Below, piece by piece: positions 1-64,000 of a stretch of DNA of 64,000 bases. How positions within the stretch are numbered: position 1 is the stretch's first letter; each line of letters opens with the position of its first letter. The stretch lies in assembly GCA_016778895.1 (NCBI GenBank), contig JADHOR010000005.1:33636-97635 (forward strand), in the 5' to 3' direction. The translations under genes were made by a program, and so were the position numbers. The notes under the pieces are model-generated. The model worked only from the letters and a program-made list of their open reading frames with translations, was not told the origin of the DNA and ran no database searches. This DNA comes from Candidatus Puniceispirillum sp. (GTDB taxonomy: Bacteria > Pseudomonadota > Alphaproteobacteria > Puniceispirillales > Puniceispirillaceae).

Positions 1-167
1 CGAACCCGCCGATCACGCGCGATCAGGTTAGGCTGCTAAAATGCGATAATGTTGTTGCCAACAAGGCGCGAACCTTGGTTGATCTCGGCGTTACCGCAAC
101 ATCGGTTGATGTGGTGTTGCCAACCTATCTCGATCGCTATCGGCCGGGTGGTATGTTTCGATCTTAG
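1..167 (+). CDS. NAD(P)H-binding NDUFA9-like (atypical SDR) protein, C-terminal fragment; the 5' end lies outside the window
   Basis: The frame ending at TAG 165-167 reads NPPITRDQVRLLKCDNVVANKARTLVDLGVTATSVDVVLPTYLDRYRPGGMFRS*. This C-terminal pattern resembles alphaproteobacterial complex I NDUFA9-like proteins. It is absent from the ORF track because it is open at the window edge. Confidence 0.5.
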   Translation, partial: NPPITRDQVRLLKCDNVVANKARTLVDLGVTATSVDVVLPTYLDRYRPGGMFRS

Positions 168-982
168 GTGATGCTGGGTGCGATCCAGCCCTGAATTAAC
201 GCCAGCAATAAAAGCCCGCCAAGTGCCAGCCGGTAATACACAAAAATCTTAAAGCTAGCGACCGCAAGCCAGCCCATCATCCAGCGGATGGCAAGCCAGG
301 CGAGCAGGGCGGATAAAACCGCAACAATCACCCCATCACTGCCAAGCCCGGCATCACCGCTGTTCACCAGATCGATTGTTTTCAGCAAACCCGCGCCAGC
401 AATTGTAGGCAGCGATAGCAGCAACGAAAACCGCGCCGCTGTTACCCGATCAAGGCCCAGAAAGCGGGCCGCGCTCATCGTTACACCTGAACGCGAGGCC
501 CCCGGAACGAGGGCGCAGATTTGTGCAGCGCCGATCACCAGCGCGTGTCGCCAGCCGATCGCTTTTAGATCATGCTGTATAACTGGCATTTTATCAGCAC
601 CCCATAAAATTGCCGCAAACACCAGATTGGCAATTGCAAGGGTGTGAACCATGTCGAGCCAGCGCCAATTGGCATAATTTACGATGTAGCCAGCGAACAT
701 TACTGGAAACGTTGCCATAACCAGCATTATGCCAAGCCGTGCATTATGTTTGTCACCGTGGCTCCGGCGCAGCAACGCGCACAGAATGGCGATTATTTCG
801 GCACGCAAATAAACCGCAACCGCGATCAGGGTGCCGACATGGGCCGCAACATCAATCGCACGGCCTTGATAGGCAAAATTGGTCACGATGGGGATCAGGA
901 CCAGATGGCCGGATGATGAAACCGGCAGAAACTCGGTCAGACCCTGAATTGCAGCCACAAGAATAAGCAGGCTCATTGGCAT
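164..982 (-). CDS. uppP: Undecaprenyl-diphosphate phosphatase (UppP/BacA)
   Basis: Multi-TM ORF with the LTEFLPVSSSGH motif typical of UppP. The likely start is ATG 982, with GGGGAG 8 nt upstream. The ORF track extends to a TTG at 1003. Confidence 0.9.
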   Translation of the reverse strand: MPMSLLILVAAIQGLTEFLPVSSSGHLVLIPIVTNFAYQGRAIDVAAHVGTLIAVAVYLRAEIIAILCALLRRSHGDKHNARLGIMLVMATFPVMFAGYIVNYANWRWLDMVHTLAIANLVFAAILWGADKMPVIQHDLKAIGWRHALVIGAAQICALVPGASRSGVTMSAARFLGLDRVTAARFSLLLSLPTIAGAGLLKTIDLVNSGDAGLGSDGVIVAVLSALLAWLAIRWMMGWLAVASFKIFVYYRLALGGLLLLALIQGWIAPSIT

Positions 983-1058
983 CAAACAGGCTCCCCACAA
1001 CAAGGCTTAAAGCACGTGCCAGCGTTAGCTCTCAAATGGAACAGTCGGCGCTCCTGAA

Positions 1059-1077
1059 CGCGGTATACCATACCGCG
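1059..1077. promoter_or_regulatory. Perfect inverted repeat CGCGGTAT-ACC-ATACCGCG in the uppP/gltD divergent intergenic region
   Basis: Read directly: an 8-bp arm, a 3-nt spacer and an 8-bp arm. There is no adjacent T or A tract, so it is more likely a protein-binding site than a terminator. Confidence 0.25.
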
Positions 1078-1654
1078 ATATGTTCGGCGACATCTTCGGT
1101 GAATTATTTGTCGGGCTGAATGTCAACTAGTACCACATCGGACCTATTTTGATAGTTTCTACTGATGTCCATGCACAAGATTGAATCTTGCTTGCAATTA
1201 TCGTTGAAAAAAGGTAACTATTGTTGACTAATTTTCGGAATTCGGATTTCGCTACGGTGCGATGGCTCCCGCCAACCGGCGTGTGGAGCACGGTTGCGGT
1301 AAAGCCAAGGTGGTAAAAACGGCTCCGGTTTTGGGTGTTAACAAAAGGCATTTAGAACCGGCGAAATACGCGTCAAGAATGTTGGTAGACCGTACCTTTT
1401 TAAGCGATGTCGGAACGATTTTATGGCCTCGGGGAATGGGTGAATTTGTCCTACCCACGGGGCTAGTGGCACCATTAGAACGGCGTGCCAAAGACAAAAA
1501 CCGGCGTGGTCTCTGTTGGATTGACGCTTGACAGGTGGAAATTGCCAGATGGGGTTGCCGGTTGGGAATGGTAACTGGGGGTTAAAGAAATATCGGTGCT
1601 AAGCGAAAGCGTCACGACTGAGCTGATAAGCCGAGTTGGTCAGGAGAAGTTAGA

Positions 1655-3100
1655 ATGTCGTCGAAGATGTTGAAATTTGTATCGACTGAAAAAGCCATGC
1701 CGGAAAAGCGCAAGGCGGGAAAACGCATTGCCGATTTTAACGAGATTTATGACGAGTTCGATGTGTTTGAAGCCGAAGCACAGGCATCGCGTTGCTCGCA
1801 ATGCGGGGTACCGTTCTGCCAGGTTAATTGCCCGCTTCACAACAACATTCCCGATTGGTTGATGCTTACCGCCGAAGGCAGGATGCAGGAAGCTTATGAG
1901 CTGTCGTCACAGACCAATAATTTTCCTGAGATTTGTGGCCGCATCTGTCCGCAGGACCGGCTGTGTGAAGGCAGTTGTGTAATCGAAAAAGGGTTCGAAT
2001 CAGTAACAATTGGCGCGGTCGAGAAACATATCACTGAGACCGCCTTCGCCGAAGGTTGGGTCAAGCCAGCAGCGCCCCGCGTCGAGCGCGTGGAGTCAAT
2101 TGGTATCATTGGGGCGGGGCCAGCAGGTCTGGCCGCTGCCGAGATGCTGCGTCATCGGGGCTATCAGGTGCATGTCTATGATCGTTATGACCGCATTGGC
2201 GGCTTGCTGATGTATGGTATTCCAGGCTTTAAGTTGGAAAAATCAATCGTCGAGCGGCGCGGGCAGCTATTGCGGGATGGCGGCGTTCAGTTCCATCTTG
2301 GCGTTGATATTGGCGGCGCGACAACTTTCGCCGATATTCGGGCGAAACATGATGCGATTCTGATCGCAACGGGCGTTTACAAAGCGCGCGACATCGCCGC
2401 CCCCGGCAGCGGGCTTAATGGGATTGTTCCGGCGCTCGACTATTTGACGGTATCGAACCGTAAAAGCCTTGGCGACAAGGTCGACGCATTCGAATCTGGG
2501 GCGCTGAATGCCGAGGGCAAGAGTGTTGTGGTCATCGGCGGCGGCGACACGGCAATGGATTGCGTGCGCACGGCGATTCGTCAAAAGGCCAAATCTGTAA
2601 GCTGCCTGTACCGCCGTGACCGGGCAAATATGCCAGGCTCGCAGCGTGAGGTTGAGAATGCCGAGGAAGAGGGCGTTGTTTTCAAATGGCTGTCTGCACC
2701 ACAGGCTTTTCTGGGTAATGGCAAGGTGCGGGCAGTACAGGCACAGCGGATACATCTTGGCCAGCCCGACGCAACCGGCCGGCAGGTGCCTGAGGTCATC
2801 GATGACTCATCGCATGAATTACCAGCCGATATGGTGATTAAGGCGCTTGGGTTTGATCCGGAGGATTTGCCAGCCATGTTTGGCGAGAAAGGGCTGCAGG
2901 TTACCCGGTGGGGAACCCTGAAAATTGACTGGCGGACCATGATGACGAATTTAGACGGCGTGTTTGCGGCTGGCGATATTGTTCGGGGCGCCTCACTTGT
3001 CGTTTGGGGTGTTCGTGATGGCCGTGATGCCGCCGAAGCTATTGACCAATGGATTACGGCCACCGCTGATGCGCCGCTTGCCGCTGTTGCCGGACGTTAG
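1655..3100 (+). CDS. gltD: Glutamate synthase (NADPH) small subunit
   Basis: 481 aa. N-terminal Cys clusters (CSQCGVPFC, CGRICPQDRLCEGSC) and two Rossmann motifs (GIIGAGPAGLAAA, VVVIGGGDTAMD). It lies immediately upstream of gltB. Confidence 0.95.
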   Translation: MSSKMLKFVSTEKAMPEKRKAGKRIADFNEIYDEFDVFEAEAQASRCSQCGVPFCQVNCPLHNNIPDWLMLTAEGRMQEAYELSSQTNNFPEICGRICPQDRLCEGSCVIEKGFESVTIGAVEKHITETAFAEGWVKPAAPRVERVESIGIIGAGPAGLAAAEMLRHRGYQVHVYDRYDRIGGLLMYGIPGFKLEKSIVERRGQLLRDGGVQFHLGVDIGGATTFADIRAKHDAILIATGVYKARDIAAPGSGLNGIVPALDYLTVSNRKSLGDKVDAFESGALNAEGKSVVVIGGGDTAMDCVRTAIRQKAKSVSCLYRRDRANMPGSQREVENAEEEGVVFKWLSAPQAFLGNGKVRAVQAQRIHLGQPDATGRQVPEVIDDSSHELPADMVIKALGFDPEDLPAMFGEKGLQVTRWGTLKIDWRTMMTNLDGVFAAGDIVRGASLVVWGVRDGRDAAEAIDQWITATADAPLAAVAGR

Positions 3101-3124
3101 AGCGCCGGGTAAAGGGAGTTTAAA

Positions 3125-6100
3125 ATGACCAAGATTTTTGATGAAGCTGCCTATCTTCAGCGCCGTGCGGCAAATGAGGCAAAGTTAATCGAGGCTGGTG
3201 TCTATGGCCCGGAAATGGAGCATGATGCGTGCGGCGTTGGCTTTGTTGTGGCCCGTGATGGCAAGCCGAATCGTGCAGTGGTCGAGGCCGCGGTTGAGGC
3301 ATTGCAGGCGATTTGGCATCGTGGCGCGGTTGATGCCGATGGCATGACGGGTGACGGCGCAGGAATTCACATCGAAATCCCACGTGACTTTTTCATCGAG
3401 CATATTGCCCGTACCGGCCATGATGATGATGGCGGCAGGCTTGCTGTTGGCATGGTGTTTTTGCCGCGCACTGACCTCGCGGCGCAGGAACGTTGCCGCT
3501 GTATCGTCGAGCAGGAAATCCTCGCTGTGGGTCATTGCATCTATGGGTGGCGGCAGGTGCCGGTCGACATTAAGGCACTTGGCAAAAAGGCGATCGCAAC
3601 CCGGCCTGAAATTGAGCAGATCATGTTTTCGATGCCTGTTGAAATGGATGTAGCAGAAGCCGAACGCCAGCTTTATGTTGTGCGCCGCCGCATTGAAAAA
3701 GCGGTAATGAAGCACATGATCAGCGATTTCTATCTCTGCTCGCTGTCCAGTCGGTCAATCATATATAAAGGTATGTTTCTGGCAGAACAGGTCACGGCAT
3801 TTTTCCCCGATTTGCTTGACCCGCGCTTTATTTCGTCCTTTGCGATTTATCACCAGCGCTATTCAACCAATACAATGCCGACCTGGAAGCTGGCACAGCC
3901 GTTCCGGGTGCTGGCGCACAATGGTGAGATCAATACTATTCGCGGCAACCAGAACTGGATGAGCTGCCATGAAGACCGTATGGAGTCAGCCGTTTTTGGC
4001 GATCATATTGATGATTTGAAACCGGTTGTCGCTGGGGGCAGCTCGGACTCGGCGGCACTGGATGCCGTGTTTGAATTGCTGGTTCATGGGGGGCGGGAAT
4101 TGCCGATGGTCAAAACCATGATGATCCCTGAGGCGATTGATGTTGGCAGTGATCATCCGCGTGCGAAACTTTATGCCTATTGCAATTCGGTGATGGAACC
4201 TTGGGATGGGCCAGCGGCGATTGCCGCCTATGCTGGTGACTGGATTGTTGCTGGCCTTGACCGTAACGGCTTGCGGCCTTTGCGCTATGTGGTGACCCAT
4301 GATGGGCTGATCATCGCTGGGTCCGAAACCGGTATGGTGGTTGTCCCCGATACGAAAATTGCCGAACGTGGACGGCTTGGGCCGGGACAGATGATCGGCA
4401 TTAATCTGGCTGAAGGCCGTCTTTATAAAGACGATGAGCTAAAAGACGCCTTAACCCAAAAATGCGATTGGAATACATGGATTGGCCGCGCCAAGCAGAT
4501 GGACGCGTTGCTGGCCAATTCAACCGGCAAGACAAGTCAGCCGCTTGGCAAGTCTGCCGCACGCCGCCGCCAGATGATGGCTGGCTGGACAATGGAAGAT
4601 ATGGAACTGGTCCTGCAGCCAATGGCGCAAACTGGCAAAGAGGCTGTCGGCTCGATGGGTGATGATACCCCGCTGGCGGTTTTGTCGGATCGATATCGCG
4701 GCCTGCATCATTTCTTCCGGCAGAATTTCTCGCAAGTGACCAACCCGCCAATCGACTCGCTGCGTGAACGTCATGTAATGACACTCCGCACCCGGCTGGG
4801 CAATCTCGGCAATATTCTAGATGAGGCACCTGAACAGTGCGATCACCTCGTCCTTAATTCGCCGGTTTTGACCGTGCCAGAATGGGACGCGCTATGCCGT
4901 TACGTCGGTGACAAGTCTGCTGAGATTGACTGTAGCTTTGAAAATGATGGGTCAGACACCGCTTTTACCGATGCGATTGAGCGGATTCGGGCCGAGGCTG
5001 AAGAGGCGGTGCGGTCGGGGTGTGAGCACGTGATGCTAACTGATCGTAACGTGTCGGAGTCCCGCATCCCCATTCCGATGATTCTGGCAACCGGGGCGGT
5101 GCATTCGCACCTTGTCCGTCAGCAGTTGCGGACATTTACCTCGGTTAATGTTGCCAGTGGCGAATGTTTGGATGTGCATCATTTTGCTGTGCTGATCGGG
5201 GTTGGTGCTACAACGGTAAACGCTTATGTGGCTGAGGCTGCAATTGCTGAAAGGCATGAGCGCGGCCTGCTGGTCGGCATGGAAATGCGTGACGCGGTTG
5301 GCAATTTTGTCAAGGCAGTCGAAGAAGGCCTGCTGAAAATCATGTCGAAAATGGGCATTTCGGTTATCGCTTCTTACCGTGGTGGCTATAATTTTGAGGC
5401 GCTTGGCCTTTCGCGATCACTGGTTGCCGATTTTTTCCCGCCAATGTCATCACGCATTTCGGGCCTCGGTCTGAAGGGCATTGCAACACGCGTAATTGAT
5501 ATGCATAACAAGGCCTATGCCAGCGACGATGTGCATTTGTCGGTCGGGGGTTTCTTCCGCTATCGAAAATCAGGTGAACGTCATGCATTTGATGGCCAGA
5601 TGATCCATGCGATGCAGCACGCCTGCGATACTGGGTCGTTTGAAAGCTGGAAAAAATATTCATCATTGGTGAACGGTCAGGGGCCGATTAATCTTCGCGA
5701 CCTAATGGATTTTAAGCCGGCCAATGCACCGGTCGAGATTGATCGAGTAGAGTCGATCACTAACATCCGTAAACGGCTGGTCTCGCCGGGGATCTCGCTT
5801 GGCGCACTTAGCCCCGAGGCGCATGAAACCCTATCGATTGCAATGAACCGGATTGGCGCAAAATCTGATTCCGGTGAGGGTGGTGAGGATCCAGCACGGT
5901 TCAAACTTCGTGAGAATGGCGATAATCCTTCAAGTGCAATCAAACAGATCGCCTCAGGCCGGTTTGGGGTCACTGCTGAATATCTGAATAATTGCGAGGA
6001 AATTGAAATTAAGGTCGCTCAGGGCGCAAAGCCGGGCGAAGGTGGGCAATTGCCTGGCATTAAGGTTGATAGCCTAATTGCGCGCCTGCGCCACTCGACC

Positions 6101-7663
6101 CCCGGGGTGACATTGATTTCGCCGCCTCCGCATCACGATATCTATTCGATCGAGGATCTGGCGCAGCTAATCTATGACCTAAAGCAGATTAACCCCGACG
6201 CAAAAGTCTGCGTAAAGCTGGTGGCATCAACCGGTATTGGCACGATTGCCGCCGGGGTAGCCAAGGCCAAGGCCGACTCGATTCTGGTATCAGGTCATGG
6301 TGGCGGTACCGGTGCGAGCCCGCAATCGTCAATCAAATATGCTGGCCTGCCATGGGAAATGGGTCTGTCCGAAGTGCATCAGGTTCTGTCGATGAATGAC
6401 CTTCGCAACAAGGTGGTTTTGCGGACTGATGGCGGGCTGAAAACCGGCCGCGATGTGGTGATGGCAGCAATGCTTGGGGCGGATGAATATGGTATTGGTA
6501 CATCATCACTGATTGCCATGGGCTGTATCATGGTGCGCCAGTGCCATTCGAACACCTGCCCTGTCGGGGTCTGTACCCAGCGTGCTGATCTTCGTGCCAA
6601 ATTTGAAGGGACACCGGAAAAAGTTGTGCAGCTCTTCACCCATCTTGCCGAAGAAGTGCGGGAAATTCTGGCTGACCTTGGGTTTACCTCATTGCAGCAG
6701 GTCATTGGCCGGACGGATCTTCTCACTCAGGTTAGCCGCGGTGATGAGGCGCTTGATGACCTTGATCTCAACCCGATTCTGGTTCGAGCAGACGGAGAAG
6801 ATGAATTGATCAGTAGCCGCGGTGGCCCACGAACCGAAGTGCCGAACACGCTGGACGCGCAGATGGTTGTCGATGCCAAGCTGGCTCTTGAAAATGGCTC
6901 AAAAATGCAATTGTCTTACAATGTCGAAAACACCCAGCGTGCGATTGGAACGCGGCTGTCCTCGCATATTGTTCGGCGGTTTGGCATGACCGGACTTCGT
7001 GAGGGGCATATTCTTGTCAGGCTTCGTGGTTCGGCCGGTCAGTCTCTGGGCGCATTCGCGACACAGGGCCTTCGTCTTGATGTTATCGGTGACGCCAATG
7101 ATTATGTCGGCAAGGGTCTCTCCGGTGGCATGATTGTGGTGCGCCCATCGGCAGCGATCAGTTTTGTTGCCAGCGCCAATACCATTATTGGCAATACGGT
7201 GCTTTACGGGGCCACTTCGGGCAAGCTGTTTGCCGCGGGTCAGGCGGGCGAACGATTGTGTGTCCGTAACTCTGGTGCCACAGCTGTTGTTGAGGGCAGT
7301 GGATCAAACGCTTGTGAATATATGACTGGCGGTAAGGTTGTGATCCTTGGCGAGGTTGGCGATAATTTTGGGGCCGGTATGACCGGCGGCATGGCCTTTG
7401 TCTATGACGAGGCTGGAACGTTTGGGTCTCGGGTTAACCCGGAAAGTCTGCAGCTTGGCCGTATTGCGCATCCGCATTGGGAGACTGTACTACGTGATCT
7501 GGTTGCCGAGCATGCCCGCGAAACCGAGAGCGCCCTTGCGGCGAGGATTTTGAATCAGTGGGACACCGCCGTTGCACATTTCTGGCAGGTTGTGCCAACC
7601 GAGATTATTCCAGTTTTGGACGTGCCGCTTGGTGTTGAGGATGACCTGTCTGAGACTGCGTAA
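3125..7663 (+). CDS. gltB: Glutamate synthase large subunit
   Basis: 1512 aa. Ntn-amidotransferase N-terminus (HDACGVGFV), FMN/3Fe-4S region (CHSNTCPVGVCTQ) and a C-terminal Gly-rich beta-helix domain. Confidence 0.97.
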   Translation: MTKIFDEAAYLQRRAANEAKLIEAGVYGPEMEHDACGVGFVVARDGKPNRAVVEAAVEALQAIWHRGAVDADGMTGDGAGIHIEIPRDFFIEHIARTGHDDDGGRLAVGMVFLPRTDLAAQERCRCIVEQEILAVGHCIYGWRQVPVDIKALGKKAIATRPEIEQIMFSMPVEMDVAEAERQLYVVRRRIEKAVMKHMISDFYLCSLSSRSIIYKGMFLAEQVTAFFPDLLDPRFISSFAIYHQRYSTNTMPTWKLAQPFRVLAHNGEINTIRGNQNWMSCHEDRMESAVFGDHIDDLKPVVAGGSSDSAALDAVFELLVHGGRELPMVKTMMIPEAIDVGSDHPRAKLYAYCNSVMEPWDGPAAIAAYAGDWIVAGLDRNGLRPLRYVVTHDGLIIAGSETGMVVVPDTKIAERGRLGPGQMIGINLAEGRLYKDDELKDALTQKCDWNTWIGRAKQMDALLANSTGKTSQPLGKSAARRRQMMAGWTMEDMELVLQPMAQTGKEAVGSMGDDTPLAVLSDRYRGLHHFFRQNFSQVTNPPIDSLRERHVMTLRTRLGNLGNILDEAPEQCDHLVLNSPVLTVPEWDALCRYVGDKSAEIDCSFENDGSDTAFTDAIERIRAEAEEAVRSGCEHVMLTDRNVSESRIPIPMILATGAVHSHLVRQQLRTFTSVNVASGECLDVHHFAVLIGVGATTVNAYVAEAAIAERHERGLLVGMEMRDAVGNFVKAVEEGLLKIMSKMGISVIASYRGGYNFEALGLSRSLVADFFPPMSSRISGLGLKGIATRVIDMHNKAYASDDVHLSVGGFFRYRKSGERHAFDGQMIHAMQHACDTGSFESWKKYSSLVNGQGPINLRDLMDFKPANAPVEIDRVESITNIRKRLVSPGISLGALSPEAHETLSIAMNRIGAKSDSGEGGEDPARFKLRENGDNPSSAIKQIASGRFGVTAEYLNNCEEIEIKVAQGAKPGEGGQLPGIKVDSLIARLRHSTPGVTLISPPPHHDIYSIEDLAQLIYDLKQINPDAKVCVKLVASTGIGTIAAGVAKAKADSILVSGHGGGTGASPQSSIKYAGLPWEMGLSEVHQVLSMNDLRNKVVLRTDGGLKTGRDVVMAAMLGADEYGIGTSSLIAMGCIMVRQCHSNTCPVGVCTQRADLRAKFEGTPEKVVQLFTHLAEEVREILADLGFTSLQQVIGRTDLLTQVSRGDEALDDLDLNPILVRADGEDELISSRGGPRTEVPNTLDAQMVVDAKLALENGSKMQLSYNVENTQRAIGTRLSSHIVRRFGMTGLREGHILVRLRGSAGQSLGAFATQGLRLDVIGDANDYVGKGLSGGMIVVRPSAAISFVASANTIIGNTVLYGATSGKLFAAGQAGERLCVRNSGATAVVEGSGSNACEYMTGGKVVILGEVGDNFGAGMTGGMAFVYDEAGTFGSRVNPESLQLGRIAHPHWETVLRDLVAEHARETESALAARILNQWDTAVAHFWQVVPTEIIPVLDVPLGVEDDLSETA

Positions 7664-7729
7664 CAGCTGATTTTGCTTAGGCTGTAAAAGCAGATTGTTT
7701 CCCGTGCTGCTTTGCTATAAAGCATAATT

Positions 7730-8233
7730 ATGTTCCAGATTAAGCAGCAAACACAGGCAGATAGTGCGGTCGTCGAAGAGTTGATGATCAAGGCCTTCGG
7801 GCCCAATCGCTATGAACGATCGGTTTGGGCATTGCGCCCCGGCGAGCCGGTCGAGACCTTGTGTCTTGTTGGTTATGATGATGATCAACCCGTTGGTTCG
7901 TTGCGCTTTTGGGAAATAATGCTTGGCGACGAGACGATTTTGCTGCTGGGGCCGCTTGCAGTTGAGCCGCATGTTCGCGGGCAGGGCTTTGGCCAGCAAT
8001 TGGTAATAGAGGGTATGCGCCGTGCGCGGTTTGGCAGATGGCGCTTGGTTCTGGTGTCTGGCGAGCCTGACTATTATCCGAAATTTGGCTTCACACCGGC
8101 AGCCAGCTTTGGGCTGGAATGGCCCGGATTTGTCGAGCCGGAACGGCTGCAATTTTGCGAACTGGTGCCGGGCGCGCTAGCTAGTCTGCCAAAGAGCGGC
8201 CTTATTGTGCGGGGCATTACGCCGGCAGTTTAA
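7730..8233 (+). CDS. GNAT family N-acetyltransferase
   Basis: 167 aa with an acetyl-CoA binding-type segment VEPHVRGQGFGQQLV (R/Q-x-x-G-x-G). Confidence 0.8.
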   Translation: MFQIKQQTQADSAVVEELMIKAFGPNRYERSVWALRPGEPVETLCLVGYDDDQPVGSLRFWEIMLGDETILLLGPLAVEPHVRGQGFGQQLVIEGMRRARFGRWRLVLVSGEPDYYPKFGFTPAASFGLEWPGFVEPERLQFCELVPGALASLPKSGLIVRGITPAV

Positions 8234-8281
8234 TATGGTATGGTTGTGTCCGGCTGCGTTTGGCGAAAAGGGTAAAGTTCT

Positions 8282-8956
8282 ATGCGGGTCTTGCATCATT
8301 ATCAATTATCAGCATCGTCACGTTTTATCCGTCTTTTAATGGCCGAGCGTGGCTTAATGGTTTTGCCAAAACTTGAAATTCCGTGGCAGCGCAGCGAGGA
8401 TTTTCTGAGTTTAAATCCGGCTGGTGATGTGCCGGTACTGGTTGCCGAGGATGGGCTTGCAATTAGCGGCGCGATGGTGATCGCGGAATTTATCGAAGAA
8501 ACCGAAGATGCCACGCAGCATAACCTCTTATGGGGCGAGGCTCCGGCTCGTGCCGAGATCCGCCGGCTGGTGCATTGGTTTGAATATAAATTCAGCCGTG
8601 AAGTAGGGATGCCGATTTTGTCAGAACGGGTGGTTAAACGGTTTTCCGGGCAGGGCACCCCGTCATCGGTCGTATTGCGCGCCGCAATGAGTAACCTGCA
8701 AATCCATCTTGATTATATTGACTGGCTTGCCGAGCAGGGTAACTGGCTGACCGGTAAACAGATGTCGCTAGCTGATCTGGCGGCGGCAGCACATTTATCG
8801 GTATTGGATTTCTTGGGTGATATCGACTGGAGCCGACACCTAGAGGCAAAAAGCTGGTACGTAAAAATCAAGTCGCGCCCGTCATTCCGTGAATTGCTTG
8901 GTGATCAGGTTGTTGGCCTGACTCCTCCCGACCATTATAGCGACTTAGATTTTTAA
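8282..8956 (+). CDS. Glutathione S-transferase family protein
   Basis: 224 aa. Thioredoxin-like N-domain (LNPAGDVPVLVAEDGLAISGAMVIAEFI) followed by a helical C-domain. Confidence 0.85.
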   Translation: MRVLHHYQLSASSRFIRLLMAERGLMVLPKLEIPWQRSEDFLSLNPAGDVPVLVAEDGLAISGAMVIAEFIEETEDATQHNLLWGEAPARAEIRRLVHWFEYKFSREVGMPILSERVVKRFSGQGTPSSVVLRAAMSNLQIHLDYIDWLAEQGNWLTGKQMSLADLAAAAHLSVLDFLGDIDWSRHLEAKSWYVKIKSRPSFRELLGDQVVGLTPPDHYSDLDF

Positions 8957-9002
8957 ACCGGTTTTCTGATCGGTCTATAGCTTGCCAGCGGTTGGCTTGG
9001 CG

Positions 9003-9845
9003 CTACTCTGCGTTGAGCTGTTCAAGCAATTTGGTGATGACAGCCTCAATCAGTTGTAACTGTGCTGGTTCTGAAAACCGGTGTGTTGCTGTCTTGTCAA
9101 AATGCAGCAGAACATCCTCAGACTGCAGACAATCAGCAAGCCGTATCGCGGTTTGCCACGGCACCTCGTCATCATTCATGCCCTGTAAAAGACGCACGGG
9201 CAGTTGAAGTGGCAAAGGCCCTCGAAGGCGAAGATGCTGGCGACCATCCTCGATCAGATGATAGGGGTAGATGACCGGATCATCGGCATAGGGATTATCC
9301 ATGGCGATCTGGCCGTCGGCCTGCATGGCGGCGCGGCTTTCAGCGTCAAGTGGTTGCCAGATTAGGTCTTCGGTAAAATCTGGTGCGGCGGCAATGCCAA
9401 CCAGACCAGCAACCCGATCTGGCCGTGCCAACGCGACATTAAGCATGATCCAGCCGCCAAGTGATGACCCCACGAGAATTTGCGGGCCTTCGCTCAGATG
9501 ATCAAGAACTGCGATTGCATCGGCTGTCCAGTTGGAAATATTTGTTGCGAGAAGCGCGCCATCTGATTGGCCATGTCCGCTATAGTCAAACCTCAGAAAG
9601 GCCCGACCTTGCTGTTTGGCCCAATTTTCGAGAAAAAGTGCCTTGCTACCCTCCATATCCGAGCCATGACCGCATAAAAAGATAATTCCGGGCGCTTTTC
9701 CGACAATTCTTTTGTAGGCGATTCTGGTTGACTGGTTTATCCTGTGCCACGAAATAGATTGCATAAGCCTAACCTTCCAGATCCGGCAATCGCCAGCCTC
9801 TTCCTTGCTTAATTGTCGTCGAATAAATCTTGACCGATTGTGCAA
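9003..9845 (-). CDS. Alpha/beta hydrolase
   Basis: 280-aa ORF with the nucleophile elbow GSSLGG and an HG oxyanion segment (FLCGHGSD). The true start may be the internal ATG at 9764 (MQSISW...). Confidence 0.8.
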   Translation of the reverse strand: MHNRSRFIRRQLSKEEAGDCRIWKVRLMQSISWHRINQSTRIAYKRIVGKAPGIIFLCGHGSDMEGSKALFLENWAKQQGRAFLRFDYSGHGQSDGALLATNISNWTADAIAVLDHLSEGPQILVGSSLGGWIMLNVALARPDRVAGLVGIAAAPDFTEDLIWQPLDAESRAAMQADGQIAMDNPYADDPVIYPYHLIEDGRQHLRLRGPLPLQLPVRLLQGMNDDEVPWQTAIRLADCLQSEDVLLHFDKTATHRFSEPAQLQLIEAVITKLLEQLNAE

Positions 9846-9867
9846 ACCAAAGCCATCTTAAACCTCA

Positions 9868-11070
9868 ATGACAGTAACACCAAAATCAAATTTGCTAAGA
9901 CAGCGCGGCGGCAAAGTGCCAACGATTGTACAGATCCTGCCAGCGATGGTTCGTGGCGGGGTCGAACGCGGCACGGTTGAAACGGCGGATGCCATTCGAA
10001 GACATGGTGGTCGTGCGGTTGTGGTGTCGTGCGGGGGGCCTATGGTGCGCTATCTTGATCGGCTTGGTGTCACGCACCACCGGCTTGACGTGCATAGCAA
10101 AAATCCGTTTCGCTGGCTGCAGATCCGCCGTCAGTTGAAGGCTATTCTCGTCAGTGAGGGAGCGGATCTAGTGCATGTGCGCTCACGCGTGCCAGCGTGG
10201 GTTGCACTGCCTGCCGCTACTGCTCTCGGGATAGGCACGATCAGCACCGTGCATGGGCGCTTTGTCACCAAATCTGCGTTTAAACGGTTCTACAATGCGA
10301 AATTGCTGAAAACCGATCATGTGATTGCGATTTCAAATTATGTAAAGGAGCTAATCGCCAGCCAGTATGTCGGCGTCGACGAGCGTTTAACGGTGGTGCA
10401 TCGCGGCGTTGATACAGATCTGTTTAATCCTGAAAAGGTAAACCAGACAAGGATTATTAATTTTGTCGACAGCATGGCAATTCCCGAAGATGCCCCAGTG
10501 ATCATGTTGCCGGCCCGTGCCACCGCATGGAAAGGTCACCAGATTTTATTGCAGGCACTGGCAAAAATCAAAGACCAGCCATTTATCTGTTTGATGGTTG
10601 GCGCTGGTGACGGCAAGCCAGCCTTTGTGTCCGAACTGGTGCGTTTTGGTCAGCAATTGGGGCTGGAGGGCCGGTTCCGCCTGACGCCGATTGTTGATGA
10701 TATGCCTGCCGCGCTTATGGTTGCGGATGTGGTCGTGATGCCGTCGATTACCCCTGAACCGTTTGGCCGTGTCGCCCTCGAGGCGCAGGCAATGGGGCGG
10801 CCGGTTGTGGCCTTCGAACATGGTGGTGCCATCGAGTCAATCAAGCATGGTGAGACCGGTTGGCTGGCAATTCCACGGGATGTTAATAGTCTTGCCGCTG
10901 CAGTGAAGGCGGCGCTTGACCTCAGCCCGCGCAAACGTAAATCTCTTGCCAACGCCGCGCGCCAGCATATTGAGGCGCATTTCTCCACTGAGACCATGTG
11001 TCGGGAAACGATGAAAATTTATCGGCGTGTGCTGGATCAGAATGCGGTAAAGCAGGGCGAAAAACGATAG
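9868..11070 (+). CDS. Glycosyltransferase family 4 (GT-B fold)
   Basis: 400 aa with the GT4 C-terminal signature EPFGRVALEAQAMGRPVVAFEHGGAIESI. Confidence 0.85.
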   Translation: MTVTPKSNLLRQRGGKVPTIVQILPAMVRGGVERGTVETADAIRRHGGRAVVVSCGGPMVRYLDRLGVTHHRLDVHSKNPFRWLQIRRQLKAILVSEGADLVHVRSRVPAWVALPAATALGIGTISTVHGRFVTKSAFKRFYNAKLLKTDHVIAISNYVKELIASQYVGVDERLTVVHRGVDTDLFNPEKVNQTRIINFVDSMAIPEDAPVIMLPARATAWKGHQILLQALAKIKDQPFICLMVGAGDGKPAFVSELVRFGQQLGLEGRFRLTPIVDDMPAALMVADVVVMPSITPEPFGRVALEAQAMGRPVVAFEHGGAIESIKHGETGWLAIPRDVNSLAAAVKAALDLSPRKRKSLANAARQHIEAHFSTETMCRETMKIYRRVLDQNAVKQGEKR

Positions 11071-11343
11071 ATAAGGCAAACAACCACCGTCCAGTATCGA
11101 CAGCAACAAATGTGATTTTGGTGGTTTGAGCCGATCCGTTGCAATCGCTGCCGTGCAGGGTTCTGATGCGGCATATGATTTGCACCGGACAGCTGACACC
11201 AAAGGTCTGATGCCCAAAGTTTTGCATGGTAAAGCACCAGTGTACTTGAGTTTCGGCGAGGGTGAGGCTATGTTCGGCGCGGCGCGCAGTGATGCGGTTC
11301 CAACATCATTGGCCGCATTGATAACAAGAGGTTTCGAACAATA

Positions 11344-13266
11344 ATGCCAAAAATTACGCTTCCCGATGGATCGCAGCGGTCATATGACGCGCCGGTAACA
11401 CCTGCAACGATTGCGGCCGATATTGGTCCGGGCCTAGCCAAGGCAGCATTGCTGGCGGTTGTTGATGATGCCGAGTGGGATCTAACTCGCCCGATTGAAA
11501 CGGACTCGCGGCTTTCGCTGGTCACGCTAAAGGACGAGCAGGCGCTAGCATTGTTGCGCCATGATTGCGCTCATGTAATGGCCGAGGCGGTGCTAGAATT
11601 GTTTCCCGAAACACAAGTAACCATCGGTCCAGCAATCGAAAACGGATTTTACTATGACTTCCACCGCGAGACCGCCTTTAGCGAGGATGATCTGGCCGCT
11701 ATTGAAACGCGCATGCATGAAATTGTTGATCGTGATGAGCCGATTATCCGCAATGTCTGGAGCCGCGATGAGGCGGTCGCCTTCTACAAGAAAAACAATG
11801 AGCCGTTCAAGGTTGAACTTGTCGAGGCCATTCCTGCGGATGAAACCGTTACCTTTTATCAGCAAGGAAATTTTATCGATCTTTGCCGGGGGCCACATCT
11901 ACCCTCAACCCGAAAGCTGGGTCATGCGTTCAAATTGATGAAAGTCGCCGGGGCCTATTGGCGGGGCGACTCCAAGCGGCCGATGTTACAACGTATCTAC
12001 GGCACCGCATGGGCAAATGAAAAGGATCTCGTAGCCTATCTTCATATGCTGGAAGAAGCTGAAAAACGTGACCACCGCAAATTAGGTCGGCAGCTCGGCC
12101 TGTTCCATTTGCAGGAAGAGGCGGCAGGTTCCGTGTTCTGGCACGCCAAGGGCTGGGTGCTTTACCGCGAAATAGAGGCCTATGTTCGCCGCCGTCTTAA
12201 CGCGGCTGGCTATGGCGAAGTTAAAACGCCACAATTGGTCGACCGCAGTCTATGGGAGGCGTCGGGTCACTGGGAAAAATTTGGCGAGAATATGTTTACC
12301 GCGCAATCAGAAGATGAGCGTACATTGGCGTTAAAGCCGATGAATTGTCCGTGCCATGTACAGATTTTCCGGCAGGGTATTAAATCCTACCGTGATCTGC
12401 CATTGCGGATGGCCGAATTTGGGTCTTGTCATCGTAATGAGCCGTCAGGAGCGCTGCATGGTATTATGCGGGTGCGTGCCTTTACCCAGGATGATGCGCA
12501 TATTTTCTGTACCGAAGATCAGATTACTGCTGAATCGGTGAAATTCTGTTCGCTTCTGCAATCCATCTATGCTGATTTCGGCTTTACCGATGTGCGGGTG
12601 AAGTTTTCTGACCGCCCGGAAGTGCGTGCGGGTGATGATGCCACATGGGACCGTGCTGAGGCAGCTCTGACCGATGCCACCAAGGCGGCCAAGCTGGACA
12701 CAATATTAAATCCGGGAGAGGGTGCGTTTTATGGCCCGAAACTGGAATTTGTGCTGCGTGACGCAATCGGGCGTGACTGGCAATGCGGTACTTTGCAGGT
12801 GGATTTTGTGCTGCCGGATCGGCTGAATGCCGAATATGTTGGCGAAGATGGCAACCGGCATCGTCCGGTGATGCTGCATCGCGCGATTCTGGGATCAATG
12901 GAACGCTGGATTGGCATTTTGATCGAGCAATATGCTGGCCGGATGCCGGCATGGCTGGCACCGGTGCAAATTGTCGTGGCCTCGATTACCGATCAGGCCA
13001 ATGATTATGCCCGTGAGGTTGCCGATGTAGCAGCGGCGATGGGGCTGCGGGTTGAAACCGACCTTAGAAATGAAAAGATCAGCTATAAGGTACGCGAACA
13101 TAGCGTTATGAAAGTGCCGTTTATTCTGGCGGTTGGCGGGCGTGAAGCCGAGGCAAAAACTGTCGCGCTTCGCCGTCTTGGCTCGAATGATCAGCAGGTC
13201 ATTGATATGGCTGAGGCACTGACACTGCTGAAAGCCGAAAGTCTGGCCCCGGATATGCCCCGCTAG
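11344..13266 (+). CDS. thrS: Threonine--tRNA ligase
   Basis: 640 aa. N-terminal TGS and editing region, class II catalytic core ([27 protein letters not shown]) and a C-terminal anticodon-binding domain. Confidence 0.97.
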
Positions 13267-13444
13267 GTATCTAGCCATTGAGAGCTGTAACAGCGATAAA
13301 TCACCAGTGATGATAATTGAATGTTGAGAAAATCGAAAAAACTGGTAACAATCCGCTGTTTTTGGTAGTTAAGTAGCATTCGCAGTCTGTCCGGTGGATG
13401 GGTTGCACCAAACTGAGCAAAATACACCGCTATAGGAGAGTTAA

Positions 13445-13981
13445 ATAGCACGTCCACATAGTAATACGCCGCCCACTCTGGACGGCCCGCGCGTCAATGG
13501 CGCCATTCGCGCACCAAAAGTACGCTGCATTGATCCAGAAGGTAACCAGCTTGGAGTTCTGGATACAACCGAAGCAATTCGTCAAGCCGAAGATTTTGGA
13601 CTTGATCTGGTTGAGGTGCAACCGAATGTTGACCCGCCAGTTTGTAAAATACTTGATTACGGTAAATTCAAGTATGAGGCGCAGAAACGCGCCAATGAAG
13701 CCCGCAAAAAACAAAAGATCATCGAGGTCAAGGAAATCAAGCTTCGCCCGAATATTGACGAGCATGATTATCAGGTCAAAATGCGGAGCGTTCAGAAATT
13801 CCTTAGTGGCGGCGATAAAGTCAAGGTAACCTTGCGTTTTCGCGGCCGGGAAATGGCTCATCAGGACCTTGGTGCGGTTGTGTTAACACGGGTTCGCAAC
13901 GAAACTGACGAATTTGCCAAGGTTGAGGCGATGCCGAAAATGGAAGGTCGCCAGATGATTATGGTTCTGGCGCCAAAGTAA
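13445..13981 (+). CDS. infC: Translation initiation factor IF-3, with a non-canonical ATA start
   Basis: The ORF track shows only the part from the internal ATG at 13616. The same frame is open back to a TAA at 13442-13444. Codon 13445 is ATA, with GGAG at 13435-13438 six nt upstream. The upstream translation (I)[57 protein letters not shown] matches the IF-3 N-domain. Confidence 0.9.
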
Positions 13982-14260
13982 TCGCCAATGGCCATTTTGA
14001 GAGTGGCTATTTATTGACCTTAATCTAACCATCACCTATAGGTCGGTATCTACCGACGGACATGTGCCGATTAACATTTGCGTCACAGTGGGATCAGGGC
14101 TTGATTCCGGTGGGCTTTGACTATATAAACCGGTCATCAGAAGTCTTGCGTCGCGTCCGGGCCTGAAAAAACAGGGCATGCCCGGCCGGCTTATCGCTTT
14201 TTCATGTCTATCCAGGGATGGGCAGGAAAAGAGCTTCCTTTTAAGAAGAAAGAGGTCAAA

Positions 14261-14458
14261 ATGCCCAAGATGAAGACCAAAAGTGGTGCGAAAAAACGAT
14301 TTCGCCTAACCGCAAATGGCAAGGTTCGTGGCTCAGCTGCTTTCCTCAGCCATAACCTACGTCGCCGTTCCCAGAAAATGAAACGTCAAGCTCGTGGTAC
14401 CATGATCTTGTGTGATGCCGATGCGCGCATTGTAAAACGTTTCCTTCCATACGCTTAA
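14261..14458 (+). CDS. rpmI: 50S ribosomal protein L35
   Basis: [22 protein letters not shown]... is a typical L35. The start is ATG 14261, with AAGAGG upstream. The ORF-track start at 14204 is an upstream extension. Confidence 0.95.
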
Positions 14459-14471
14459 CGGAGGCTGGAAC

Positions 14472-14825
14472 ATGGCACGCGTTAAAAGAGGTACCACGAC
14501 CCACGCCCGGCACGCCAAGGTAATCAAGGCGGCAAAAGGCTATTACGGACGTCGCAAAAATACATTCAGAACCGCCACCCAAGCCGTCGACAAGGCACGT
14601 CAATATGCATATCGCGACCGGCGTGTGCGCAAGCGGGAGTTCCGCGCCGTGTGGATTCAGCGGATCAACGCCGCTGCACGCTTATATGGTGTCACATATT
14701 CACAAATGATGGGCGGGTTGATCAAAGCTGGTATCGAGATTGATCGCAAGATGCTCGCCGATCTGGCAGTGAACGAACCACGCGCATTTGAGGCCCTGGT
14801 GGAGCGGTCAAAAGCGGCAAGCTAG
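14472..14825 (+). CDS. rplT: 50S ribosomal protein L20
   Basis: [30 protein letters not shown]... is a typical L20, and it follows rpmI by 13 nt. Confidence 0.97.
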
Positions 14826-14852
14826 GGATCATCCCAAAAATCGAGACGACAG

Positions 14853-14943
14853 ATGAGCCGTTGTGTTGACCGGTGTCAGAAAAAATGATTGGTTTTGACC
14901 ATGATTAATCTGGCGACTGTGATCACAGCGGCTCATTTTTTTT
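14853..14943 (+). terminator. Long-stem hairpin plus T8 tract between rplT and pheS (terminator or attenuator-like)
   Basis: ATGAGCCGTTGTG (14853-14865) pairs over 13 bp, one of them G-U, with CACAGCGGCTCAT (14924-14936). A T run follows at 14936-14943. The 58-nt interior contains a competing palindrome, CTGTGATCACAG (14917-14928). Confidence 0.5.
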
Positions 14944-14992
14944 AAAGCTGACTTCCTGTTCCGAACGACATGATGACCAATGGTGACACATA

Positions 14993-16078
14993 ATGCAAAG
15001 CCTTGACACTGTATCCTCAGAAATTATTGACGCCATCGGTGGCGCAGATAATCTTGATGAGCTGGAGGCAATCCGGATTGATGCGCTTGGCAAAAAGGGC
15101 CGGATTTCACTACTGATGCGGGATCTTGGCGGATTGGATGCCGACGCTCGCAAAAAGGCCGGACAGGCGCTTAACAAGGTCAAGGATATGGTCGCCGCAG
15201 CGATAGAGGCGAAACAGACGACATTGGCCTCGGCCGCGCTGAATGAAAGGCTGGCAGCAGAGCGGGTTGACGTCAGCTTGCCAAGCCGGCCAGAATACGA
15301 GGCCCGCCTTCACCCATTATCGCGGACAATCGAAGAGGTGATCGCAATCTTTGCCGAAATGGGGTTTCAGGTCGCCGAAGGCCCAGATATAGAGTCCGAT
15401 TATTATAATTTTACCGCGCTTAATATTCCGCCTGAACACCCCGCCCGTCAGGAGCATGACACATTTTATCTGCCGGCAGATGCCGATGGCAAACGCAAGG
15501 TGCTGCGCACACATACATCGCCTGTGCAAATCCGCACGATGGAGGCAAATGAGCCGCCAATCCGCATCATTGTGCCGGGCCGCACCTACCGGTCCGACCA
15601 TGACGCTACCCATTCGCCGATGTTTCACCAATGCGAAGGTCTGGTGATCGGTGATGGTGTTCATATGGGGCATTTGAAGGGCTGTCTAATTGATTTTTGT
15701 CGGGCTTTCTTTGGCGTTGATGATTTGCCGGTGCGGTTCCGGCCAAGCTATTTCCCATTCACTGAACCATCGGCCGAAGTCGATATCGGCTGCACCCGCG
15801 AAAATGGTGCGTTAAAGATCGGTGCTGGCGATGACTGGCTGGAAATTCTGGGGTCGGGCATGGTCAACCCGCGGGTATTGGAAAATTGTGGGTATGATCC
15901 GGAAAAATATCAGGGCTTTGCCTTTGGTATGGGGATCGAGCGGATTGCCATGTTAAAATATGGCATTCCTGATTTGCGAACATTCTATGACAGCGATTTG
16001 CGCTGGATGCGCCATTACGGCTTTTTGTCATTCGATGCACCGTCAATTCATGCTGGTCTTGCTGGGGGGGCGGTCTGA
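14993..16078 (+). CDS. pheS: Phenylalanine--tRNA ligase alpha subunit
   Basis: 361 aa with class II motifs (FPFTEPSAEVD, GFAFGMGIERIAMLKYGI). Confidence 0.97.
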   Translation: MQSLDTVSSEIIDAIGGADNLDELEAIRIDALGKKGRISLLMRDLGGLDADARKKAGQALNKVKDMVAAAIEAKQTTLASAALNERLAAERVDVSLPSRPEYEARLHPLSRTIEEVIAIFAEMGFQVAEGPDIESDYYNFTALNIPPEHPARQEHDTFYLPADADGKRKVLRTHTSPVQIRTMEANEPPIRIIVPGRTYRSDHDATHSPMFHQCEGLVIGDGVHMGHLKGCLIDFCRAFFGVDDLPVRFRPSYFPFTEPSAEVDIGCTRENGALKIGAGDDWLEILGSGMVNPRVLENCGYDPEKYQGFAFGMGIERIAMLKYGIPDLRTFYDSDLRWMRHYGFLSFDAPSIHAGLAGGAV

Positions 16079-18483
16079 TGAAATTCACCCGTGACTGGCT
16101 TTTCTCGCATCTCGAAACCGACCGCCCGTTAGCTGAGATTCTGGACGTTTTGCCCACGCTAGGGCTGGAGGTTGAATCAGTTGTCGACCGCGCTCAGACA
16201 TTGGCGCCGTTCATTATTGCCGAGGTGATTTCGGCGGAACAGCATCCAAATGCTGATAAACTGCGCGTTTGCATGGTTAATATTGGCCAGGATGCGCCGG
16301 TTCAGGTGGTCTGCGGTGCGCCAAATGCGCGGGCCGGAATGAAAGGGGTGTTTGCGCCGGTTGGGGCCTATGTGCCGGGCATTGATCTAACCCTGAAAAC
16401 AGGCGAGATTCGCGGCGAGCTATCAAATGGAATGTTATGCTCCGAGCGCGAAATGCAGCTGTCCGACGAGCATGACGGCATTATCGACCTTGCCGCTGAT
16501 GCGCCGGTTGGCGAGGCCTTTGCCGCCTATGCCGGCCTTGATGATCCGGTCATTGAAATTGCAATTACGCCGAACCGCGCTGATTGTCTTGGGGTTCGCG
16601 GCGTTGCGCGTGATCTGGCGGCAGCGGGTTACGGTAGGCTAAAAGCACTTGATACCAGCCCGCTGCAAGGAAGTTTTGAAAGTCCGATATCATGGGAACT
16701 GAACCTAAAACCGGAACAGGCGCATCTTTGCCCGCTTGTTTCAGGGCGTGCCTTTACCGGCCTTAGAAATGGTGCCAGCCCCGTATGGATGGCAAACCGC
16801 TTAACCGCAATTGGACAGCGCCCGATTAGCGCCCTGGTCGACATCACTAACTATATCATGATTGATCTTGGCCGCCCGCTACATGCCTATGATATTGACA
16901 AGATTGAAGGTGGCAAATTGATAATTGGCCCGGCCAAGGCGGGGCAAACCATGACGGCGCTGAATGAAAAGACCTATGAGCTTGATGAAGACATGCTTGT
17001 GATTGGCGATTTGAATGGGCCGGATGATCTTGCCGGAATCATGGGTGGCGAGCGCTCGGGGGTCAGCGATGCCACCGATAAGATGTTTCTTGAGATTGCC
17101 GTCTTTGATCAGGTTGCGGTTGCAGCCACAGGTCGCAAGCTGAACATCCATTCAGACGCACGTTTTCGCTTTGAGCGCGGTCTTGATGTGACCTCGCCGG
17201 AATGGGCATCAGGGTATGTTGCTCGCATGGTTCTTGAAATCTGCGGCGGACAGGCAAGCCATGTCGTGACCGCTGGCGACGGTGCGAAATGGCAGCGTGA
17301 GATTTTTCTTGCGGTGGATAAGGTCGAGCGTTTGACCGGAATGCAGGTGCTACCTGCCCGTCAGCAGGCAATTCTCGAAAGCCTTGGCTTTACAGTTCGT
17401 GACGCTGCCAGTGGATGGCAGGTTAGCCCGCCACCATGGCGCGGTGATATAGATGGTGCGGCTGATCTGGTTGAAGAGATTAGCCGTATATTCGGGTTTG
17501 GTCATTTGCCTATGACGCACCTGCCCCGCGAGAACGTGGTTGCTCAGCCTGCTGTCAATGCGGAACAGGCGCGCCCGTTACGGTTGCGTCGTGCGTTGGC
17601 TGAACGTGGCTTAACCGAGGCGGTTACCTTTTCGTTTCTCGCGGAAAAAGAAGCAGCCATTTTTGGCGGTGGTGGTGCCAGTCTGAAACTGGTTAATCCG
17701 ATCAGTGCAGATTTGTCGATAATGCGGCCGTCTGTTTTGCCAAACCTCTTGTCAGCTGCGGCGCGTAATCAGGATCGCGGCGAAGCTGATGTTGCACTGT
17801 TTGAAATCGGCCCAATTTTTCTTGGCGATGAGCCTGATCAGCAACGCACTGCTGTCGCGGCAATCCGCCATGGGGCGATGGCACCACGTGAATGGCATGG
17901 CAGCCGTCGGATGGTTGATTTATTTGATGCTAAAGCAGATGCCGAGGTGACACTGGCGGTTCTTGGCGTGCGGCGTGCCAGTCTTCAGGTTGAAGCAGGT
18001 GGCCCCGATTATTTTCATCCGGGTCGCTCTGGCCGGTTGTTGCAGGGCCGTACCCTACTTGCACAATTTGGTGAATTCCATCCGCAAATTGCCGCGCATT
18101 TTGGTTTGCGGAGTGCCCTTGTTGGCTTTGAATTATATCTGGAAGATGTACCGCTTGCCAAATCAAAAGGACCAGCACGCGCCTATCTAAAAATGTCACC
18201 ATTCCAGCCGGTCAGCCGTGATTTTGCCTTCATCCTTGCTGAAGATGTGGCCGCAAGCCAGCTGCTTCGCGCGGTGAAATCGGCGGCCGGGCCATTGGTA
18301 AGTGATGTTCAGCTGTTCGATGTCTATCAGGGCAAGAATATTGCCGACGGTCAAAAATCGCTGGCAGTCACGATCACATTGACGCCGCAAAAGGCAACTT
18401 TGAGTGAGGCTGAAATCGACGCGATGAGTGATGCTGTGATTGCCGCTGCCAGCAAAAACTGCGGTGCTGTGCTTCGTGGATAA
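16078..18483 (+). CDS. pheT: Phenylalanine--tRNA ligase beta subunit
   Basis: 801 aa with an N-terminal tRNA-binding domain and B3/4, B5 and C-terminal FDX-ACB-type regions. Its ATG overlaps the pheS stop (ATGA). Confidence 0.97.
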   Translation: MKFTRDWLFSHLETDRPLAEILDVLPTLGLEVESVVDRAQTLAPFIIAEVISAEQHPNADKLRVCMVNIGQDAPVQVVCGAPNARAGMKGVFAPVGAYVPGIDLTLKTGEIRGELSNGMLCSEREMQLSDEHDGIIDLAADAPVGEAFAAYAGLDDPVIEIAITPNRADCLGVRGVARDLAAAGYGRLKALDTSPLQGSFESPISWELNLKPEQAHLCPLVSGRAFTGLRNGASPVWMANRLTAIGQRPISALVDITNYIMIDLGRPLHAYDIDKIEGGKLIIGPAKAGQTMTALNEKTYELDEDMLVIGDLNGPDDLAGIMGGERSGVSDATDKMFLEIAVFDQVAVAATGRKLNIHSDARFRFERGLDVTSPEWASGYVARMVLEICGGQASHVVTAGDGAKWQREIFLAVDKVERLTGMQVLPARQQAILESLGFTVRDAASGWQVSPPPWRGDIDGAADLVEEISRIFGFGHLPMTHLPRENVVAQPAVNAEQARPLRLRRALAERGLTEAVTFSFLAEKEAAIFGGGGASLKLVNPISADLSIMRPSVLPNLLSAAARNQDRGEADVALFEIGPIFLGDEPDQQRTAVAAIRHGAMAPREWHGSRRMVDLFDAKADAEVTLAVLGVRRASLQVEAGGPDYFHPGRSGRLLQGRTLLAQFGEFHPQIAAHFGLRSALVGFELYLEDVPLAKSKGPARAYLKMSPFQPVSRDFAFILAEDVAASQLLRAVKSAAGPLVSDVQLFDVYQGKNIADGQKSLAVTITLTPQKATLSEAEIDAMSDAVIAAASKNCGAVLRG

Positions 18484-18637
18484 TTTGGCTTTATGCTGAA
18501 GAGGATAGTCTCTTGTTTCCTGAGTTCCTGTGAACAAAATATGGTGTAGTCTATGAGTGGGTGTCTAATGTTTGCACAACATTTTTAGAAGTATCATTGT
18601 CAAATTTTCTATTTAGTTGTTTTGAAAGGGCAAGCAT

Positions 18638-19525
18638 TTGGCGAAAATTGGATTTGTGGGCCTGGGGCAAATGGGAAGTGCAATGTGCCCTCACCTTATA
18701 AAAAATGGTCACCAAGTTACGGTCTATGACGTTTCGCAAGAAGCTGTATCTGCCCTTGAGAAGCAAGGTGCAAAAGGTGCGAAATCTCCAAAAGAGGCCG
18801 CACAAGGCTGCGAGGCGGTTTTTGCTATTTTGCCGATTGGTGCAATAGTAGAGAAGGCTGTTCTCGGCCCAGATGGAATCGCGGATGGAATGTCCAATAA
18901 TGCAATATTTGTTGATATGAGCACGATTCTGCCAGACGAAACTCGTCAGATTGGCAAACGCCTTGCTGATCGGGGGTTCTCTATGGTTGATGCTCCTGTC
19001 GGTAGAACATCAGCGCACGCAGTCAATGGGAAATCAACTTTTATGGTTGGAGGCCAAAAACAAGATATTGATCGTGTGGTGCCATTCCTAGAATGCATGG
19101 GGGAGGCCATAACGTACTGTGGTGAACTAGGTTAAGGTTCTGTTGTAAAATTAGTGAATAACTATATTTCAGCTGTATCTAACCTAGTTACGGCAGAAGG
19201 GTTAGCGCTAGGCCTGAAGTCGGGCGTTAGTCAAGATGTAATGGTGGAAGTGATCTCTAAGACTCCGGCAGGCCTTGGGCACATCACCACGGCTTGGCCA
19301 GGAAAGGCATTATGTGATAATCCCTTGCCGGCTTTTATGTTAGATCTGGCGCGTAAGGACATTGGTCTCGCTCTGACAGCTGGAGCATCCTCGAAAGTGC
19401 CGTTATCCACAGGTTCTGTTGCCCGTGAGGTTTACAATATTGCAAGTGCAGCGGGCCGTGGGGAGGAGGATTGGACAACAGGAATTTACAGAACTGTAAA
19501 AAGCCTCTCAAAAATAACAGAATAG
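18638..19525 (+). pseudogene. HIBADH-family (beta-hydroxyacid dehydrogenase) gene interrupted by one in-frame TAA
   Basis: ORFs 18638-19135 and 19154-19525 are in the same frame. Reading through gives ...ITYCGELG*GSVVKLVNNYISAV, so the TAA at 19133-19135 sits inside the conserved G-x-G-xxx-K-L-x-N-N motif. The intact paralog at 28324 has GPVGCGLKAKLVNNY at that position. The N-terminus GFVGLGQMGSAM is the Rossmann motif. Confidence 0.75.
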
Positions 19526-19769
19526 TGATTTTTGATCAAAAGGCTGGAAATTGATCCAAAAGGAATAAAAGAAACTTTTTCTTTTCACTCAAATGAAACT
19601 TCTAGCACACGGGTTAAAGTCATTTTGACCTCAAGGAATATTTAAGCCCTTTATGTTATGGGCCCTGACTCTGCGGCTGGTTGGGGTAAATACTTCATGA
19701 CCAACCAGTTCTCAGAAGATAAACCTCAATTAACTTCAATGCTTTTCGTGCATATAGTCCGCCGATGTT

Positions 19770-19795
19770 AGGCCCTCAAAATAAGGGCCTTTTTC
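19770..19795 (+). terminator. Candidate rho-independent terminator
   Basis: AGGCCC (19770-19775), a 9-nt loop and GGGCCT (19785-19790), followed by TTTTT. It lies in the non-coding gap between the two pseudogenes. Confidence 0.4.
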
Positions 19796-19903
19796 CGCCA
19801 AAATTGTTGAAATACGTTTCACGCCGGTTTTGAGCCCGTTAAAAGTGCCAGACTGTATGGTCTGCAAAGTTATTTCTGGGCAGGTATTGCTGGGCAATGT
19901 TAG

Positions 19904-20935
19904 CTAGGGTTGCGCTACTGACCGACGTTTCTTCATTCGAAGCTTTTGGGTTGCTTCGTCTGTGCCGTCATGATGTGTTCCAAACCAAACATCCAGTGGC
20001 ACGTCCATGTTTCCATAATTGCAATCAAAATATTTATGGTGAAGCTGATGGTGAAAGTCAGCTGAATCGAGAATTTTGGTATCCTTATTCAAGATCTTTT
20101 CAAATCCTGAATGGGTAAATGCTGGGTTTAAGGTTACCAAAACAAGGTGGATGATAACAATTACTGGATCAGTTGGAATGATAAAATGTACCAGTGGTGA
20201 TGATTGATAAATCAGATTTTCGATCGGATGCATCGAAATCCCTGACCACGGTCCAGTATTTACATTTCTGTGGTGTGTGATGTGAACGTGTTTATAGAGA
20301 AAATGGTGGTGCAGAAGGCGATGAATAAAATAGAAGTGGGTTCCACGGATTAGAGGAAGGCATAAAATCCAGGCAAAGAATTGAAGAGGATGCGCAGAGA
20401 ATGGGGCAATGCTAATCCATTCATTTGCCATCGCGTAAAGGTACAGAACCTCGTAACTAGTCCACACAGTTACTCCACTCGCAATGCTTCAGAACATATT
20501 GTCATAGACCTGATCGTTGAATTTAAAGCCTTTGTTGTTTGATGCCATCTCCCTTTTCAGGAATTTGAATCTTGCTCCCTGTGCTTTTTGGACGTGTAAG
20601 TGCAGGTGTAAGGATCCTGCAACCAAAAACAAAAGAGCCGTATTCCGAAGGAAAACCAGAAGCACCCAGTCCAAAGTTAGCTGCTTCATTGATTGGAAAC
20701 TCGGCGTCAGATATTTGTAAGTCAAAAACCCTAAAATACTAAACATCAAGAAACGTGAGATGGTAATCCAGCGTCTCACCATCCAGTTAAAAATCTTGCC
20801 TAAATCAACAGGCCATTCAAATAGGGGGTTGTACCTGATTGGCTCTTCAGGTCTGTAATTCCATATCTCTCGGTCTCTGGAGCTCTCAGCCAATCCCATC
20901 TCCTTGCAGCCATTTGCCTCGTAATCAACGTTCAT
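19904..20935 (-). pseudogene. Fatty acid hydroxylase/sterol desaturase-family gene interrupted by one in-frame TGA
   Basis: ORFs 20489-20935 and 19904-20467 share a frame. Reading through gives ...QVYDNMF*SIASGVTVWTSYEV, with the TGA at 20489-20491 where I would expect a TGG Trp before the TM segment. The downstream part carries the His boxes HRLLHH, HITHHR and HHQLHH. Confidence 0.75.
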
Positions 20936-21000
20936 GACTGCGGGTATGCAGTTAAGAACTATATTTTCTCAGCGAAACAAAAAAGACAGAAGTTGTTTTG

Positions 21001-22620
21001 CTATAAATTGCTCTCAAGGATCATGTCCGCCGCTTTTTCGGCAATCATTAATGTTGGAGCATTTGTATTCGCAGAGGTTATTAAGGGCATAATGGAAGCG
21101 TCGACAACGCGAAGTCCGTTTACGCCGTGTACTCGTAAATCTGGTCCAACGACAGCAGCTACATCGACTCCCATTTTACAGGTTCCCACAGGATGGTATA
21201 CTGTACCACCGCCTTTGCGGATTGCGTCAAGTATCTCAGAATCTGTTTTTACTTGTTCACCGGGTACAACCTCAGCATCCCACAAATCACAAAAGTTTGA
21301 TTGTTTATATATTTCTCGGAGGATCTTAATACCCTCAACCATAGTGTCTTGATCAAGTGCATCAGTGAGGTAGTTTGGTTGAATTTTTGGATCTACGGTT
21401 GGGTCTGAAGTGACAATTTCAATCGATCCACGTGATTTGGGATGGCATTGCCAAATCGCACTGGTAAAGCCGGGGTAACGGTGTAGTGGCTCGCCAGGTT
21501 TGTCAACTGAGAGTGGCATCACAAATAACTGTAAATCTGGATGGTCTGTTGGAGCGAGGCGAGTCCGCATCGCTCCACCAACTTGTCCAGCGCCTACGGT
21601 CAGTGCTCCTCGACCACGAAAAGCCCAATCTAAACCCATCTTGAGTAGAGACAATGGGTTACGAATTTGTTTGTTTAGAGAATTTTGCGACCGCATCTGC
21701 ACGATTGTGCGCATTTGATAATGATCTTGAAGATTCTGGCCAACACCTGGGCTGTCGACAACTATATCAATCCCATGCTTTTTCAACAGCGCCCCAGGCC
21801 CAATTCCTGACAGTTGAAGGACCTGTGGAGATTGTATTGCCCCTGCAGATAAAATGACCTCAGTTTTAGCATGGATTATTTGCTTTCTTCCATCTTGGGC
21901 TATTTCAACGCCAATAGCTTTTTTGTTTTCGAAAAGGACACGGTTGACCAGTGTTTTAGTCATTATATCAAGATTTTTGCGAGATTTAGCTGGTGCCAAA
22001 AAAGCGCGAGAGGAACTTGAACGCCATCGAGAGCCAATGGACAAATGGTACTCTCCTACGCCTTCAGTTGTATCGGCATTGAAATCTTCGTTCAGTGGAA
22101 GCCCATATTGATGGGCGGCGCTTAGCCATGCAGTGCAATCAGGATGATGGTTGCGCAATTTTGATACTTGCAATTCACCGTGCGTGCCGTGGAATTGAGA
22201 GTCTCCACCATTGAAGCTTTCCAGTCTTCTAAAATATGGTAAAACTTCATTATACGACCATCCATGATTGCCAAGTGCCGACCAATCATCAAAATTTTGA
22301 TGTTGTCCACGAATAAAAATTAGTCCATTTATACTGCTGGATCCACCAATCACACACCCGCGTGGCCAGTTTATTGAGCGACCACCAGAACCGTCTCCGG
22401 GCTCGCAGGCAAAGTGCCGAGAAACCTTCGGGTTGTTCATAGTTTTGTAATAGCCAACTGGCAGCTTTAACCAGAAGCCATCATCCCAAGCGCCTGCCTC
22501 AATCAAAAGCACTTTGTTTTGTGGGCGCGACGTAAGTCGGTTGGCCAAAAGGCAACCAGCGGAGCCGGCGCCAACAATTATGTGTGTGTAACGTTTATGG
22601 AATATGTTCATAGTTTCCAA
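21001..22620 (-). CDS. GMC family FAD-dependent oxidoreductase (choline dehydrogenase-like), paralog 1
   Basis: N-terminal IIVGAGSAGCLLANRL, GGSSSINGL, and a C-terminal HPVGTCKMG ... [17 protein letters not shown]. Confidence 0.9.
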   Translation of the reverse strand: METMNIFHKRYTHIIVGAGSAGCLLANRLTSRPQNKVLLIEAGAWDDGFWLKLPVGYYKTMNNPKVSRHFACEPGDGSGGRSINWPRGCVIGGSSSINGLIFIRGQHQNFDDWSALGNHGWSYNEVLPYFRRLESFNGGDSQFHGTHGELQVSKLRNHHPDCTAWLSAAHQYGLPLNEDFNADTTEGVGEYHLSIGSRWRSSSSRAFLAPAKSRKNLDIMTKTLVNRVLFENKKAIGVEIAQDGRKQIIHAKTEVILSAGAIQSPQVLQLSGIGPGALLKKHGIDIVVDSPGVGQNLQDHYQMRTIVQMRSQNSLNKQIRNPLSLLKMGLDWAFRGRGALTVGAGQVGGAMRTRLAPTDHPDLQLFVMPLSVDKPGEPLHRYPGFTSAIWQCHPKSRGSIEIVTSDPTVDPKIQPNYLTDALDQDTMVEGIKILREIYKQSNFCDLWDAEVVPGEQVKTDSEILDAIRKGGGTVYHPVGTCKMGVDVAAVVGPDLRVHGVNGLRVVDASIMPLITSANTNAPTLMIAEKAADMILESNL

Positions 22621-22750
22621 TATTTGACTGAGACAGCGTAAAAATCCAGAACATTATTTGACTGGGCTCATTTAAGCGGTTTCCTAAGAAATGCCGCTGC
22701 TCATTATTTTTGGTGTTATGAGGCTACCAAAATAAAGCATGAAGGTCGAA

Positions 22751-22766
22751 CTGCATGCAAATGCAG
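22751..22766. promoter_or_regulatory. Inverted repeat CTGCAT-GCAA-ATGCAG in the divergent GMC/enolase promoter region
   Basis: Read directly. It is flanked by direct AGGTCGA copies (22743-22749 and 22776-22782). No regulator gene lies nearby. Confidence 0.2.
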
Positions 22767-22881
22767 AATTAACAGAGGTCGAGCCAATTTTTCTGTGTGA
22801 GAAGCGCTAACATTTCAAGCTAAAATCATCTAGGCTTGGCGTGCGTCAGGTAATACTTTTTCAATTTGCAGGAGATTTTGT

Positions 22882-24000
22882 GTGATCAAAATAAATTCTG
22901 TTGAGGCTTGGGTATATCGTTATCCTCTAGCAACCAATGTTCAAACCTCGTTTGGCACAATGTTTGATCGACCAATGGTTTTAGTTAAATTGATTGACGA
23001 GGATGGTGTGGCCGGGATTGGTGAGGTCTGGTGTAATTTCCCAGCGGTTGGTGCGGAACATCGTGCCCGCCTAATTGAGAGTGTTTTTAAACCTCTGTTG
23101 GCTGGAGAATCATATTCCAGTCCATCGGAGGCCTTCGATCTATTGACAAAAAAAACCTGGGTTCTTGGTTTGCAAACTGGCGAATTTGGACCGATCGCCC
23201 AATGCATTGCCGGTATTGACGTTGCTTTTCATGATTTAATGGCGAGGCGTGATGAAATACCGCTTTGGAAATATCTTGGTGGAGTGAGTGATAGCGTGAG
23301 GACTTATGCAAGCGGTATTAACCCTACCAAAGCTGAGAAGACTGCAGAAATGGCGCTTGAGGCGGGATATCGTGCTCTTAAGTTAAAGATTGGGTTTGAT
23401 CCGGCTCACGACATCCAGAATATCAAATCACTACATGCCTTGCTGGGTAGAGATGGGGAGCTGATGGTTGATGCAAATCAGGCTTGGACTTTAAATGAAG
23501 CTAGGGAGATGATGCAGAAAATTGCTGTGTATGACATCAAATGGCTTGAGGAGCCTATTCACGCTGACCGACCCAATGACGAATGGTTTAGTGTAAAGTC
23601 CTCGGGCAACACACCGCTCGCAGGTGGTGAAAACATCATTGGAGCCTATAGCTTTGATAATTTAATTGAGGCTGGATATCTGTCAGTTATACAACCTGAC
23701 CTCGCAAAATGGGGTGGCTTGACAGGAACAGTGACTGTTGCAAAAAAGATAATGGCGGCAGGTATGCGATATTGTCCACATTACCTTGGTGGTGGGGTTG
23801 GCTTACTCGCATCAGCACATGCGCTAGCTGCAGTCGGTGGAAACGGTATTCTAGAGGTTGATATTAACATAAATCCTCTTCGCACTATTTTTGTAGATAG
23901 ATTTTTTGAACCGTCATCGAACCTGATGAAGCTTGGAAATTCACCTGGATTAGGTGTAGACTTCGACTTAACGTCAATAAACAAATTCAGGGTTCAGTGA
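22882..24000 (+). CDS. Enolase-superfamily enzyme (mandelate racemase/muconate lactonizing family; possible acid-sugar dehydratase)
   Basis: 372 aa with a GTG start. MR/MLE-type segments KLKIG, MVDANQAWT, WLEEP and AGGEN. The 3' end overlaps the convergent GMC gene by 7 nt. Confidence 0.85.
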   Translation: MIKINSVEAWVYRYPLATNVQTSFGTMFDRPMVLVKLIDEDGVAGIGEVWCNFPAVGAEHRARLIESVFKPLLAGESYSSPSEAFDLLTKKTWVLGLQTGEFGPIAQCIAGIDVAFHDLMARRDEIPLWKYLGGVSDSVRTYASGINPTKAEKTAEMALEAGYRALKLKIGFDPAHDIQNIKSLHALLGRDGELMVDANQAWTLNEAREMMQKIAVYDIKWLEEPIHADRPNDEWFSVKSSGNTPLAGGENIIGAYSFDNLIEAGYLSVIQPDLAKWGGLTGTVTVAKKIMAAGMRYCPHYLGGGVGLLASAHALAAVGGNGILEVDININPLRTIFVDRFFEPSSNLMKLGNSPGLGVDFDLTSINKFRVQ

Positions 24001-25631
24001 GCCGTCGACGTCGATTTCCCAAGAATCATGTCTGCACCCTTTTCAGCGATCATCATTACTGCTGCGTTTAGGTTTGCCGATACCATAGTTGGCATTATAG
24101 ATGCGTCAACTACCCGAAGATTTTCAATCCCATGGACCTTTAGCTCTGCATCCACAACAGCAGTTTTGTCATTTCTGGTGCCCATACGGCAGGTTCCCAT
24201 CAAATGGTATATTGATTGACCAATTTCGCGCGCTGAGTTCAACAATTCCTCATCATTTTGGCAGGCAAAACCTGGAAAGGTCTCTTCTACAATAAAAGGC
24301 CTCAAGGCATCAGTTTGAGCTAGTTTACGACAGATTTTGATTGCGGCCAAAATTACGTTTTGGTCAGTTTCGGCGGCCAGGTAGTTTGGCTGAATTTCTG
24401 GGTGCTCAAATGGGTTTGAGCTTTTTGCCTTGATATATCCGTGACTCTCGGGACGGTGTTGCCAGGTCGCCAGGGTAAACCCAGCTTGTCTCTCCAATGT
24501 AGATTGCATGCCACGCTGGTGCGTTCCTGGGGTAAAATTAATCTGAATATCAGGGGAACTCAGACTCTCATTTGACTTAAGGAAACAAAATACGGCTGTT
24601 GGGCCAAGGTTTAATATCGACTTTTTTCCAAAACAGTATTTTGCAATCTCAGCAATCAATGGCAGTCCATGTGCTCGATTGTTGATTGTGTCAACTCCGC
24701 GAACCCGGTACGTCAACCGGGTCGCATAATGGTCCTGAAAATTGGTTCCCACGGCTGGCAGGTCATGATGAACCTCGCAGCCAATCTCTTTCAAATGGTT
24801 TGCGTCGCCAATTCCTGATAGCTGCAAAAGGTGTGGGGAGTTTATAGCGCCGGCACATAAAATTAGTTCTCTTCCTGCAGAAATTTGTCGCTCCATTTCC
24901 TGATTTTTACCCAGTTTGAATATGACGCCGGTTACGCGTTTTCCTCGTAAAAGAATCCGGGTAACGTGAGCGTTTGTGACCACCCGCAAATTGGGACGTT
25001 TTTTAGCTGGGTTTAAGAAAGCTCGGGCAGCACTCATGCGAAACCGCCCACGCACGGTACGTTGAAGATATGAAATCCCCTCTTGTGTCGCACCGTTGTA
25101 ATCTGCATTCCTTGAAATACCTAGGCTCTCTGCTCCTTTGATATAGGCCTCGCAGAGAGGGTCTCGCCAATCGAGATCACTGATGGTCATTTCACCATCG
25201 GTGCCGCGATAGGACTGATCATCCCGGGACTGATAACTCTCAAATTTTCGGAAATAAGGCAAAATATCGTCATAGGACCAACCTGTATTGCCTTTTTGTG
25301 CCCAGACATCAAAGTCCATTTTCTGGCCTCTGTTGAACCCCATTCCATTAATTGAGCTTGATCCACCAAGCACTTTACCTCGGGGAGCTGGTATGGTGCG
25401 GCCATTGGTGCCCGCACTTGGTTCGCTCGAATACATCCAGTTGAATTTTGGGTTAACTAAAGTTTTGACGAAACCAGCTGGTATATGAAGCATAGGGTGC
25501 CAGTCTTTTGGGCCTGCTTCAATAACGCAGACACTATACTTACCGCATGCGCTGAGGCGGTTTGCCAGAATGCACCCTGCAGAGCCTGCGCCTATTATTA
25601 CGTAGTCAAAAATTTCAACGTTTCCAGTCAT
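23994..25631 (-). CDS. GMC family FAD-dependent oxidoreductase, paralog 2
   Basis: DYVIIGAGSAGCILANRL, GGSSSINGM, HLMGTCRMG, NLNAAVMMIAEKGADMI. Confidence 0.9.
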   Translation of the reverse strand: MTGNVEIFDYVIIGAGSAGCILANRLSACGKYSVCVIEAGPKDWHPMLHIPAGFVKTLVNPKFNWMYSSEPSAGTNGRTIPAPRGKVLGGSSSINGMGFNRGQKMDFDVWAQKGNTGWSYDDILPYFRKFESYQSRDDQSYRGTDGEMTISDLDWRDPLCEAYIKGAESLGISRNADYNGATQEGISYLQRTVRGRFRMSAARAFLNPAKKRPNLRVVTNAHVTRILLRGKRVTGVIFKLGKNQEMERQISAGRELILCAGAINSPHLLQLSGIGDANHLKEIGCEVHHDLPAVGTNFQDHYATRLTYRVRGVDTINNRAHGLPLIAEIAKYCFGKKSILNLGPTAVFCFLKSNESLSSPDIQINFTPGTHQRGMQSTLERQAGFTLATWQHRPESHGYIKAKSSNPFEHPEIQPNYLAAETDQNVILAAIKICRKLAQTDALRPFIVEETFPGFACQNDEELLNSAREIGQSIYHLMGTCRMGTRNDKTAVVDAELKVHGIENLRVVDASIMPTMVSANLNAAVMMIAEKGADMILGKSTSTAH

Positions 25632-25668
25632 AACTCACCACTCCGTTTTCTGACCAGCTTGGGTAAAT

Positions 25669-27315
25669 TTACTCAGTGATCAGAAAGCCTTGGTATCCGC
25701 TTACCGCGATGAAATCACAGTGGTTTCGATAATGATTTAATCCAAAAACGTATGGCATAAAGACCCGTGGTTTTCCGGGAACGTTTGCGCCAAGGTACCA
25801 GGAATGATTAGCTTTCGGTAAAAGCGTTTTGTTGGCTACATCGGTAACATGTTCGGTCCATTCGTTGGCAGCTGCCTCCCTGGCTTCAACCTTGGAGTAA
25901 CCTCTCTGAACCATGTGGCGTAGCAAATCTGTAATCCAATCGACATGCTGTTCAATTGCACGTGGCATGTTTGTTAATACTGATGGGCTGCCAGGCCCAG
26001 TTATGGTGAACATGTTTGGGAATTTTGGGACAGCTAGACCTAGATATGTTTGTGGGCCAGCAAGCCATGCTTCCGCTAGTTTTAGGCCGTCCCTCCCTTT
26101 AATGTTCATTTTTTGCAGTGCTCCGGTCATCGCGTCAAAGCCTGTCGCAAAGACTATCATATCCGCTTCTATTTTTGTGTCATCGGTCAATATTATTCCT
26201 GCAGAGGAGCATGAAGCTATAGGGTTTTGCCTGACGTCAATTAGATGCACATGTTCAAGGTTGTATGTCTCAAAATAATTAGTATCGATTGGTGGCCGCT
26301 TGGTACCAAACGGGTGATCTTTCGGTAATAATTTTTTCGCTGTTTTGACATTGTGGACGGTACTCATGATTTTCTGCCTGATAAATTCAGACATTATGTT
26401 GTTTGACTCTTCATCTAGGAGTACATCGTCAAAACTTTCACGAAAACTGAGCCCACCATGTTCCCATGCAGCTTCCATAATCCTGTAGCGTTCTTCTGCT
26501 GAGGTTTTCCGAACCTGACGATCCGGTGCTATCCATGGGTGTCCATGGCGTGACTCCAGCATTTTTGATCTCCAAGAATCAATGTCTTCGATGAATGCCG
26601 AATGGAAATCTCTGGATAGCGGCCTATTACGCGCGGGTACGCTATAATTAGGCGTTCTCTGAAGCACATACAGTTTTTTCGCATACTTCGCAATTTCAGG
26701 AATTGCCTGAATTCCGGTTGAGCCTGTACCAATAACGACGATTGTCTTTTTTTCAAAATCAACTGTGTCATGGGGCCATTGACCAGTGTGATAAATTTCA
26801 CCTTTGAAATCAGAAAGGCCATCAATATCTGGCATATTTGCTGAAGAAAGACACCCAACGGCAGTAATTAAAAAACGCGCTATGAAAGTCTGACCAGTTT
26901 GTGTTTTTACGTGCCAAAGTTGTGAATTAGCGTCCCACTCGGCTTCTGTCACACGCTCATTAAAACGAATGTCTTTTTTGAGGTCCAGTTTTTGGGCGCA
27001 AAAATTTAGGTAGCGCAAGATTTCTGCTTGTCCAGGATACCGTTCAGACCATGACCATTCTTCAAGCAAATGCTTGTCAAAATAGTAGCAGTAAGTATGA
27101 CTTTCAGAGTCACAACGCGCACCGGGGTAGCGATTCCAATACCAGGTGCCCCCTACATCACCTCCAGCCTCAAGAACCTTAACTTTATGATTTAGTTTTT
27201 CACGCAAGCAATACAGCTGATATAGGCCTGAAAACCCTGCACCAACAATGATAGCGTCAAGGGTGTGATTGTCATGTTTCATTGTACCAACTTTCAAGAA
27301 ATTATTTTTTTTCAA
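25669..27315 (-). CDS. Baeyer-Villiger (cyclohexanone-type) flavin monooxygenase
   Basis: Two Rossmann motifs (VGAGFSGL, GTGSTG) and the BVMO fingerprint FxGxxxHxxxW as FKGEIYHTGQWP. It is 37 nt upstream of GMC paralog 2 on the same strand. Confidence 0.9.
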   Translation of the reverse strand: MKKNNFLKVGTMKHDNHTLDAIIVGAGFSGLYQLYCLREKLNHKVKVLEAGGDVGGTWYWNRYPGARCDSESHTYCYYFDKHLLEEWSWSERYPGQAEILRYLNFCAQKLDLKKDIRFNERVTEAEWDANSQLWHVKTQTGQTFIARFLITAVGCLSSANMPDIDGLSDFKGEIYHTGQWPHDTVDFEKKTIVVIGTGSTGIQAIPEIAKYAKKLYVLQRTPNYSVPARNRPLSRDFHSAFIEDIDSWRSKMLESRHGHPWIAPDRQVRKTSAEERYRIMEAAWEHGGLSFRESFDDVLLDEESNNIMSEFIRQKIMSTVHNVKTAKKLLPKDHPFGTKRPPIDTNYFETYNLEHVHLIDVRQNPIASCSSAGIILTDDTKIEADMIVFATGFDAMTGALQKMNIKGRDGLKLAEAWLAGPQTYLGLAVPKFPNMFTITGPGSPSVLTNMPRAIEQHVDWITDLLRHMVQRGYSKVEAREAAANEWTEHVTDVANKTLLPKANHSWYLGANVPGKPRVFMPYVFGLNHYRNHCDFIAVSGYQGFLITE

Positions 27316-27479
27316 TTCAACTAGAAATTATTCTCAGTGCGATTAGCTTTACTACGGTTGTATGCAAAGTTACCAACTCATGCGAATTGTTCAAATGTGA
27401 AAAATTTGCAGTTGTAGGTCTGGGATGGTGTAATCATTTCTCCTTGCGATAAAAATTCCTAGAAAAGGATTGTGGTTTG

Positions 27480-28256
27480 ATGATTAAACTTCAACAAAAA
27501 TCGATTGTAGTTACAGGTGGTGCCAGCGGTATTGGAGCCGCTATTTGCACTGCTGCGCATAAAGAAGGGGCTACGGTTGGTATCGTTGATATTAATGGTG
27601 ATGCGGCGCAAGAGTTATGCACAGCGCTTGGCCGTCGCGCTCACTTTGCGGTTGGTGATGTTGAGTCGGAAGGATCAATAGATGCTGCGCTGGAGAAGCT
27701 CTCTACAAGCATGCCTGCCTTTAACGGTTGTGTGACCTCCGCGGGCATAATGCCAACCCGAGAACCAATAGAAGAAATGCCACTAGAAAATTTTAAAAGA
27801 GTGCTTGAAAATCATATCAACGGCACATTCGTTACTTGCAAATTAGTTGGCAGGCGAATGCTAGCCACAGGTGGAGGTTCTATAGTTACAATGTCATCAG
27901 TGTTGGCGTTGAGACCTGGGCCTGTACTAGGATATGGCGCTGGTAAAGCAGCAATAAAGAATCTTACCCAGGCCATGGCTGTTCAATGGAGCAAAAAAAA
28001 TATCCGTGTCAACACAATCTGTCCGGGTTGGGTTGACACCCCGTTTATCAGAAAACAGGAAGCAGCGGGACGAGATTTATCACCAATTCTCAACATGACG
28101 CCGATGGGCAGAATGGCCTTGCCGTCAGAGATTGCCAATATTGCTTTGTTTTTGTTATCTGATTTATCGAGCGCCATGACAGGTTCTGTCACTGTTGCTG
28201 ATTGCGGCATAACACTTGCCGGCGGATATCTTCCATATGGAGAATTACCTGAATAG
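27480..28256 (+). CDS. Short-chain dehydrogenase/reductase (SDR)
   Basis: TGGASGIGAAI cofactor motif and the YGAGKAA (YxxxK) catalytic motif. I prefer ATG 27480 over the TTG at 27477. Confidence 0.9.
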   Translation: MIKLQQKSIVVTGGASGIGAAICTAAHKEGATVGIVDINGDAAQELCTALGRRAHFAVGDVESEGSIDAALEKLSTSMPAFNGCVTSAGIMPTREPIEEMPLENFKRVLENHINGTFVTCKLVGRRMLATGGGSIVTMSSVLALRPGPVLGYGAGKAAIKNLTQAMAVQWSKKNIRVNTICPGWVDTPFIRKQEAAGRDLSPILNMTPMGRMALPSEIANIALFLLSDLSSAMTGSVTVADCGITLAGGYLPYGELPE

Positions 28257-28323
28257 ACAAAGTGTATCTGTATTGATCAAACTTTCTTTTAATCAAATTC
28301 TTATGTGAGTGTAGCTTCAGGAA

Positions 28324-29211
28324 GTGTTGGGAACTGTGGAACAAAAAATCCTTTTTATTGGGCTCGGAATTATGGGAGCTCCAATGGCAAAAAACATTAT
28401 TCGAGAGGGCTTTGACGTTGCTGTGTGCGACATTCAGCAGAATGTTGTCGACGGATTTAAGGGCGTCGCCTCGGCCGGATCGACTAATCCCTGTGAGGCG
28501 GCTGATCAACGTAATGTAATTATGATGATACTGCCAAACAGTGATATTGTTGATGCAGTGTTGTTTGATAAGGGTGGCGTTTTGGAAACCTGTGCACCAA
28601 ACAGCCTTATTGTGGATATGTCGACAGGCTCATACCCAAAATTGATGGAAACAGCAAAGCGTGTTGCCAACCGGGGTCACAGATTTGTTGATGCACCTGT
28701 TGGCCGGACACCTCGGGAGGCAATCACCGGCAACCTTCTCGTGATGGCGGGTGGAGAGGCAGATGACGTTGCAGCGCTTGATGGTGTTTTCAACGCCGTG
28801 GGCGATACAATTCTTCATGTTGGTCCAGTAGGTTGCGGCTTGAAAGCAAAACTTGTCAATAATTACATGGCTATGGTCAATAACGCATTGACTGGAGAAA
28901 CGCTTTCTCTAGCAAAGGCTGCGGGACTTGATGTAAGGGCTATGGCAAAATTGATGAGTTCAACGGCGGCTGGGCTTGGTCAACTCAATACAAATTATCC
29001 TAAAAAAGTTCTTGCAGGCGACCTGACGCCAGACTTTCCGATTTTTATGGCGGTTAAGGATTTGAATATGGCAATAGAGCTTGCAGAAATTGCAAACCAC
29101 AAAGTTCAATTTGGAAGAGTGGCTCGAGAAAAGTTCATCAGTGCAGAAAAAGCTGGGATGGGGGGCCTTGATCAAACAGCTATTCTTGAATATTTCATGG
29201 GCTCCCAGTGA
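28324..29211 (+). CDS. HIBADH-family NAD(P)-dependent beta-hydroxyacid dehydrogenase or aldehyde reductase (intact paralog)
   Basis: GLGIMGAPMA Rossmann motif, DAPVGRTP and GPVGCGLKAKLVNNY. The start is uncertain: GTG at 28324 or GTG at 28336. Confidence 0.85.
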   Translation: MLGTVEQKILFIGLGIMGAPMAKNIIREGFDVAVCDIQQNVVDGFKGVASAGSTNPCEAADQRNVIMMILPNSDIVDAVLFDKGGVLETCAPNSLIVDMSTGSYPKLMETAKRVANRGHRFVDAPVGRTPREAITGNLLVMAGGEADDVAALDGVFNAVGDTILHVGPVGCGLKAKLVNNYMAMVNNALTGETLSLAKAAGLDVRAMAKLMSSTAAGLGQLNTNYPKKVLAGDLTPDFPIFMAVKDLNMAIELAEIANHKVQFGRVAREKFISAEKAGMGGLDQTAILEYFMGSQ

Positions 29212-29307
29212 CTGCGCATCAAAAGCTAATCAACCAGCATGTCAACGGCCAATTAACTGCTCAAATGCAAACAATAGGCAGAACAAAGCTGCAAGAGCAA
29301 GAAAGGT

Positions 29308-29334
29308 TCCGTAAATTGTATCTTTTACGGATTT
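29308..29334 (+). terminator. Hairpin TCCGTAAA / TTTACGGA followed by TTT (weak terminator candidate)
   Basis: An 8-bp stem (29308-29315 with 29324-29331) and an 8-nt loop, then TTTGGG. It lies about 95 nt after the HIBADH-like stop and overlaps a possible small minus-strand ORF. Confidence 0.25.
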
Positions 29335-29506
29335 GGGTGCAGTGATTTTCTGGATGGCTGACAAGAATAGTTCTTCAATCACTTTTGCTGATCGATAAAT
29401 GATCATTGACGCGCCTCACATGATTGATGTTTAACTTTTAAAGAGTCGCTCATAGCCTACATGTTATAAGATCATATGGCTAAAATTTAATGTTTGCCAA
29501 TTTGAT

Positions 29507-30025
29507 TTGCCCAAAAGCTCATATTCAGGAGAGAAAAATTTGCAGTGGCTAAAGATAATATTGATCGCCATGGTTGCGTTTTATATTTCCTCAGCCGTTG
29601 CAGATGATTTAAATGCTGGCTTTGTAAAACTCTCAGAGGGCAAACCAGATGAGGCAGTCAAACTATGGGTACCATTGGCAGAATCTGGTGACAAAGTTGC
29701 ACAGGCAAGTCTTGGTTTGCTCTACCAGACTGGCCAGGGGGCGCCCCAAGACCAACTCCGAGCTGTTGAGCTTTTTAGGAAATCGGCGAAGCAGGGTTAT
29801 CCTTTTGCTTTTACGGCTCTTGCAAACAGCTACCACGAAGGAATGGGTGTCGAAAAAAGCCTAAGAAAGGCGCTGTATTGGTTCTTGTTATCAGCTGAAT
29901 TTGACCCCAACGCTGCGTTTATGGTTCAGGCAATTGCTGCGGAATTGCCAGCTGGGACTTTTGATGAAATTGTCGCGCAGGCGGTTGCATGTCAAGCCAG
30001 CCAGTACTCCAAATGCCGTTTTTAA
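29507..30025 (+). CDS. Sel1/TPR-like repeat protein with an N-terminal signal or anchor
   Basis: A hydrophobic N-terminus (LKIILIAMVAFYISSAVA) followed by Sel1-type repeats (AQASLGLLYQTGQGAPQD..., FTALANSYHEGMGVEKS...). The start codon is uncertain. Confidence 0.7.
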   Translation: MPKSSYSGEKNLQWLKIILIAMVAFYISSAVADDLNAGFVKLSEGKPDEAVKLWVPLAESGDKVAQASLGLLYQTGQGAPQDQLRAVELFRKSAKQGYPFAFTALANSYHEGMGVEKSLRKALYWFLLSAEFDPNAAFMVQAIAAELPAGTFDEIVAQAVACQASQYSKCRF

Positions 30026-30087
30026 GCCGCTTTGTCTGTTAAGTCAAAATTTAGCTTTTACCCAGTTCCCCCAAAACTTGCAGGCCC

Positions 30088-30990
30088 TTGGACTTATCGA
30101 TGGTGACTTTTCTTTCTTCAGTTGTAAAACGGCACTCAGCAATTAAAATGATGATTGCATCAGCAGCCATTGTGAGCACTGCTGGCCTTATTTTTCGCAG
30201 CCTAGACAATATTGATCCGTTTGGAGTTGTTTTTTTTCGAGGGCTCGCACTTTCATTTGTGATGTTAGTCGTCTTAACTGCTCTTTACAGGCAGCGAGTT
30301 TTTTCGGCAATCTGGAGCATCGGAAGGCAAGGTATACTTGGCGCCCTGTTTTTTACTGGAGCTCAGACCTTTTATGTTTTTGCTTTTTCAAACACTACAG
30401 TTGCCAATACAACATTTACCATTGCCCTTGCGCCCTTTATTACGGCCCTAATTGCATTTTTTGTGATAGGGGAGCGCATTGACAGAGCCACCCAGCTCGC
30501 GATGGCCACTGCGAGCATTGGTATCTTCTCTATTATAGTTAATGACGTTACTTCAGAGGGATTGGTGGGCGTAGTCTTTGCTTTGATGACAGCCTTTTGT
30601 TTTTCCTGCTTTGCTGTCACCCTTCGGCGAAATAGGCATGTAGAAATGTTGCCAGTGCTATTACTTACTGGGCTCTTTAGCATGGTCGTTGGATTGATCT
30701 TTAGTCAGTGGAGCGCTGTACCAGAAATACGCGACATAGCATTATGTTTTATTTGGGGCGGCGTCTTGCAAGGTTGTGGGCAAACCCTTCTAGTGCTGTC
30801 TACAAAAGTTTTAAAGGCTGCTGAAATCCCTCTTATTATGCTTCTTGAATTTGCGCTTGGACCAATATGGGTTTGGATCTTCTTTGATGAGTTCGTGAGT
30901 CACGGCACCCTTTTTGGCGGGGGGCTAATCTTTTTATCTGTATTTGGCTTGGCGATGTATGAAATTTTTAAACAGCGAACCAAGGGTTGA
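30088..30990 (+). CDS. EamA/DMT-family permease
   Basis: A polytopic membrane ORF of about 10 TM with a duplicated 5-TM EamA-like organisation. The likely true start is ATG 30148 (MMIASAAI...). Confidence 0.8.
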   Translation: MDLSMVTFLSSVVKRHSAIKMMIASAAIVSTAGLIFRSLDNIDPFGVVFFRGLALSFVMLVVLTALYRQRVFSAIWSIGRQGILGALFFTGAQTFYVFAFSNTTVANTTFTIALAPFITALIAFFVIGERIDRATQLAMATASIGIFSIIVNDVTSEGLVGVVFALMTAFCFSCFAVTLRRNRHVEMLPVLLLTGLFSMVVGLIFSQWSAVPEIRDIALCFIWGGVLQGCGQTLLVLSTKVLKAAEIPLIMLLEFALGPIWVWIFFDEFVSHGTLFGGGLIFLSVFGLAMYEIFKQRTKG

Positions 30991-31002
30991 TAAATTAGAA
31001 AA

Positions 31003-31749
31003 ATGGATTTTCTTGGGCTTGGTTATGAAAATTTATTAATTTGTCTGCTTAGCATAGTGGCTGGGGGGTTCATGCGGGGCTTTCTCGGTTTCGGCGCAGC
31101 ACTTGTAATTGTGCCAACGCTTAGCTTCACACTCCCGCCAGTTGTTGCTGTTGCTATCCTCGTTATAATTGAGATTCCAACGATACTTTACCTCGTGCCA
31201 ACTAGTATTCGTGATTCCAATTTAAAGACTGTTATACCGATGTTAATCGGTATTATTGTTGCCGTGCCCGTAGGTACTGCTGTTTTAGTTGAGGTCAATC
31301 CCGCTAAAATGAAACTGGTCATTTCTTTTACTCTACTAATGACCGTGGCTCTTCTCGCTTCGGGCTGGCGTATAAAGGGTGTTGTTGGCAAGGCTGTTAT
31401 GTCAGGTTCAGGGTTGGTAGGCGGATTTATACAAGGCGCTGCTGGAATGGGCGGCCCTCCACTAGTAACAGCGTTAATGTCATTACCGGATAATGCAAGC
31501 ACTACCCGCGGCAATATTGTCATTGCACTCAGTTCAATGTCATTGATTAACTTTGCTGCTTTACTTGTTTACGGTCAGTTCAGCGATGACGTTTTAACGT
31601 TTGGCATCATCAGTGCCCCCATATATGTGTTGTCAAATTATTTGGGCGCACAGTTTTTTCGTCAGCAGGGCAACGAACATTTTCGCCGTGCGGCACTCAT
31701 TGCGCTTGCGTTGATTGCCATTGTAACAATTTACACAAACTTATCATAG
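31003..31749 (+). CDS. TauE/SafE (DUF81) family anion permease, copy 1
   Basis: 248 aa, Gly-rich and polytopic (GFMRGFLGFGAALVIVP ... GFIQGAAGMGGPPLV), as is typical of DUF81. Confidence 0.8.
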   Translation: MDFLGLGYENLLICLLSIVAGGFMRGFLGFGAALVIVPTLSFTLPPVVAVAILVIIEIPTILYLVPTSIRDSNLKTVIPMLIGIIVAVPVGTAVLVEVNPAKMKLVISFTLLMTVALLASGWRIKGVVGKAVMSGSGLVGGFIQGAAGMGGPPLVTALMSLPDNASTTRGNIVIALSSMSLINFAALLVYGQFSDDVLTFGIISAPIYVLSNYLGAQFFRQQGNEHFRRAALIALALIAIVTIYTNLS

Positions 31750-31976
31750 AAGCTCAGGCATTCAGGGTTCAAGCTGGTCCAGCGGCGTTAACACCAAATT
31801 CTTTTGGCGATAAAATTTTATTATTTTTGAGACGAAAGAACATTCTTTTTCATACACCGGCAGATAAGCGATCAATTAACTTGCAAAACCATTAAAATTT
31901 TGGAACGTTTTTTTAACCAAAGTTAATTGCCTAGTGAAGTCATAGGCTTGTTGGATTTGATTTTAGGGAGGAAAAA

Positions 31977-32969
31977 ATGAAAATTTTAAAGCCAGTTCTT
32001 GGCTCAATGTTTGCGGCTCTGCTGCTAGTAGCAGGACCTGCAAACGCAAAAAAAGTAACGATGAACATTGGTTACTCGGTTAACGAAGGCCATCCATATG
32101 GCACTTTCATGCATTTGTTTGCTGAGCGCTTCGAGACACTTTCAGGCGGCACGGTTCGTGTGAAGGTGCACTGCTGCCATAAAATGGGTAGTGAGCAGGA
32201 GCAATTTAAGAAACTTCAGCTTGGCACTCTTGATGGGACAATGATTGCGCAGAACAACGCCGGACCATTTTACCCAAAAATTGATTTGTTGGTGCTGCCC
32301 TATATGATCCAAAACTATGATCATGCTGTGAAGATTGCAGATGGTCCGGTTGGTCAAGACATTTGGGGTGGAATGCCAAAAGAAGTTGGTGTTCACCTTG
32401 TCACGATCCCACTGTTCTCATTCCGTCACATCTACAACACTAAGATGCCTATCAACAATCTAGCTGACTTTGCAAAAATGAAGTATCGGGTGCCAAAAAA
32501 CACTGTGATGGTTGACACATATAAGGCGTTTGGATCAGACCCTGTGCCAATTGCTTGGTCAGAGGCGCTGACCGCTACGCAGACTGGAACTGTTGATGGC
32601 GGTGACTTGCCTTTGGACGTTCAGTACTCACAGAAGTTCCACGACATTGCAAAGCATGTAGCGATGACTGGACATTTTGTCCTGGCTCCGCCATTTTTTG
32701 TTAGTGACTCGTTTATGAAAAAGCTTGACGACAGTCAAATGGAAGCTATGCAAATGGCGGCGAAGATTGCCACTGCTGCATCACGGTTCCACACTAACTA
32801 CGGTATGTCTATCGTGCAAAAAAAGATGGAAGCGACCGGTGTGACGTTTACTCAGCCAGACATCGGCCCTTGGGTTGAAAAAGCAAAGGCTGTGCACACT
32901 GCTTTTGCCAAGGAGCGCGGTCCCGAGTATGCCGCAATCATGGATAAGATCTATGCGGCAGCAAAGTAA
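31977..32969 (+). CDS. TRAP transporter substrate-binding protein (DctP family)
   Basis: 330 aa with a signal peptide ending in ANA. It has the DctP-family layout, including a conserved Arg region (MKYRVPKN), and is followed by the Q and M subunits. Confidence 0.9.
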   Translation: MKILKPVLGSMFAALLLVAGPANAKKVTMNIGYSVNEGHPYGTFMHLFAERFETLSGGTVRVKVHCCHKMGSEQEQFKKLQLGTLDGTMIAQNNAGPFYPKIDLLVLPYMIQNYDHAVKIADGPVGQDIWGGMPKEVGVHLVTIPLFSFRHIYNTKMPINNLADFAKMKYRVPKNTVMVDTYKAFGSDPVPIAWSEALTATQTGTVDGGDLPLDVQYSQKFHDIAKHVAMTGHFVLAPPFFVSDSFMKKLDDSQMEAMQMAAKIATAASRFHTNYGMSIVQKKMEATGVTFTQPDIGPWVEKAKAVHTAFAKERGPEYAAIMDKIYAAAK

Positions 32970-33040
32970 ATAAGTAACTTACAAGCTGGCTCCCAAACCT
33001 GGGGGCCAGCTTTTACATTTTGACAAGTGAGATTGCTAAA

Positions 33041-33550
33041 ATGTGGAAATTTTTAGAAAAACATTTTGAAGAAATTTTAGCTGGTATTCTTGTAATGTTT
33101 ATGGCTTCGATGGTGTTTTTCCAGGTCGTCATGCGCTACTTGTTTAATATGCCGACCTCTTGGTCCGACGAATTGGCAATTTATGCAATGTTGTGGTCAG
33201 TTTATATCTCAGTCGCATGGGCAGTTCGAGAGCGCGCGCACATTCGTGTGATGAATTTTGTACAATTGTTGCCATCAAAAATGGCCCTTGGGATGACAAT
33301 TTTTAGTGATCTTATATGGTTTCTTTTTGGAATTTTTCTCACCTATCAGAGCATTTTGTTGGACCTGTCTTTCTGGAAAGACGAATACCGTTCACCAGCG
33401 TTAGATATTGATCAAAAATGGCCATACATGTGCCTTATCCTTGGCTTTGGTCTGATGACTTTGAGGTTGGCGCAGGTTTATTACCGCTGGATAAAATATG
33501 GCGAGCCAATCCTAGAGCCCCGTGACGATGAGGATTTACCTCATGCTTGA
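33041..33550 (+). CDS. TRAP transporter small permease (DctQ family)
   Basis: A 4-TM small membrane protein between the P and M subunits. I prefer ATG 33041; the ORF track starts at TTG 33020. Confidence 0.85.
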   Translation: MWKFLEKHFEEILAGILVMFMASMVFFQVVMRYLFNMPTSWSDELAIYAMLWSVYISVAWAVRERAHIRVMNFVQLLPSKMALGMTIFSDLIWFLFGIFLTYQSILLDLSFWKDEYRSPALDIDQKWPYMCLILGFGLMTLRLAQVYYRWIKYGEPILEPRDDEDLPHA

Positions 33551-34877
33551 CCTTTTGATGGACTTTATTTTTGACCTGTCAGAAGGCCAGCAGGCTTTGA
33601 TCATGTTTGGCTCAATGATCTTAATGATTGTTCTTGCAGTTCCAATTCCAATAGCTGTCGCCATAGGTACAGCGATTGGTTATTTTATGATGGACCTGAA
33701 TTTGGTTCAAGTTGTGCTGTCCATGTATACTGGCGTGGAGCCATTCCCGCTGGTAACAGTTCCATTATTTGTTTTCGCGGGCTCCTTAATGGAGCAGGGA
33801 GGTATGGCACGCCGTATTGTGAATATGGCGCAATCAATGATCGGCAATTATACGGGAAGTTTGGGTCTAGTGGCAGTTCTGGGCTGTGCTTTTTTTGCCG
33901 CCTTGTCTGGGTCTGGCCCAGCGACTACGGCTGCTATCGGCGCTGTTATGATACCATCAATGATTAAGCAGCGTTGGGATCCTGCGATGGGCGGTGCAAT
34001 TGCTGCCGCTGGCGGTGCGCTTGGGAGTCTCATTCCGCCAAGTAACCTAATGATTATTTATGGTATTGTTGCCGAACAATCCATTCCGCGTTTATTTCTC
34101 GCTGGCTTCATACCTGGTTTCTTTGCGACTGCTCTGTTGATGTTAACGGTCTATATAATCGCCAAACGGCGAAATTATGTCGGTGATGGGTCAATTTTCT
34201 CTTGGGCAGAGGTTGGGAGGACAATGGCTGATGGGAAATGGGCCATACTTGCGCCATTCATAATTCTCGGGGGTATCTACAGTGGGGCTTTTACCCCCAC
34301 AGAAGCCGCGTCTGTAGCTGTTTTTTATGCATTACTGATTGGTGGTGTTGTTTACAGAGAGCTAACAGTTAAAAAAATACTGGTCTGCCTAAAAGTGACC
34401 GCAATGATTTCAGGTGCAGTTTTGATTATTGTGGGTCCAGCGAAAGCTTTTGGGGAGTTGATGAGCCTTTTGTCTGTTCCGGACATGATTGGAGAAGCTT
34501 TAAGTGGCGTGACGGAAAACCCATTCTTGCTGCTAATGATTATCTCAGTAATCTTGATAATTACTGGCATGTTCCTTGAGTCAATTGCTCAGATTATTCT
34601 TCTTACGCCTTTGCTGCTGCCTATCGTGGTGGCGCTCGGTATTGATCCTATAGTATTTGGCATTGTGATGGTAATTTCCTGTGAGGTGGGCTTTTTGACG
34701 CCGCCTGTTGGCGCAAACCTTTTTGTTGCTGCGCGAATAACAAACCTTGGAATTGACAAGATTTCGGTTGCGGTTCTCCCGTTTCTTCTGGCTTATATTG
34801 GTGTGCTTGTGCTTGTTGCGCTCTTCCCAGATGTCGTCACTTGGTTGCCGAATTTGGTCTATGGTAAGTTCGGCTAG
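33543..34877 (+). CDS. TRAP transporter large permease (DctM family)
   Basis: A polytopic protein of about 445 aa. ATG 33543 overlaps the dctQ stop (ATGCTTGA). Confidence 0.9.
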   Translation: MLDLLMDFIFDLSEGQQALIMFGSMILMIVLAVPIPIAVAIGTAIGYFMMDLNLVQVVLSMYTGVEPFPLVTVPLFVFAGSLMEQGGMARRIVNMAQSMIGNYTGSLGLVAVLGCAFFAALSGSGPATTAAIGAVMIPSMIKQRWDPAMGGAIAAAGGALGSLIPPSNLMIIYGIVAEQSIPRLFLAGFIPGFFATALLMLTVYIIAKRRNYVGDGSIFSWAEVGRTMADGKWAILAPFIILGGIYSGAFTPTEAASVAVFYALLIGGVVYRELTVKKILVCLKVTAMISGAVLIIVGPAKAFGELMSLLSVPDMIGEALSGVTENPFLLLMIISVILIITGMFLESIAQIILLTPLLLPIVVALGIDPIVFGIVMVISCEVGFLTPPVGANLFVAARITNLGIDKISVAVLPFLLAYIGVLVLVALFPDVVTWLPNLVYGKFG

Positions 34878-35118
34878 GGTCAGTGTCTGGTGAATGTTTT
34901 AAATTTTCGCGGAGAGCTGAGCTTTTCATGCAGTTTTGTATAACAACTGTGCGAAGTTGGTTTTTGTTTCGTCCCTGCCTTTCAAATAGGTTCTGGTGCT
35001 CTCCCTAACGTAAGTTTTGCTCCAGAGATTAACATGAAATAATGTAAGCCCGTCTTTCAAGCATTGACGTTAGGTTCATTAAATTGAAAAGTCACCTATC
35101 TTATTGCGCAAAGTTGAA

Positions 35119-35781
35119 CTAAGACATTATTTCCAATTCTGGTGATGGAAATAATCCGCTTACATCGGCTCCTGACGCTAACTTTTCCAATATATCAGCC
35201 TCATATGCCATACGCGCAAGTGACGCCTCAAGTATGGCATCGGCGCGGTTTAGTGGCACAACAGTAACGCCATCGTCATCACCGAGAATTATATCACCTG
35301 GCATGACAACAACTCCACCACAGCTGATGCGATCATCAATTGAGCCGCCCCAGCCTTTGTGCGGTCCTGCAGGCGATAAGGCACTCAAAAAAACTGGCAA
35401 CCCCATAGCTCGCATTTCAGCTGCATCTCTCGCCGCGCCATCAAGCACAACTCCGTTTATGCCGCGCAACTTCGCGCGTGTGTTCAAAATTCCGCCCCAG
35501 ACCGCGCGATCGCTATAGTTTGCTGCGTCAATCACCAGAACCTCCTTTGGGTTCAAGCGGCCAATCACCTCATGAAGGGCGGCATTATCGCCTGCAAGAA
35601 CGCTGACCGTTCGTGCCTGTCCAACGATTGTCATTCCGGTTGATAGCGGCGAGATGCGACCCGCCATGACATTCTGACGGTTCATCACATCACCAGCAAT
35701 TGCCGGTGGAACGCTGGCCCATTGAGCAAGTTTTCTTGGAGATAGCGGCTTGAAGCCGTTTTTGAAAATTTGAACTGGCAT
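35119..35781 (-). CDS. RraA-family protein (HMG/CHA-type class II pyruvate aldolase/oxaloacetate decarboxylase fold)
   Basis: 220 aa with RraA-family segments GDVLVID-like (EVLVIDAANYSDRAVWGGILNTRA) and VVLDGAARD. Confidence 0.85.
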   Translation of the reverse strand: MPVQIFKNGFKPLSPRKLAQWASVPPAIAGDVMNRQNVMAGRISPLSTGMTIVGQARTVSVLAGDNAALHEVIGRLNPKEVLVIDAANYSDRAVWGGILNTRAKLRGINGVVLDGAARDAAEMRAMGLPVFLSALSPAGPHKGWGGSIDDRISCGGVVVMPGDIILGDDDGVTVVPLNRADAILEASLARMAYEADILEKLASGADVSGLFPSPELEIMS

Positions 35782-35785
35782 TTAT

Positions 35786-36160
35786 TTACTCCGTTGCAAA
35801 GCCACGTCCGGGGCGAGTGTATTCTGGACGCGGTGGGCTGAAGACGTCGAGTATAACAGCACCCTCAGGCCCGCCAATAATGCCATGTTCGACACCCCCT
35901 GGGCTGCACCAGAAATCACCCCTTTGAACGGCAATTTTTTCACCGCCTTGAATGCGGGTCGCACTACCTTGCAGCATTATCCCCCATTGTTCCTGTGGGT
36001 GGCTATGGATTGTACCAACCGCATTCGGCGCAATACGTACAACTGATAACATCGCCTGGTCACCCGGAAAAATACGGGTCGTTAGCCCTTCGCTTAGGGT
36101 TCGGGCAATGCCCTGGTCCATGGCATCAATATTAAAAAAGTTAGTATCTTTTTGGCTCAT
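35786..36160 (-). CDS. Cupin domain protein
   Basis: Cupin motifs GTIHSHPQEQWGIMLQG ... PGGVEHG. The start is ATG 36160 with GAGG 5 nt upstream. The gene ends 4 nt before the RraA-like start, so the two are probably an operon. Confidence 0.7.
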   Translation of the reverse strand: MSQKDTNFFNIDAMDQGIARTLSEGLTTRIFPGDQAMLSVVRIAPNAVGTIHSHPQEQWGIMLQGSATRIQGGEKIAVQRGDFWCSPGGVEHGIIGGPEGAVILDVFSPPRPEYTRPGRGFATE

Positions 36161-36442
36161 AGTAACCTCTAAAACGGCTGATAGATCTCTTGATAGCGGT
36201 ATCTTTAACGATATGAATAAAGCCATTTATTGACTTCAAACATTGGTAGTAGAGTTATTGTGGCGCCGCTGGAATGATGAAATCAAGCAGAAAAAACAAA
36301 GTCAACAAAGTGACAAAGGCCTGCTAGCCTCACCTCAGATTTCATGATGTGGTTTTGCGAAATTTACAATCCAGTCATGTTGGGTCAAATGGTCCAAGTA
36401 CAGTTCAATAGAGCGTTTGATAAAAAATCGGTTGAATTTTTA

Positions 36443-36465
36443 CGAATGTAATAATATAACATTAT
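36443..36465. promoter_or_regulatory. Zur-box-like operator upstream of znuA
   Basis: CGAATGTAATAATATAACATTAT matches the proteobacterial Zur consensus GAAATGTTATAWTATAACATTTC, as I recall it, at 18 of 23 positions. It lies about 83 nt upstream of the ZnuA-like start. Confidence 0.45.
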
Positions 36466-36547
36466 ATGATCAAGAGACGTGTTAGAACACGTCCAATTAA
36501 AAGGGTTCAACCAACAGCTAGCTCGCGACCTTTAAAAAGGAAAGGCA

Positions 36548-37591
36548 ATGATGGCAAAAGGACTGATAAAGCATTCAATTGTGATCTCGAAATCTTTTTG
36601 GGGTTCCAAATTTTTTGGACTCTGCAGGTTATGTGGGCTGGGCCTATTGATAATATGGGCTAATTCTGCTGCCATGGCTTCGCAAAATCCTCTATCTGTG
36701 GTTGCTTCGATAAAACCAATTCATTCATTAGTCTCTGCGGTGATGGGCGATATTGGCACGCCACAATTGCTGCTTAAGACGCCGTCATCAGCGCATCATT
36801 TTACCCTAAAACCGTCACAAGCTCGTAGCTTGCAGGCAGCAGATATCGTCTTTTGGGTTGGCCCTACGATGGAACAGCCACTAACAAAAGCACTGGCGAC
36901 GCTTGCGCCACACGCCCAGACGACACCGCTGATCGACGCTTCTGGTTTGGTGCTATTTGAATTTAATAACCCTTTGCCTGCTCACAAAAAGCCCAACCAT
37001 GACAAACATAATGATCGTGACGAACATGCCAAACATACCAACCACGGTGACCAAGATGATCATGCGAGCCATGGAATTAATCCGCATATCTGGCTTGATC
37101 CGCAAAATGCTCAGTTAATGCTTCGGGAGATCTCATCGCGGCTTGGCAAGGCCGATCCAGAAAATGCCGAGATCTATGCCGCGAATGCTGATCAGATGTC
37201 GGTGCGTCTTGCAGGTTTGCAGGCCGATATTGCAAGGCAGCTGGCACCATATTCAGCGTCAAGATTTCTTCTGCTACATGACGCGCATATTTATTTTGAG
37301 CGCCGGTTTGGGTTAAGTAATCATGGGGTGATAACAAGTGAGCCGGACATAATGCCAACTGCATCGCGGATAAAGGCGCTCCGCTCAGAGCTTGACGAGC
37401 ACCAAACCGACTGTATTTTTGCAGAACCGTTTTTAGGGCAAAAAGCCGTAGACCTGATTGCCGAAGGCAGCAAAGTTCGGATTGGCACGTTGGATCCGGT
37501 TGCGAGCAACTTGCCTGCTAGCGATGAGCTCTACCCAACTCTTTTGAAGAGCTATGCCGATGCGATGGAATCTTGTTTTCGCGCCAATTAG
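36548..37591 (+). CDS. znuA: Zinc ABC transporter substrate-binding protein (ZnuA-like, cluster 9 SBP)
   Basis: A signal or anchor region, a His/Asp-rich loop HKKPNHDKHNDRDEHAKHTNHGDQDDHASHG, and the HIWLDP motif. No znuB or znuC is adjacent. Confidence 0.85.
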   Translation: MMAKGLIKHSIVISKSFWGSKFFGLCRLCGLGLLIIWANSAAMASQNPLSVVASIKPIHSLVSAVMGDIGTPQLLLKTPSSAHHFTLKPSQARSLQAADIVFWVGPTMEQPLTKALATLAPHAQTTPLIDASGLVLFEFNNPLPAHKKPNHDKHNDRDEHAKHTNHGDQDDHASHGINPHIWLDPQNAQLMLREISSRLGKADPENAEIYAANADQMSVRLAGLQADIARQLAPYSASRFLLLHDAHIYFERRFGLSNHGVITSEPDIMPTASRIKALRSELDEHQTDCIFAEPFLGQKAVDLIAEGSKVRIGTLDPVASNLPASDELYPTLLKSYADAMESCFRAN

Positions 37592-37607
37592 TTTTTGAGT
37601 GCCTAGC

Positions 37608-39242
37608 TTAGCGTTGGTCAGCAATAATCATATCAGCCGCTTTTTCGGCAATCATGATTGTCGGCGCATTCGTATTGCCCGACACCAGCGTTGGCATGAT
37701 GGATGCGTCAACTACGCGTAACCCCGAAAGTCCGTAAACACGAAGCCTTGCATCAACGACATCCCCCGACTTTGGATCAGGCCCCATGCGGCAGGTTGAG
37801 ACGGGATGATACAAGGTCACGCCAGTTTCACGCGCATAGGCTAGCAGTGCATCATCGGTATCAAGGTCTTTGCCCGGGCGTATTTCTGCCTCGACGAGTG
37901 GCGACATATGATCACTTTCCATAATTACCCGCGCAATTTTCATTCCGGCAACGTGCACACGGCAATCTTCATCAGTGCTTAGATAATTCTGCCTGATCGC
38001 AGGTGCGGTCATCGGGTCGGATGATTTGATATGCACTGAGCCACGGCTTTCTGGCCGCAGCTGGCAAGGACCAAAAGTCATGCCTGGAAATTTATCAAAG
38101 ACACGTTTTGCCGGGTTAGCAAAGCTGGCATTAGCAATGTGATATTGGATGTCTGGACTAGTAAGACCATCACGCGATCGAACAAACCCACTAAGCGCAC
38201 CGGCTGGTAGGCTAAGAAGGCCGCGACGTGTTAAGCTATAGCGGATAATCTCGGCCGCTAGCCCAAGTCCATGTGCACGGTTGTTAAGCGAAATGTTTCG
38301 TCGCAAACGCCATGATAAGCGGGAGATATAATGATCGGCTAAATGACTGCCCACCCCCGGTAACTCATGGCAAACATTGATGCCATGGCGCGTGATATGG
38401 TCGGGCGCGCCAATTCCAGATAATTCGAGAATTTGCGGCGACTGAATTGTGCCTGCTGACAGGATAACTTCGCGTCCCACCTTCAAATTATGCGCTTTAC
38501 CATGACGGTTAAAATGAACCCCATCAACACGTCCTCCGCATAGGCTGATAGATGTAACATGCGCGTGCGTGATAACTCTAAGGTTAGGCCGCTTCCGCGC
38601 AGGTTGCAGGTAGGCTTTTTTGGCAGAAAAGCGGAGTCCGTTTTTCTGGGTCACCTGATAATAGCCAAACCCATCCTGACTAGCTCCATTATAGTCCTTG
38701 TTACGCGGATAACCTAGCTTTTCGGCTGCATCAATCAGCATATCAAGGGCTTCATAGCGACTGCGTACCGGGGCGACATTCAACGGCCCGCCAATGCCGT
38801 GGATTTTGCTGTCAAAATCCATATCACCATTTGCCAATGCCTCACAATGCTCTGCCTTGCGGAAATAAGGCAGCACATCATCATATGACCAGCCACGATT
38901 ACCGCGTTGGGCCCAGCCATCATAATCGGCTGACTGCCCCCGCACATAAAGCATTGCGTTAATAGCAGATGATCCACCAAGCACTTTACCGCGCGGGATT
39001 GCAATACGGCGGTTTCCGCTGCTTTCTTCAGGCTCTGTCTCAAACATCCAATTCATTGCCGGATTAACCATCGTTTTGATATAGCCTGCTGGGATATGAA
39101 TAAGTGGGTTACGGTCTTCCCCACCGGCCTCAAGAAGCACAACATGACAAGTCGGATCCTCGCTTAAACGTGCGGCCAGCACGCAGCCAGCGGACCCACC
39201 GCCAATGACTATATAGTCGGGTTGATAATGATCAAATGCCAT
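37608..39242 (-). CDS. GMC family FAD-dependent oxidoreductase, paralog 3
   Basis: [53 protein letters not shown]. It starts 12 nt after the TauE copy 2 stop on the same strand. Confidence 0.9.
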
Positions 39243-39254
39243 TTTAGTTGCCCT

Positions 39255-40055
39255 TCAAATAAGATTGTTCAGTCCTCGTATGATAAGCGTGAAACCACCG
39301 CAAGCCAGTGCAAAATGAACAAAATGACGAAAGGTTTTTTCAGAGATGCGTTGGCGTGTCAAATGCCCCGCTTGTTGTCCGGCGATAGTTGGAATAATCA
39401 TAGTAGCTGATAACAAGAGGCTATCACCAACAGGAAACCCAGCATGAGAAATACCTAGCCACAAAGCGATATAGCCGAGCGATAGAAACACGCCAAGCAA
39501 CATCGCAAGCTCGTCTTTGCTAACGCGCATCATCATAAATAACTGTACGCTGGGAAAAGAATACATGCTGGTAAAACTGCCCAGAATGCCTGATGTGATG
39601 CCTGCTGGGATAATTAGCCGTTTGAGGCTTTGGACTTTTATGGTTCGTTGCCGAAATTGGGGCAGTGGAAAGCTGGATAAGATAGAGTGAAGAGAAATAA
39701 GCAGTCCAATCAAAATGCCAAGTGAATGACTATCAACCGTTACCATAATGGGCGCCCCTATTAGCATTATTAGGGTAGCGGCGCCAACAAGTGGCCAAAA
39801 TTGTCTCAAAATGCGCCAATGCGCTCGATTGAGCCAGATTTGTTGAATGTTGGCCACAATAATTGGTAAGGCAAGAACAGCAACAGTTTCGGGGAGTGAC
39901 AGTGCAAATAGCATAATGGGTGTAGCAATCAGCGGTAACCCAAATCCTAATGCGCCCTTAACAAAACAGCCTAGAAGAACTGCAGTTAGCACGATTATGA
40001 AATCAGCTGAAATTAGAGTCTCGATAATCATCGTGTCATATCCTGAAATACTCAA
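39255..40055 (-). CDS. TauE/SafE (DUF81) family anion permease, copy 2
   Basis: 266 aa and polytopic (CFVKGALGFGLPLIATP...). It is the first gene of a two-gene unit with GMC paralog 3. Confidence 0.8.
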   Translation of the reverse strand: MSISGYDTMIIETLISADFIIVLTAVLLGCFVKGALGFGLPLIATPIMLFALSLPETVAVLALPIIVANIQQIWLNRAHWRILRQFWPLVGAATLIMLIGAPIMVTVDSHSLGILIGLLISLHSILSSFPLPQFRQRTIKVQSLKRLIIPAGITSGILGSFTSMYSFPSVQLFMMMRVSKDELAMLLGVFLSLGYIALWLGISHAGFPVGDSLLLSATMIIPTIAGQQAGHLTRQRISEKTFRHFVHFALACGGFTLIIRGLNNLI

Positions 40056-40425
40056 TGGCTGGGATTTTGTTCAGCTTGAAGACATGATGTTGAGCCAGTC
40101 TTGTCCCCAATTTCCAACAATCATGTCAGAGGATCAAGCCACCAATCGCATTTCAAGAGCAAGCAGATTAGACAATCTATGGATAGTCCAGGATTAAAGG
40201 GATTGTCGACTTAAAAAAATATGCGTACCGTCGTCAGGCTTTAGAAGCGTGGGTTGCGGCGTCAAAGGCCGAGCGTCTTTTGAGGCCAGCGGGCGCTCAT
40301 GTGAGCAGATTTAATAGGCAAGTGTAGGTTCAATCAAAGCCAGCAGGCCTAGGGTTTGTCTATGTTTAGAAATCTTCATTCCTGGGTGTTTATCCCCACA
40401 TCCTTCATTCAAGAATTGGGCTGTG

Positions 40426-41181
40426 ATGAGCTTTGATGTAATAATGCTCATCATCGCTGGTGCGCTTGCTGGTGGTTTTGCCAATGGCCTTGCTGGGTTT
40501 GGTACTGGCCTTTTTGCGCTCGGGTGGTGGCTAGCGGCAATGCCGCCATTAGATGCGGTTGTCACGGTTGTGATCATGTCGTTGGTTGGTGGTTTGCAGG
40601 GCTTGTACGCCGTTCGCAACGCCATTGATAAAGTCGAACAAATACGATTTTTAGCACCGGCATTGGTTGGTATTGTCATAGGTTATTTGCTTTTGGATGC
40701 GGTGAATGTCACGATGCTGAAACTCCTGGTAGCAAGCCTACTTATTTTGTTTGGTGGTTTTTTTACCTTTCGCAAAACCTTGCCAAAATTAACCAAACGT
40801 TATCTTGTGGCCGATATGCTTGTTGGGTTTATTGGTGGTCTCTTTGGTATGGTGGCTGGAATGTCCGGAGCGATTTTAACCATGGGATGCTCACTTTATG
40901 ACTGGTCAAAGGCGCGTCGACGCGCATTGGTACAGCCTTTCAATATGATCGTCTTGGGAACGGTGCTGGTTTTGATGGCCTGGCGCGGGTCAATCGGCCA
41001 GCACATCTGGCTGATTGTTGCGGTGGCCTTTCCATTTTCGATTATTGGCACGCAAACTGGTATTTTTATGTTTCGCTGGTTAAATGATCAGCAGTTTCAG
41101 CGGCTGCTGATATGGTTGATTCTTGCATCGGGTCTTGTTCTTGCAGGACGCGAATTAACTGCTATCATCGTTTCGAGGTAG
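40426..41181 (+). CDS. TauE/SafE (DUF81) family anion permease, copy 3
   Basis: About 251 aa and polytopic (GGFANGLAGFGTGLFALG...). It is divergent from copy 2. The start is ATG 40426 or GTG 40423. Confidence 0.8.
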   Translation: MSFDVIMLIIAGALAGGFANGLAGFGTGLFALGWWLAAMPPLDAVVTVVIMSLVGGLQGLYAVRNAIDKVEQIRFLAPALVGIVIGYLLLDAVNVTMLKLLVASLLILFGGFFTFRKTLPKLTKRYLVADMLVGFIGGLFGMVAGMSGAILTMGCSLYDWSKARRRALVQPFNMIVLGTVLVLMAWRGSIGQHIWLIVAVAFPFSIIGTQTGIFMFRWLNDQQFQRLLIWLILASGLVLAGRELTAIIVSR

Positions 41182-41233
41182 TTTATTAATTGCGTCATTC
41201 CAATGTTTAAAAATTAGTTTCAAGGGTGTTGTG

Positions 41234-43570
41234 ATGACTGAAATGCCGATGGGAAGCCGCGATGATGTTCTAGCTGGAGCTGGCACTGGTGGCACGACTA
41301 GCTCGCCAGTTGCATTTCCCATTCCGGCTGATGAGCTTGGTAATGTCTCGATTACCCCCGACGGTGCCTTTGAGGCGGGAACTTATCAAACATTTGTACT
41401 GACCTACAGGGCGGGTAAATTTGGCATTGATGACTCTGGATCAATGCGCGTTTGTTTTCGGTTTGCTAGTGATCAAACCCGGCCACAATTTGAAGATCCA
41501 GAGGGGCCAAACTACACGACTATTGAGGCGTCAAACAATGCCGTTCTTACGTATCATTATGATCCAAAGGGCAATGTGCGCCCGTGGGATAGAACGCTTT
41601 ATGTGAAAGTTGTACGCGGGTTCTTGCGTGAAGGTGATCAAATTACGATCACTTTTGGTGATCGGTCGGGTGGCTCGCCGGGGATGCGGTTGCAGACATT
41701 CTGTGAAGAGAGTTATGAGTTCCACGTATTGGTTGATCCGATTGCTACCTATTGTTATCAGCCGATGCCCGTTCAACCAGTGATTAAAATTATTCCAGGG
41801 AAGCCTGATCGTTATTTGGCGGTCGCACCAACCATCCGTGCAGTGAATGAGGTGTTTTCAATTAAATTCAAGGGTGAGGACAAATGGGGTAATCCATCAG
41901 ACCAGTGCGATATTGTTTTATATCCACGATCCAGTCATCCTATTAAAGGGCTGCCCGAGAGTGTTAGCCTGAAGCCAGGGTCTTTTTCCGGAGAAATTGC
42001 AGGCCTTTTTGTTGCAGAGGCAGCTGAACTATATGTAGATTTTCTGGATTGGGCAGGTACGGTAATGTGCCGGACAAACCCAATACGGATTGAAGATCAT
42101 CCATTATCCAGACATTTTTGGGGTGACCTTCATGGCCAGTCGGAAGAAACCATAGGCACTGGCAGCGCTGAGGCCTATTTCAGGTTTGCCCGTGATTATG
42201 CGTTTGTTGATGCCACAGGACATCAGGGTAATGATTTTCAGATTACTGGTGATTTCTGGGCTCAGCTCGACCACCTATGCGCTGCGTTTAACGAGGATGG
42301 AAAATTTGTTGCCATCCCGGGCTATGAATGGTCTGGCAATACTGGCCTTGGTGGTGACCGCAATATCTATTTCCCAACTGAAGGGCGAACCATTCGCCGG
42401 TCTTCGCACGCGCTGGTCAGCGATCATTCTGACATAGACACAGACTGTAATTCAGCTGGCGAGTTATTTGCCGCATTTGCTGAGTATGGTGAGGATGATG
42501 TTGTCGTTTACGCACACTGTGGTGGCCGTTATGCAGATATTGAACTGGCCCATGACGGACGGTTTGAAAAATCCATGGAAATTCACTCAAGTTGGGGTAG
42601 TTTTGAATGGCTGGTTCAAGATGCCTTTCGACTTGGATACCGCATTGGCATAGTTGCTAATTCGGATGGGCACAAGGGGCGGCCTGGCGCCAGTTATCCG
42701 GGTGCAGCATTGTTTGGTGCGGTTGGTGGGCTGACATGCTTTTTGACTGATAAATTAAGCCGTGGGGCGATTTTAGATGCGATCCGAAAACGTCACCATT
42801 ACGCGACTACTGGCGGTGAAAATGGCCGACCACTCATCACACTTGACGTAGATTTTCCACAAGGCGGCACAAAATTTCATGACGACCCCCGCCATGGACG
42901 TGACAAAGGTACAGCCGCAAATCAGGCAATCATGGGAGATATAGTTCATCTGCCGGCAGGCGGTGCATCACTCAAGGTTGATATACGAGCTAGTGTGGCA
43001 ATCGAACGTGTTGATATCTTTAATGGTCTAAACTTGATTGAAACCATTCGCCCTTATGCAAAGGAAGACCTTGGCAGTCGTATTCGGGTTATTTGGGAAG
43101 GTGCAGAATATCGTGGCCGTTTCCGGCAGGTAATCTGGGATGGATCAGCTTTTTTGTCCGAAAATGAAATTATTTCGGCGAGCCCAATTAATTTTTTTAA
43201 TAAAGATAAAACGCTGAACCAGCCATCACCAGTTGAATTGAATTGGCGCGCTTTGACTACGGGAAATATTGGTGGGTTTGATATGATGCTTGCCGATCCT
43301 TACAGAGGTACGCTTAAGATCGAAACACCATTGATCAAGGCTGGTGTGCCGCTGGAGGATATCGGTTTTGAGGATGAGGTTTTTGACAATAGCGGCGTGT
43401 TGCCACGCTACCTTAAGCTATTTCGGCTGCCGACAGTTAACCCGCACAAGACCTTACAGTTTGAGCGCGTGCTCTTTCTTGATGGTGATCGAGATAATCC
43501 AATCTTTGTTCGTGTAACTCTGGAAGATGGTACCTTGTGCTGGACAAGCCCAATCTACCTCTATCGCTAG
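41234..43570 (+). CDS. Large protein of unknown function with central PHP/DUF3604-like metal-ligand motifs
   Basis: About 778 aa. The central region has HFWGDLHGQS, ATGHQGNDF, GYEWSGNTGLGGDRNIYF, YAHCGGRY, MEIHSSWGSFEW and VANSDGHKGRPG, which resemble the PHP/DUF3604 metallo-hydrolase pattern. I do not recognise the roughly 290-aa N-terminal region or the roughly 250-aa C-terminal region. I see no signal peptide. Confidence 0.65.
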   Translation: MTEMPMGSRDDVLAGAGTGGTTSSPVAFPIPADELGNVSITPDGAFEAGTYQTFVLTYRAGKFGIDDSGSMRVCFRFASDQTRPQFEDPEGPNYTTIEASNNAVLTYHYDPKGNVRPWDRTLYVKVVRGFLREGDQITITFGDRSGGSPGMRLQTFCEESYEFHVLVDPIATYCYQPMPVQPVIKIIPGKPDRYLAVAPTIRAVNEVFSIKFKGEDKWGNPSDQCDIVLYPRSSHPIKGLPESVSLKPGSFSGEIAGLFVAEAAELYVDFLDWAGTVMCRTNPIRIEDHPLSRHFWGDLHGQSEETIGTGSAEAYFRFARDYAFVDATGHQGNDFQITGDFWAQLDHLCAAFNEDGKFVAIPGYEWSGNTGLGGDRNIYFPTEGRTIRRSSHALVSDHSDIDTDCNSAGELFAAFAEYGEDDVVVYAHCGGRYADIELAHDGRFEKSMEIHSSWGSFEWLVQDAFRLGYRIGIVANSDGHKGRPGASYPGAALFGAVGGLTCFLTDKLSRGAILDAIRKRHHYATTGGENGRPLITLDVDFPQGGTKFHDDPRHGRDKGTAANQAIMGDIVHLPAGGASLKVDIRASVAIERVDIFNGLNLIETIRPYAKEDLGSRIRVIWEGAEYRGRFRQVIWDGSAFLSENEIISASPINFFNKDKTLNQPSPVELNWRALTTGNIGGFDMMLADPYRGTLKIETPLIKAGVPLEDIGFEDEVFDNSGVLPRYLKLFRLPTVNPHKTLQFERVLFLDGDRDNPIFVRVTLEDGTLCWTSPIYLYR

Positions 43571-43585
43571 AGTATAACTCTAGCG

Positions 43586-44434
43586 CTAATGATTCTCACT
43601 TCCATATGTACAGCGCCGCAAATACTCAGTTACTTCGGTGCGGGTGCCGAACTTTGATAATGTGCTGGCGTGAATCGGCTGGCGCATACAGATGGAGATT
43701 GAGTGTCCCATTTTTTTACAGATTTCACGGAACATCAGTGAATAGCCCAATGTGACGCTGACCCTGCGTGCCATCTGGTATAATAGTGTATTCCGTCCAT
43801 CAAAATAAAATGGAATTGTTGTTGTGTTGGGAACTTGTGCCAACTTTGCCGCAAAAGTTTTCCACTCGGCATCAATAGCGTTACCAATGAAGTTGGGCGC
43901 CAGAGAAATCGCTCCAGCTGGAAAAATAATCACCGCGCCACCATCCTTGAGGTGCTTTGTAGCGTCAGCACGGGTTTTCAAATTGCTAGCAAGTGCGGCT
44001 TCAGTTTCATCAAAATCAATTGGCAGAATCTTGTCCATAACTGCGGGTGCCTGGCGCAGAACCCGATGTGTGATGATCTTATAGTCATGCCTTACATTAG
44101 CCATTAACGCGCACAACGCTAAACCATCAATCACCCCATATGGATGGTTTGCAATCGCCAGGACCCGTCCGGTAGCCGGAATTGAGGCGGGAATACCGCC
44201 GATAGTGCTTCGCGTTAGACTAATGGAAATATCCAGCCGTTGAAGGGCATCAGACCAGAAATTTTGGGTTGGTAAATCTTCATTAACATAATCAAAATAC
44301 AATTTACGGATACGAGGCTGCCCGGTAATTTTCTCAATTGACCTGATAAGATGGTTTGAAATTGCACCCATTTCTCCGTTTGAAAACGAAAATATAGGAT
44401 GCGCATCGGTTGGGTGAGGGGCATTCGGTCGCAT
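43586..44434 (-). CDS. Lysophospholipid/PlsC-type acyltransferase family protein (OlsA-like)
   Basis: HX4D acyltransferase motif within ANHPYGVIDG, and a FPAG-type motif in VIIFPAGAIS. No partner N-acyltransferase gene is adjacent. Confidence 0.7.
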   Translation of the reverse strand: MRPNAPHPTDAHPIFSFSNGEMGAISNHLIRSIEKITGQPRIRKLYFDYVNEDLPTQNFWSDALQRLDISISLTRSTIGGIPASIPATGRVLAIANHPYGVIDGLALCALMANVRHDYKIITHRVLRQAPAVMDKILPIDFDETEAALASNLKTRADATKHLKDGGAVIIFPAGAISLAPNFIGNAIDAEWKTFAAKLAQVPNTTTIPFYFDGRNTLLYQMARRVSVTLGYSLMFREICKKMGHSISICMRQPIHASTLSKFGTRTEVTEYLRRCTYGSENH

Positions 44435-44670
44435 GCTCAGAGGATTCCCCTGGAAACCTAATTAATCGAACCAAAAGATAGCATTTTTAAGACGCCATGA
44501 AAGTAACATTCGCTCTTTTGGTATCAAAATTTGAATCAGTCCAGACTTAATTCTGCGAAGAGCGCACTTTGGCAACTGAAATCTAACATTGATGACTGCG
44601 TTGCTTAAAGTTTAAGTGGGGCTTTATATGGTATTTTCTAGAGAGGGTTGCAGCATGAAACGCGACATCA

Positions 44671-45612
44671 TCACAAGTTGCGGATTGGCTGTCCAGCAAT
44701 CATTGCCTCAACTGCTTCTAGTGTTTCGCCGTAAAAAATTTCCATGGTCTCACGCGTGACATAGCCTATATGAGGGGTCATCAAAAGATTGGGTGTTGCA
44801 CGCAAAGGATCATCCGGGGGCACAGGTTCGAGATCATAGACATCAATCGCCGCGCCAGCGATTTGTCCGGTGGCAAGTGCATTGGTCAATGCCTGCATAT
44901 CTATGATAGGGGCGCGTGAGGTATTAACCAAATACGCCTCGGGTTTCATCATTGCCAACTCTTTTGCAGCGACTAGATGGCGAATCCGGTCAGATAATTT
45001 TAGATGAATTGAGATGAAATCTGAAGTTTTGAAGAGGGTACTTCGATCAACATAGGAAACACCGACCTCATTACATCGCTCAACAGTTAGGTTCTGAGAC
45101 CATGCCTGAACATTCATGCCAAAAGCCTTAGCGTAATGAGCAAGCTGTTCTCCAAGTCTGCCAAGGCCCAAGATGCCTAGTTTCGTCCCACGAAGATCAC
45201 GCCCGAGATGTGTTTGCCAGCCGCCATTGCGCATTGAAGTCGCGCTGGCAAAGAGCTGTCGGGCCTGCATTGTAATCAAGCTAAAGGCGAGTTCAGACGT
45301 AGCATGGCCGGGTGAGCTGGTTCCACTTACCATGATGCTCCGGGCTTTGGCCGCATCAATGTCCAGTGCCGCATTTCGCATACCGCTGGTCACAATTCCC
45401 TTTAGGTTTGGGAGCTTATCCATTAAAGCAGCGGTAATGGGGGTTCGCTCGCGCATCATGCAAATGATGTCATAGGGCTGCAAGCGTGCAATAAGCGGAT
45501 CGCCTCTGACAGTGTCATGAAATACGTCAATCTGGACATTTGCACCAAGTTGGCTCCAGTCACAGCTGGATAACGCACAATCAAGCCAGTCATCTAAAAT
45601 TGCCAATTTCAT
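44671..45612 (-). CDS. D-isomer-specific 2-hydroxyacid dehydrogenase
   Basis: 313 aa with the NAD motif LGILGLGRLG and catalytic-region segments NTSRAP, AAIDVY and TPHIGY. Confidence 0.9.
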   Translation of the reverse strand: MKLAILDDWLDCALSSCDWSQLGANVQIDVFHDTVRGDPLIARLQPYDIICMMRERTPITAALMDKLPNLKGIVTSGMRNAALDIDAAKARSIMVSGTSSPGHATSELAFSLITMQARQLFASATSMRNGGWQTHLGRDLRGTKLGILGLGRLGEQLAHYAKAFGMNVQAWSQNLTVERCNEVGVSYVDRSTLFKTSDFISIHLKLSDRIRHLVAAKELAMMKPEAYLVNTSRAPIIDMQALTNALATGQIAGAAIDVYDLEPVPPDDPLRATPNLLMTPHIGYVTRETMEIFYGETLEAVEAMIAGQPIRNL

Positions 45613-45629
45613 TTTTCAAATCTCTATCT

Positions 45630-46733
45630 TTAATTTGGTGACTTTGTGTTAGTTGGAATGAGATTTCGTTTTTGAGCATACGCAACGAGAAAGGGCAGGC
45701 TGATGAATACTAGCATCACTCTTATAGTGTGATGAAACGCAACAAAGGCGACATCAAATCCGAATATCAATGCCAGCAAAGTCACTTCATAGAGGCCGCC
45801 TGGAACAAAGGCGAGAAGCATCATTATGAAATCAATCTCAGTCAAGGCCGCGATTACATAAGCAGTGCCGCCATAGGTCAGCAATATAATGACAGAATTG
45901 ACCGTTGCATCTCGTATATAGCCGGATAGTTCGATAAACGGTACTCGTGCCAGCCGTCCACCAACCGAGCTGCCTATGACTATCTGAGCGATAATAACAA
46001 ACTCACTAATCCGCGGTAACTCGACCCACCCGAGGATATGAAGTAACGAGCTAAAGATCAGAGGTCCGACCAGATGCGGCATTGGGATTCGCAGCAGTTG
46101 TGCCAATGGTAAGCTGAATGTAGCAATCGCAAAAAATGATAGCAGATCTTTTGTTTCGACAGTGTACATGCTTGGCATGGCCAACAGTGCCGTATTTGAT
46201 GCCGCAACGGCTGCTTGGCCCTCCACCAATGCCAGAAGCAAAGGGGTAGAGCAAAACACCAGTGCTACACGTACCAGATGAAAAAGTGCGACTACATAGT
46301 CTTTTTCCACCAGATCGCGGCTCATCGCAGTAACCTCTGCCTGACCTCCTGGAATGCAGCTCAATAGAGCCATAACAAAGCTGTATTTGCGCACTCGAAT
46401 CAGATAGGTAAGGCCAGCTAAGGTCGCGAGAACTGTCGCAAAAATCATTGCCGCAACAGTAATACTAGCCGAACCTATATGTGCTAGAATATCAGGCCGG
46501 AAATTGGCTCCGATCAATGTTCCAAGCCCAAGAATAACCGGCACATGAAGCCAGCGCGGTATGCCAACATGGGTTTGAATTAGTGGCACTGCTGCGCCAA
46601 TAGTCCAGACGCCAAAGAGGCTACCAAGCAGGAAAGGTGCAGGCAAACCGATAAACTGAAACGCGTATCCGTTGCCAAAGGCAATCGATGTGGTTACAAT
46701 GATATTTTGGATATCCGACATCACGGGCCGCAT
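45630..46733 (-). CDS. AbrB-family (duplicated AbrB/AmoA-like) integral membrane protein, putative transporter
   Basis: 367 aa and highly hydrophobic, with two similar halves that each contain a PGG motif (CIPGGQAEV, FVPGGLYEV). It ends 17 nt upstream of the 2-hydroxyacid dehydrogenase start. Confidence 0.7.
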   Translation of the reverse strand: MRPVMSDIQNIIVTTSIAFGNGYAFQFIGLPAPFLLGSLFGVWTIGAAVPLIQTHVGIPRWLHVPVILGLGTLIGANFRPDILAHIGSASITVAAMIFATVLATLAGLTYLIRVRKYSFVMALLSCIPGGQAEVTAMSRDLVEKDYVVALFHLVRVALVFCSTPLLLALVEGQAAVAASNTALLAMPSMYTVETKDLLSFFAIATFSLPLAQLLRIPMPHLVGPLIFSSLLHILGWVELPRISEFVIIAQIVIGSSVGGRLARVPFIELSGYIRDATVNSVIILLTYGGTAYVIAALTEIDFIMMLLAFVPGGLYEVTLLALIFGFDVAFVAFHHTIRVMLVFISLPFLVAYAQKRNLIPTNTKSPN

Positions 46734-46820
46734 GGAAACTCCTTTAGGGGTAGGTGATGTTCGGGCGGTTTAAGCCCTTCATATGAAGTCCGGTTTCATA
46801 ACATCTGGATGGTAAGCAGG

Positions 46821-47534
46821 CTAATCCATATTTTCCTTGTGCCCAGATGCGATGATTTGCAGGCGTGCCTTGACAGCATTTTGTAAATGCGCATGGGCTG
46901 CCAGCTTGGCAGCAGCTGGATCATTTGTTTGAATTGCGTAATTTATCGCATCATGCTCGACACCGATTTCACGCACACGTGCGCTCAGGCTATAAGCAGT
47001 GGGGCCAAGCAGGACCATCAGTGTGCTGAGGCGCTGCAAGGTTTCGATTAGAAAAGGATTATGACTGGCAAGCGCGATGGATTGATGGAACTGCCCGTTT
47101 AATTTGGCCAGTGCTGCTGGATCACTGCCTTCATTTACAAGGTTCGCTTCTCGGGCTCTGATCTCGGCAACAAATTCGCGTTCAGCCGGACTTGCCTGTG
47201 CCGCCGCCAACTCGGCTGCCATCGATTCCAATTCGGCGCGTAACTGGTAGAGAGCGTGAATGTCCTGATAGCCGAGCGTGCGAACCCGCAGCCCGCCATC
47301 ATCCCCAATCGAGAGAATGCCCTCAGCCTTCAGCCCTGCAATAGCCTCGCGCAGCGGAGTACGGCTGACCCCCAGCTTTTGTCCGAGGTCGAGTTCTTTC
47401 AGCCGCGCACCAGGCGCAATGTCACCAGCTGTTATCGCCGCCAGCAGAATATGCCTAATACGCGCGGTCGCTGCGAGATTGTCGCCGTAATTATCCTGCA
47501 CTGCCAGGTCATGTGCCTCCCAGTCTGTTGACAT
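46821..47534 (-). CDS. GntR family (FadR/FCD subfamily) transcriptional regulator
   Basis: wHTH segment LGVSRTPLREAIAGLKAEGIL followed by a helical FCD-type C-domain. It is divergent from tcuA. Confidence 0.9.
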   Translation of the reverse strand: MSTDWEAHDLAVQDNYGDNLAATARIRHILLAAITAGDIAPGARLKELDLGQKLGVSRTPLREAIAGLKAEGILSIGDDGGLRVRTLGYQDIHALYQLRAELESMAAELAAAQASPAEREFVAEIRAREANLVNEGSDPAALAKLNGQFHQSIALASHNPFLIETLQRLSTLMVLLGPTAYSLSARVREIGVEHDAINYAIQTNDPAAAKLAAHAHLQNAVKARLQIIASGHKENMD

Positions 47535-47556
47535 GAACGCCTCCTCTTTCGTATAG

Positions 47557-47576
47557 TGTATGCAAATGTATGCAAT
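47557..47576. promoter_or_regulatory. Tandem 10-bp direct repeat TGTATGCAA(A/T) x2 in the gntR-tcuA divergent region
   Basis: Read directly: TGTATGCAAA at 47557-47566 and TGTATGCAAT at 47567-47576. This is a candidate operator for the adjacent GntR regulator. Confidence 0.35.
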
Positions 47577-49009
47577 ATATCAAGGCGCCCTGCATGTCAG
47601 ATAACAACAGTCAGTCTTTTTTTGAAAAAATTTGGGATATCGTGGTTATTGGTGGCGGCAATGCGGGGGTTTGCGCAGCGATCACTGCAGCTGAACGTGG
47701 GTGTTCAGTATTGGTTATTGAGACTGCGCCACGTGATTTCCGTGGTGGAAACACTCGGCACACTCGAAACCTTCGTTCTGTTCACGATGAGCCAACAGAT
47801 GTCATGTCGGATCGCTACACCTTTGAGGAATATTGGGATGACCTTATGAGGGTCACCAAAGGCGTTACAAATGAGCATCTTGCAAAACTAACATTGAAAA
47901 GTTCACAAGCGTTGATGGAATGGTTGATTGAACGCGGTGTGAGATTCCAGACAGCCTTATCAGGCACATTAAACCTGAACCATACGAATGCCTTTTTCCT
48001 TGGCGGTGGCCGGGCAATGCTAAACAGCCTGTGCCGTCATGCGGAATCGGTTGGGGTGCAATTTATCTATGAAGCTGAAGTAACCGATATTGCGCTTGAA
48101 AACGGCTTTTGTGAGTCGATTGATGTTTTTTGGCAGGGTCAGTCGCATTATATCCGCTGCAAACAGCTTATTACTGCGGCAGGCGGGTTTGAAGCCGATC
48201 TCGATTGGCTGGCCGAGGGCTGGGGAGATGCAGCGAAGAATTTTCTAGTGCGAGGCACGCCCTATAACAAAGGCAGAGTGTTGCGCGTATTGCTGGATCG
48301 GGGCGCACAGCCGGTGGGTGCGCTTGATCAGTGCCATGCAGTGGCGATTGATGCCCGTGCGCCGAAATATGATGGCGGAATTGCCAGCCGCGTTGATGGG
48401 GTTCCATTCGGTGTGGTGCTCAACAACAGCGCTGAGAGATTTTACGACGAAGGTGAGGACTTTTGGCCGAAGCGCTATGCGATCTGGGGGCGTTTGGTGG
48501 CCACGCAGTCGGATCAGATTGCTTATGCCATTGTTGATTCTGAAGGGGTGGAGCGGTTCATGCCTTCGGTGTTTACGCCGATTGTTGATGATACGATTGA
48601 TGGGCTGGCGAGCAAGCTCGGTATTGATCCAATGGCGGCGAAGAAAACTGTTGATGCGTTCAATGCAGCCTGTCCTGCCGGCCCGATTGACCAGATGGTC
48701 CTCGATGGCAAAGCCACAACTGGTCTGACCCCGGAGAAAACCAATTGGTCGGCACCAATTCAAAAGCCGCCTTTTTACGGATACCCCCTTCGACCAGGGA
48801 TCACATTTACCTACATGGGGGTTGCGGTGAATGATCGGGCGCAGGTTTTGATGCAGGACGGCAAACCTGCGGCAAACCTTTTTGCTGCCGGTGAAATCAT
48901 GGCCGGAAATGTTCTCGGCCAAGGATATTTAGGCGGAATTGGCATGACAATTGGCGGCGTCTTTGGCCGCATTGCAGGAGCGGAGGCAGCGCGTGTCCTT
49001 AACCGATAA
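47570..49009 (+). CDS. tcuA: FAD-dependent tricarballylate dehydrogenase TcuA
   Basis: WDIVVIGGGNAGVCAAITAAERGCSVLVIETAPRDFRGGNTRHTRNLR matches the TcuA N-terminus as I recall it, and the gene is followed by tcuB. The start may instead be ATG 47594 (MSDNNSQ...). Confidence 0.85.
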   Translation: MQYIKAPCMSDNNSQSFFEKIWDIVVIGGGNAGVCAAITAAERGCSVLVIETAPRDFRGGNTRHTRNLRSVHDEPTDVMSDRYTFEEYWDDLMRVTKGVTNEHLAKLTLKSSQALMEWLIERGVRFQTALSGTLNLNHTNAFFLGGGRAMLNSLCRHAESVGVQFIYEAEVTDIALENGFCESIDVFWQGQSHYIRCKQLITAAGGFEADLDWLAEGWGDAAKNFLVRGTPYNKGRVLRVLLDRGAQPVGALDQCHAVAIDARAPKYDGGIASRVDGVPFGVVLNNSAERFYDEGEDFWPKRYAIWGRLVATQSDQIAYAIVDSEGVERFMPSVFTPIVDDTIDGLASKLGIDPMAAKKTVDAFNAACPAGPIDQMVLDGKATTGLTPEKTNWSAPIQKPPFYGYPLRPGITFTYMGVAVNDRAQVLMQDGKPAANLFAAGEIMAGNVLGQGYLGGIGMTIGGVFGRIAGAEAARVLNR

Positions 49010-50150
49010 AATCGAAGCTGAGGGGTTTGACCTTAAGGCACTGCTTGACCCTGACGCGGCCGGTGAGGTTGCCCGGGTAATGCAGATCTGTAATGCCTGT
49101 CGTTATTGCGAGGGGTTTTGTGCAGTATTTCCGGCGATGACCCGTCGTCGTCAATTTGACGAGGGTGATGTCGGCTATCTTGCCAATCTTTGCCACAATT
49201 GCGGTGCCTGTTATCACGCCTGCCAATATGCCCCACCGCATGAATTTGGCGTGAATGTACCGCAGGCGCTGGCTGCGGCGCGTAACGACAGCTATGCCGC
49301 CTATGCTTGGCCGGCGCCAATGGCCGGGTTGTTCAGGCGAAATGGGCTGGTCGTCACTCTGGTGATCTCGTCTGGTTTGGCGATTACCGTGGGGGTGATG
49401 TTGGCGATGATTGCGCCGCAGCTGTTCTGGGGTGTGCATGTCGGCGAGGGCGCATTTTACAAGATCATGCCGCATACAGTCATGGCAGGGATTCCGCTGG
49501 TGATTTCAGCTTTTGTGCTGATGTCATTCATCATGGGCTGGCGGCGTTACTGGCGCCATACAGGCGCGAAATGGGGCGGTTTTGTCGATCTGTTTGACGC
49601 CATCAAGGCTGCGGCTAGTTTACGCCATCTTGGCGGCGACTCGTCCAGCACCATGTTATCGGGGCCGGGCTGTCCGACCGGCGATGACCGGTCAAGCAAC
49701 TCGCGGCGCATTTATCATCAACTGACGATGTACGGGTTTTTGCTGTGTTTTGCCGCAACCTCGGTTGGCACGATCTATCATTATGTGTTTGGCCGTGAGG
49801 CGCCATACGGCTATCTGGAATTACCGGTGGTGCTTGGCACGGTCGGTGGCATTATCTTATGTATCGGCACGGCTGGCCTGTTCGTTGAAAAACGGCGAAT
49901 GCATCCATCGGTTCGCCATGATGAAGGGCTTGGCATGGATTACGCCTTCATCGTGTCGCTGTTTTTTGTCAGCTTTACCGGATTGTTGTTACTTGCAGTG
50001 CGCGAGACCAGCTATATGGGTGTGACTTTGGCCATCCATTTAGGCGTTGTTTACGGGTTTTTCCTGATCCTGCCATTTTCAAAATTTGTGCATGGACTGT
50101 ATCGGTTTGCCGCCCTGATCACTAGTGCGGGTGAGGCACGCCGCGGCTAG
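48993..50150 (+). CDS. tcuB: Tricarballylate utilization protein TcuB (Fe-S membrane protein)
   Basis: Cys clusters CNACRYCEGFC and CHNCGACYHAC followed by TM helices. I prefer GTG 48993, which has GGAGG 6 nt upstream. It overlaps the tcuA end by 17 nt. Confidence 0.85.
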   Translation: MSLTDKIEAEGFDLKALLDPDAAGEVARVMQICNACRYCEGFCAVFPAMTRRRQFDEGDVGYLANLCHNCGACYHACQYAPPHEFGVNVPQALAAARNDSYAAYAWPAPMAGLFRRNGLVVTLVISSGLAITVGVMLAMIAPQLFWGVHVGEGAFYKIMPHTVMAGIPLVISAFVLMSFIMGWRRYWRHTGAKWGGFVDLFDAIKAAASLRHLGGDSSSTMLSGPGCPTGDDRSSNSRRIYHQLTMYGFLLCFAATSVGTIYHYVFGREAPYGYLELPVVLGTVGGIILCIGTAGLFVEKRRMHPSVRHDEGLGMDYAFIVSLFFVSFTGLLLLAVRETSYMGVTLAIHLGVVYGFFLILPFSKFVHGLYRFAALITSAGEARRG

Positions 50151-50203
50151 CCACCTGCATTGCCGACAATATTGCGATATTAACTGGTGTATTAATTCTG
50201 GGT

Positions 50204-50953
50204 TTAATAGCCAAATGTCTTTGAGATGATTTTGGCTGACTCGACCAACAATGTGCGCCGTGCCATCGCCTCGTCCAAATCAAAGCGCTGTTTCGGCCCA
50301 TGAATCGCCAGCGCCGCGACATAACGCCGGCGTGAGTCCAGCACCGGCACGGCAATCGCAATCATGCCGTCATGGAATTCTTCCAAATCAAGCGCAAAGC
50401 CATCTTTGCTGATCCGTTGCAACTCGTCCTCCAGTGTTTCGGTACTGGTATGGGTGTGTTCTGTATAGGCGCGCAGGTCCAAGCTATCGATCAAAACCCG
50501 CCGTTTTTTTGGCGGCAGGCTGGCAAGATAGGTCTTGCCGCTTGCTGTGCAATGAAAAGGTACATGTGTTCCGACTGGTAGCAGAACCCGGAAGGGCCAA
50601 TTCGTCTCGACGCGGTCAGCATAGATCATGCCCTTGATTTCTGGCCTGACGAAATTCACCGTTTCGCCGGCCTTGCGCGCGATATTCTGCAAAATTTGAT
50701 GGCGCGTGGTCTGGCCGGTTGCGTGCTGTGCCAACCCCGCAGCAAGCGAAAGAAGGCGTTTTGTAGGGTGAAGACGGCGTGCCTGTTTGACAAGATAACC
50801 CTCGGCAATCAGTGTCTGGCAAAGCCGGTGCAGACTTTGCTTGGGCCAGTCGAGCTGTTCGTTGATCTCGGTTGGCGTAAGGGGGCGTCCGGCATCCGCG
50901 ATCACTTCAAATATCCTTAAGATCCGCAAATTTGGTGGAGTTGAGTCGGTCAT
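50204..50953 (-). CDS. IclR family transcriptional regulator
   Basis: N-terminal wHTH (LRILRIFEVIADAGRPLTPTEINEQL) and an IclR effector domain. The start is ATG 50953, with GAAGG 7 nt upstream. The ORF track extends to 50986. Confidence 0.9.
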   Translation of the reverse strand: MTDSTPPNLRILRIFEVIADAGRPLTPTEINEQLDWPKQSLHRLCQTLIAEGYLVKQARRLHPTKRLLSLAAGLAQHATGQTTRHQILQNIARKAGETVNFVRPEIKGMIYADRVETNWPFRVLLPVGTHVPFHCTASGKTYLASLPPKKRRVLIDSLDLRAYTEHTHTSTETLEDELQRISKDGFALDLEEFHDGMIAIAVPVLDSRRRYVAALAIHGPKQRFDLDEAMARRTLLVESAKIISKTFGY

Positions 50954-51062
50954 TATGGTGCCTTCTTTCACGCGCAACTCCCACACGAAAAGAACAATGG
51001 CGGCAAAATTGTCTTGAACAAGCCACAGATTCGTGCATGATTTTACTCTTTATCTAATAATA

Positions 51063-51101
51063 GAGACTAAAAGTCTCAAAAAGTAAACCTAAATATTTAG
51101 G
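51063..51101. promoter_or_regulatory. Two palindromes between the IclR gene and GMC paralog 4: GAGACT-AAA-AGTCTC and CCTAAATATTTAGG
   Basis: Read directly: 51063-51077 and the perfect 14-bp palindrome at 51088-51101. The second ends 8 nt before the TTG start at 51110 and overlaps the AGGGGTGG ribosome-binding region. Confidence 0.35.
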
Positions 51102-51109
51102 GGTGGCGA

Positions 51110-52705
51110 TTGGAGTTTGATTACGTCATCATTGGCGCTGGGTCGGCTGGTTGTGTAATTGCGAACCGTCTGTCGGCGAACCCGTCTGTTTCCGTGGCGC
51201 TGGTCGAGGCCGGAGGCCGGGATAGCTATCCATGGATTCATATTCCAGTCGGTTATTTCAAAACCATGGGCAATCCAAAAACCGACTGGTGCTATCGTAC
51301 ACAGCCTGACCCTGGGTTGAACGGGCGTTCGATCAATTGGCCGCGAGGCAAGGTGCTTGGCGGCAGCAGTTCGATCAACGGGCTTTTATATGTTCGTGGG
51401 CAACCGCAGGATTTTGACCATTGGCGCCAGCTTGGCAATGCGGGTTGGAGCTGGGGTGACGTGCTGCCATTGTTCCGGCGGGCCGAAAATTGGGAAGGTG
51501 CGCCATCGCCTGAACGAGGTGTTGGGGGCCCTTTGAATGTATCGGAAAACAAGGTTGATCGTGACATTATTGATGCGTGGGTTGATGCGGCGGCAAATGC
51601 TGGGTACCGGCGCACGGACGATTATAACCGCGAAGATCAAGAGGGTGTTGGCTTTTTTCAGATGACGATGAAAAATGGTCGACGCTGTAGCACGGCCGCA
51701 GCGTATCTGAAGCCGGTTCTGGCTCGTAAAAATTTGCATATCTTCACCCATGCGCATACTGACAGGATCGAGTTCGAGGATAAGCGCGCCACCGCAGCGT
51801 TGGTCAGGATTAACGGAAAAAATCAGCGGATCAGCGCGCGGCGCGAGATCATTCTGTCGGCAGGGGCGATTGGATCGCCGCAGCTCCTGATGCTATCTGG
51901 CATTGGCGATCAGCATGATCTTGGCCAGCACGGCATTGCCGCGACTCATCATTTGCCGGGTGTGGGGCGTAATCTGCAGGACCATTTGCAAGCCCGCCCC
52001 GTTTTTAAATGCAATGCCAGTACAATCAATACCGAAACTAAAGACCCGTTTCAGCTTGCAAAAATTGCGCTGAAATACGCGCTGAAACGATCTGGCCCGA
52101 TGGCAATGGCAGCCAGCCTTGGCACGGCATTTCTGAAAACACATCCGGCTTTAGAAACCCCTGACATTCAGTTTCATCTTCAGCCGTTCAGCGCTGACAA
52201 TATTGCAGATGGCAGCCATGATTTTTCGGCCTTTACCGCCTCGGTTTTACAGTTGAGGCCAGAAAGTAGGGGTCATATCGAACTGGTTTCATCAAAGCCT
52301 GAGGATTATCCGGCGATCCATCCGAATTATCTGGCAACTAAAACTGACTGCGAAACGCTTGTCGCCGGTATCAAGATTGCCCGTGCGGTTTGCCGCACCG
52401 ATCCGGTCAAATCACTGATTACCGAAGAGCACGCGCCGGGGCCAGCTGTGGCAGATAATGATGATGCGGCGATCCTTGAATGGGCGCGCAATACCTCTAC
52501 AACGATCTATCATCCCACCGGCACCTGTAAAATGGGTCAGGATAAAATGGCGGTTGTTGATGAAAAGCTGCGCGTTTATGGCGTAAGCGGATTGCGGGTT
52601 GCAGATGCGTCGATCATGCCGACCATCACCTCGGGTAATACCAACGCGCCGACCATAATGATTGGGGAAAAACTCTCAGATTTGATCTTGGAGGGGGCGG
52701 GATGA
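51110..52705 (+). CDS. GMC family FAD-dependent oxidoreductase, paralog 4
   Basis: TTG start, then EFDYVIIGAGSAGCVIANRL, GGSSSINGL, HPTGTCKMG and [17 protein letters not shown]. It is divergent from the IclR regulator. Confidence 0.9.
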   Translation: MEFDYVIIGAGSAGCVIANRLSANPSVSVALVEAGGRDSYPWIHIPVGYFKTMGNPKTDWCYRTQPDPGLNGRSINWPRGKVLGGSSSINGLLYVRGQPQDFDHWRQLGNAGWSWGDVLPLFRRAENWEGAPSPERGVGGPLNVSENKVDRDIIDAWVDAAANAGYRRTDDYNREDQEGVGFFQMTMKNGRRCSTAAAYLKPVLARKNLHIFTHAHTDRIEFEDKRATAALVRINGKNQRISARREIILSAGAIGSPQLLMLSGIGDQHDLGQHGIAATHHLPGVGRNLQDHLQARPVFKCNASTINTETKDPFQLAKIALKYALKRSGPMAMAASLGTAFLKTHPALETPDIQFHLQPFSADNIADGSHDFSAFTASVLQLRPESRGHIELVSSKPEDYPAIHPNYLATKTDCETLVAGIKIARAVCRTDPVKSLITEEHAPGPAVADNDDAAILEWARNTSTTIYHPTGTCKMGQDKMAVVDEKLRVYGVSGLRVADASIMPTITSGNTNAPTIMIGEKLSDLILEGAG

Positions 52706-53352
52706 ATATCAGCGGTCTTGATTTTACCCGATATGGTACCGCCGAGGTAACCGATATTGCGCAGATCATTTTCGCCGATATCATCTTGTCGGGTGATAAT
52801 GCGCTAGTGATCGGTATGGCGGCGGCAGGGCTGGCCCCCGGGCAACGCAAACGTGCGATTGCCATTGGCATGGCGGTGGCGGCGATATTGCGCATTGTCT
52901 TTGCAGTTATCGCTGCTCAATTGCTGGCAATCAAGGGCATTCTCTTGATTGGTGGCGGATTGCTCGCCTGGGTCTGTTACCGCTTCTACCAAGATTTGAA
53001 AGACTTTAACGGTAACGCCGCAAGCGGGGCCGCGCTGGGTGAGGCGGAAGCAGAGAAGCCGGCGGAAAAAAGCTTTGGTCGCGCCTTGGTGACCATATTA
53101 GTTGCTGATGTGTCAATGTCGATTGATAATATTGTCGCGGTGGCAGCGATTGCCCGCGATAACACGGTGCTTTTGATTTTTGGCCTCGGGCTGGCGATCG
53201 CCTTTATGGCGTTTAGTGCCTCGCTAATTATGCGGGTGATGATCAGGCATCGGTGGTTGTCATATCTCGGATTGTGGTTCCTGATCTATCTGACGGTTAT
53301 GATGATCTATGATGGATTAATCGATCTTGGGTTTATCGCGGCGATCTTTTAG
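52702..53352 (+). CDS. TerC/YjbE-family integral membrane protein
   Basis: 216 aa with the duplicated motif SGDNALVIG / SIDNIVAVA typical of the TerC family. Its ATG overlaps the GMC stop (ATGA). Confidence 0.85.
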   Translation: MNISGLDFTRYGTAEVTDIAQIIFADIILSGDNALVIGMAAAGLAPGQRKRAIAIGMAVAAILRIVFAVIAAQLLAIKGILLIGGGLLAWVCYRFYQDLKDFNGNAASGAALGEAEAEKPAEKSFGRALVTILVADVSMSIDNIVAVAAIARDNTVLLIFGLGLAIAFMAFSASLIMRVMIRHRWLSYLGLWFLIYLTVMMIYDGLIDLGFIAAIF

Positions 53353-53629
53353 TGGTGCCGCAAAGGTCGAGATGTGAATTGGTTTATCAGGCAAGTGGAA
53401 ATGATGTTTGGTTTAATTGTCGGAAATGGCTGTAGTCGGACAAAACTATGTTGAAAGATCTTCATCAGCATGGTGCGGCTAGGAGGAATAGCTGAAGGTA
53501 ACTTGAAAGACACTATTATGGAATGATGGAATTTATGATAATTCAGTTGATTGGTCTCGCATTAATCTTTCTGTTTAGGCAGATTGCGTTATGGCCTCCC
53601 ACTTACATTTATGGGCAATAGGAAACTAA

Positions 53630-54922
53630 ATGACGATAACTTATCTGAAGAAGGCGGAAAAAACGCCGCAAACCGGCAGTGATGAAACACGCAAGATCGT
53701 TGCTGATATGCTTGCTAAAATTGAGGCGGGTGGCGAGGAGGCTGCGCTTGCCTATGGGCGTGATCTTGACGGCTATAGCGGTGCTGCGATTGTAAGTGGT
53801 GAGGTGATTGCGGCGGCAGCGGCAACAATTTCGCCGCAGTTAAAGGACGATATTCAATTTGCCTATGGCAGGGTAACAAAATTTGCCAAGGCCCAGCTCG
53901 CATCGATTAACGAATTTGAAACCGAATTATCGCCCGGATTATGGGCTGGCCAGAAACTGATCCCGATTGAAACGGCGGGCTGTTATGTGCCGGGCGGTCG
54001 TTATGCTCATGTAGCCTCGGCGATTATGTCAATTGCTACGGCCAAGGTGGCGGGTGTTAATCACGTCGTTGCTTGTACCGCGCCGCATGGCAAGGAAGGC
54101 CCAAATCCGGCGATTATTTATGCGATGAATCTTTGTGGTGCCGATACCATTCTATCGCTTGGCGGCGTTCAGGGAATTGCCGCGATGGCCTTTGGGTTAT
54201 TTACCGGCAAACCGGCGCGTATTCTGGTCGGCCCAGGAAACCGGTTTGTTGCCGAGGCAAAACGAATGCTTTATGGCCGTGTCGGCATTGATATGTTTGC
54301 AGGCCCGACCGAAATTGCGGTGATTGCTGATGATAGCGCTGATGCGGCGGTGGTCGCCGAAGATCTGGTCAGTCAGGCCGAACATGGCCCGGACTCGCCG
54401 GCATGGCTGATCACGACATCGCGCCAGTTAGCTGACGATGTGATGGCGCAAATGGATCGTCACATTAATGCCTTGCCGGAAACTGCGCGGAATGCCGCCA
54501 CCGTGGCATGGCGCGATTATGGCGAGGTGATTTTGTGTGATAGTGACGAGGAAGCGGCTCAAATGTCGGATGAATATGCCGCCGAACATCTTGAAATTCA
54601 TACAAGCAAGGATGAATGGTATACCGCGCGTCTAAAAAATTACGGATCGCTGTTTATTGGTGAAGAAACCACGGTGACTTACGGCGATAAATGTTCAGGC
54701 ACAAACCATATCCTGCCAACCAAGGGTGCAGCGCATTATACTGGCGGTCTTTCAGTTCATAAATATCTGAAAATTGTTACAACGCAGCGCATGACCAAAG
54801 AGGCTAATCGCGAGGTGGGACAGGCGGCCGCGCGGATTTCGCGGCTGGAAGGTATGGAAGGCCATGCCCGTGCGGCTGATGTGCGGTTGCGCAAATATTT
54901 CCCCGGAGAAAATCTTGGCTAA
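53630..54922 (+). CDS. hpsN: Histidinol dehydrogenase-family paralog, candidate sulfopropanediol (DHPS) 3-dehydrogenase HpsN
   Basis: 430 aa of the HisD family (GCYVPGGRYAHVASAIM, SQAEHGPDSPAW). Its context is catabolic rather than histidine biosynthesis. An SDR and a Zn-ADH follow directly, in the hpsN-hpsO-hpsP order described for Ruegeria pomeroyi and Cupriavidus pinatubonensis. Confidence 0.6.
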   Translation: MTITYLKKAEKTPQTGSDETRKIVADMLAKIEAGGEEAALAYGRDLDGYSGAAIVSGEVIAAAAATISPQLKDDIQFAYGRVTKFAKAQLASINEFETELSPGLWAGQKLIPIETAGCYVPGGRYAHVASAIMSIATAKVAGVNHVVACTAPHGKEGPNPAIIYAMNLCGADTILSLGGVQGIAAMAFGLFTGKPARILVGPGNRFVAEAKRMLYGRVGIDMFAGPTEIAVIADDSADAAVVAEDLVSQAEHGPDSPAWLITTSRQLADDVMAQMDRHINALPETARNAATVAWRDYGEVILCDSDEEAAQMSDEYAAEHLEIHTSKDEWYTARLKNYGSLFIGEETTVTYGDKCSGTNHILPTKGAAHYTGGLSVHKYLKIVTTQRMTKEANREVGQAAARISRLEGMEGHARAADVRLRKYFPGENLG

Positions 54923-55673
54923 TGCTGGCTTGAGCCTATTTGATATCAATGGCAAAACGGCCCTGATAACCGGTGGCGGCAGTGGCCTTGGCCAGTTTAT
55001 GGCAAAGGCGCTGGCCGAGGCTGGGGCGAATATCTACCTCGTTGGGCGGCGTGAAGATAGATTAAAAGCAAGTCTTGGCAGTCACGACGGGGCGGTATTT
55101 CCGCTTGATCTGGTTGAACGCGGTGCGGCGGATCGTTTGTTTGAGATGGTCACAGCACAAGGCAGGCAGCCTGACATCATCGTCAATGCTGCCGGTATTA
55201 ACCCGCGTCGGCCGGCGGATGAAATTTCCGAGTCCGAATGGCATTACACGGTCGATCTGAATTTGAATGTTCCGTTTCTGGTTAGCCAGAAATTTGTGCC
55301 GCATATGAAACATGCGGGGTGGGGACGAATTATCAATATCGCCTCTTTGCAATCCACCCGTGCTTTTGAAAATGGCATCGCCTATGGTGCAGCTAAAGGC
55401 GGTATCTTGCAACTTACTCGTGCGATGGCACAGGCATGGTCGCCCCACGGTATTACCGCTAATGCGCTGGCGCCGGGGTTTTTCCCGACGGAATTGACCG
55501 CGCCGGTTTTTGCTGATCAGGCCGCTGCGCAAAGGCTCGCAAATGCGACCGCGATTGGTCGCAATGGGGTGCTTGAGGATATTCGGGGGCCATTGCTGTT
55601 TTTGGCGTCAGATGCCAGCAGCTATGTTACCGGCCAGTCAATTGCGGTAGATGGGGGGTTCACGGCAAAATGA
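54915..55673 (+). CDS. hpsO: SDR-family dehydrogenase, candidate DHPS 2-dehydrogenase HpsO
   Basis: TGGGSGLGQ cofactor motif and YGAAKGG (YxxxK). I prefer TTG 54915, which has GGAG 6 nt upstream. Alternative starts are TTG 54930 and ATG 54864. Confidence 0.55.
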   Translation: MANAGLSLFDINGKTALITGGGSGLGQFMAKALAEAGANIYLVGRREDRLKASLGSHDGAVFPLDLVERGAADRLFEMVTAQGRQPDIIVNAAGINPRRPADEISESEWHYTVDLNLNVPFLVSQKFVPHMKHAGWGRIINIASLQSTRAFENGIAYGAAKGGILQLTRAMAQAWSPHGITANALAPGFFPTELTAPVFADQAAAQRLANATAIGRNGVLEDIRGPLLFLASDASSYVTGQSIAVDGGFTAK

Positions 55674-56686
55674 AAGCGCTAGTTTATACTGGCACGCAAT
55701 TGTCGGAGATTCGTGATGTTGAATTGCCGGTTGCCGGCCCAGGTCAGGTTTTGGTTGATCTGGCCTTTTGCGGTATCTGCGGATCGGATATGCACGCATG
55801 GCACGGGCATGATGAACGCCGCGTGCCACCGCTTGTGCTTGGGCATGAAGCTGTTGGCATTGTGCAGGCCGTTGCGGTTGCCACTAATGTTACAAGTGGT
55901 CTAATTGGTAAACGGGTCGCGATTAATCCATTGATGACCTGCGGGATTTGTGATTTCTGCACGAGCGGCGATGAGCATCTGTGCGCTAAGCGTGAATTGA
56001 TTGGCATGCGGGTTCCGGGTGCCTTTGCTGAAAAACTGGCGATTGATGCTGGTAATTTAACCGTGATTGATGATGGCTTATCCTTTGCCGAGGCAGCGCT
56101 AGCCGAGCCGCTGGCCTGTTCGGTTCATGCGGTACGACTTGCCTGCCAACTTGACGGGGATAATCTCGATGTGAGCGTTGTTGTACTTGGTGGCGGTGCA
56201 ATCGGGCTTTTGACCGCGCTGGTGTTTGAGGCCTATGGCTACAAGGATATCTGGGTTGCAGAGACCAACCCGCTCCGCCGCAAAATGCTGGAAAATATTG
56301 GCTTGATGCGGGCCTATGATCCGCTGCATGAGGCGCCGGGTGCGCGCCAGATTGATATTGTTGTTGACGCGGTTGGCTCGGGCGCGACGCGCCATGCGGC
56401 CAGCATGATGGTGCGGCCGGGCGGGGTAATTGTGCATATCGGTCTGCAGGATAACGAAGCTGGCCTTGATACGCGCCGCATCACCCTGCAGGAAATTAAA
56501 TTTCAGGGCACTTACTGCTATCGCAAAGATGACTTTGCCGAAGCATTGGCGCTGCTGACGAGTGGCAAGATCAGTGGTAAGGGCTGGGCAGACATTCGGC
56601 CGCTTGGTGAGGGTGCACGATCTTTTATCGATATTCACGAAGGTAAGGCGCCACCAAAGATTATTCTACAGACAAGCGAGGTGTGA
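55670..56686 (+). CDS. hpsP: Zinc-dependent alcohol dehydrogenase (MDR family), candidate HpsP
   Basis: GICGSDMHAWHG and GHEAVG zinc motifs, a structural Zn Cys cluster (CGICDFCTSGDEHLC) and the cofactor motif VLGGGAIG. Its ATG overlaps the SDR stop (ATGA). Confidence 0.55.
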   Translation: MKALVYTGTQLSEIRDVELPVAGPGQVLVDLAFCGICGSDMHAWHGHDERRVPPLVLGHEAVGIVQAVAVATNVTSGLIGKRVAINPLMTCGICDFCTSGDEHLCAKRELIGMRVPGAFAEKLAIDAGNLTVIDDGLSFAEAALAEPLACSVHAVRLACQLDGDNLDVSVVVLGGGAIGLLTALVFEAYGYKDIWVAETNPLRRKMLENIGLMRAYDPLHEAPGARQIDIVVDAVGSGATRHAASMMVRPGGVIVHIGLQDNEAGLDTRRITLQEIKFQGTYCYRKDDFAEALALLTSGKISGKGWADIRPLGEGARSFIDIHEGKAPPKIILQTSEV

Positions 56687-57057
56687 TGATGCAACCTTCA
56701 CTGTTTTCAGGCTTTCAGAAACTAGCGCTTACGGCGCTGATATGTATGTCTTTTTTGCAGGCAGTGCCGGCCCGTGCTGATTTTATCAATGGTGATCAAT
56801 TGGGGCTTTACTGCACTTCAAAAAATCCAAATGACGAAGCGGTCTGTTTCGTCTATCTCGCCGGCGCTGTTGATGCGTTTACCACGATTAATTTGATGGG
56901 CGAGAAAGCCAGGGGGACAAAGTGGCAGTTCTGCCTTCCCGATGGCGTATCGCTGGTTCATTTAAAGGCCATAACGATGACATGGTTGGAACGGCCTGAG
57001 GCCAATCTTGACCTAGCGGCAACTTTGCTGATTTGGGGGACAATCAAGGACGCCTAA
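56686..57057 (+). CDS. Small secreted Rap1a/Tai4-like protein (putative T6SS amidase-effector immunity family)
   Basis: A signal peptide (LALTALICMSFLQAVPARA), then LGLYCTS...AVCFVYLAGAVDAF...FCLPDGVSLVHLKAITMTWLERPEANLDLAATLLIWGTI. This pattern resembles the Rap1a/Tai4 family as I recall it. The start overlaps the ADH stop. Confidence 0.5.
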   Translation: MMQPSLFSGFQKLALTALICMSFLQAVPARADFINGDQLGLYCTSKNPNDEAVCFVYLAGAVDAFTTINLMGEKARGTKWQFCLPDGVSLVHLKAITMTWLERPEANLDLAATLLIWGTIKDA

Positions 57058-57058
57058 A

Positions 57059-57104
57059 GCTGCCAATAGATCGCTGCCAATAGGTGGCTGCCAATAGTTG
57101 GCTC
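57059..57104. repeat. 14-bp tandem repeat GCTGCCAATAGNNN, about 3.3 copies
   Basis: GCTGCCAATAG occurs at 57059, 57073 and 57087, with a partial fourth copy (GCTC) at 57101. The array starts 2 nt after the Rap1a-like stop, in a convergent intergenic gap. Confidence 0.85.
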
Positions 57105-57177
57105 ACGTTATCGCTGGTCACGATTTTGGCCAACGCCGTTCGGTACTGGCGCCGCTCTTGGGAAAAACTGCTTTGGC

Positions 57178-57945
57178 CTAAAAATTATCTTTGCGTTTTC
57201 GGATTTCGGCAAAGACGGCCGCATTGCTTGCCTGTTCCATGCCCAAATGCGCGCGGATTGCCGCATTATCCACCCGCAAAAACGGGTTTGTCGCTTTTTC
57301 AAGGTCCAGTCTCGTTGGCACGGTCGGCAACCCGCTATTGCGTAATTCGGTGATCGCCTCCTGCCGCGCGGCAAGCGCCGCATTATTGGGATCAACCGCG
57401 CGCGCAAATGCAGCATTGGCAATGGTGTATTCATGGCTGCAATAGATGATTGTTTGATCGGGAAGTGCTAGCAGCTTTTCCAGTGACGCCCACATCATAT
57501 CGGCATCACCCTCAAAAATTCGGCCACATCCCATGACAAATAAGGTATCGCCAGTGCAGACCATATCTTCGGCGGCAATGTAGAAATTCAGCATATCCAG
57601 CGTATGACCCGGCGTTGCAATCACATCAACCCGCCGCCCGGCAAAGTCAAAATGATCGCCGTCACCAAGCCTGATATCATAAAGTGCGCTGGCGGGGCTA
57701 TCAATAATCGGACCCATCACGGCGGCGTTATGGCGTTGTTTGAGATCGGCAAGCCCGGCCGTATGATCCCCATGATGATGAGTGATAAATATGTGGCTCA
57801 ATTGCCAGCCAGTTTCGGCCAAGGCTGCCTCGGTCGCGTCGGCGTCGCCCGCATCAATACAAGCGGTTAGATTGCTGTCAGTGCAATGCAGCAAAAGCCC
57901 GTAATTATCGTCACCATATGGGAATTGATGTGTTTGAAAAGCCAT
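57178..57945 (-). CDS. gloB: Hydroxyacylglutathione hydrolase (glyoxalase II)
   Basis: 255 aa with the metallo-beta-lactamase motif ITHHHGDHTAG and a GloB-type N-terminus (DNYGLLLH...CIDAGDA). Confidence 0.9.
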   Translation of the reverse strand: MAFQTHQFPYGDDNYGLLLHCTDSNLTACIDAGDADATEAALAETGWQLSHIFITHHHGDHTAGLADLKQRHNAAVMGPIIDSPASALYDIRLGDGDHFDFAGRRVDVIATPGHTLDMLNFYIAAEDMVCTGDTLFVMGCGRIFEGDADMMWASLEKLLALPDQTIIYCSHEYTIANAAFARAVDPNNAALAARQEAITELRNSGLPTVPTRLDLEKATNPFLRVDNAAIRAHLGMEQASNAAVFAEIRKRKDNF

Positions 57946-57978
57946 TGATCTCTCCGATTAAACCAGCAATCTGTTTGC

Positions 57979-58419
57979 CTACCAACTTCCCGTGTTCTCC
58001 ATCGATAGCCAAGGTTCGGCCGGCGGCAATGAATCGCCTTCTTGCAGCAGTTCGATCGAAATATTATCCGGCGATTTGATAAAGGCCATACGTCCATCAC
58101 GCGGCGGACGATTAATCACAACGCCAGCATCCATCAGCTTCTGGCAGGTATCATAGATATTATCGACCTTATAGGCGAGGTGGCCGAAATTCCGGCCGTA
58201 ATCATACTCTTCTGGATCCCAGTTAAAGGTCAGTTCCAGTTCCGGTGCCATGGTGGCCTCGCTGCTGGCCATGTCTTTTGGTGCGGCAAGAAAGATCAAG
58301 GTAAACCGGCCTTGAGGAACGTCTTTCCGGCGCACCTCGACAAGACCAAGTTTTTTACAATAAAAATCAAGAGATTGCTTGACATCACGAACCCGGACCA
58401 TTGTGTGAAGAAACCGCAT
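57979..58419 (-). CDS. gloA: Lactoylglutathione lyase (glyoxalase I)
   Basis: [20 protein letters not shown]...LELTFNWD...GHLAY is a typical GloA. I prefer the start at 58419; the ORF track extends to 58431. Confidence 0.9.
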
Positions 58420-58584
58420 GCCTACCATCACTCCTAGCTTACCGGCTATTTTCTGCGCCTCTTTCGGGTGCTATCTAGCCATTATCAACAGGAATTATGA
58501 TAGGCGTCATACAAGCCCCATGTCTAGCCAATTGTCGGCAAGTCTTGGTGGCATTGATCACAGGCTTTGTCCTGAATGACTGGT

Positions 58585-59319
58585 TTAATCCGGCTGTGGG
58601 CCGGGAGTGTATTTTGGCTCTGATAGATCTTCAATCTGCAGCCCGATCAATGCAGCGGCTTCGGTCAGGCTGGAACAAATCTGAAAACTGGGTGGATTGG
58701 GTGGGCGGTTTGACGGTGCCAAATCGGGTATCTGAATAACCTTCATGCCGGCAGCGATAGCCGCCGTTGTACCATTGTTAGAATCCTCAAAAGCAAGACA
58801 GTCATCAGCAGCTACACCCAGTTTTTGGGCAACATCCAGATAGACATCCGGTGCAGGTTTTCCGGCAGGCACTTCATCACCGCCGGTCACATGCTGCAAA
58901 TACGGCATCAGGCCGGTTCTTGTCAGCATGTCACGGGCTTTACGGCCAGATGATGAGGTGGCAACCGCGCACGGCATATTCACCTGATGCAGGCTTTTCA
59001 GAACGGCGTGTGCACCAGCTTTTACCGGCACATCGCCAACCAGCAGTTGGCGATAAATATCGAGCCATTCATTTTTGAAGGTAACCGCATCCAATTGAGG
59101 CGGCAGCATTGCCCGAAGAATATCAATGCCGGTGGCCGCATTCAGCCCGATCATGCCGCGATAATCATCAATGCCAACCACTAGATCATAGCGCGAGGCG
59201 GTGGTAACAAATGACTGGAATGACAGGGTTTCTGTATCAAGCAAAAGCCCGTCCATATCAAAAATGACGGCCTTGATCCGGCTGGTTTCACCCGGTGGTT
59301 TTGCCAGTGATAATGGCAT
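58585..59319 (-). CDS. HAD-IA family hydrolase (phosphatase or beta-phosphoglucomutase-like)
   Basis: AVIFDMDGLLLDTE (the DxDG motif), with downstream ATSS and FEDSNNG motifs. The start is ATG 59319; the ORF track extends upstream to 59445. Confidence 0.8.
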   Translation of the reverse strand: MPLSLAKPPGETSRIKAVIFDMDGLLLDTETLSFQSFVTTASRYDLVVGIDDYRGMIGLNAATGIDILRAMLPPQLDAVTFKNEWLDIYRQLLVGDVPVKAGAHAVLKSLHQVNMPCAVATSSSGRKARDMLTRTGLMPYLQHVTGGDEVPAGKPAPDVYLDVAQKLGVAADDCLAFEDSNNGTTAAIAAGMKVIQIPDLAPSNRPPNPPSFQICSSLTEAAALIGLQIEDLSEPKYTPGPQPD

Positions 59320-59504
59320 GAAAATTTCCCTATGAATGCGGCTTTTACCTGTGCAATGATTTGGCTCTTGGCATGGTTGGCGACTATGGCACGTTTCGTT
59401 CCCAAATGAAAATGCCAACGATCTGTTTTGCCAAACGGATGCCAAACCGACGATGTGCCGACGCTATTGTAAAAGGTTAGCCAGCAGAACTGGGCAAGTG
59501 AGCA

Positions 59505-59915
59505 ATGTTGAAAGCTGAAAACATCCGTTACCTTGTGGTGCATTGTGCCGATACGCCTGATGACCAAAACCTTGATGCGCGTGATATTCACCAGATGCAC
59601 CTTGGATTTGGCTGGCATGGGATCGGCTATCATCGGGTGATTTGCCGGGATGGGCGGATCGAACATGGTCGTCCCGATTACTGGATTGGTGCCCATGTCA
59701 AAGGCTTTAATGAGGTAAGTCTCGGCGTCTGTCTGATCGGGCGGAATGATTTTACCGATGCGCAATTTGTCGCGCTGGAAACCGTACTTCGTGAATGGCG
59801 CAAAGCCTATCCGGCGGCTGAAATCTGCGGCCATCGTGATTTTGATTATACGCCAAAAACCTGTCCAAATTTTGATGTCGCGCAATGGTGCGAAAAGATC
59901 GGACTGAAAAATTAA
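59505..59915 (+). CDS. N-acetylmuramoyl-L-alanine amidase (Amidase_2 / T7-lysozyme / AmpD-like fold)
   Basis: 136 aa with Zn-ligand context VVHCADT, GHRDF and KTCPNF. I see no signal peptide. Confidence 0.85.
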   Translation: MLKAENIRYLVVHCADTPDDQNLDARDIHQMHLGFGWHGIGYHRVICRDGRIEHGRPDYWIGAHVKGFNEVSLGVCLIGRNDFTDAQFVALETVLREWRKAYPAAEICGHRDFDYTPKTCPNFDVAQWCEKIGLKN

Positions 59916-60712
59916 TGCTTGCGTCGCGCATCATTACACCATCTGCACCGCTGCTGTCCGGCCCCAGGGTAGATGCCTCACTTGACAGTGAATGTCTATT
60001 TGGTGAGCTGTTTGAAATTGCTGATGGTGGTGTGCTGCCGGACAGGGGTTTTGTTTTTGGGACGCTTGGCACGGACGGATATCAGGGCTGGGTGCCGCGT
60101 GAATGTCTTGGTGATATGCCGCCGCCAACCGCGCGCATCATGGCGCCGATGAGTGATGTCACAAGTGCTGCCGATATTAAAAGCGCGGGCCGCTTCGGGC
60201 TGTCTCTTGGTGCGTTGGTGACGGTGACTGAGATTGCCGCTGACCGCGCCAGAATCGTGACCGCCAGCGGCGATGGGTTTTTGCCGTGCCAGCATCTGTC
60301 GCAGGTGGCGGCGGATGATAATCACCTGCCAGCCGCTGACGCGAAAATTGATGATTGGGTCGAGCTTGGCGAGCACCTGATCGGCAGCCCCTATAAATGG
60401 GGCGGCCGAACCGCATGGGGGCTGGATTGTTCAGCGTTAGTCCAGTTGGCCTTGGCAGCGGCTGGATTGGGCGTGCCGCGTGATTCCGGCCCACAGCATG
60501 CGATAGGAACCCCAATAAGTGACTTGGCGGCACTTGGTCGCGGTGATCTGGTTTTTTGGCACGGCCATGTTGGAATCATGCAGGATGGCACGAGATTGCT
60601 GCACGCCAACGCCCATCATATGGCAGTGACAAGCGAGCCACTTGGCGCGGCTATTGAGCGTATTGCCAGCATTTCTGGGCCTGTAACGGCACTGCGGCGG
60701 CCGGTTATATAA
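59915..60712 (+). CDS. NlpC/P60 (C40) peptidase with an N-terminal SH3-like region (YkfC-like)
   Basis: GSPYKWGGRTAWGLDCSALV holds the catalytic Cys, and DLVFW.GHVGI holds the His. Its ATG overlaps the amidase stop (TAATG). I see no signal peptide. Confidence 0.85.
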   Translation: MLASRIITPSAPLLSGPRVDASLDSECLFGELFEIADGGVLPDRGFVFGTLGTDGYQGWVPRECLGDMPPPTARIMAPMSDVTSAADIKSAGRFGLSLGALVTVTEIAADRARIVTASGDGFLPCQHLSQVAADDNHLPAADAKIDDWVELGEHLIGSPYKWGGRTAWGLDCSALVQLALAAAGLGVPRDSGPQHAIGTPISDLAALGRGDLVFWHGHVGIMQDGTRLLHANAHHMAVTSEPLGAAIERIASISGPVTALRRPVI

Positions 60713-60781
60713 ATAATGGCTGGAACCGGTTAACCGGTGCGATCGGTTTGCGTAACGGGGGACTAGCTAGCCGGTTTAACC

Positions 60782-62158
60782 CTAGCCGCCATTTAGCTGG
60801 ATTTTATCGCGCAGCATCCAAAGCAGGCAAAGTGATGGCAATACCATTAGCGCGGTAATTACGAAGAACAGCCCCCAATTACCGTCAAGCCAATCGACCA
60901 TTGCTCCCGATGATGCTGCAAGCGTGGTTCGTCCAATGGTGCCGATTGACGCCAGTAACGCATATTGTGTGGCGGTATAGGTGCGGTCGACAAGGAGTGA
61001 AATAAAGGTCACAAAGGCAACCGTCGCAAAGGCGGCGGCGATATCATCCAAAAGAACCGCCACGGCAAACACCCATTCGGATTTGCCTGTCCATGCAAGA
61101 ATACTGAACATAACATTGGTGGCAGCCATGGCAATGCCGGCGATAAACAGGGCGCGCATCGCACCTGAACGGATGGCAAAAAACCCGCCTAATAATGTAA
61201 AGACAACTGTGGTCACCCAGCCAAGGCCTTTGGAATAAACGGCGATATCCAATTTCGAAAAGCCGATTTCGGAGTAGAAGATCAGTGACATTTTGCCCAT
61301 AAAGGCTTCGCCAATTTTGAACAACAGAACAAAACCAAGAATCCCAAGCCCGATGGCAACGCCGTTTTGCCGGAAAAAGCTGGCAAGGGGTGCCCAGACC
61401 GTACTGCCAAGAAATCCGATGATTTTGGCAGCACCATTGTTGCTACGTATTTTGCCGGCAATTTCCTGTTGCACCTGATTCTGGGCTTTAATGCGGGCGC
61501 TGGCACTGGCCTCGGGGATGAATAACAGCCCGATATTCGCCAGAACAATCAGCCCGCCCAAACCGACAAAAGTTAATTGCCAGTAATTTTCAAAGCCGGC
61601 ATTCTGCAATAGATCAGCGGTAAATAACGCAACAATGCCGCCAATTTTATAACCGCTCCACCAGCCGGTAACATGGATCGCGGCACCTGCTGCCATCGCG
61701 CTTTTTTCCGAAGCGTCAATCTGTTCGATGCGTAGGGCGTCAATGGTGATGTCTTGTGATGCAGATGCGGTGGCAATAACCAAGCCAACTGCCATCACTA
61801 ACCAGATATCCTCGGCTGGGCGTAGCAGGCTCCAGACCAGAAGAGCAAAAAGGATGATGATCTGAAAACAGAGAATCCAAGCTTTGCGCTGGCCGATTTT
61901 ACTGGCAAGACGGGGAATGCGAATGCGGTCAATCAGCGGCGCCCAGAGAAAATTCACCGCATAGACGCTAAAGATTAATCCGGCCCAGCCAATCGCCGAC
62001 CGGCTTAGGCCATCTTCGTTTAACCATAATGACAGTGATGATCCGATCAGCACCCATGGAAAACCGCTCATCGCACCAAGCAATAATATCCGAAGCATTC
62101 GCCGGTCACGATAGGCAGCCAAACCCGCTTTGAACTTAACCATTCCCGGTGGCTCCAT
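60782..62158 (-). CDS. ampG: AmpG-family muropeptide MFS permease
   Basis: 458 aa and polytopic. N-terminal pattern LLGAMSGFPWVLIGSSLSLWL...YAVNFLWAPLIDR, typical of AmpG. Confidence 0.8.
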   Translation of the reverse strand: MEPPGMVKFKAGLAAYRDRRMLRILLLGAMSGFPWVLIGSSLSLWLNEDGLSRSAIGWAGLIFSVYAVNFLWAPLIDRIRIPRLASKIGQRKAWILCFQIIILFALLVWSLLRPAEDIWLVMAVGLVIATASASQDITIDALRIEQIDASEKSAMAAGAAIHVTGWWSGYKIGGIVALFTADLLQNAGFENYWQLTFVGLGGLIVLANIGLLFIPEASASARIKAQNQVQQEIAGKIRSNNGAAKIIGFLGSTVWAPLASFFRQNGVAIGLGILGFVLLFKIGEAFMGKMSLIFYSEIGFSKLDIAVYSKGLGWVTTVVFTLLGGFFAIRSGAMRALFIAGIAMAATNVMFSILAWTGKSEWVFAVAVLLDDIAAAFATVAFVTFISLLVDRTYTATQYALLASIGTIGRTTLAASSGAMVDWLDGNWGLFFVITALMVLPSLCLLWMLRDKIQLNGG

Positions 62159-62257
62159 CAGATTGCATTTGCTATGATAGACTGGGTGATGGTGGTGGGA
62201 AAAGACATAATCGCAACGCCGATCGAATTTGACCTGATTTGAGAGGGGGACAATGCC

Positions 62258-62791
62258 ATGCCGGACTGGTGTTTGCGGCGTGATCGGGCGGGCGGCTATT
62301 CTTTAGACGCCGCTGGGGTGGCGCCGACGCGCGCGATTATTGGCGAGGCTGGTCTTGTTGCCAGCGGTGCCAAGCGCGAGGGCGATATGGCAACGCCGGT
62401 TGGACGTTGGGCATTGCGCCACCTCTATTACCGGCAGGATTTGCTGGGGCCGGTGCATACTGGCCTTGCCAAAACCGTGATCACGCCACAGTGTGGCTGG
62501 TGCGATGATCCGTATCATAAAGACTATAACCGCTATGTATCGCTGCCATTTACCGCCAGCCATGAGGTGATGTGGCGCACTGATCGAGCCTATGATCTGG
62601 TGGTTATGCTGGGGTTCAATGATGCGCCGCCGGTCGCCGGACGCGGCAGTGCGATATTTCTGCATTGCATCGCCGAGGGTAAAACCAGTACTGCGGGCTG
62701 CGTTGCGGTTGAGCGCGCGGCATTATTGCGGCTGCTAGCAGCGGTGACTGGCGATCAATATTTGTCGATTGATGCGGGGCTATTGCCCTAG
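62258..62791 (+). CDS. YkuD-fold (L,D-transpeptidase catalytic domain-like) protein without a signal peptide
   Basis: 177 aa with KREGDMATPVGRW, GWCDDP and GSAIFLHC...STAGCVAV (His and Cys in the YkuD arrangement). There is no N-terminal hydrophobic segment. Confidence 0.7.
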   Translation: MPDWCLRRDRAGGYSLDAAGVAPTRAIIGEAGLVASGAKREGDMATPVGRWALRHLYYRQDLLGPVHTGLAKTVITPQCGWCDDPYHKDYNRYVSLPFTASHEVMWRTDRAYDLVVMLGFNDAPPVAGRGSAIFLHCIAEGKTSTAGCVAVERAALLRLLAAVTGDQYLSIDAGLLP

Positions 62792-63544
62792 CGCGGCGTC
62801 AATCTGTTCACGCCGCCGACGTAGTTTTTCGTTGGTTGGAACCATCGCCACCATCATTCCATTCGCAACAAATCCCATCTTCACCATGATCATATTCGAG
62901 ATCAGATTCAGGCAGATTTTCTGTGCGGTGCCTGCGGTAAGCCGGGTTGAACCGGCAATAATCTCACCACCGGTTGCCAGCAAAATCGGATATTGGGCGG
63001 CGCTCAAAACCGGTGTGTCTGGGTTATTGGCAATGCCGATCGTGATGGTACCCGCCTTACGCGCTGCATTAATGGCGCCAATTGTGTAGGGGGTTTTCCC
63101 GCTTGCGGCGAGGCCAATCACAACATCATGTGCCCCGCCATTAATCGCTGCAAAGGCAGCCGCACCGGCAACAGCATTATCTTCGGCATTTTCAATCGAG
63201 CCCAATAGCGCTGGCGGCCCACCCGCAATCAAAAACCCAAGCCGGTCTCGGGGCCAGTTAAAGGTTGGCGGCAATTCGGCGCCATCTTGAACGCCGATGC
63301 GCGCCGATGTACCGGCGCCGACATAGATTAAGCGTCCGGCTGGATCGCCCACCAGCCGGTCATAGGCAGCAATTGCCGCGGTTTCGATGGCTGGCAGAGC
63401 GGCCTCTATGGCCGGAATTGCACCGGCTTGGCTATCAAGCATTAAGGATAAGGCCGCTTGGGGCGCCAGCTTGTCGATATGCTGGGCCGCGTCTGGTACA
63501 TCTTCGGTACTACCGTAATTTGGGTCTCGATTTCTGCTGCTCAT
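62780..63544 (-). CDS. murQ: N-acetylmuramic acid 6-phosphate etherase
   Basis: 254 aa with a SIS domain and MurQ-type segments (LIYVGAGTSARIGVQDGAELPPTF, GLAASGKTPY, TGGEIIAGSTRLTAGTAQK). Confidence 0.9.
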   Translation of the reverse strand: MSSRNRDPNYGSTEDVPDAAQHIDKLAPQAALSLMLDSQAGAIPAIEAALPAIETAAIAAYDRLVGDPAGRLIYVGAGTSARIGVQDGAELPPTFNWPRDRLGFLIAGGPPALLGSIENAEDNAVAGAAAFAAINGGAHDVVIGLAASGKTPYTIGAINAARKAGTITIGIANNPDTPVLSAAQYPILLATGGEIIAGSTRLTAGTAQKICLNLISNMIMVKMGFVANGMMVAMVPTNEKLRRRREQIDAALGQ

Positions 63545-63586
63545 CGGGTCACTATAGGCGGCAGTCAGTTAAAAGAGAAGAGGCGC

Positions 63587-64000
63587 ATGACGGGGGTGAT
63601 GCCAGAAACACTTGTTATTGGCCTGATGTCGGGAACCAGTGCCGATGGCATTGATGCGGCGGTTCTGCAAACTGACGGTCAGCATTTCGAGGGCGTCAAT
63701 TGCTACGGCTCGTTTGCGTATCGCGCCGAAACCAGAGCCGGTATCTGGAAAGCCGTTACCGATGCCGCGCAGCATATGCGCGATGATGCTGCGCGCCTGC
63801 ATCTTGACCGGCTGATTGCCGAAGATCACGCCAATGCCGTATCAGGACTTATCAAGGAAAGCGGGCTTAGCCCCAGCCTGATCGGGTTTCATGGTCAGAC
63901 AATCTATCACAATCCATCGGGAGCCGATGGTCATCCGCTTGGCCGCACCACAATCCAGCTTGGCGATGCGGCGTTACTGGCGCGGCGATGCGGTATTCCA
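63587..64000 (+). CDS. anmK: Anhydro-N-acetylmuramic acid kinase, N-terminal part (continues beyond the window)
   Basis: My translation from ATG 63587 is MTGVMPETLVIGLMSGTSADGIDAAVLQTDG...GFHGQTIYHNP..., open to the window end. The GLMSGTSxDGxDA and HGQT motifs are AnmK-typical. The gene is divergent from murQ. Confidence 0.85.
   Translation, partial: MTGVMPETLVIGLMSGTSADGIDAAVLQTDGQHFEGVNCYGSFAYRAETRAGIWKAVTDAAQHMRDDAARLHLDRLIAEDHANAVSGLIKESGLSPSLIGFHGQTIYHNPSGADGHPLGRTTIQLGDAALLARRCGIP

Follow-up and report, generated by a model that had tools for sequence, protein, structure and literature searches.

What does a large protein of no assigned function do when its gene lies directly downstream of a TauE/SafE permease gene, and do its neighbours reveal the substrate? 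This question is raised by a four-gene locus in the window, by which we mean the whole stretch of 64,000 nucleotides from Candidatus Puniceispirillum sp., a marine member of the SAR116 group, that was analysed. All four ORFs were found at the coordinates given in a preliminary description of this DNA. The locus is organized as follows.

37608-39242, minus strand: GMC-family FAD oxidoreductase (paralog 3), 544 aa, with matches to GMC_oxred_N (E 3.9e-52) and GMC_oxred_C (E 1.5e-39)
39255-40055, minus strand: TauE/SafE (TSUP) permease copy 2 (TauE2), with a nearly full-length match to PF01925 (68.1 bits, cut-off 32.6)
40056-40422: divergent intergenic region, with a block at about 40197-40233 conserved among SAR116 relatives
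40423-41181, plus strand: TauE/SafE (TSUP) permease copy 3 (TauE3), first gene of the plus-strand unit (PF01925, 90.1 bits)
41231-43570, plus strand: three-domain protein of 778/779 aa with a PHP-fold centre, a distant DUF3604 relative (translation, Pfam and NCBIfam searches, AlphaFold2 model)

The spacings reported previously were also confirmed: TauE2 and the GMC gene, the second gene of the minus-strand unit, are separated by 12 nt, and the gap of about 50 nt between TauE3 and the large ORF was measured as 49 nt. The top NCBIfam model for the GMC protein was the choline dehydrogenase subfamily with 574.6 bits (cut-off 605). BetA was ruled out by the NCBIfam cut-offs, the score of its model being 495 where 732 is required. 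Alternative starts of the two permease genes and of the large ORF were judged from homolog lengths. On this basis, TauE2 probably starts at ATG 40031 (258 aa), TauE3 at ATG 40426 (251 aa), and the large ORF at ATG 41234 (778 aa), which is preceded by a Shine-Dalgarno-like GGGTG motif. The length of 367 bp given earlier for the divergent region is correct for the longest-ORF starts, and the starts indicated by homolog lengths suggest about 394 bp. The alignment of this region took in the window and loci L001, L011, L012, L032, and L071. An Rfam search of the region gave no match, and a scan for sigma-70 promoters revealed no convincing consensus.

More than 7,500 homologs of the large protein were found, full-length ones in the thousands, and SAR116 relatives with 81-90% identity keep the four-gene order, including the TauE2-GMC unit, and synteny extends over SAR116 at 77-90% identity; one SAR116 locus (L044) is without TauE2. 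Because of these full-length homologs and the conserved gene order, we regard the genes as real rather than as chance ORFs. Since the gap between TauE3 and the large ORF is short, no terminator is predicted between them, and the pair is conserved throughout SAR116, the two genes probably form one operon and would be co-transcribed in this genome.

The six PHP/DUF3604-like motifs quoted in the preliminary description (GDLHGQS, HQGND, YEWSGN, HCGG, EIHSSWG, NSDGHKG) are all present in the 779-aa translation. The protein is predicted to be cytoplasmic, because its sequence has no signal peptide or hydrophobic N-terminus and residues 1-24 are disordered in the AlphaFold2 model (pLDDT 86.5, pTM 0.87). 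This model divides the remainder into three parts.

41339-42100, plus strand: N-terminal all-beta region, residues ~37-290, two or three beta-sandwich domains (strands only by DSSP of the model)
42101-42820, plus strand: PHP-fold barrel, residues ~291-530 (Foldseek with the domain model)
42821-43567, plus strand: C-terminal all-beta region, residues ~531-779 (strands only by DSSP of the model)

According to the model, the protein is a metalloenzyme with a PHP-type (polymerase/histidinol-phosphatase) catalytic barrel between beta-sandwich domains. Foldseek matched the barrel to TM0559 (2anu), BVU_3505 (3e38), and PsfC (7rty) with a probability of 1.0 and TM scores of 0.54-0.64, in support of the central metal domain proposed before. 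Its putative metal ligands are D299, H301, (Q303), H331, E366, H429, H452, D479, and H481. They lie at strand ends in the model, and their columns in the homolog alignment are either invariant or clade-specific; D299, H301, E366, H429, D479, and H481 are conserved without exception between clades of 27% identity. The alignment also contains eight invariant arginines, which is consistent with an anionic substrate, and the C-terminal region holds the invariant residues R630, R632, and W636. The two flanks resisted assignment, as had been noted: a Pfam scan of the N-terminal 290 aa and the C-terminal 249 aa gave no match even at E ≤ 10, and Foldseek with the N-terminal region returned merely generic Ig-like and GH2-type beta-sandwich matches (TM < 0.2).

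At E ≤ 1e-30 the family comprises 645 clusters at 50% identity and divides into clades in which metal-ligand residues are partly exchanged. No PDB relative was detected by sequence, even with a profile search, and no characterised close homolog was found, database names being restricted to "DUF3604 domain-containing" or "hypothetical". The literature on the family consisted of one incidental mention. The protein belongs to a large uncharacterised family that is just distantly related to Pfam DUF3604, in agreement with the earlier statement on its function.

Gene neighbourhoods were inspected in about 170 other bacteria. Typically, the gene lies beside an organic-anion uptake system and a HutC-type GntR regulator, and its product is often the sole enzyme of the module. 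The uptake system can be of the TTT, TRAP, SsuA-type ABC, or TauE/TSUP type, the last in SAR116 and a handful of further lineages. In a clade of about 27% identity the module is fixed and comprises a GntR/UTRA regulator, an ABC ATPase, an SsuA-family binding protein, a permease, and the enzyme. It occurs in Klebsiella, Pseudomonas, Methylovorus, and Bradyrhizobium, and its binding protein always best matches the aliphatic-sulfonate SsuA family. In a clade of 41-52% identity, TctCBA is encoded at most four genes away in 17 of the 30 fully covered loci. The 47 fully covered loci of the window's own clade included TRAP systems (nine), TauE (five), SsuA-ABC (three), and TTT (two). No neighbour was universal, and none of the recognised transporters or sulfur genes was present in about half of the loci with full coverage.

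The organosulfur genes found near homologs encode Xsc, a ComA-like phosphosulfolactate synthase, TauD-family dioxygenases, sulfatases, a sulfolactaldehyde-reductase equivalog, and SulP. Xsc, a neighbour in two to three lineages, is encoded at position -1 of the enzyme gene in L019 and L027 (929 and 877 bits, cut-off 676), and in L019 a ComA-family gene overlaps the enzyme's stop codon. ComA-like genes lie within seven genes of the enzyme gene in at least seven lineages and accompany it in about 5% of loci. Further examples are an operon for an SsuA-like ABC transporter, a TauD-like protein, the enzyme, and a sulfatase (L055, L057), a cluster of TRAP transporter, aldehyde dehydrogenase, sulfolactaldehyde reductase (375 bits, cut-off 348), and enzyme (L053), and a cluster of enzyme, SulP, and TauD equivalog (L076). 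Sulfur markers thinned out with distance, from 18 of 286 genes at positions ±1-2 to 5 of 296 at ±6 or beyond (Fisher p = 0.005), a test that is partly circular, as the marker set was chosen after viewing the neighbourhoods, and that compares positions within neighbourhoods rather than against a genome-wide background. The sulfonate- or sulfite-related activity proposed in the preliminary description is therefore partly supported by organosulfur genes and SsuA-family ABC transporters beside homologs elsewhere, but such contexts are a minority, with a sulfur marker in 13/47 (28%) and 5/30 (17%) of the loci with full context. The "hpsNOP-like" set described for the window itself proved weak: its HIBADH-like protein scored 250 bits, short of the 348 required for a sulfolactaldehyde reductase, and no HpsN-like protein was seen.

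These neighbourhoods suggest a family of enzymes that cleave a small organic anion after its import; this anion may be a sulfonate or a sulfate ester. The enzyme would be the cleaving member of an import-and-cleave module, a reading based on its position next to an anion uptake system, where it is often the only enzyme, and one that we hold with slightly less than even confidence. Metal-activated water would attack an ester or amide-like bond of the imported molecule, and the TauE partner may either import the substrate or export released sulfite or sulfate. In view of the recurrent Xsc, ComA-like, TauD-like, sulfatase, sulfolactaldehyde reductase, and SulP neighbours, a sulfonated or sulfated C2-C4 compound appears to be the most likely substrate class, an assignment that is more tentative still. 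Counting against this reading, classical PHP chemistry is phosphoester hydrolysis. No PHP-fold desulfonating enzyme or sulfatase was described in the literature searched. The large protein is a good and testable orphan-enzyme candidate.

Alternatively, the enzyme could hydrolyse a non-sulfur organic anion, e.g., a carboxylic-acid amide, ester, lactam, or carbamate, with TauE3 as a general anion permease and the nearby sulfur genes reflecting their abundance in marine and soil Proteobacteria. TTT and TRAP systems, which mostly transport carboxylates, dominate among the importers, and sulfur markers are confined to the minority of loci given above. Several contexts point away from sulfur, with SDH-like, fumarase-like, and AcnX genes together with TetR and acyl-CoA genes (L005), a lactonase along with an ABC transporter of the dipeptide type (L007), or an L-serine-dehydratase-like gene (L054). 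Moreover, CehA and McbA, the sole multi-domain PHP hydrolases of comparable size to have been characterised, cleave carbamate esters (PMC8292978). However, the rare ComA-like, Xsc, and sulfolactaldehyde reductase genes are found again and again close to the enzyme gene in lineages independent of one another, in some cases with translational coupling, and the binding protein of the clade of about 27% identity consistently has its best match in the aliphatic-sulfonate SsuA family. We consider a non-sulfur substrate the less likely reading.

It is less probable again that TauE and the enzyme gene became neighbours in SAR116 by chance, as a peculiarity of this lineage without functional coupling, or that the enzyme is a non-hydrolytic, oxidative PHP enzyme like PsfC with partner genes elsewhere. 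PsfC is among the best structural matches, and the PHP fold is reportedly also capable of non-hydrolytic oxidative chemistry, as in PsfC. The preferential pairing with TauE (DUF81) that had been expected was not a property of the family: the operon-like arrangement stood for SAR116, where the adjacency is fixed, but TauE accompanied the enzyme gene in only about 7 of the roughly 70 lineages in the window's own clade and was adjacent in 0 of 80 sister-clade loci. A TauE gene at -1 on the same strand was confined to SAR116, and TauE2 is already missing from L044. SAR116 genomes carry 9-10 tauE genes each (bioRxiv 10.1101/2024.12.10.627767), which makes the pairing less significant, a single inherited adjacency being weak evidence. 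On the other hand, two distinct TauE subtypes are also encoded close to the gene in six further lineages: the TauE2 subtype (cluster c9, 28-30% identity) divergently adjoins it in L075 and L080, and the TauE3 subtype (cluster c4, 29-40% identity) is close by in L041, L054, L065, L080, and L028, so that L080, whose enzyme is 53% identical, has both. Other lineages place other anion transporters in the slot directly upstream, a pattern that speaks for functional replacement and against an accident.

Very improbable is a phosphoesterase that replaces ComB (2-phosphosulfolactate phosphatase) non-orthologously and, with the ComA-like synthase, converts PEP and sulfite to sulfolactate, either to detoxify sulfite or to synthesise sulfolactate, TauE exporting the product: the nearby ComA-family genes, the translationally coupled one beside sulfite-producing Xsc in L019, and the annotation of the closest structural matches as PHP metal-dependent phosphoesterases fit this idea, but ComA-like genes are rare neighbours, the window has none, and a module of importer, regulator, and lone enzyme would be pointless for a phosphorylated compound formed inside the cell.

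The import-and-cleave reading can be set against the closest known systems. With the PHP phosphoesterases (2anu, 3e38, YcdX-type) and PsfC (7rty), the central domain shares a distorted (beta/alpha)7 barrel, and its strand-end His, Asp, and Glu residues match the canonical pattern of ligands (HxH / H / E / H / H / DxH) as mapped from YcdX. However, identity is only 13-15%, no sequence-level PDB match was obtained even with a profile, the first His is replaced by Asp (D299), the third ligand is Gln (Q303) in the window's clade, and beta-sandwich domains of ~290 and ~250 aa flank the barrel. The match to DUF3604 (PF12228) exceeds the gathering threshold (28.8 bits, cut-off 20.4) and includes the GDLH...ND...E motif region; it is weak and partial, covering residues 311-388 of the protein and just 79 of the model's 591 positions, with the N- and C-terminal domains outside. 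The CehA/McbA carbamate (carbaryl/carbofuran) hydrolases, of about 770-800 aa, are similar in size and also carry a PHP-like domain in mid-protein. Their catalytic histidines (His313 and His315 in CehA, His467, His477, and His504 in McbA; PMC8292978) are located at positions comparable to those of the large protein. Membership in this group was rejected, NCBIfam NF038032 scoring 22.9 bits (cut-off 80) over residues 463-607 only, and tblastn against plasmids retrieved no CehA/McbA-type record. CehA and McbA are transposon-borne xenobiotic hydrolases rather than products of chromosomal genes coupled to transporters. The family described here has no homology to Xsc, SuyAB, CuyA, TauD/AtsK, or type I sulfatases, but shares the genomic company of these sulfonate and sulfate-ester systems and their TauE/SafE exporters, with TauE in SAR116 and Xsc, TauD-like, sulfatase, SsuA-type ABC, TTT, or TRAP genes elsewhere. 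By analogy, its modules may follow a logic similar to that of taurine and sulfolactate clusters, which combine a transporter, a cleaving enzyme, and an anion exporter.

The preliminary description had placed two TauE-led gene pairs back to back, and all four ORFs were found in the window where it had located them:

37608-39242, minus strand: GMC oxidoreductase (paralog 3), in which both GMC domains were found
39255-40055, minus strand: TauE copy 2 (TauE2), a DUF81 permease matching PF01925 over nearly its full length, 68.1 bits
40423-41181, plus strand: TauE copy 3 (TauE3), a DUF81 permease matching PF01925 over nearly its full length, 90.1 bits
41231-43570, plus strand: large ORF of 779 aa, whose translation contains all six motifs previously quoted for it

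The distances between TauE2 and the GMC gene (12 nt) and between TauE3 and the large ORF (49 nt) were likewise as described. The lengths of its homologs and a GGGTG motif upstream suggest that the large ORF starts with the ATG at 41234, yielding a protein of 778 aa, and homolog lengths also suggest that both TauE genes are slightly shorter than the longest ORFs. Against a PF01925 cut-off of 32.6 bits and with model positions 2-236/237 covered, TauE2 and TauE3 are full-length family members. The three TauE copies of the window share less than 25% identity among themselves, so they are old paralogs rather than recent duplicates and their substrates may differ. At 30088-31749 (plus strand), an EamA-family transporter gene is followed after 12 nt by TauE copy 1, which lies ahead of TRAP DctPQM genes. 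An assignment of GMC paralog 3 as BetA choline dehydrogenase was rejected (TIGR01810, 495 versus 732; PRK02106, 574.6 versus 605), and as judged by its sequence the protein is a member of the GMC family only.

No terminator-like site was predicted between TauE3 and the gene of the 778-aa protein, and co-transcription of the two genes is plausible. In this region the Rfam search gave no riboswitch or other match, and promoter and terminator prediction returned nothing informative. Alignment of the intergenic region between the divergent TauE2 and TauE3 genes revealed a conserved block at approximately 40197-40233, aaagggattgtcga-cttaaaaaaatatgcgta, which is common to L001, L011, and L032 and partly to L012 (L numbers designate loci elsewhere that carry homologs of the 778-aa protein). 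This block could be a promoter or operator.

The nearest genome loci belong to SAR116/Candidatus Puniceispirillum, with 77-90% identity. Their gene order is conserved, with genes for an RraA-like protein, a cupin, ZnuA, GMC (minus strand), and TauE2 (minus strand) on the left side and, to the right of the divergence, TauE3 and the putative enzyme (both plus strand), followed by genes for an acyltransferase, a 2-hydroxyacid dehydrogenase, an AbrB-type membrane protein, and a GntR/FCD regulator (all minus strand). TauE2 is missing in one SAR116 locus (L044). The enzyme gene and that of a TauE permease thus form a conserved pair in SAR116, whose genomes contain 9-10 tauE genes each (bioRxiv 10.1101/2024.12.10.627767); locus L032 is the MAG AK_MB383_1 of the same study.

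The TauE/enzyme locus is contained in a low-GC block at approximately 18000-46000 (0.43-0.485 versus 0.50-0.56 in the flanks). The part at 18.6-35 kb is absent from L001 (90% identical), where only a 607-aa gene separates pheT from the RraA-like gene. This part is a variable catabolic island with three GMC genes and genes for a BVMO/FMO, an SDR, an MR/MLE enzyme, EamA, TauE copy 1, and TRAP DctPQM. A 3-hydroxyisobutyrate-dehydrogenase-like gene at 18638-19525 (plus strand) carries an in-frame TAA at 19133-19135 within the conserved motif GELG*GSVVKLVNN. This stop splits the NAD_binding_2 and NAD_binding_11 halves of the gene into separate ORFs, which reflects either a pseudogene or a sequencing error. 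The argument that the window combines hps-like genes with a lack of SuyAB, Xsc, and CuyA proved weak. An Xsc-like protein was indeed absent from the window, but the hps-like part is poorly supported: the HIBADH-like protein at 28324-29211 scored 250 bits against a sulfolactaldehyde-reductase cut-off of 348, and the 36 proteins scanned from 18.6-51 kb included none of the HpsN type.

The 778-aa protein contains neither a signal peptide nor a membrane segment. Its confident AlphaFold2 model, based on a 77-sequence alignment (pLDDT 86.5, pTM 0.87), consists of N-terminal all-beta domains (residues 37-290), an alpha/beta barrel (approximately 291-530), and C-terminal all-beta domains (535-779). 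When modelled alone (pLDDT 74), the barrel matched TM0559 (2anu), BVU_3505 (3e38), and PsfC (7rty) with a Foldseek probability of 1.0 and TM values of 0.54-0.64, which bears out the PHP-like centre proposed before. The central domain is predicted to adopt the distorted (beta/alpha)7 barrel of the PHP (polymerase/histidinol phosphatase) superfamily, to which the protein is assigned by this fold. With the whole model, Foldseek retrieved from the PDB only generic Ig-like/GH2 beta-sandwiches (TM <0.2), and PDB sequence searches with the single sequence or the 77-sequence profile gave nothing even at E ≤ 10. The N- and C-terminal regions (290 and 249 residues) had no Pfam match, in agreement with the preliminary description. 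DUF3604 (PF12228) was matched with 28.8 bits versus a cut-off of 20.4, covering only residues 311-388 and model positions 105-183 of 591; precomputed DUF3604 matches on homologs are marked 'faint'.

In the model, D299-x-H301, H331, E366, H429, H452, and D479-x-H481 are located at strand ends as putative metal ligands, and we take them to map onto the ligands of YcdX-type proteins. The PHP pattern HxH, H, E, H, H, DxH is reproduced in the model, with the deviations that Asp (D299) stands in place of the first His and that the third ligand position is Gln303. Six putative ligand positions (D299, H301, E366, H429, D479, H481) are invariant across the clades, and so are eight arginines (R321, R390, R433, R471, R484, R521, R630, R632), with which an anionic substrate would fit.

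A word-sharing search retrieved more than 7,500 homologs, almost all between 770 and 790 aa long, whose names went no further than 'hypothetical' or 'DUF3604 domain-containing'. When 1.84 billion representatives were scanned exhaustively with HMMER, 3,815 clusters passed a threshold of E ≤ 1e-3 and 645 one of E ≤ 1e-30. Proteins of about 790 aa with 26-29% identity to the window protein make up a second clade, which occurs on Klebsiella plasmids and in Pseudomonas, Methylophilaceae, Bradyrhizobium, Azospirillum, and Rhizobium. It keeps the six other ligand positions and has His at Q303, Tyr at H331, and Gly at H452, suggesting that the metal site has been remodelled between the clades. The 778-aa protein is a cytoplasmic three-domain PHP-fold member of a large orphan family. 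With hundreds of 50%-identity clusters and thousands of homologs, this family is a large blind spot; among the members sampled it extends over Alpha-, Beta-, and Gammaproteobacteria, including the abundant marine SAR116 and Klebsiella plasmids.

For the analysis of gene neighbourhoods, 80 genome loci (52-90% identity) and 80 metagenome loci of the sister clade (41-52% identity) were used. Genes were called with a codon-usage-trained caller, and the neighbours were then clustered and annotated; this annotation is partial, with many neighbours unannotated. TauE directly upstream on the same strand was confined to SAR116, and elsewhere TauE was found at most five genes away in L028, L041, L054, L065, L075, and L080. 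With approximately 7 of 70 non-redundant lineages and none of the 80 sister-clade loci, a universal pairing of TauE and the enzyme is ruled out, and the preferential DUF81/TauE neighbourhood expected of the homologs was not observed.

More commonly than by TauE, the enzyme gene is accompanied by an organic-anion uptake system, in many cases together with a HutC-type GntR/UTRA regulator, and frequently the enzyme is the only catabolic gene of the module. In the clade with about 27% identity, the order GntR/UTRA, ABC ATPase, SsuA-family binding protein, permease, enzyme was identical in all four genera examined. TctC-TctB-TctA genes were present in 17 of the 30 sister-clade loci with three or more genes to either side, and the 47 loci of the window's own clade included TRAP (9), TauE (5), SsuA-ABC (3), and TTT (2) systems. 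Coupling of the enzyme to organic-anion transporters is thus a family-wide trait. Since importer and regulator are usually encoded beside the enzyme, the co-encoded TctC, DctP, and SsuA-like binding proteins offer a ligand-screenable route to the substrate. A conserved small accessory subunit encoded just upstream of the enzyme was sought and not found: L127-129 share a MarR-like regulator at this place, but the 15 small proteins encoded there are otherwise mutually unrelated. The module of five genes (GntR, SsuA-type ABC transporter, enzyme) is located on conjugative IncF/IncHI1B Klebsiella plasmids (L010, Klebsiella pneumoniae pFF1076_1) and, on a Pseudomonas chromosome (L091), beside integrative-conjugative-element genes, which indicates that it is horizontally mobile.

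The sulfonate- or sulfite-related role suggested previously found partial support. Organosulfur genes and anion transporters recur near homologs, but the former lie beside the enzyme in a minority of loci, and non-sulfur contexts occur too. A bona fide Xsc is encoded at position -1 in L019 and L027. L019 also has divergent SauS-like and CoA-ligase genes and, just after Xsc, the enzyme gene, whose stop codon is overlapped by the start of a ComA-family gene. In L055 and L057, genes for an SsuA-like ABC transporter, a TauD-like protein, and the enzyme precede a translationally coupled sulfatase gene. L053 has the order TRAP, aldehyde dehydrogenase, sulfolactaldehyde-reductase equivalog, enzyme, and L076 the order enzyme, SulP, taurine-dioxygenase equivalog. 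Sulfatase genes were found near the enzyme gene in L028, L061, L066, L127-129, L153, L156, L166, and L168. The density of such markers dropped from 6.3% at ±1-2 to 1.7% at ±6 or beyond (p = 0.005), a decay that is only suggestive because the marker list was drawn up after viewing the data and without a genome-wide background. ComA-like genes (phosphosulfolactate synthase, PF02679) lie at most seven genes from the enzyme in at least seven lineages:

ComA-like genes (PF02679) near enzyme homologs
L019, 12331-13137
L057, 4209-5129
L084, 5898-6713
L103, 6902-7717
L109, 17446-18351
L128, 2545-3372
L129, 3749-4582
L030, 1-570

We propose that the 778-aa protein would provide the cleaving step of an import-and-cleave module, acting by metal-activated hydrolysis. 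More tentatively, its substrate may be a sulfonated or sulfated small anion, with TauE importing this compound or exporting the sulfite or sulfate made; we consider this quite possible, if still short of probable. A more far-reaching version, which as a whole is unlikely, is that the family represents a new PHP-fold organosulfur-cleaving class, either a metal-dependent sulfatase/sulfohydrolase or an enzyme desulfonating a C2-C4 sulfonate (sulfolactate or a conjugate of it, for example). In SAR116 and many soil Proteobacteria it would stand in for SuyAB, Xsc, or CuyA, with TauE/TSUP as dedicated importer or as sulfite/sulfate exporter.

A non-sulfur, carboxylate-type anion as substrate is somewhat less probable than an organosulfur anion in general. 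Several contexts point in this direction. On a plasmid of Sulfitobacter sp. S190 (L176, 103666-111835), genes for AcnX, an SDH-like complex, and a two-subunit class I fumarase adjoin those for TTT and the enzyme. An AcnX-type dehydratase is encoded directly upstream of the enzyme in three sister-clade loci (L145, 7217-8467; L161; L172), and in L084 an AcnX-type gene lies beside ComA, one of the organosulfur markers. Chelativorans has genes for a dipeptide-type ABC transporter and a lactonase near the enzyme gene, and L054 has a serine-dehydratase-like gene. Improbable to a greater degree is an adjacency within SAR116 that has no functional meaning, or a non-hydrolytic chemistry like that of PsfC, which is among the structural matches of the barrel. 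The TauE genes recurring outside SAR116 are of two subtypes, those of TauE3 and TauE2, and L080 has both at only 53% enzyme identity. A ComB-like phosphosulfolactate phosphatase partnering ComA is the least likely alternative. The ComA-like genes speak for it; they belong to the minority of loci with organosulfur genes, and we know of no pathway that explains a ComA-PHP pairing.

Should a sulfonate or sulfate ester turn out to be the substrate, the family would be a new enzyme class in marine organosulfur cycling and would give some of the poorly understood TauE/TSUP permeases a concrete physiological role. With another substrate, it would still reveal what is done in nature by a protein architecture that may have given rise to the carbamate-pesticide hydrolases CehA/McbA. 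Membership in CehA/McbA itself (NCBIfam NF038032) was rejected, with 22.9 bits versus a curated cut-off of 80 and residues 463-607 covered only, and a tblastn search against plasmids gave no CehA/McbA-type record. Besides DUF3604 and CehA/McbA, Pfam and NCBIfam searches with the 778-aa protein gave no family, including TPP_enzyme and TauD. In the literature searched, the family is not described, and sulfonate or sulfatase chemistry is nowhere tied to a PHP domain. The protein differs from the known desulfonating enzymes Xsc, TauD, SuyAB, and CuyA and from sulfatases in having no homology to them, and it is best regarded as a variant of the PHP fold that is new in both architecture and function.

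Follow-up and report, generated by a model that had tools for sequence, protein, structure and literature searches.

A probable hpsN-hpsO-hpsP operon for DHPS oxidation in a SAR116 genome, with candidate genes for sulfolactate degradation on other contigs

Results

Gene content of the locus

The DNA analysed here, a stretch of 64,000 nucleotides that we call the window, belongs to a SAR116/Puniceispirillum assembly that is 99.6% complete, and our whole-genome searches covered all of its contigs. At positions 53630-56686, three co-directional ORFs encode a HisD-family protein, a short-chain dehydrogenase (SDR) and a zinc-dependent alcohol dehydrogenase (Zn-ADH). They lie exactly where an earlier note on this DNA had reported such a trio with overlapping or adjacent starts (53630-54922, 54864-55673 and 55670-56686; 430, 269 and 338 aa). 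The operon can be described as follows:

53630..54922, + strand: hpsN, predicted (R)-DHPS 3-dehydrogenase (sulfopropanediol 3-dehydrogenase; EC 1.1.1.308), 430 aa, from structure matches, residues and tree
54915..55673, + strand: hpsO, predicted SDR-type R-DHPS dehydrogenase, 252 aa from TTG 54915, open also from ATG 54864
55670..56686, + strand: hpsP, predicted Zn-dependent S-DHPS dehydrogenase, 338 aa
56683..57057, + strand: small protein of the Rap1a fold, fourth operon gene, translationally coupled (Pfam PF18602, E 1e-10)

Pfam and NCBIfam models identify the first ORF as Histidinol_dh (PF00815, E 2e-133), the second as an SDR (adh_short_C2) and the third as a Zn-ADH (ADH_N with ADH_zinc_N). 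There are overlaps of 4 nt between the hpsO stop and the hpsP start, and between the hpsP stop and the start of the fourth gene. For hpsO, the TTG at 54915 is a more likely start than the ATG at 54864 (269 aa), since a GGAG lies 6 nt upstream of it, a relative (locus L033) uses it and the solved structure 8WWF aligns from there; this start creates an 8-nt overlap with hpsN. RNA support is limited to low-depth metatranscriptome contigs. The order hpsN-(O)-P recurs in most of 80 related loci, and, of the related loci scanned, 13 carry a Rap1a-fold homologue (39-83% identity) 3' of hpsP.

HpsN and histidinol dehydrogenase

Among proteins of known structure, the window HpsN scores 573.6 bits with 8V35 (CpHpsN of Cupriavidus pinatubonensis, gapless over 3-427) and 500 bits with 8WWE, versus only 253 bits with the best true HisD. 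The HpsN signature consists of a G-R-Y-A/S-H motif, whose final histidine (His126 in CpHpsN) binds the sulfonate, plus Lys353 (PMC11382572). The window protein, in which diagnostic residues can be read directly, has G-R-Y-A-H at 123-127 and GDK at 352-354, while HisD of the same genome has GKAAY and GDY (Tyr) at these places. Catalytic residues of HpsN are Glu318/His319, with Asp352 as a zinc ligand (Cupriavidus numbering), or His320, Asp353 and His360 (Ruegeria numbering; PMC11382572, PMC11131964); conserved in the window protein are E319, H320, D353, K354, H360, Q249/H252 and H412. A phylogeny with HisD and characterised HpsN had been suggested as a check: in a quick tree, the window protein joins the clade of CpHpsN (SH-aLRT 98), and the HisD class stands apart. 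A separate biosynthetic hisD, another check suggested, is present on contig C38 (C38:4983-6167), where it adjoins murA and scores 523 bits with TIGR00069, against 429 for the window HpsN.

The same family model leaves an argument for viewing the HisD-like gene as a redundant histidinol dehydrogenase with unrelated dehydrogenases as neighbours: the 429 bits exceed the cut-off of the NCBIfam hisD model (243.8), and PGAP labels such genes hisD in many plasmid records. We give this view practically no credence, and the candidate function was rejected. The window protein shares 33% identity with HisD of the same genome versus 59% with CpHpsN; it has His127 and Lys354, which are absent from HisD; the housekeeping gene is already provided on C38; and CpHpsN is inactive on histidinol (PMC11382572).

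A further class of HisD paralogues forms a sister clade to HpsN (SAR11-type; L132, L134 and L137 of other Puniceispirillales families). These proteins share the HisD fold and the zinc and catalytic residues, at about 47% identity, but have G-K-Y/F-P-M in place of G-R-Y-A-H and thus no sulfonate histidine, whereas the window protein keeps this residue and groups with characterised HpsN.

HpsO and HpsP

HpsO scores 289 bits with 8WWF (RpHpsO) and 6 bits less with 6LE3 ('gluconate 5-dehydrogenase', 283 bits); its predicted function rests on active-site residues and operon context. Residues S144/Q146/Y157/K161 (252-aa numbering) align with S145/Q147/Y158/K162 of RpHpsO, in which Gln147 reads the C2-OH of R-DHPS. 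HpsP, of the MDR fold, scores 279.6 bits with 8WWD (DsHpsP), the next PDB match reaching 114 bits. Its H59/E60/E146 align with H59/E60/E139 of DsHpsP, and the zinc cysteine clusters are kept. The earlier note stated that the two enzymes interconvert the DHPS enantiomers, which is an outdated early proposal (racemisation via a 2-oxo compound): both make sulfolactaldehyde, HpsO oxidising R-DHPS and HpsP S-DHPS at C3 (Liu et al. 2024, PMC11131964), and a GabD-type dehydrogenase then yields sulfolactate (PMC11131964).

Best matches to solved enzymes, diagnostic residues, the tree, the second hisD and conserved synteny are thus several independent tests that support the trio as a genuine hpsN-hpsO-hpsP, the match proposed from the sequence in the earlier note.

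Comparison with known DHPS systems

The Roseobacteraceae arrangement hpsKLM-hpsNOP-(hpsQ)-slcD/comDE (R. pomeroyi SPO0590-0598; Leisingera caerulea plasmid, L146) has the same N-O-P order with overlapping genes, and the window HpsN, HpsO and HpsP are 59%, 58% and 45% identical to those of Leisingera. The shared pathway would lead from sulfolactate to sulfopyruvate, then through ComDE/Xsc or CuyA (PMC4334477; PMC11382572). The two systems differ in several respects: the window has an upstream IclR regulator instead of a LacI-type HpsR, and a Rap1a-fold gene after hpsP instead of a UspA-type hpsQ; the slcD-like, comDE, xsc and cuyA genes lie on four other contigs, unlinked to the operon; and no HpsKLM-type TRAP transporter is adjacent in the window or has an orthologue in the genome. 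The gene order that the earlier note gave for R. pomeroyi, hpsN-O-P next to a TRAP system, is correct for that species (SPO0591-0596, PMC4334477), but no TRAP system adjoins the window operon. In C. pinatubonensis (hpsRNOUP-suyAB; L108, PDB 8V35), HpsN shows 59.5% identity and has the same residues in the active site and for binding of the sulfonate; HpsO and HpsP are 48% and 42% identical. This species relies on the MFS importer HpsU and the sulfolactate sulfo-lyase SuyAB, neither of which has a homologue in the genome studied here.

Desulfonation genes elsewhere in the genome

The window had been described as devoid of SuyAB, SlcD/ComC, Xsc and CuyA, and this is true: every match lies on another contig, or the genome has none. 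Cleavage of the C-S bond is not achieved by window genes. On the window's contig, the sole FMN_dh-family match is local, scores 27 bits and falls within an ORF of 1516 aa; it was rejected as an SlcD-type gene. The genome search that had been proposed for suyAB, xsc, cuyA and slcD was successful for xsc and cuyA, found suyAB to be absent and returned only below-threshold candidates for slcD. For SuyB and SuyA, neither Pfam (for SuyB PF04295, the UxaA-family C-domain) nor tblastn with the Cupriavidus proteins gave any match in the 99.6% complete genome. Xsc is encoded on C47 (1042 bits, cut-off 620), next to a TauD-like dioxygenase and an ABC transporter, not hps genes. ComD and ComE, on C32, score 151.4 bits (cut-off 147.95) and 230.6 bits (cut-off 221.5), and are 77% and 67% identical to the ComDE found inside the Leisingera hps operon. 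CuyA is on C44 (NF052482, 491.6 bits, cut-off 450); the two genes of PF01177, the cysteate racemase CuyB family, are on C34 and C12, neither near cuyA.

Other steps are less clearly assigned. No enzyme for the conversion of sulfolactate to sulfopyruvate (SlcD, SlcC or ComC) was found above curated threshold genome-wide. Candidates are an FMN_dh protein on C25, 49% identical to the gene at the SlcD position in Leisingera; an Ldh_2 protein on C37, with 253 bits against a sulfolactate dehydrogenase cut-off of 500; and a 2-hydroxyacid dehydrogenase in the window (44671-45612) that resembles SerA and SlcC at family level only (cf. PMC6303947). No sulfopyruvate aminotransferase is known even in R. 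pomeroyi (PMC11382572). The genome has no stand-alone phosphate acetyltransferase, the Paracoccus Pta having no match at E 1e-20, and its only PTA (PTA_PTB) domain is inside a 755-aa ORF on C4.

The distribution of these genes differs across the order. Among 18 sampled genomes of the same genus, the HpsN class is present in 14, Xsc in 14, true ComE in 17, CuyA in 12 and the SuyB family in one (weak). All 12 genomes sampled from other families of the order have the SuyB family, with CuyA and true ComE in none; in 4/12 (G020, G023, G025 and G026), a SuyB-family gene lies within 4 kb of an hpsN-class copy. It thus appears that the SuyAB route of the sister families is replaced in the genus by dispersed ComDE/Xsc and CuyA.

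Upstream genes and other window genes

Three genes precede the operon:

50204..50986, - strand: IclR-family protein, probable iseR-like regulator of adjacent genes (Pfam IclR_C and HTH_IclR)
51110..52705, + strand: GMC flavoprotein, probable isethionate dehydrogenase IseJ (synteny and identity)
52702..53352, + strand: TerC/YjbE-family membrane protein, coupled to the GMC gene (TIGR03717, 173 bits)

The IclR and GMC proteins are 42% and, over the full length, 61% identical to those of iseR-iseMLK/iseJ-type (IclR-TRAP/GMC) clusters on plasmids of Ruegeria sp. AD91A and Paracoccus seriniphilus, all identities being against these plasmid genes. The window GMC is the best match to the cluster GMC genes among seven GMC paralogues in the genome. 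Both clusters share the gene order of R. pomeroyi iseR-M-L-K/iseJ (SPO2355-2359); in Paracoccus, xsc follows the GMC gene (order cf. PMC4334477). By comparison with these cluster genes, the divergent IclR-GMC pair is probably iseR-iseJ. It differs in having no adjacent IseKLM-type TRAP; the GMC gene is instead coupled to one for a TerC/YjbE protein. Loci of SAR116 and Rhizobiaceae MAGs conserve the GMC-TerC pair 5' of hpsN, and IclR lies directly 5' of hpsN in L034 and L068, relatives without the GMC and TerC genes. A riboswitch search at the TerC gene found none.

Further upstream, the window carries:

21001-22620: GMC oxidoreductase
27477-28256: SDR
28324..29211, + strand: YihU-like beta-hydroxyacid dehydrogenase (best model sulfolactaldehyde 3-reductase NF012005, 250 bits, below the cut-off of 348)
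31003..31749, + strand: TauE/SafE permease 1, candidate sulfite or sulfonate exporter (PF01925, E 7.5e-24)
31977..34877, + strand: TRAP transporter DctP/Q/M, candidate DHPS importer by context only (Pfam DctP, DctQ and DctM)
39255..40055, - strand: TauE/SafE permease 2 (PF01925, E 1.2e-18)
40423..41181, + strand: TauE/SafE permease 3 (PF01925, E 2.3e-25)
41231-43570: orphan 779-aa PHP/DUF3604-like enzyme

The three TauE/SafE permeases noted earlier are thus all present. Orthologues of the window TRAP system head the hpsN cluster in L070 (86/64/76% identity) and adjoin hpsN in L067 and L081 (62-78%). Its score with BwHpsK (24GH) is only 114 bits, and RpHpsK is not among the top matches; searches for orthologues of characterised DHPS-binding proteins gave none in the genome. 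Near relatives have a TRAP system between TerC and hpsN, which is missing from this genome. A YihU-like homologue, 40% identical, lies directly 5' of hpsN in L070 and L067. In these two loci, which represent one sister lineage, five window genes have orthologues joined to hpsNOP in a single contiguous cluster: the TRAP transporter, the PHP/DUF3604-like enzyme, the GMC oxidoreductase at 21001-22620, the SDR and the YihU-like reductase.

Discussion

DHPS, an algal sulfonate, ranks among the most abundant compounds in which organic sulfur moves from phytoplankton to bacteria, and SAR116 is an abundant clade of the surface ocean. To our knowledge, there is almost no experimental sulfonate biochemistry for this clade. 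Gene identities, diagnostic residues and which pathway genes the genome has or lacks are direct observations here; we infer from them the substrates and fluxes, the regulation, and which proteins act as sulfolactate dehydrogenase and importer. Our main reading, to which we assign a probability of about 0.8, is that 53630-57057 is an hpsNOP and Rap1a operon for DHPS oxidation, and that sulfolactate is then degraded in the cell via sulfopyruvate by the products of genes on other contigs.

[quoted passage not shown] A dehydrogenase without a confident assignment would then produce sulfopyruvate. Two routes could follow: ComDE (C32) may decarboxylate sulfopyruvate to sulfoacetaldehyde, from which Xsc (C47) would release acetyl phosphate and sulfite; or transamination may give cysteate, from which CuyA (C44) would release pyruvate, ammonium and sulfite. 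Sulfite could exit by way of TauE-type permeases, or a SorA-like enzyme could oxidise it. The iseR-iseJ-like pair would feed isethionate into the same node, its sulfoacetaldehyde product meeting the Xsc of C47.

The earlier note offered three fates for sulfolactate: export, processing elsewhere in the genome, or cleavage by something undescribed. The second is favoured, with Xsc, ComDE and CuyA above curated cut-offs. As SuyAB is absent and these enzymes are encoded on other contigs, the most probable fate of sulfolactate is degradation inside the cell via sulfopyruvate, in the Xsc/CuyA variant of the pathway, which is already known (PMC11382572). Excretion, for instance by a TauE- or EamA-type permease, with Xsc, ComDE and CuyA serving other substrates such as taurine, isethionate or cysteate, would fit the lack of a confidently assigned sulfolactate dehydrogenase, the three TauE and one EamA permeases of the window and the position of Xsc, whose neighbours are a TauD-like dioxygenase and an ABC transporter. 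We nevertheless judge it improbable: true ComDE is present in 17/18 sampled genomes of the genus, we know of no substrate for it but sulfopyruvate, its orthologues are part of the hps operon itself in Leisingera, and the genome has several plausible sulfolactate dehydrogenase paralogues.

Another reading concerns the entry substrate: in place of free DHPS, the trio might act on a related hydroxy-sulfonate or polyol, such as one that the TRAP, PHP-fold, GMC, SDR and YihU-like genes of L067/L070 would release. Window genes 10-30 kb away do have orthologues contiguous with hpsNOP in these loci, and the near relatives' own TRAP system is lost here; yet every residue that binds the sulfonate or determines stereospecificity in the characterised DHPS enzymes is conserved, and the contiguous arrangement occurs in one lineage only, so that we consider this improbable as well.

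Under DHPS oxidation followed by degradation in the cell, the pathway is one that the literature already covers: hpsNOP has been reported in organisms that also have Xsc/ComDE and/or CuyA, with the sulfolyases encoded elsewhere (PMC11382572), and comDE together with many tauE genes in MAGs of SAR116 (bioRxiv 10.1101/2024.12.10.627767). Our result is a refined annotation of a known pathway in scattered form. It provides residue-level grounds to count a SAR116 gene as a true hpsN, a distinction that matters for ocean gene surveys, where several SAR11 'hpsN' calls are devoid of the sulfonate histidine. It also indicates that an hps locus without an adjacent sulfolyase does not imply sulfolactate excretion.

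The contiguous L067/L070 cluster suggests a feeder route in which a more complex sulfonate, once imported, would yield DHPS or sulfolactaldehyde. It is conceivable, though doubtful, that hpsNOP is the last stage of such a larger, undescribed sulfonate pathway, and that the genus converts sulfolactate to sulfopyruvate with a dehydrogenase type not yet tied to sulfolactate; seven GMC paralogues are encoded in the genome.

Identity of the hpsN-hpsO-hpsP trio

The ORF listing, together with Pfam and NCBIfam, confirmed the three overlapping, co-directional genes described in the earlier note, and placed a fourth gene behind them:

53630-54922, plus strand: HisD-like gene (hpsN), 430 aa; Histidinol_dh, E 2e-133 (Pfam, NCBIfam)
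54864-55673, plus strand: SDR gene (hpsO), 269 aa as listed ORF; Pfam and NCBIfam
55670-56686, plus strand: Zn-ADH gene (hpsP), 338 aa; Pfam and NCBIfam
56683-57057: Rap1a-fold gene, 124 aa; follows hpsP, its start coupled to the hpsP stop

The interpretation of the trio as hpsN-hpsO-hpsP is supported by structure matches, diagnostic residues and a tree. Against the PDB, HpsN scored 573.6 bits to the Cupriavidus pinatubonensis sulfopropanediol 3-dehydrogenase (CpHpsN, 8V35), gapless over 3-427, and 500 bits to an R-DHPS dehydrogenase (8WWE), the best histidinol dehydrogenase reaching 253 bits. HpsP scored 280 bits to Dinoroseobacter HpsP (DsHpsP, 8WWD), with a runner-up at 114 bits, and HpsO scored 289 bits to RpHpsO (8WWF). 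Since 6LE3, deposited as gluconate 5-dehydrogenase, scores nearly the same against the window HpsO (54915-55673; 283 bits), the HpsO assignment rests on residues and operon context and not just on the score; 6LE3 may itself be an unrecognised HpsO-type enzyme. Compared with sequences fetched from annotated plasmids, HpsN, HpsO and HpsP are 59.5%, 47.9% and 42.4% identical to their C. pinatubonensis counterparts, and 58.7%, 58.2% and 45.4% identical to those of Leisingera caerulea.

HpsN enzymes carry a specific motif, G-R-Y-A/S-H, whose last histidine binds the sulfonate together with Lys353 (Lee et al., PMC11382572). In the window protein these are GRYAH (123-127) and GDK (352-354), accompanied by E319/H320, H360 and the zinc ligands, whereas the genome's own HisD reads GKAAY and GDY at the positions of GRYAH and GDK. 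The key residues of RpHpsO (Ser145/Gln147/Tyr158/Lys162) and DsHpsP (His59/Glu60/Glu139; Liu et al., PMC11131964) all align with identical residues in the window HpsO and HpsP.

Two alternatives for the HisD-like gene were rejected: that it is the sole hisD, and that its product clusters with HisD. The source genome (2.17 Mb, 61 contigs, 99.6% complete) holds two TIGR00069 matches, the window copy at 429 bits and a copy adjoining murA on contig C38 at 523 bits, the latter 33% identical to the window HpsN, so that the window gene is not the sole hisD. Nor does its product group with HisD: in a quick IQ-TREE phylogeny of 57 sequences, in which one fragmentary row (L133) sits on a very long branch, it shares a clade with the characterised CpHpsN (SH-aLRT 98), and the HisD class, C38 copy included, is set apart by a long branch. 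A third HisD-family class, from other Puniceispirillales families (loci L132, L134 and L137), shares about 47% identity with HpsN. Its zinc and catalytic residues and Lys354 are conserved, but it has G-K-Y/F-P-M where HpsN has G-R-Y-A-H, and no sulfonate histidine. The nearest loci, with 84-96% HpsN identity, come from Candidatus Puniceispirillum/SAR116 MAGs and single-cell genomes, and an HpsN-class copy is present in 14 of the 18 congeneric genomes sampled.

Operon layout and transcription signals

hpsO and hpsP overlap by 4 nt (stop over start), as do hpsP and the Rap1a-fold gene. For hpsO, the true start is most likely the TTG at 54915, giving 252 aa: GGAG lies 6 nt upstream, the overlap with hpsN becomes 8 nt, the relative L033 uses this start, and the structure alignment begins at residue 2 of the 252-aa form. 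The slot after hpsP is taken in Ruegeria pomeroyi by a UspA-type hpsQ, whereas here it holds the Rap1a-fold gene. Homologues of the latter (39-83% identity) follow hpsP in 13 of the scanned related loci; it is no orphan and seems to be a conserved accessory component of such hps operons.

Scanning of 50-58 kb for promoters and terminators gave counts not above those of shuffled sequence, and no clear terminator 3' of hpsP or the Rap1a gene. With E values up to 0.1 allowed, Rfam gave zero matches, hence no Mn riboswitch before the TerC gene upstream of hpsN. RNA contigs from four salt-marsh metatranscriptome runs include short, low-depth pieces on the IclR (putative iseR), GMC, TerC and hpsN genes, and others spanning the junctions of hpsP with hpsO and with the Rap1a gene; because DNA carry-over is possible and gaps are uninformative, we do not take them as evidence of expression or co-transcription.

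Desulfonation genes elsewhere in the genome

The window encodes three TauE permeases and no sulfolyase or sulfolactate dehydrogenase, as the earlier note had observed; whole-genome searches place the matches on other contigs. Xsc is found on C47 (1042 bits, cut-off 620), CuyA on C44 (491.6 bits, cut-off 450), and ComD and ComE, both over cut-off, on C32; they share 77% and 67% identity with the ComDE within a Leisingera hps operon. SuyA and SuyB were not found in the whole-genome search. The puzzle of the absent desulfonation genes is thus resolved, because xsc, comDE and cuyA are encoded elsewhere in the genome, a gene set that fits the HpsN pathway in its Xsc and CuyA variants. Sulfolyases often lie away from hpsNOP, and 29 organisms have been counted with both routes (Lee et al., PMC11382572); bloom metagenomes have yielded SAR116 comDE and tauE as well as hpsN from Alphaproteobacteria (bioRxiv 10.1101/2024.12.10.627767). 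This locus adds another instance of a pathway that the literature already describes.

Candidates are available for several further steps. A GabD-type aldehyde dehydrogenase, over cut-off on C55, could act as the sulfolactaldehyde dehydrogenase, as GabD-2 has been shown to do in R. pomeroyi. Sulfite could be handled by a SorA-like molybdoenzyme encoded in the genome and by the TauE permeases. The gene in the SlcD position of Leisingera belongs to the FMN-dependent alpha-hydroxy-acid oxidase family, and the candidate sulfolactate dehydrogenases are the following:

C25:5439-6512: FMN_dh, best match to the Leisingera SlcD-position gene (49% identity)
Three Ldh_2 (ComC-family) genes: best (C37:9549-10529) 253 bits, cut-off 500
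Window 44671-45612: D-2-hydroxyacid dehydrogenase, of the family containing SlcC

The block on C25 comprising FMN_dh, TPP enzyme, GcvT-like and Ldh_2 genes was considered as a dedicated sulfolactate module and set aside: the one point in its favour was the 49% identity of the FMN_dh, and its MttB-like and GcvT-like neighbours suggest methylamine metabolism. A stand-alone phosphate acetyltransferase (Pta) was not found genome-wide, though Xsc is present; the only PTA_PTB domain lies within a 755-aa, malic-enzyme-like ORF on C4.

The distribution of these genes follows lineage in our sample of related genomes, for which counts are descriptive and carry no statistical test. Among 18 genomes of the same genus, Xsc occurs in 14, true ComE in 17, CuyA in 12 and a SuyB-family gene in one (a weak match). 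All 12 genomes from three other families of the order have a SuyB-family gene, and none has CuyA or true ComE; the SuyB-family gene lies within 4 kb of the hpsN-class copy in four of them (G020, G023, G025 and G026). The sulfo-lyase expected beside the operon is not there; in this genus, dispersed sulfopyruvate-branch genes have evidently taken its place.

A separate observation concerns C44:110-118 kb (L024:6709-13384), where about 3.5 kb separates cuyA from a second ComD/ComE-like pair scoring 112 and 146 bits, below the sulfopyruvate decarboxylase cut-offs. The interval encodes an alpha/beta hydrolase, a methyltransferase and an aldehyde dehydrogenase. Several genomes in the genus likewise have cuyA and the ComE-like gene about 5 kb apart. 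The pair is a conserved, CuyA-linked predicted ThDP decarboxylase.

Upstream module and candidate importer

Upstream of hpsN, an IclR gene (50204-50986, minus strand) and a GMC flavoprotein gene (51110-52705) form a divergent pair, followed by the TerC gene (52702-53352). The IclR and GMC proteins are 42% and 61% identical to counterparts in IclR-TRAP/GMC plasmid clusters of Ruegeria sp. AD91A and Paracoccus seriniphilus, whose gene order is that of R. pomeroyi iseR-iseM-iseL-iseK/iseJ; the Paracoccus cluster has xsc directly after the GMC gene and pta nearby. From this identity and cluster order, we read the window pair as probably iseR-iseJ. The isethionate and DHPS routes would then converge on sulfoacetaldehyde and Xsc. 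A large protein-database search with the GMC protein returned only generically named homologues ('choline dehydrogenase', 'GMC family oxidoreductase') and no functional lead.

Many SAR116 and Rhizobiaceae MAG loci have the IclR-GMC-TerC block ahead of hpsN. In L033 (4305-8000) and L076, with 95-96% HpsN identity, a 3.7-kb TRAP system (DctP and fused DctQM) lies between TerC and hpsN, where the window has a spacer of only 278 bp (53353-53629); the genome has no orthologue of this system. L034 and L068 lack the GMC and TerC genes and keep only the IclR gene beside hpsN. Because TRAP, GMC and TerC genes vary in this way among relatives, the TerC-hpsN locus stands out in the genus as a hotspot where genes have been lost or gained.

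Another TRAP system lies in the window at 31977-34877. Its orthologues (86/64/76% identity) head the hpsN cluster in L070, and also adjoin hpsN in L067 and L081. In PDB searches, neither the window DctP (31977-32969) nor the hps-adjacent DctP of L033 is close to the DHPS-binding protein RpHpsK (24GC-24GF), and the BwHpsK match, at 114 bits, is on par with SiaP matches; for these reasons the transporter is not assignable by sequence. In L070 and L067, a contiguous block comprises TRAP, a 733-aa PHP-like protein, GMC, SDR, a YihU-like protein and HpsN-O-P, and ends in L070 with a SuyAB-like fusion gene. The window carries orthologues of the first five members, at 31977, 41231, 21001, 27477 and 28324. 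This block is the basis for a wider-pathway reading, as a lead and not proof, since it represents a single lineage.

The region 18000-46000 may be an acquired catabolic island: its G+C content is 0.43-0.48, against 0.50-0.56 on either side, and it accounts for three of the four window GMC genes, along with the TRAP system, the PHP-like enzyme and the TauE genes. At 18638-19500, a second gene for a YihU-like beta-hydroxyacid dehydrogenase, 37% identical to the L070 copy, has an in-frame stop at codon 166, meaning either that it is a pseudogene or that the assembly is wrong here.
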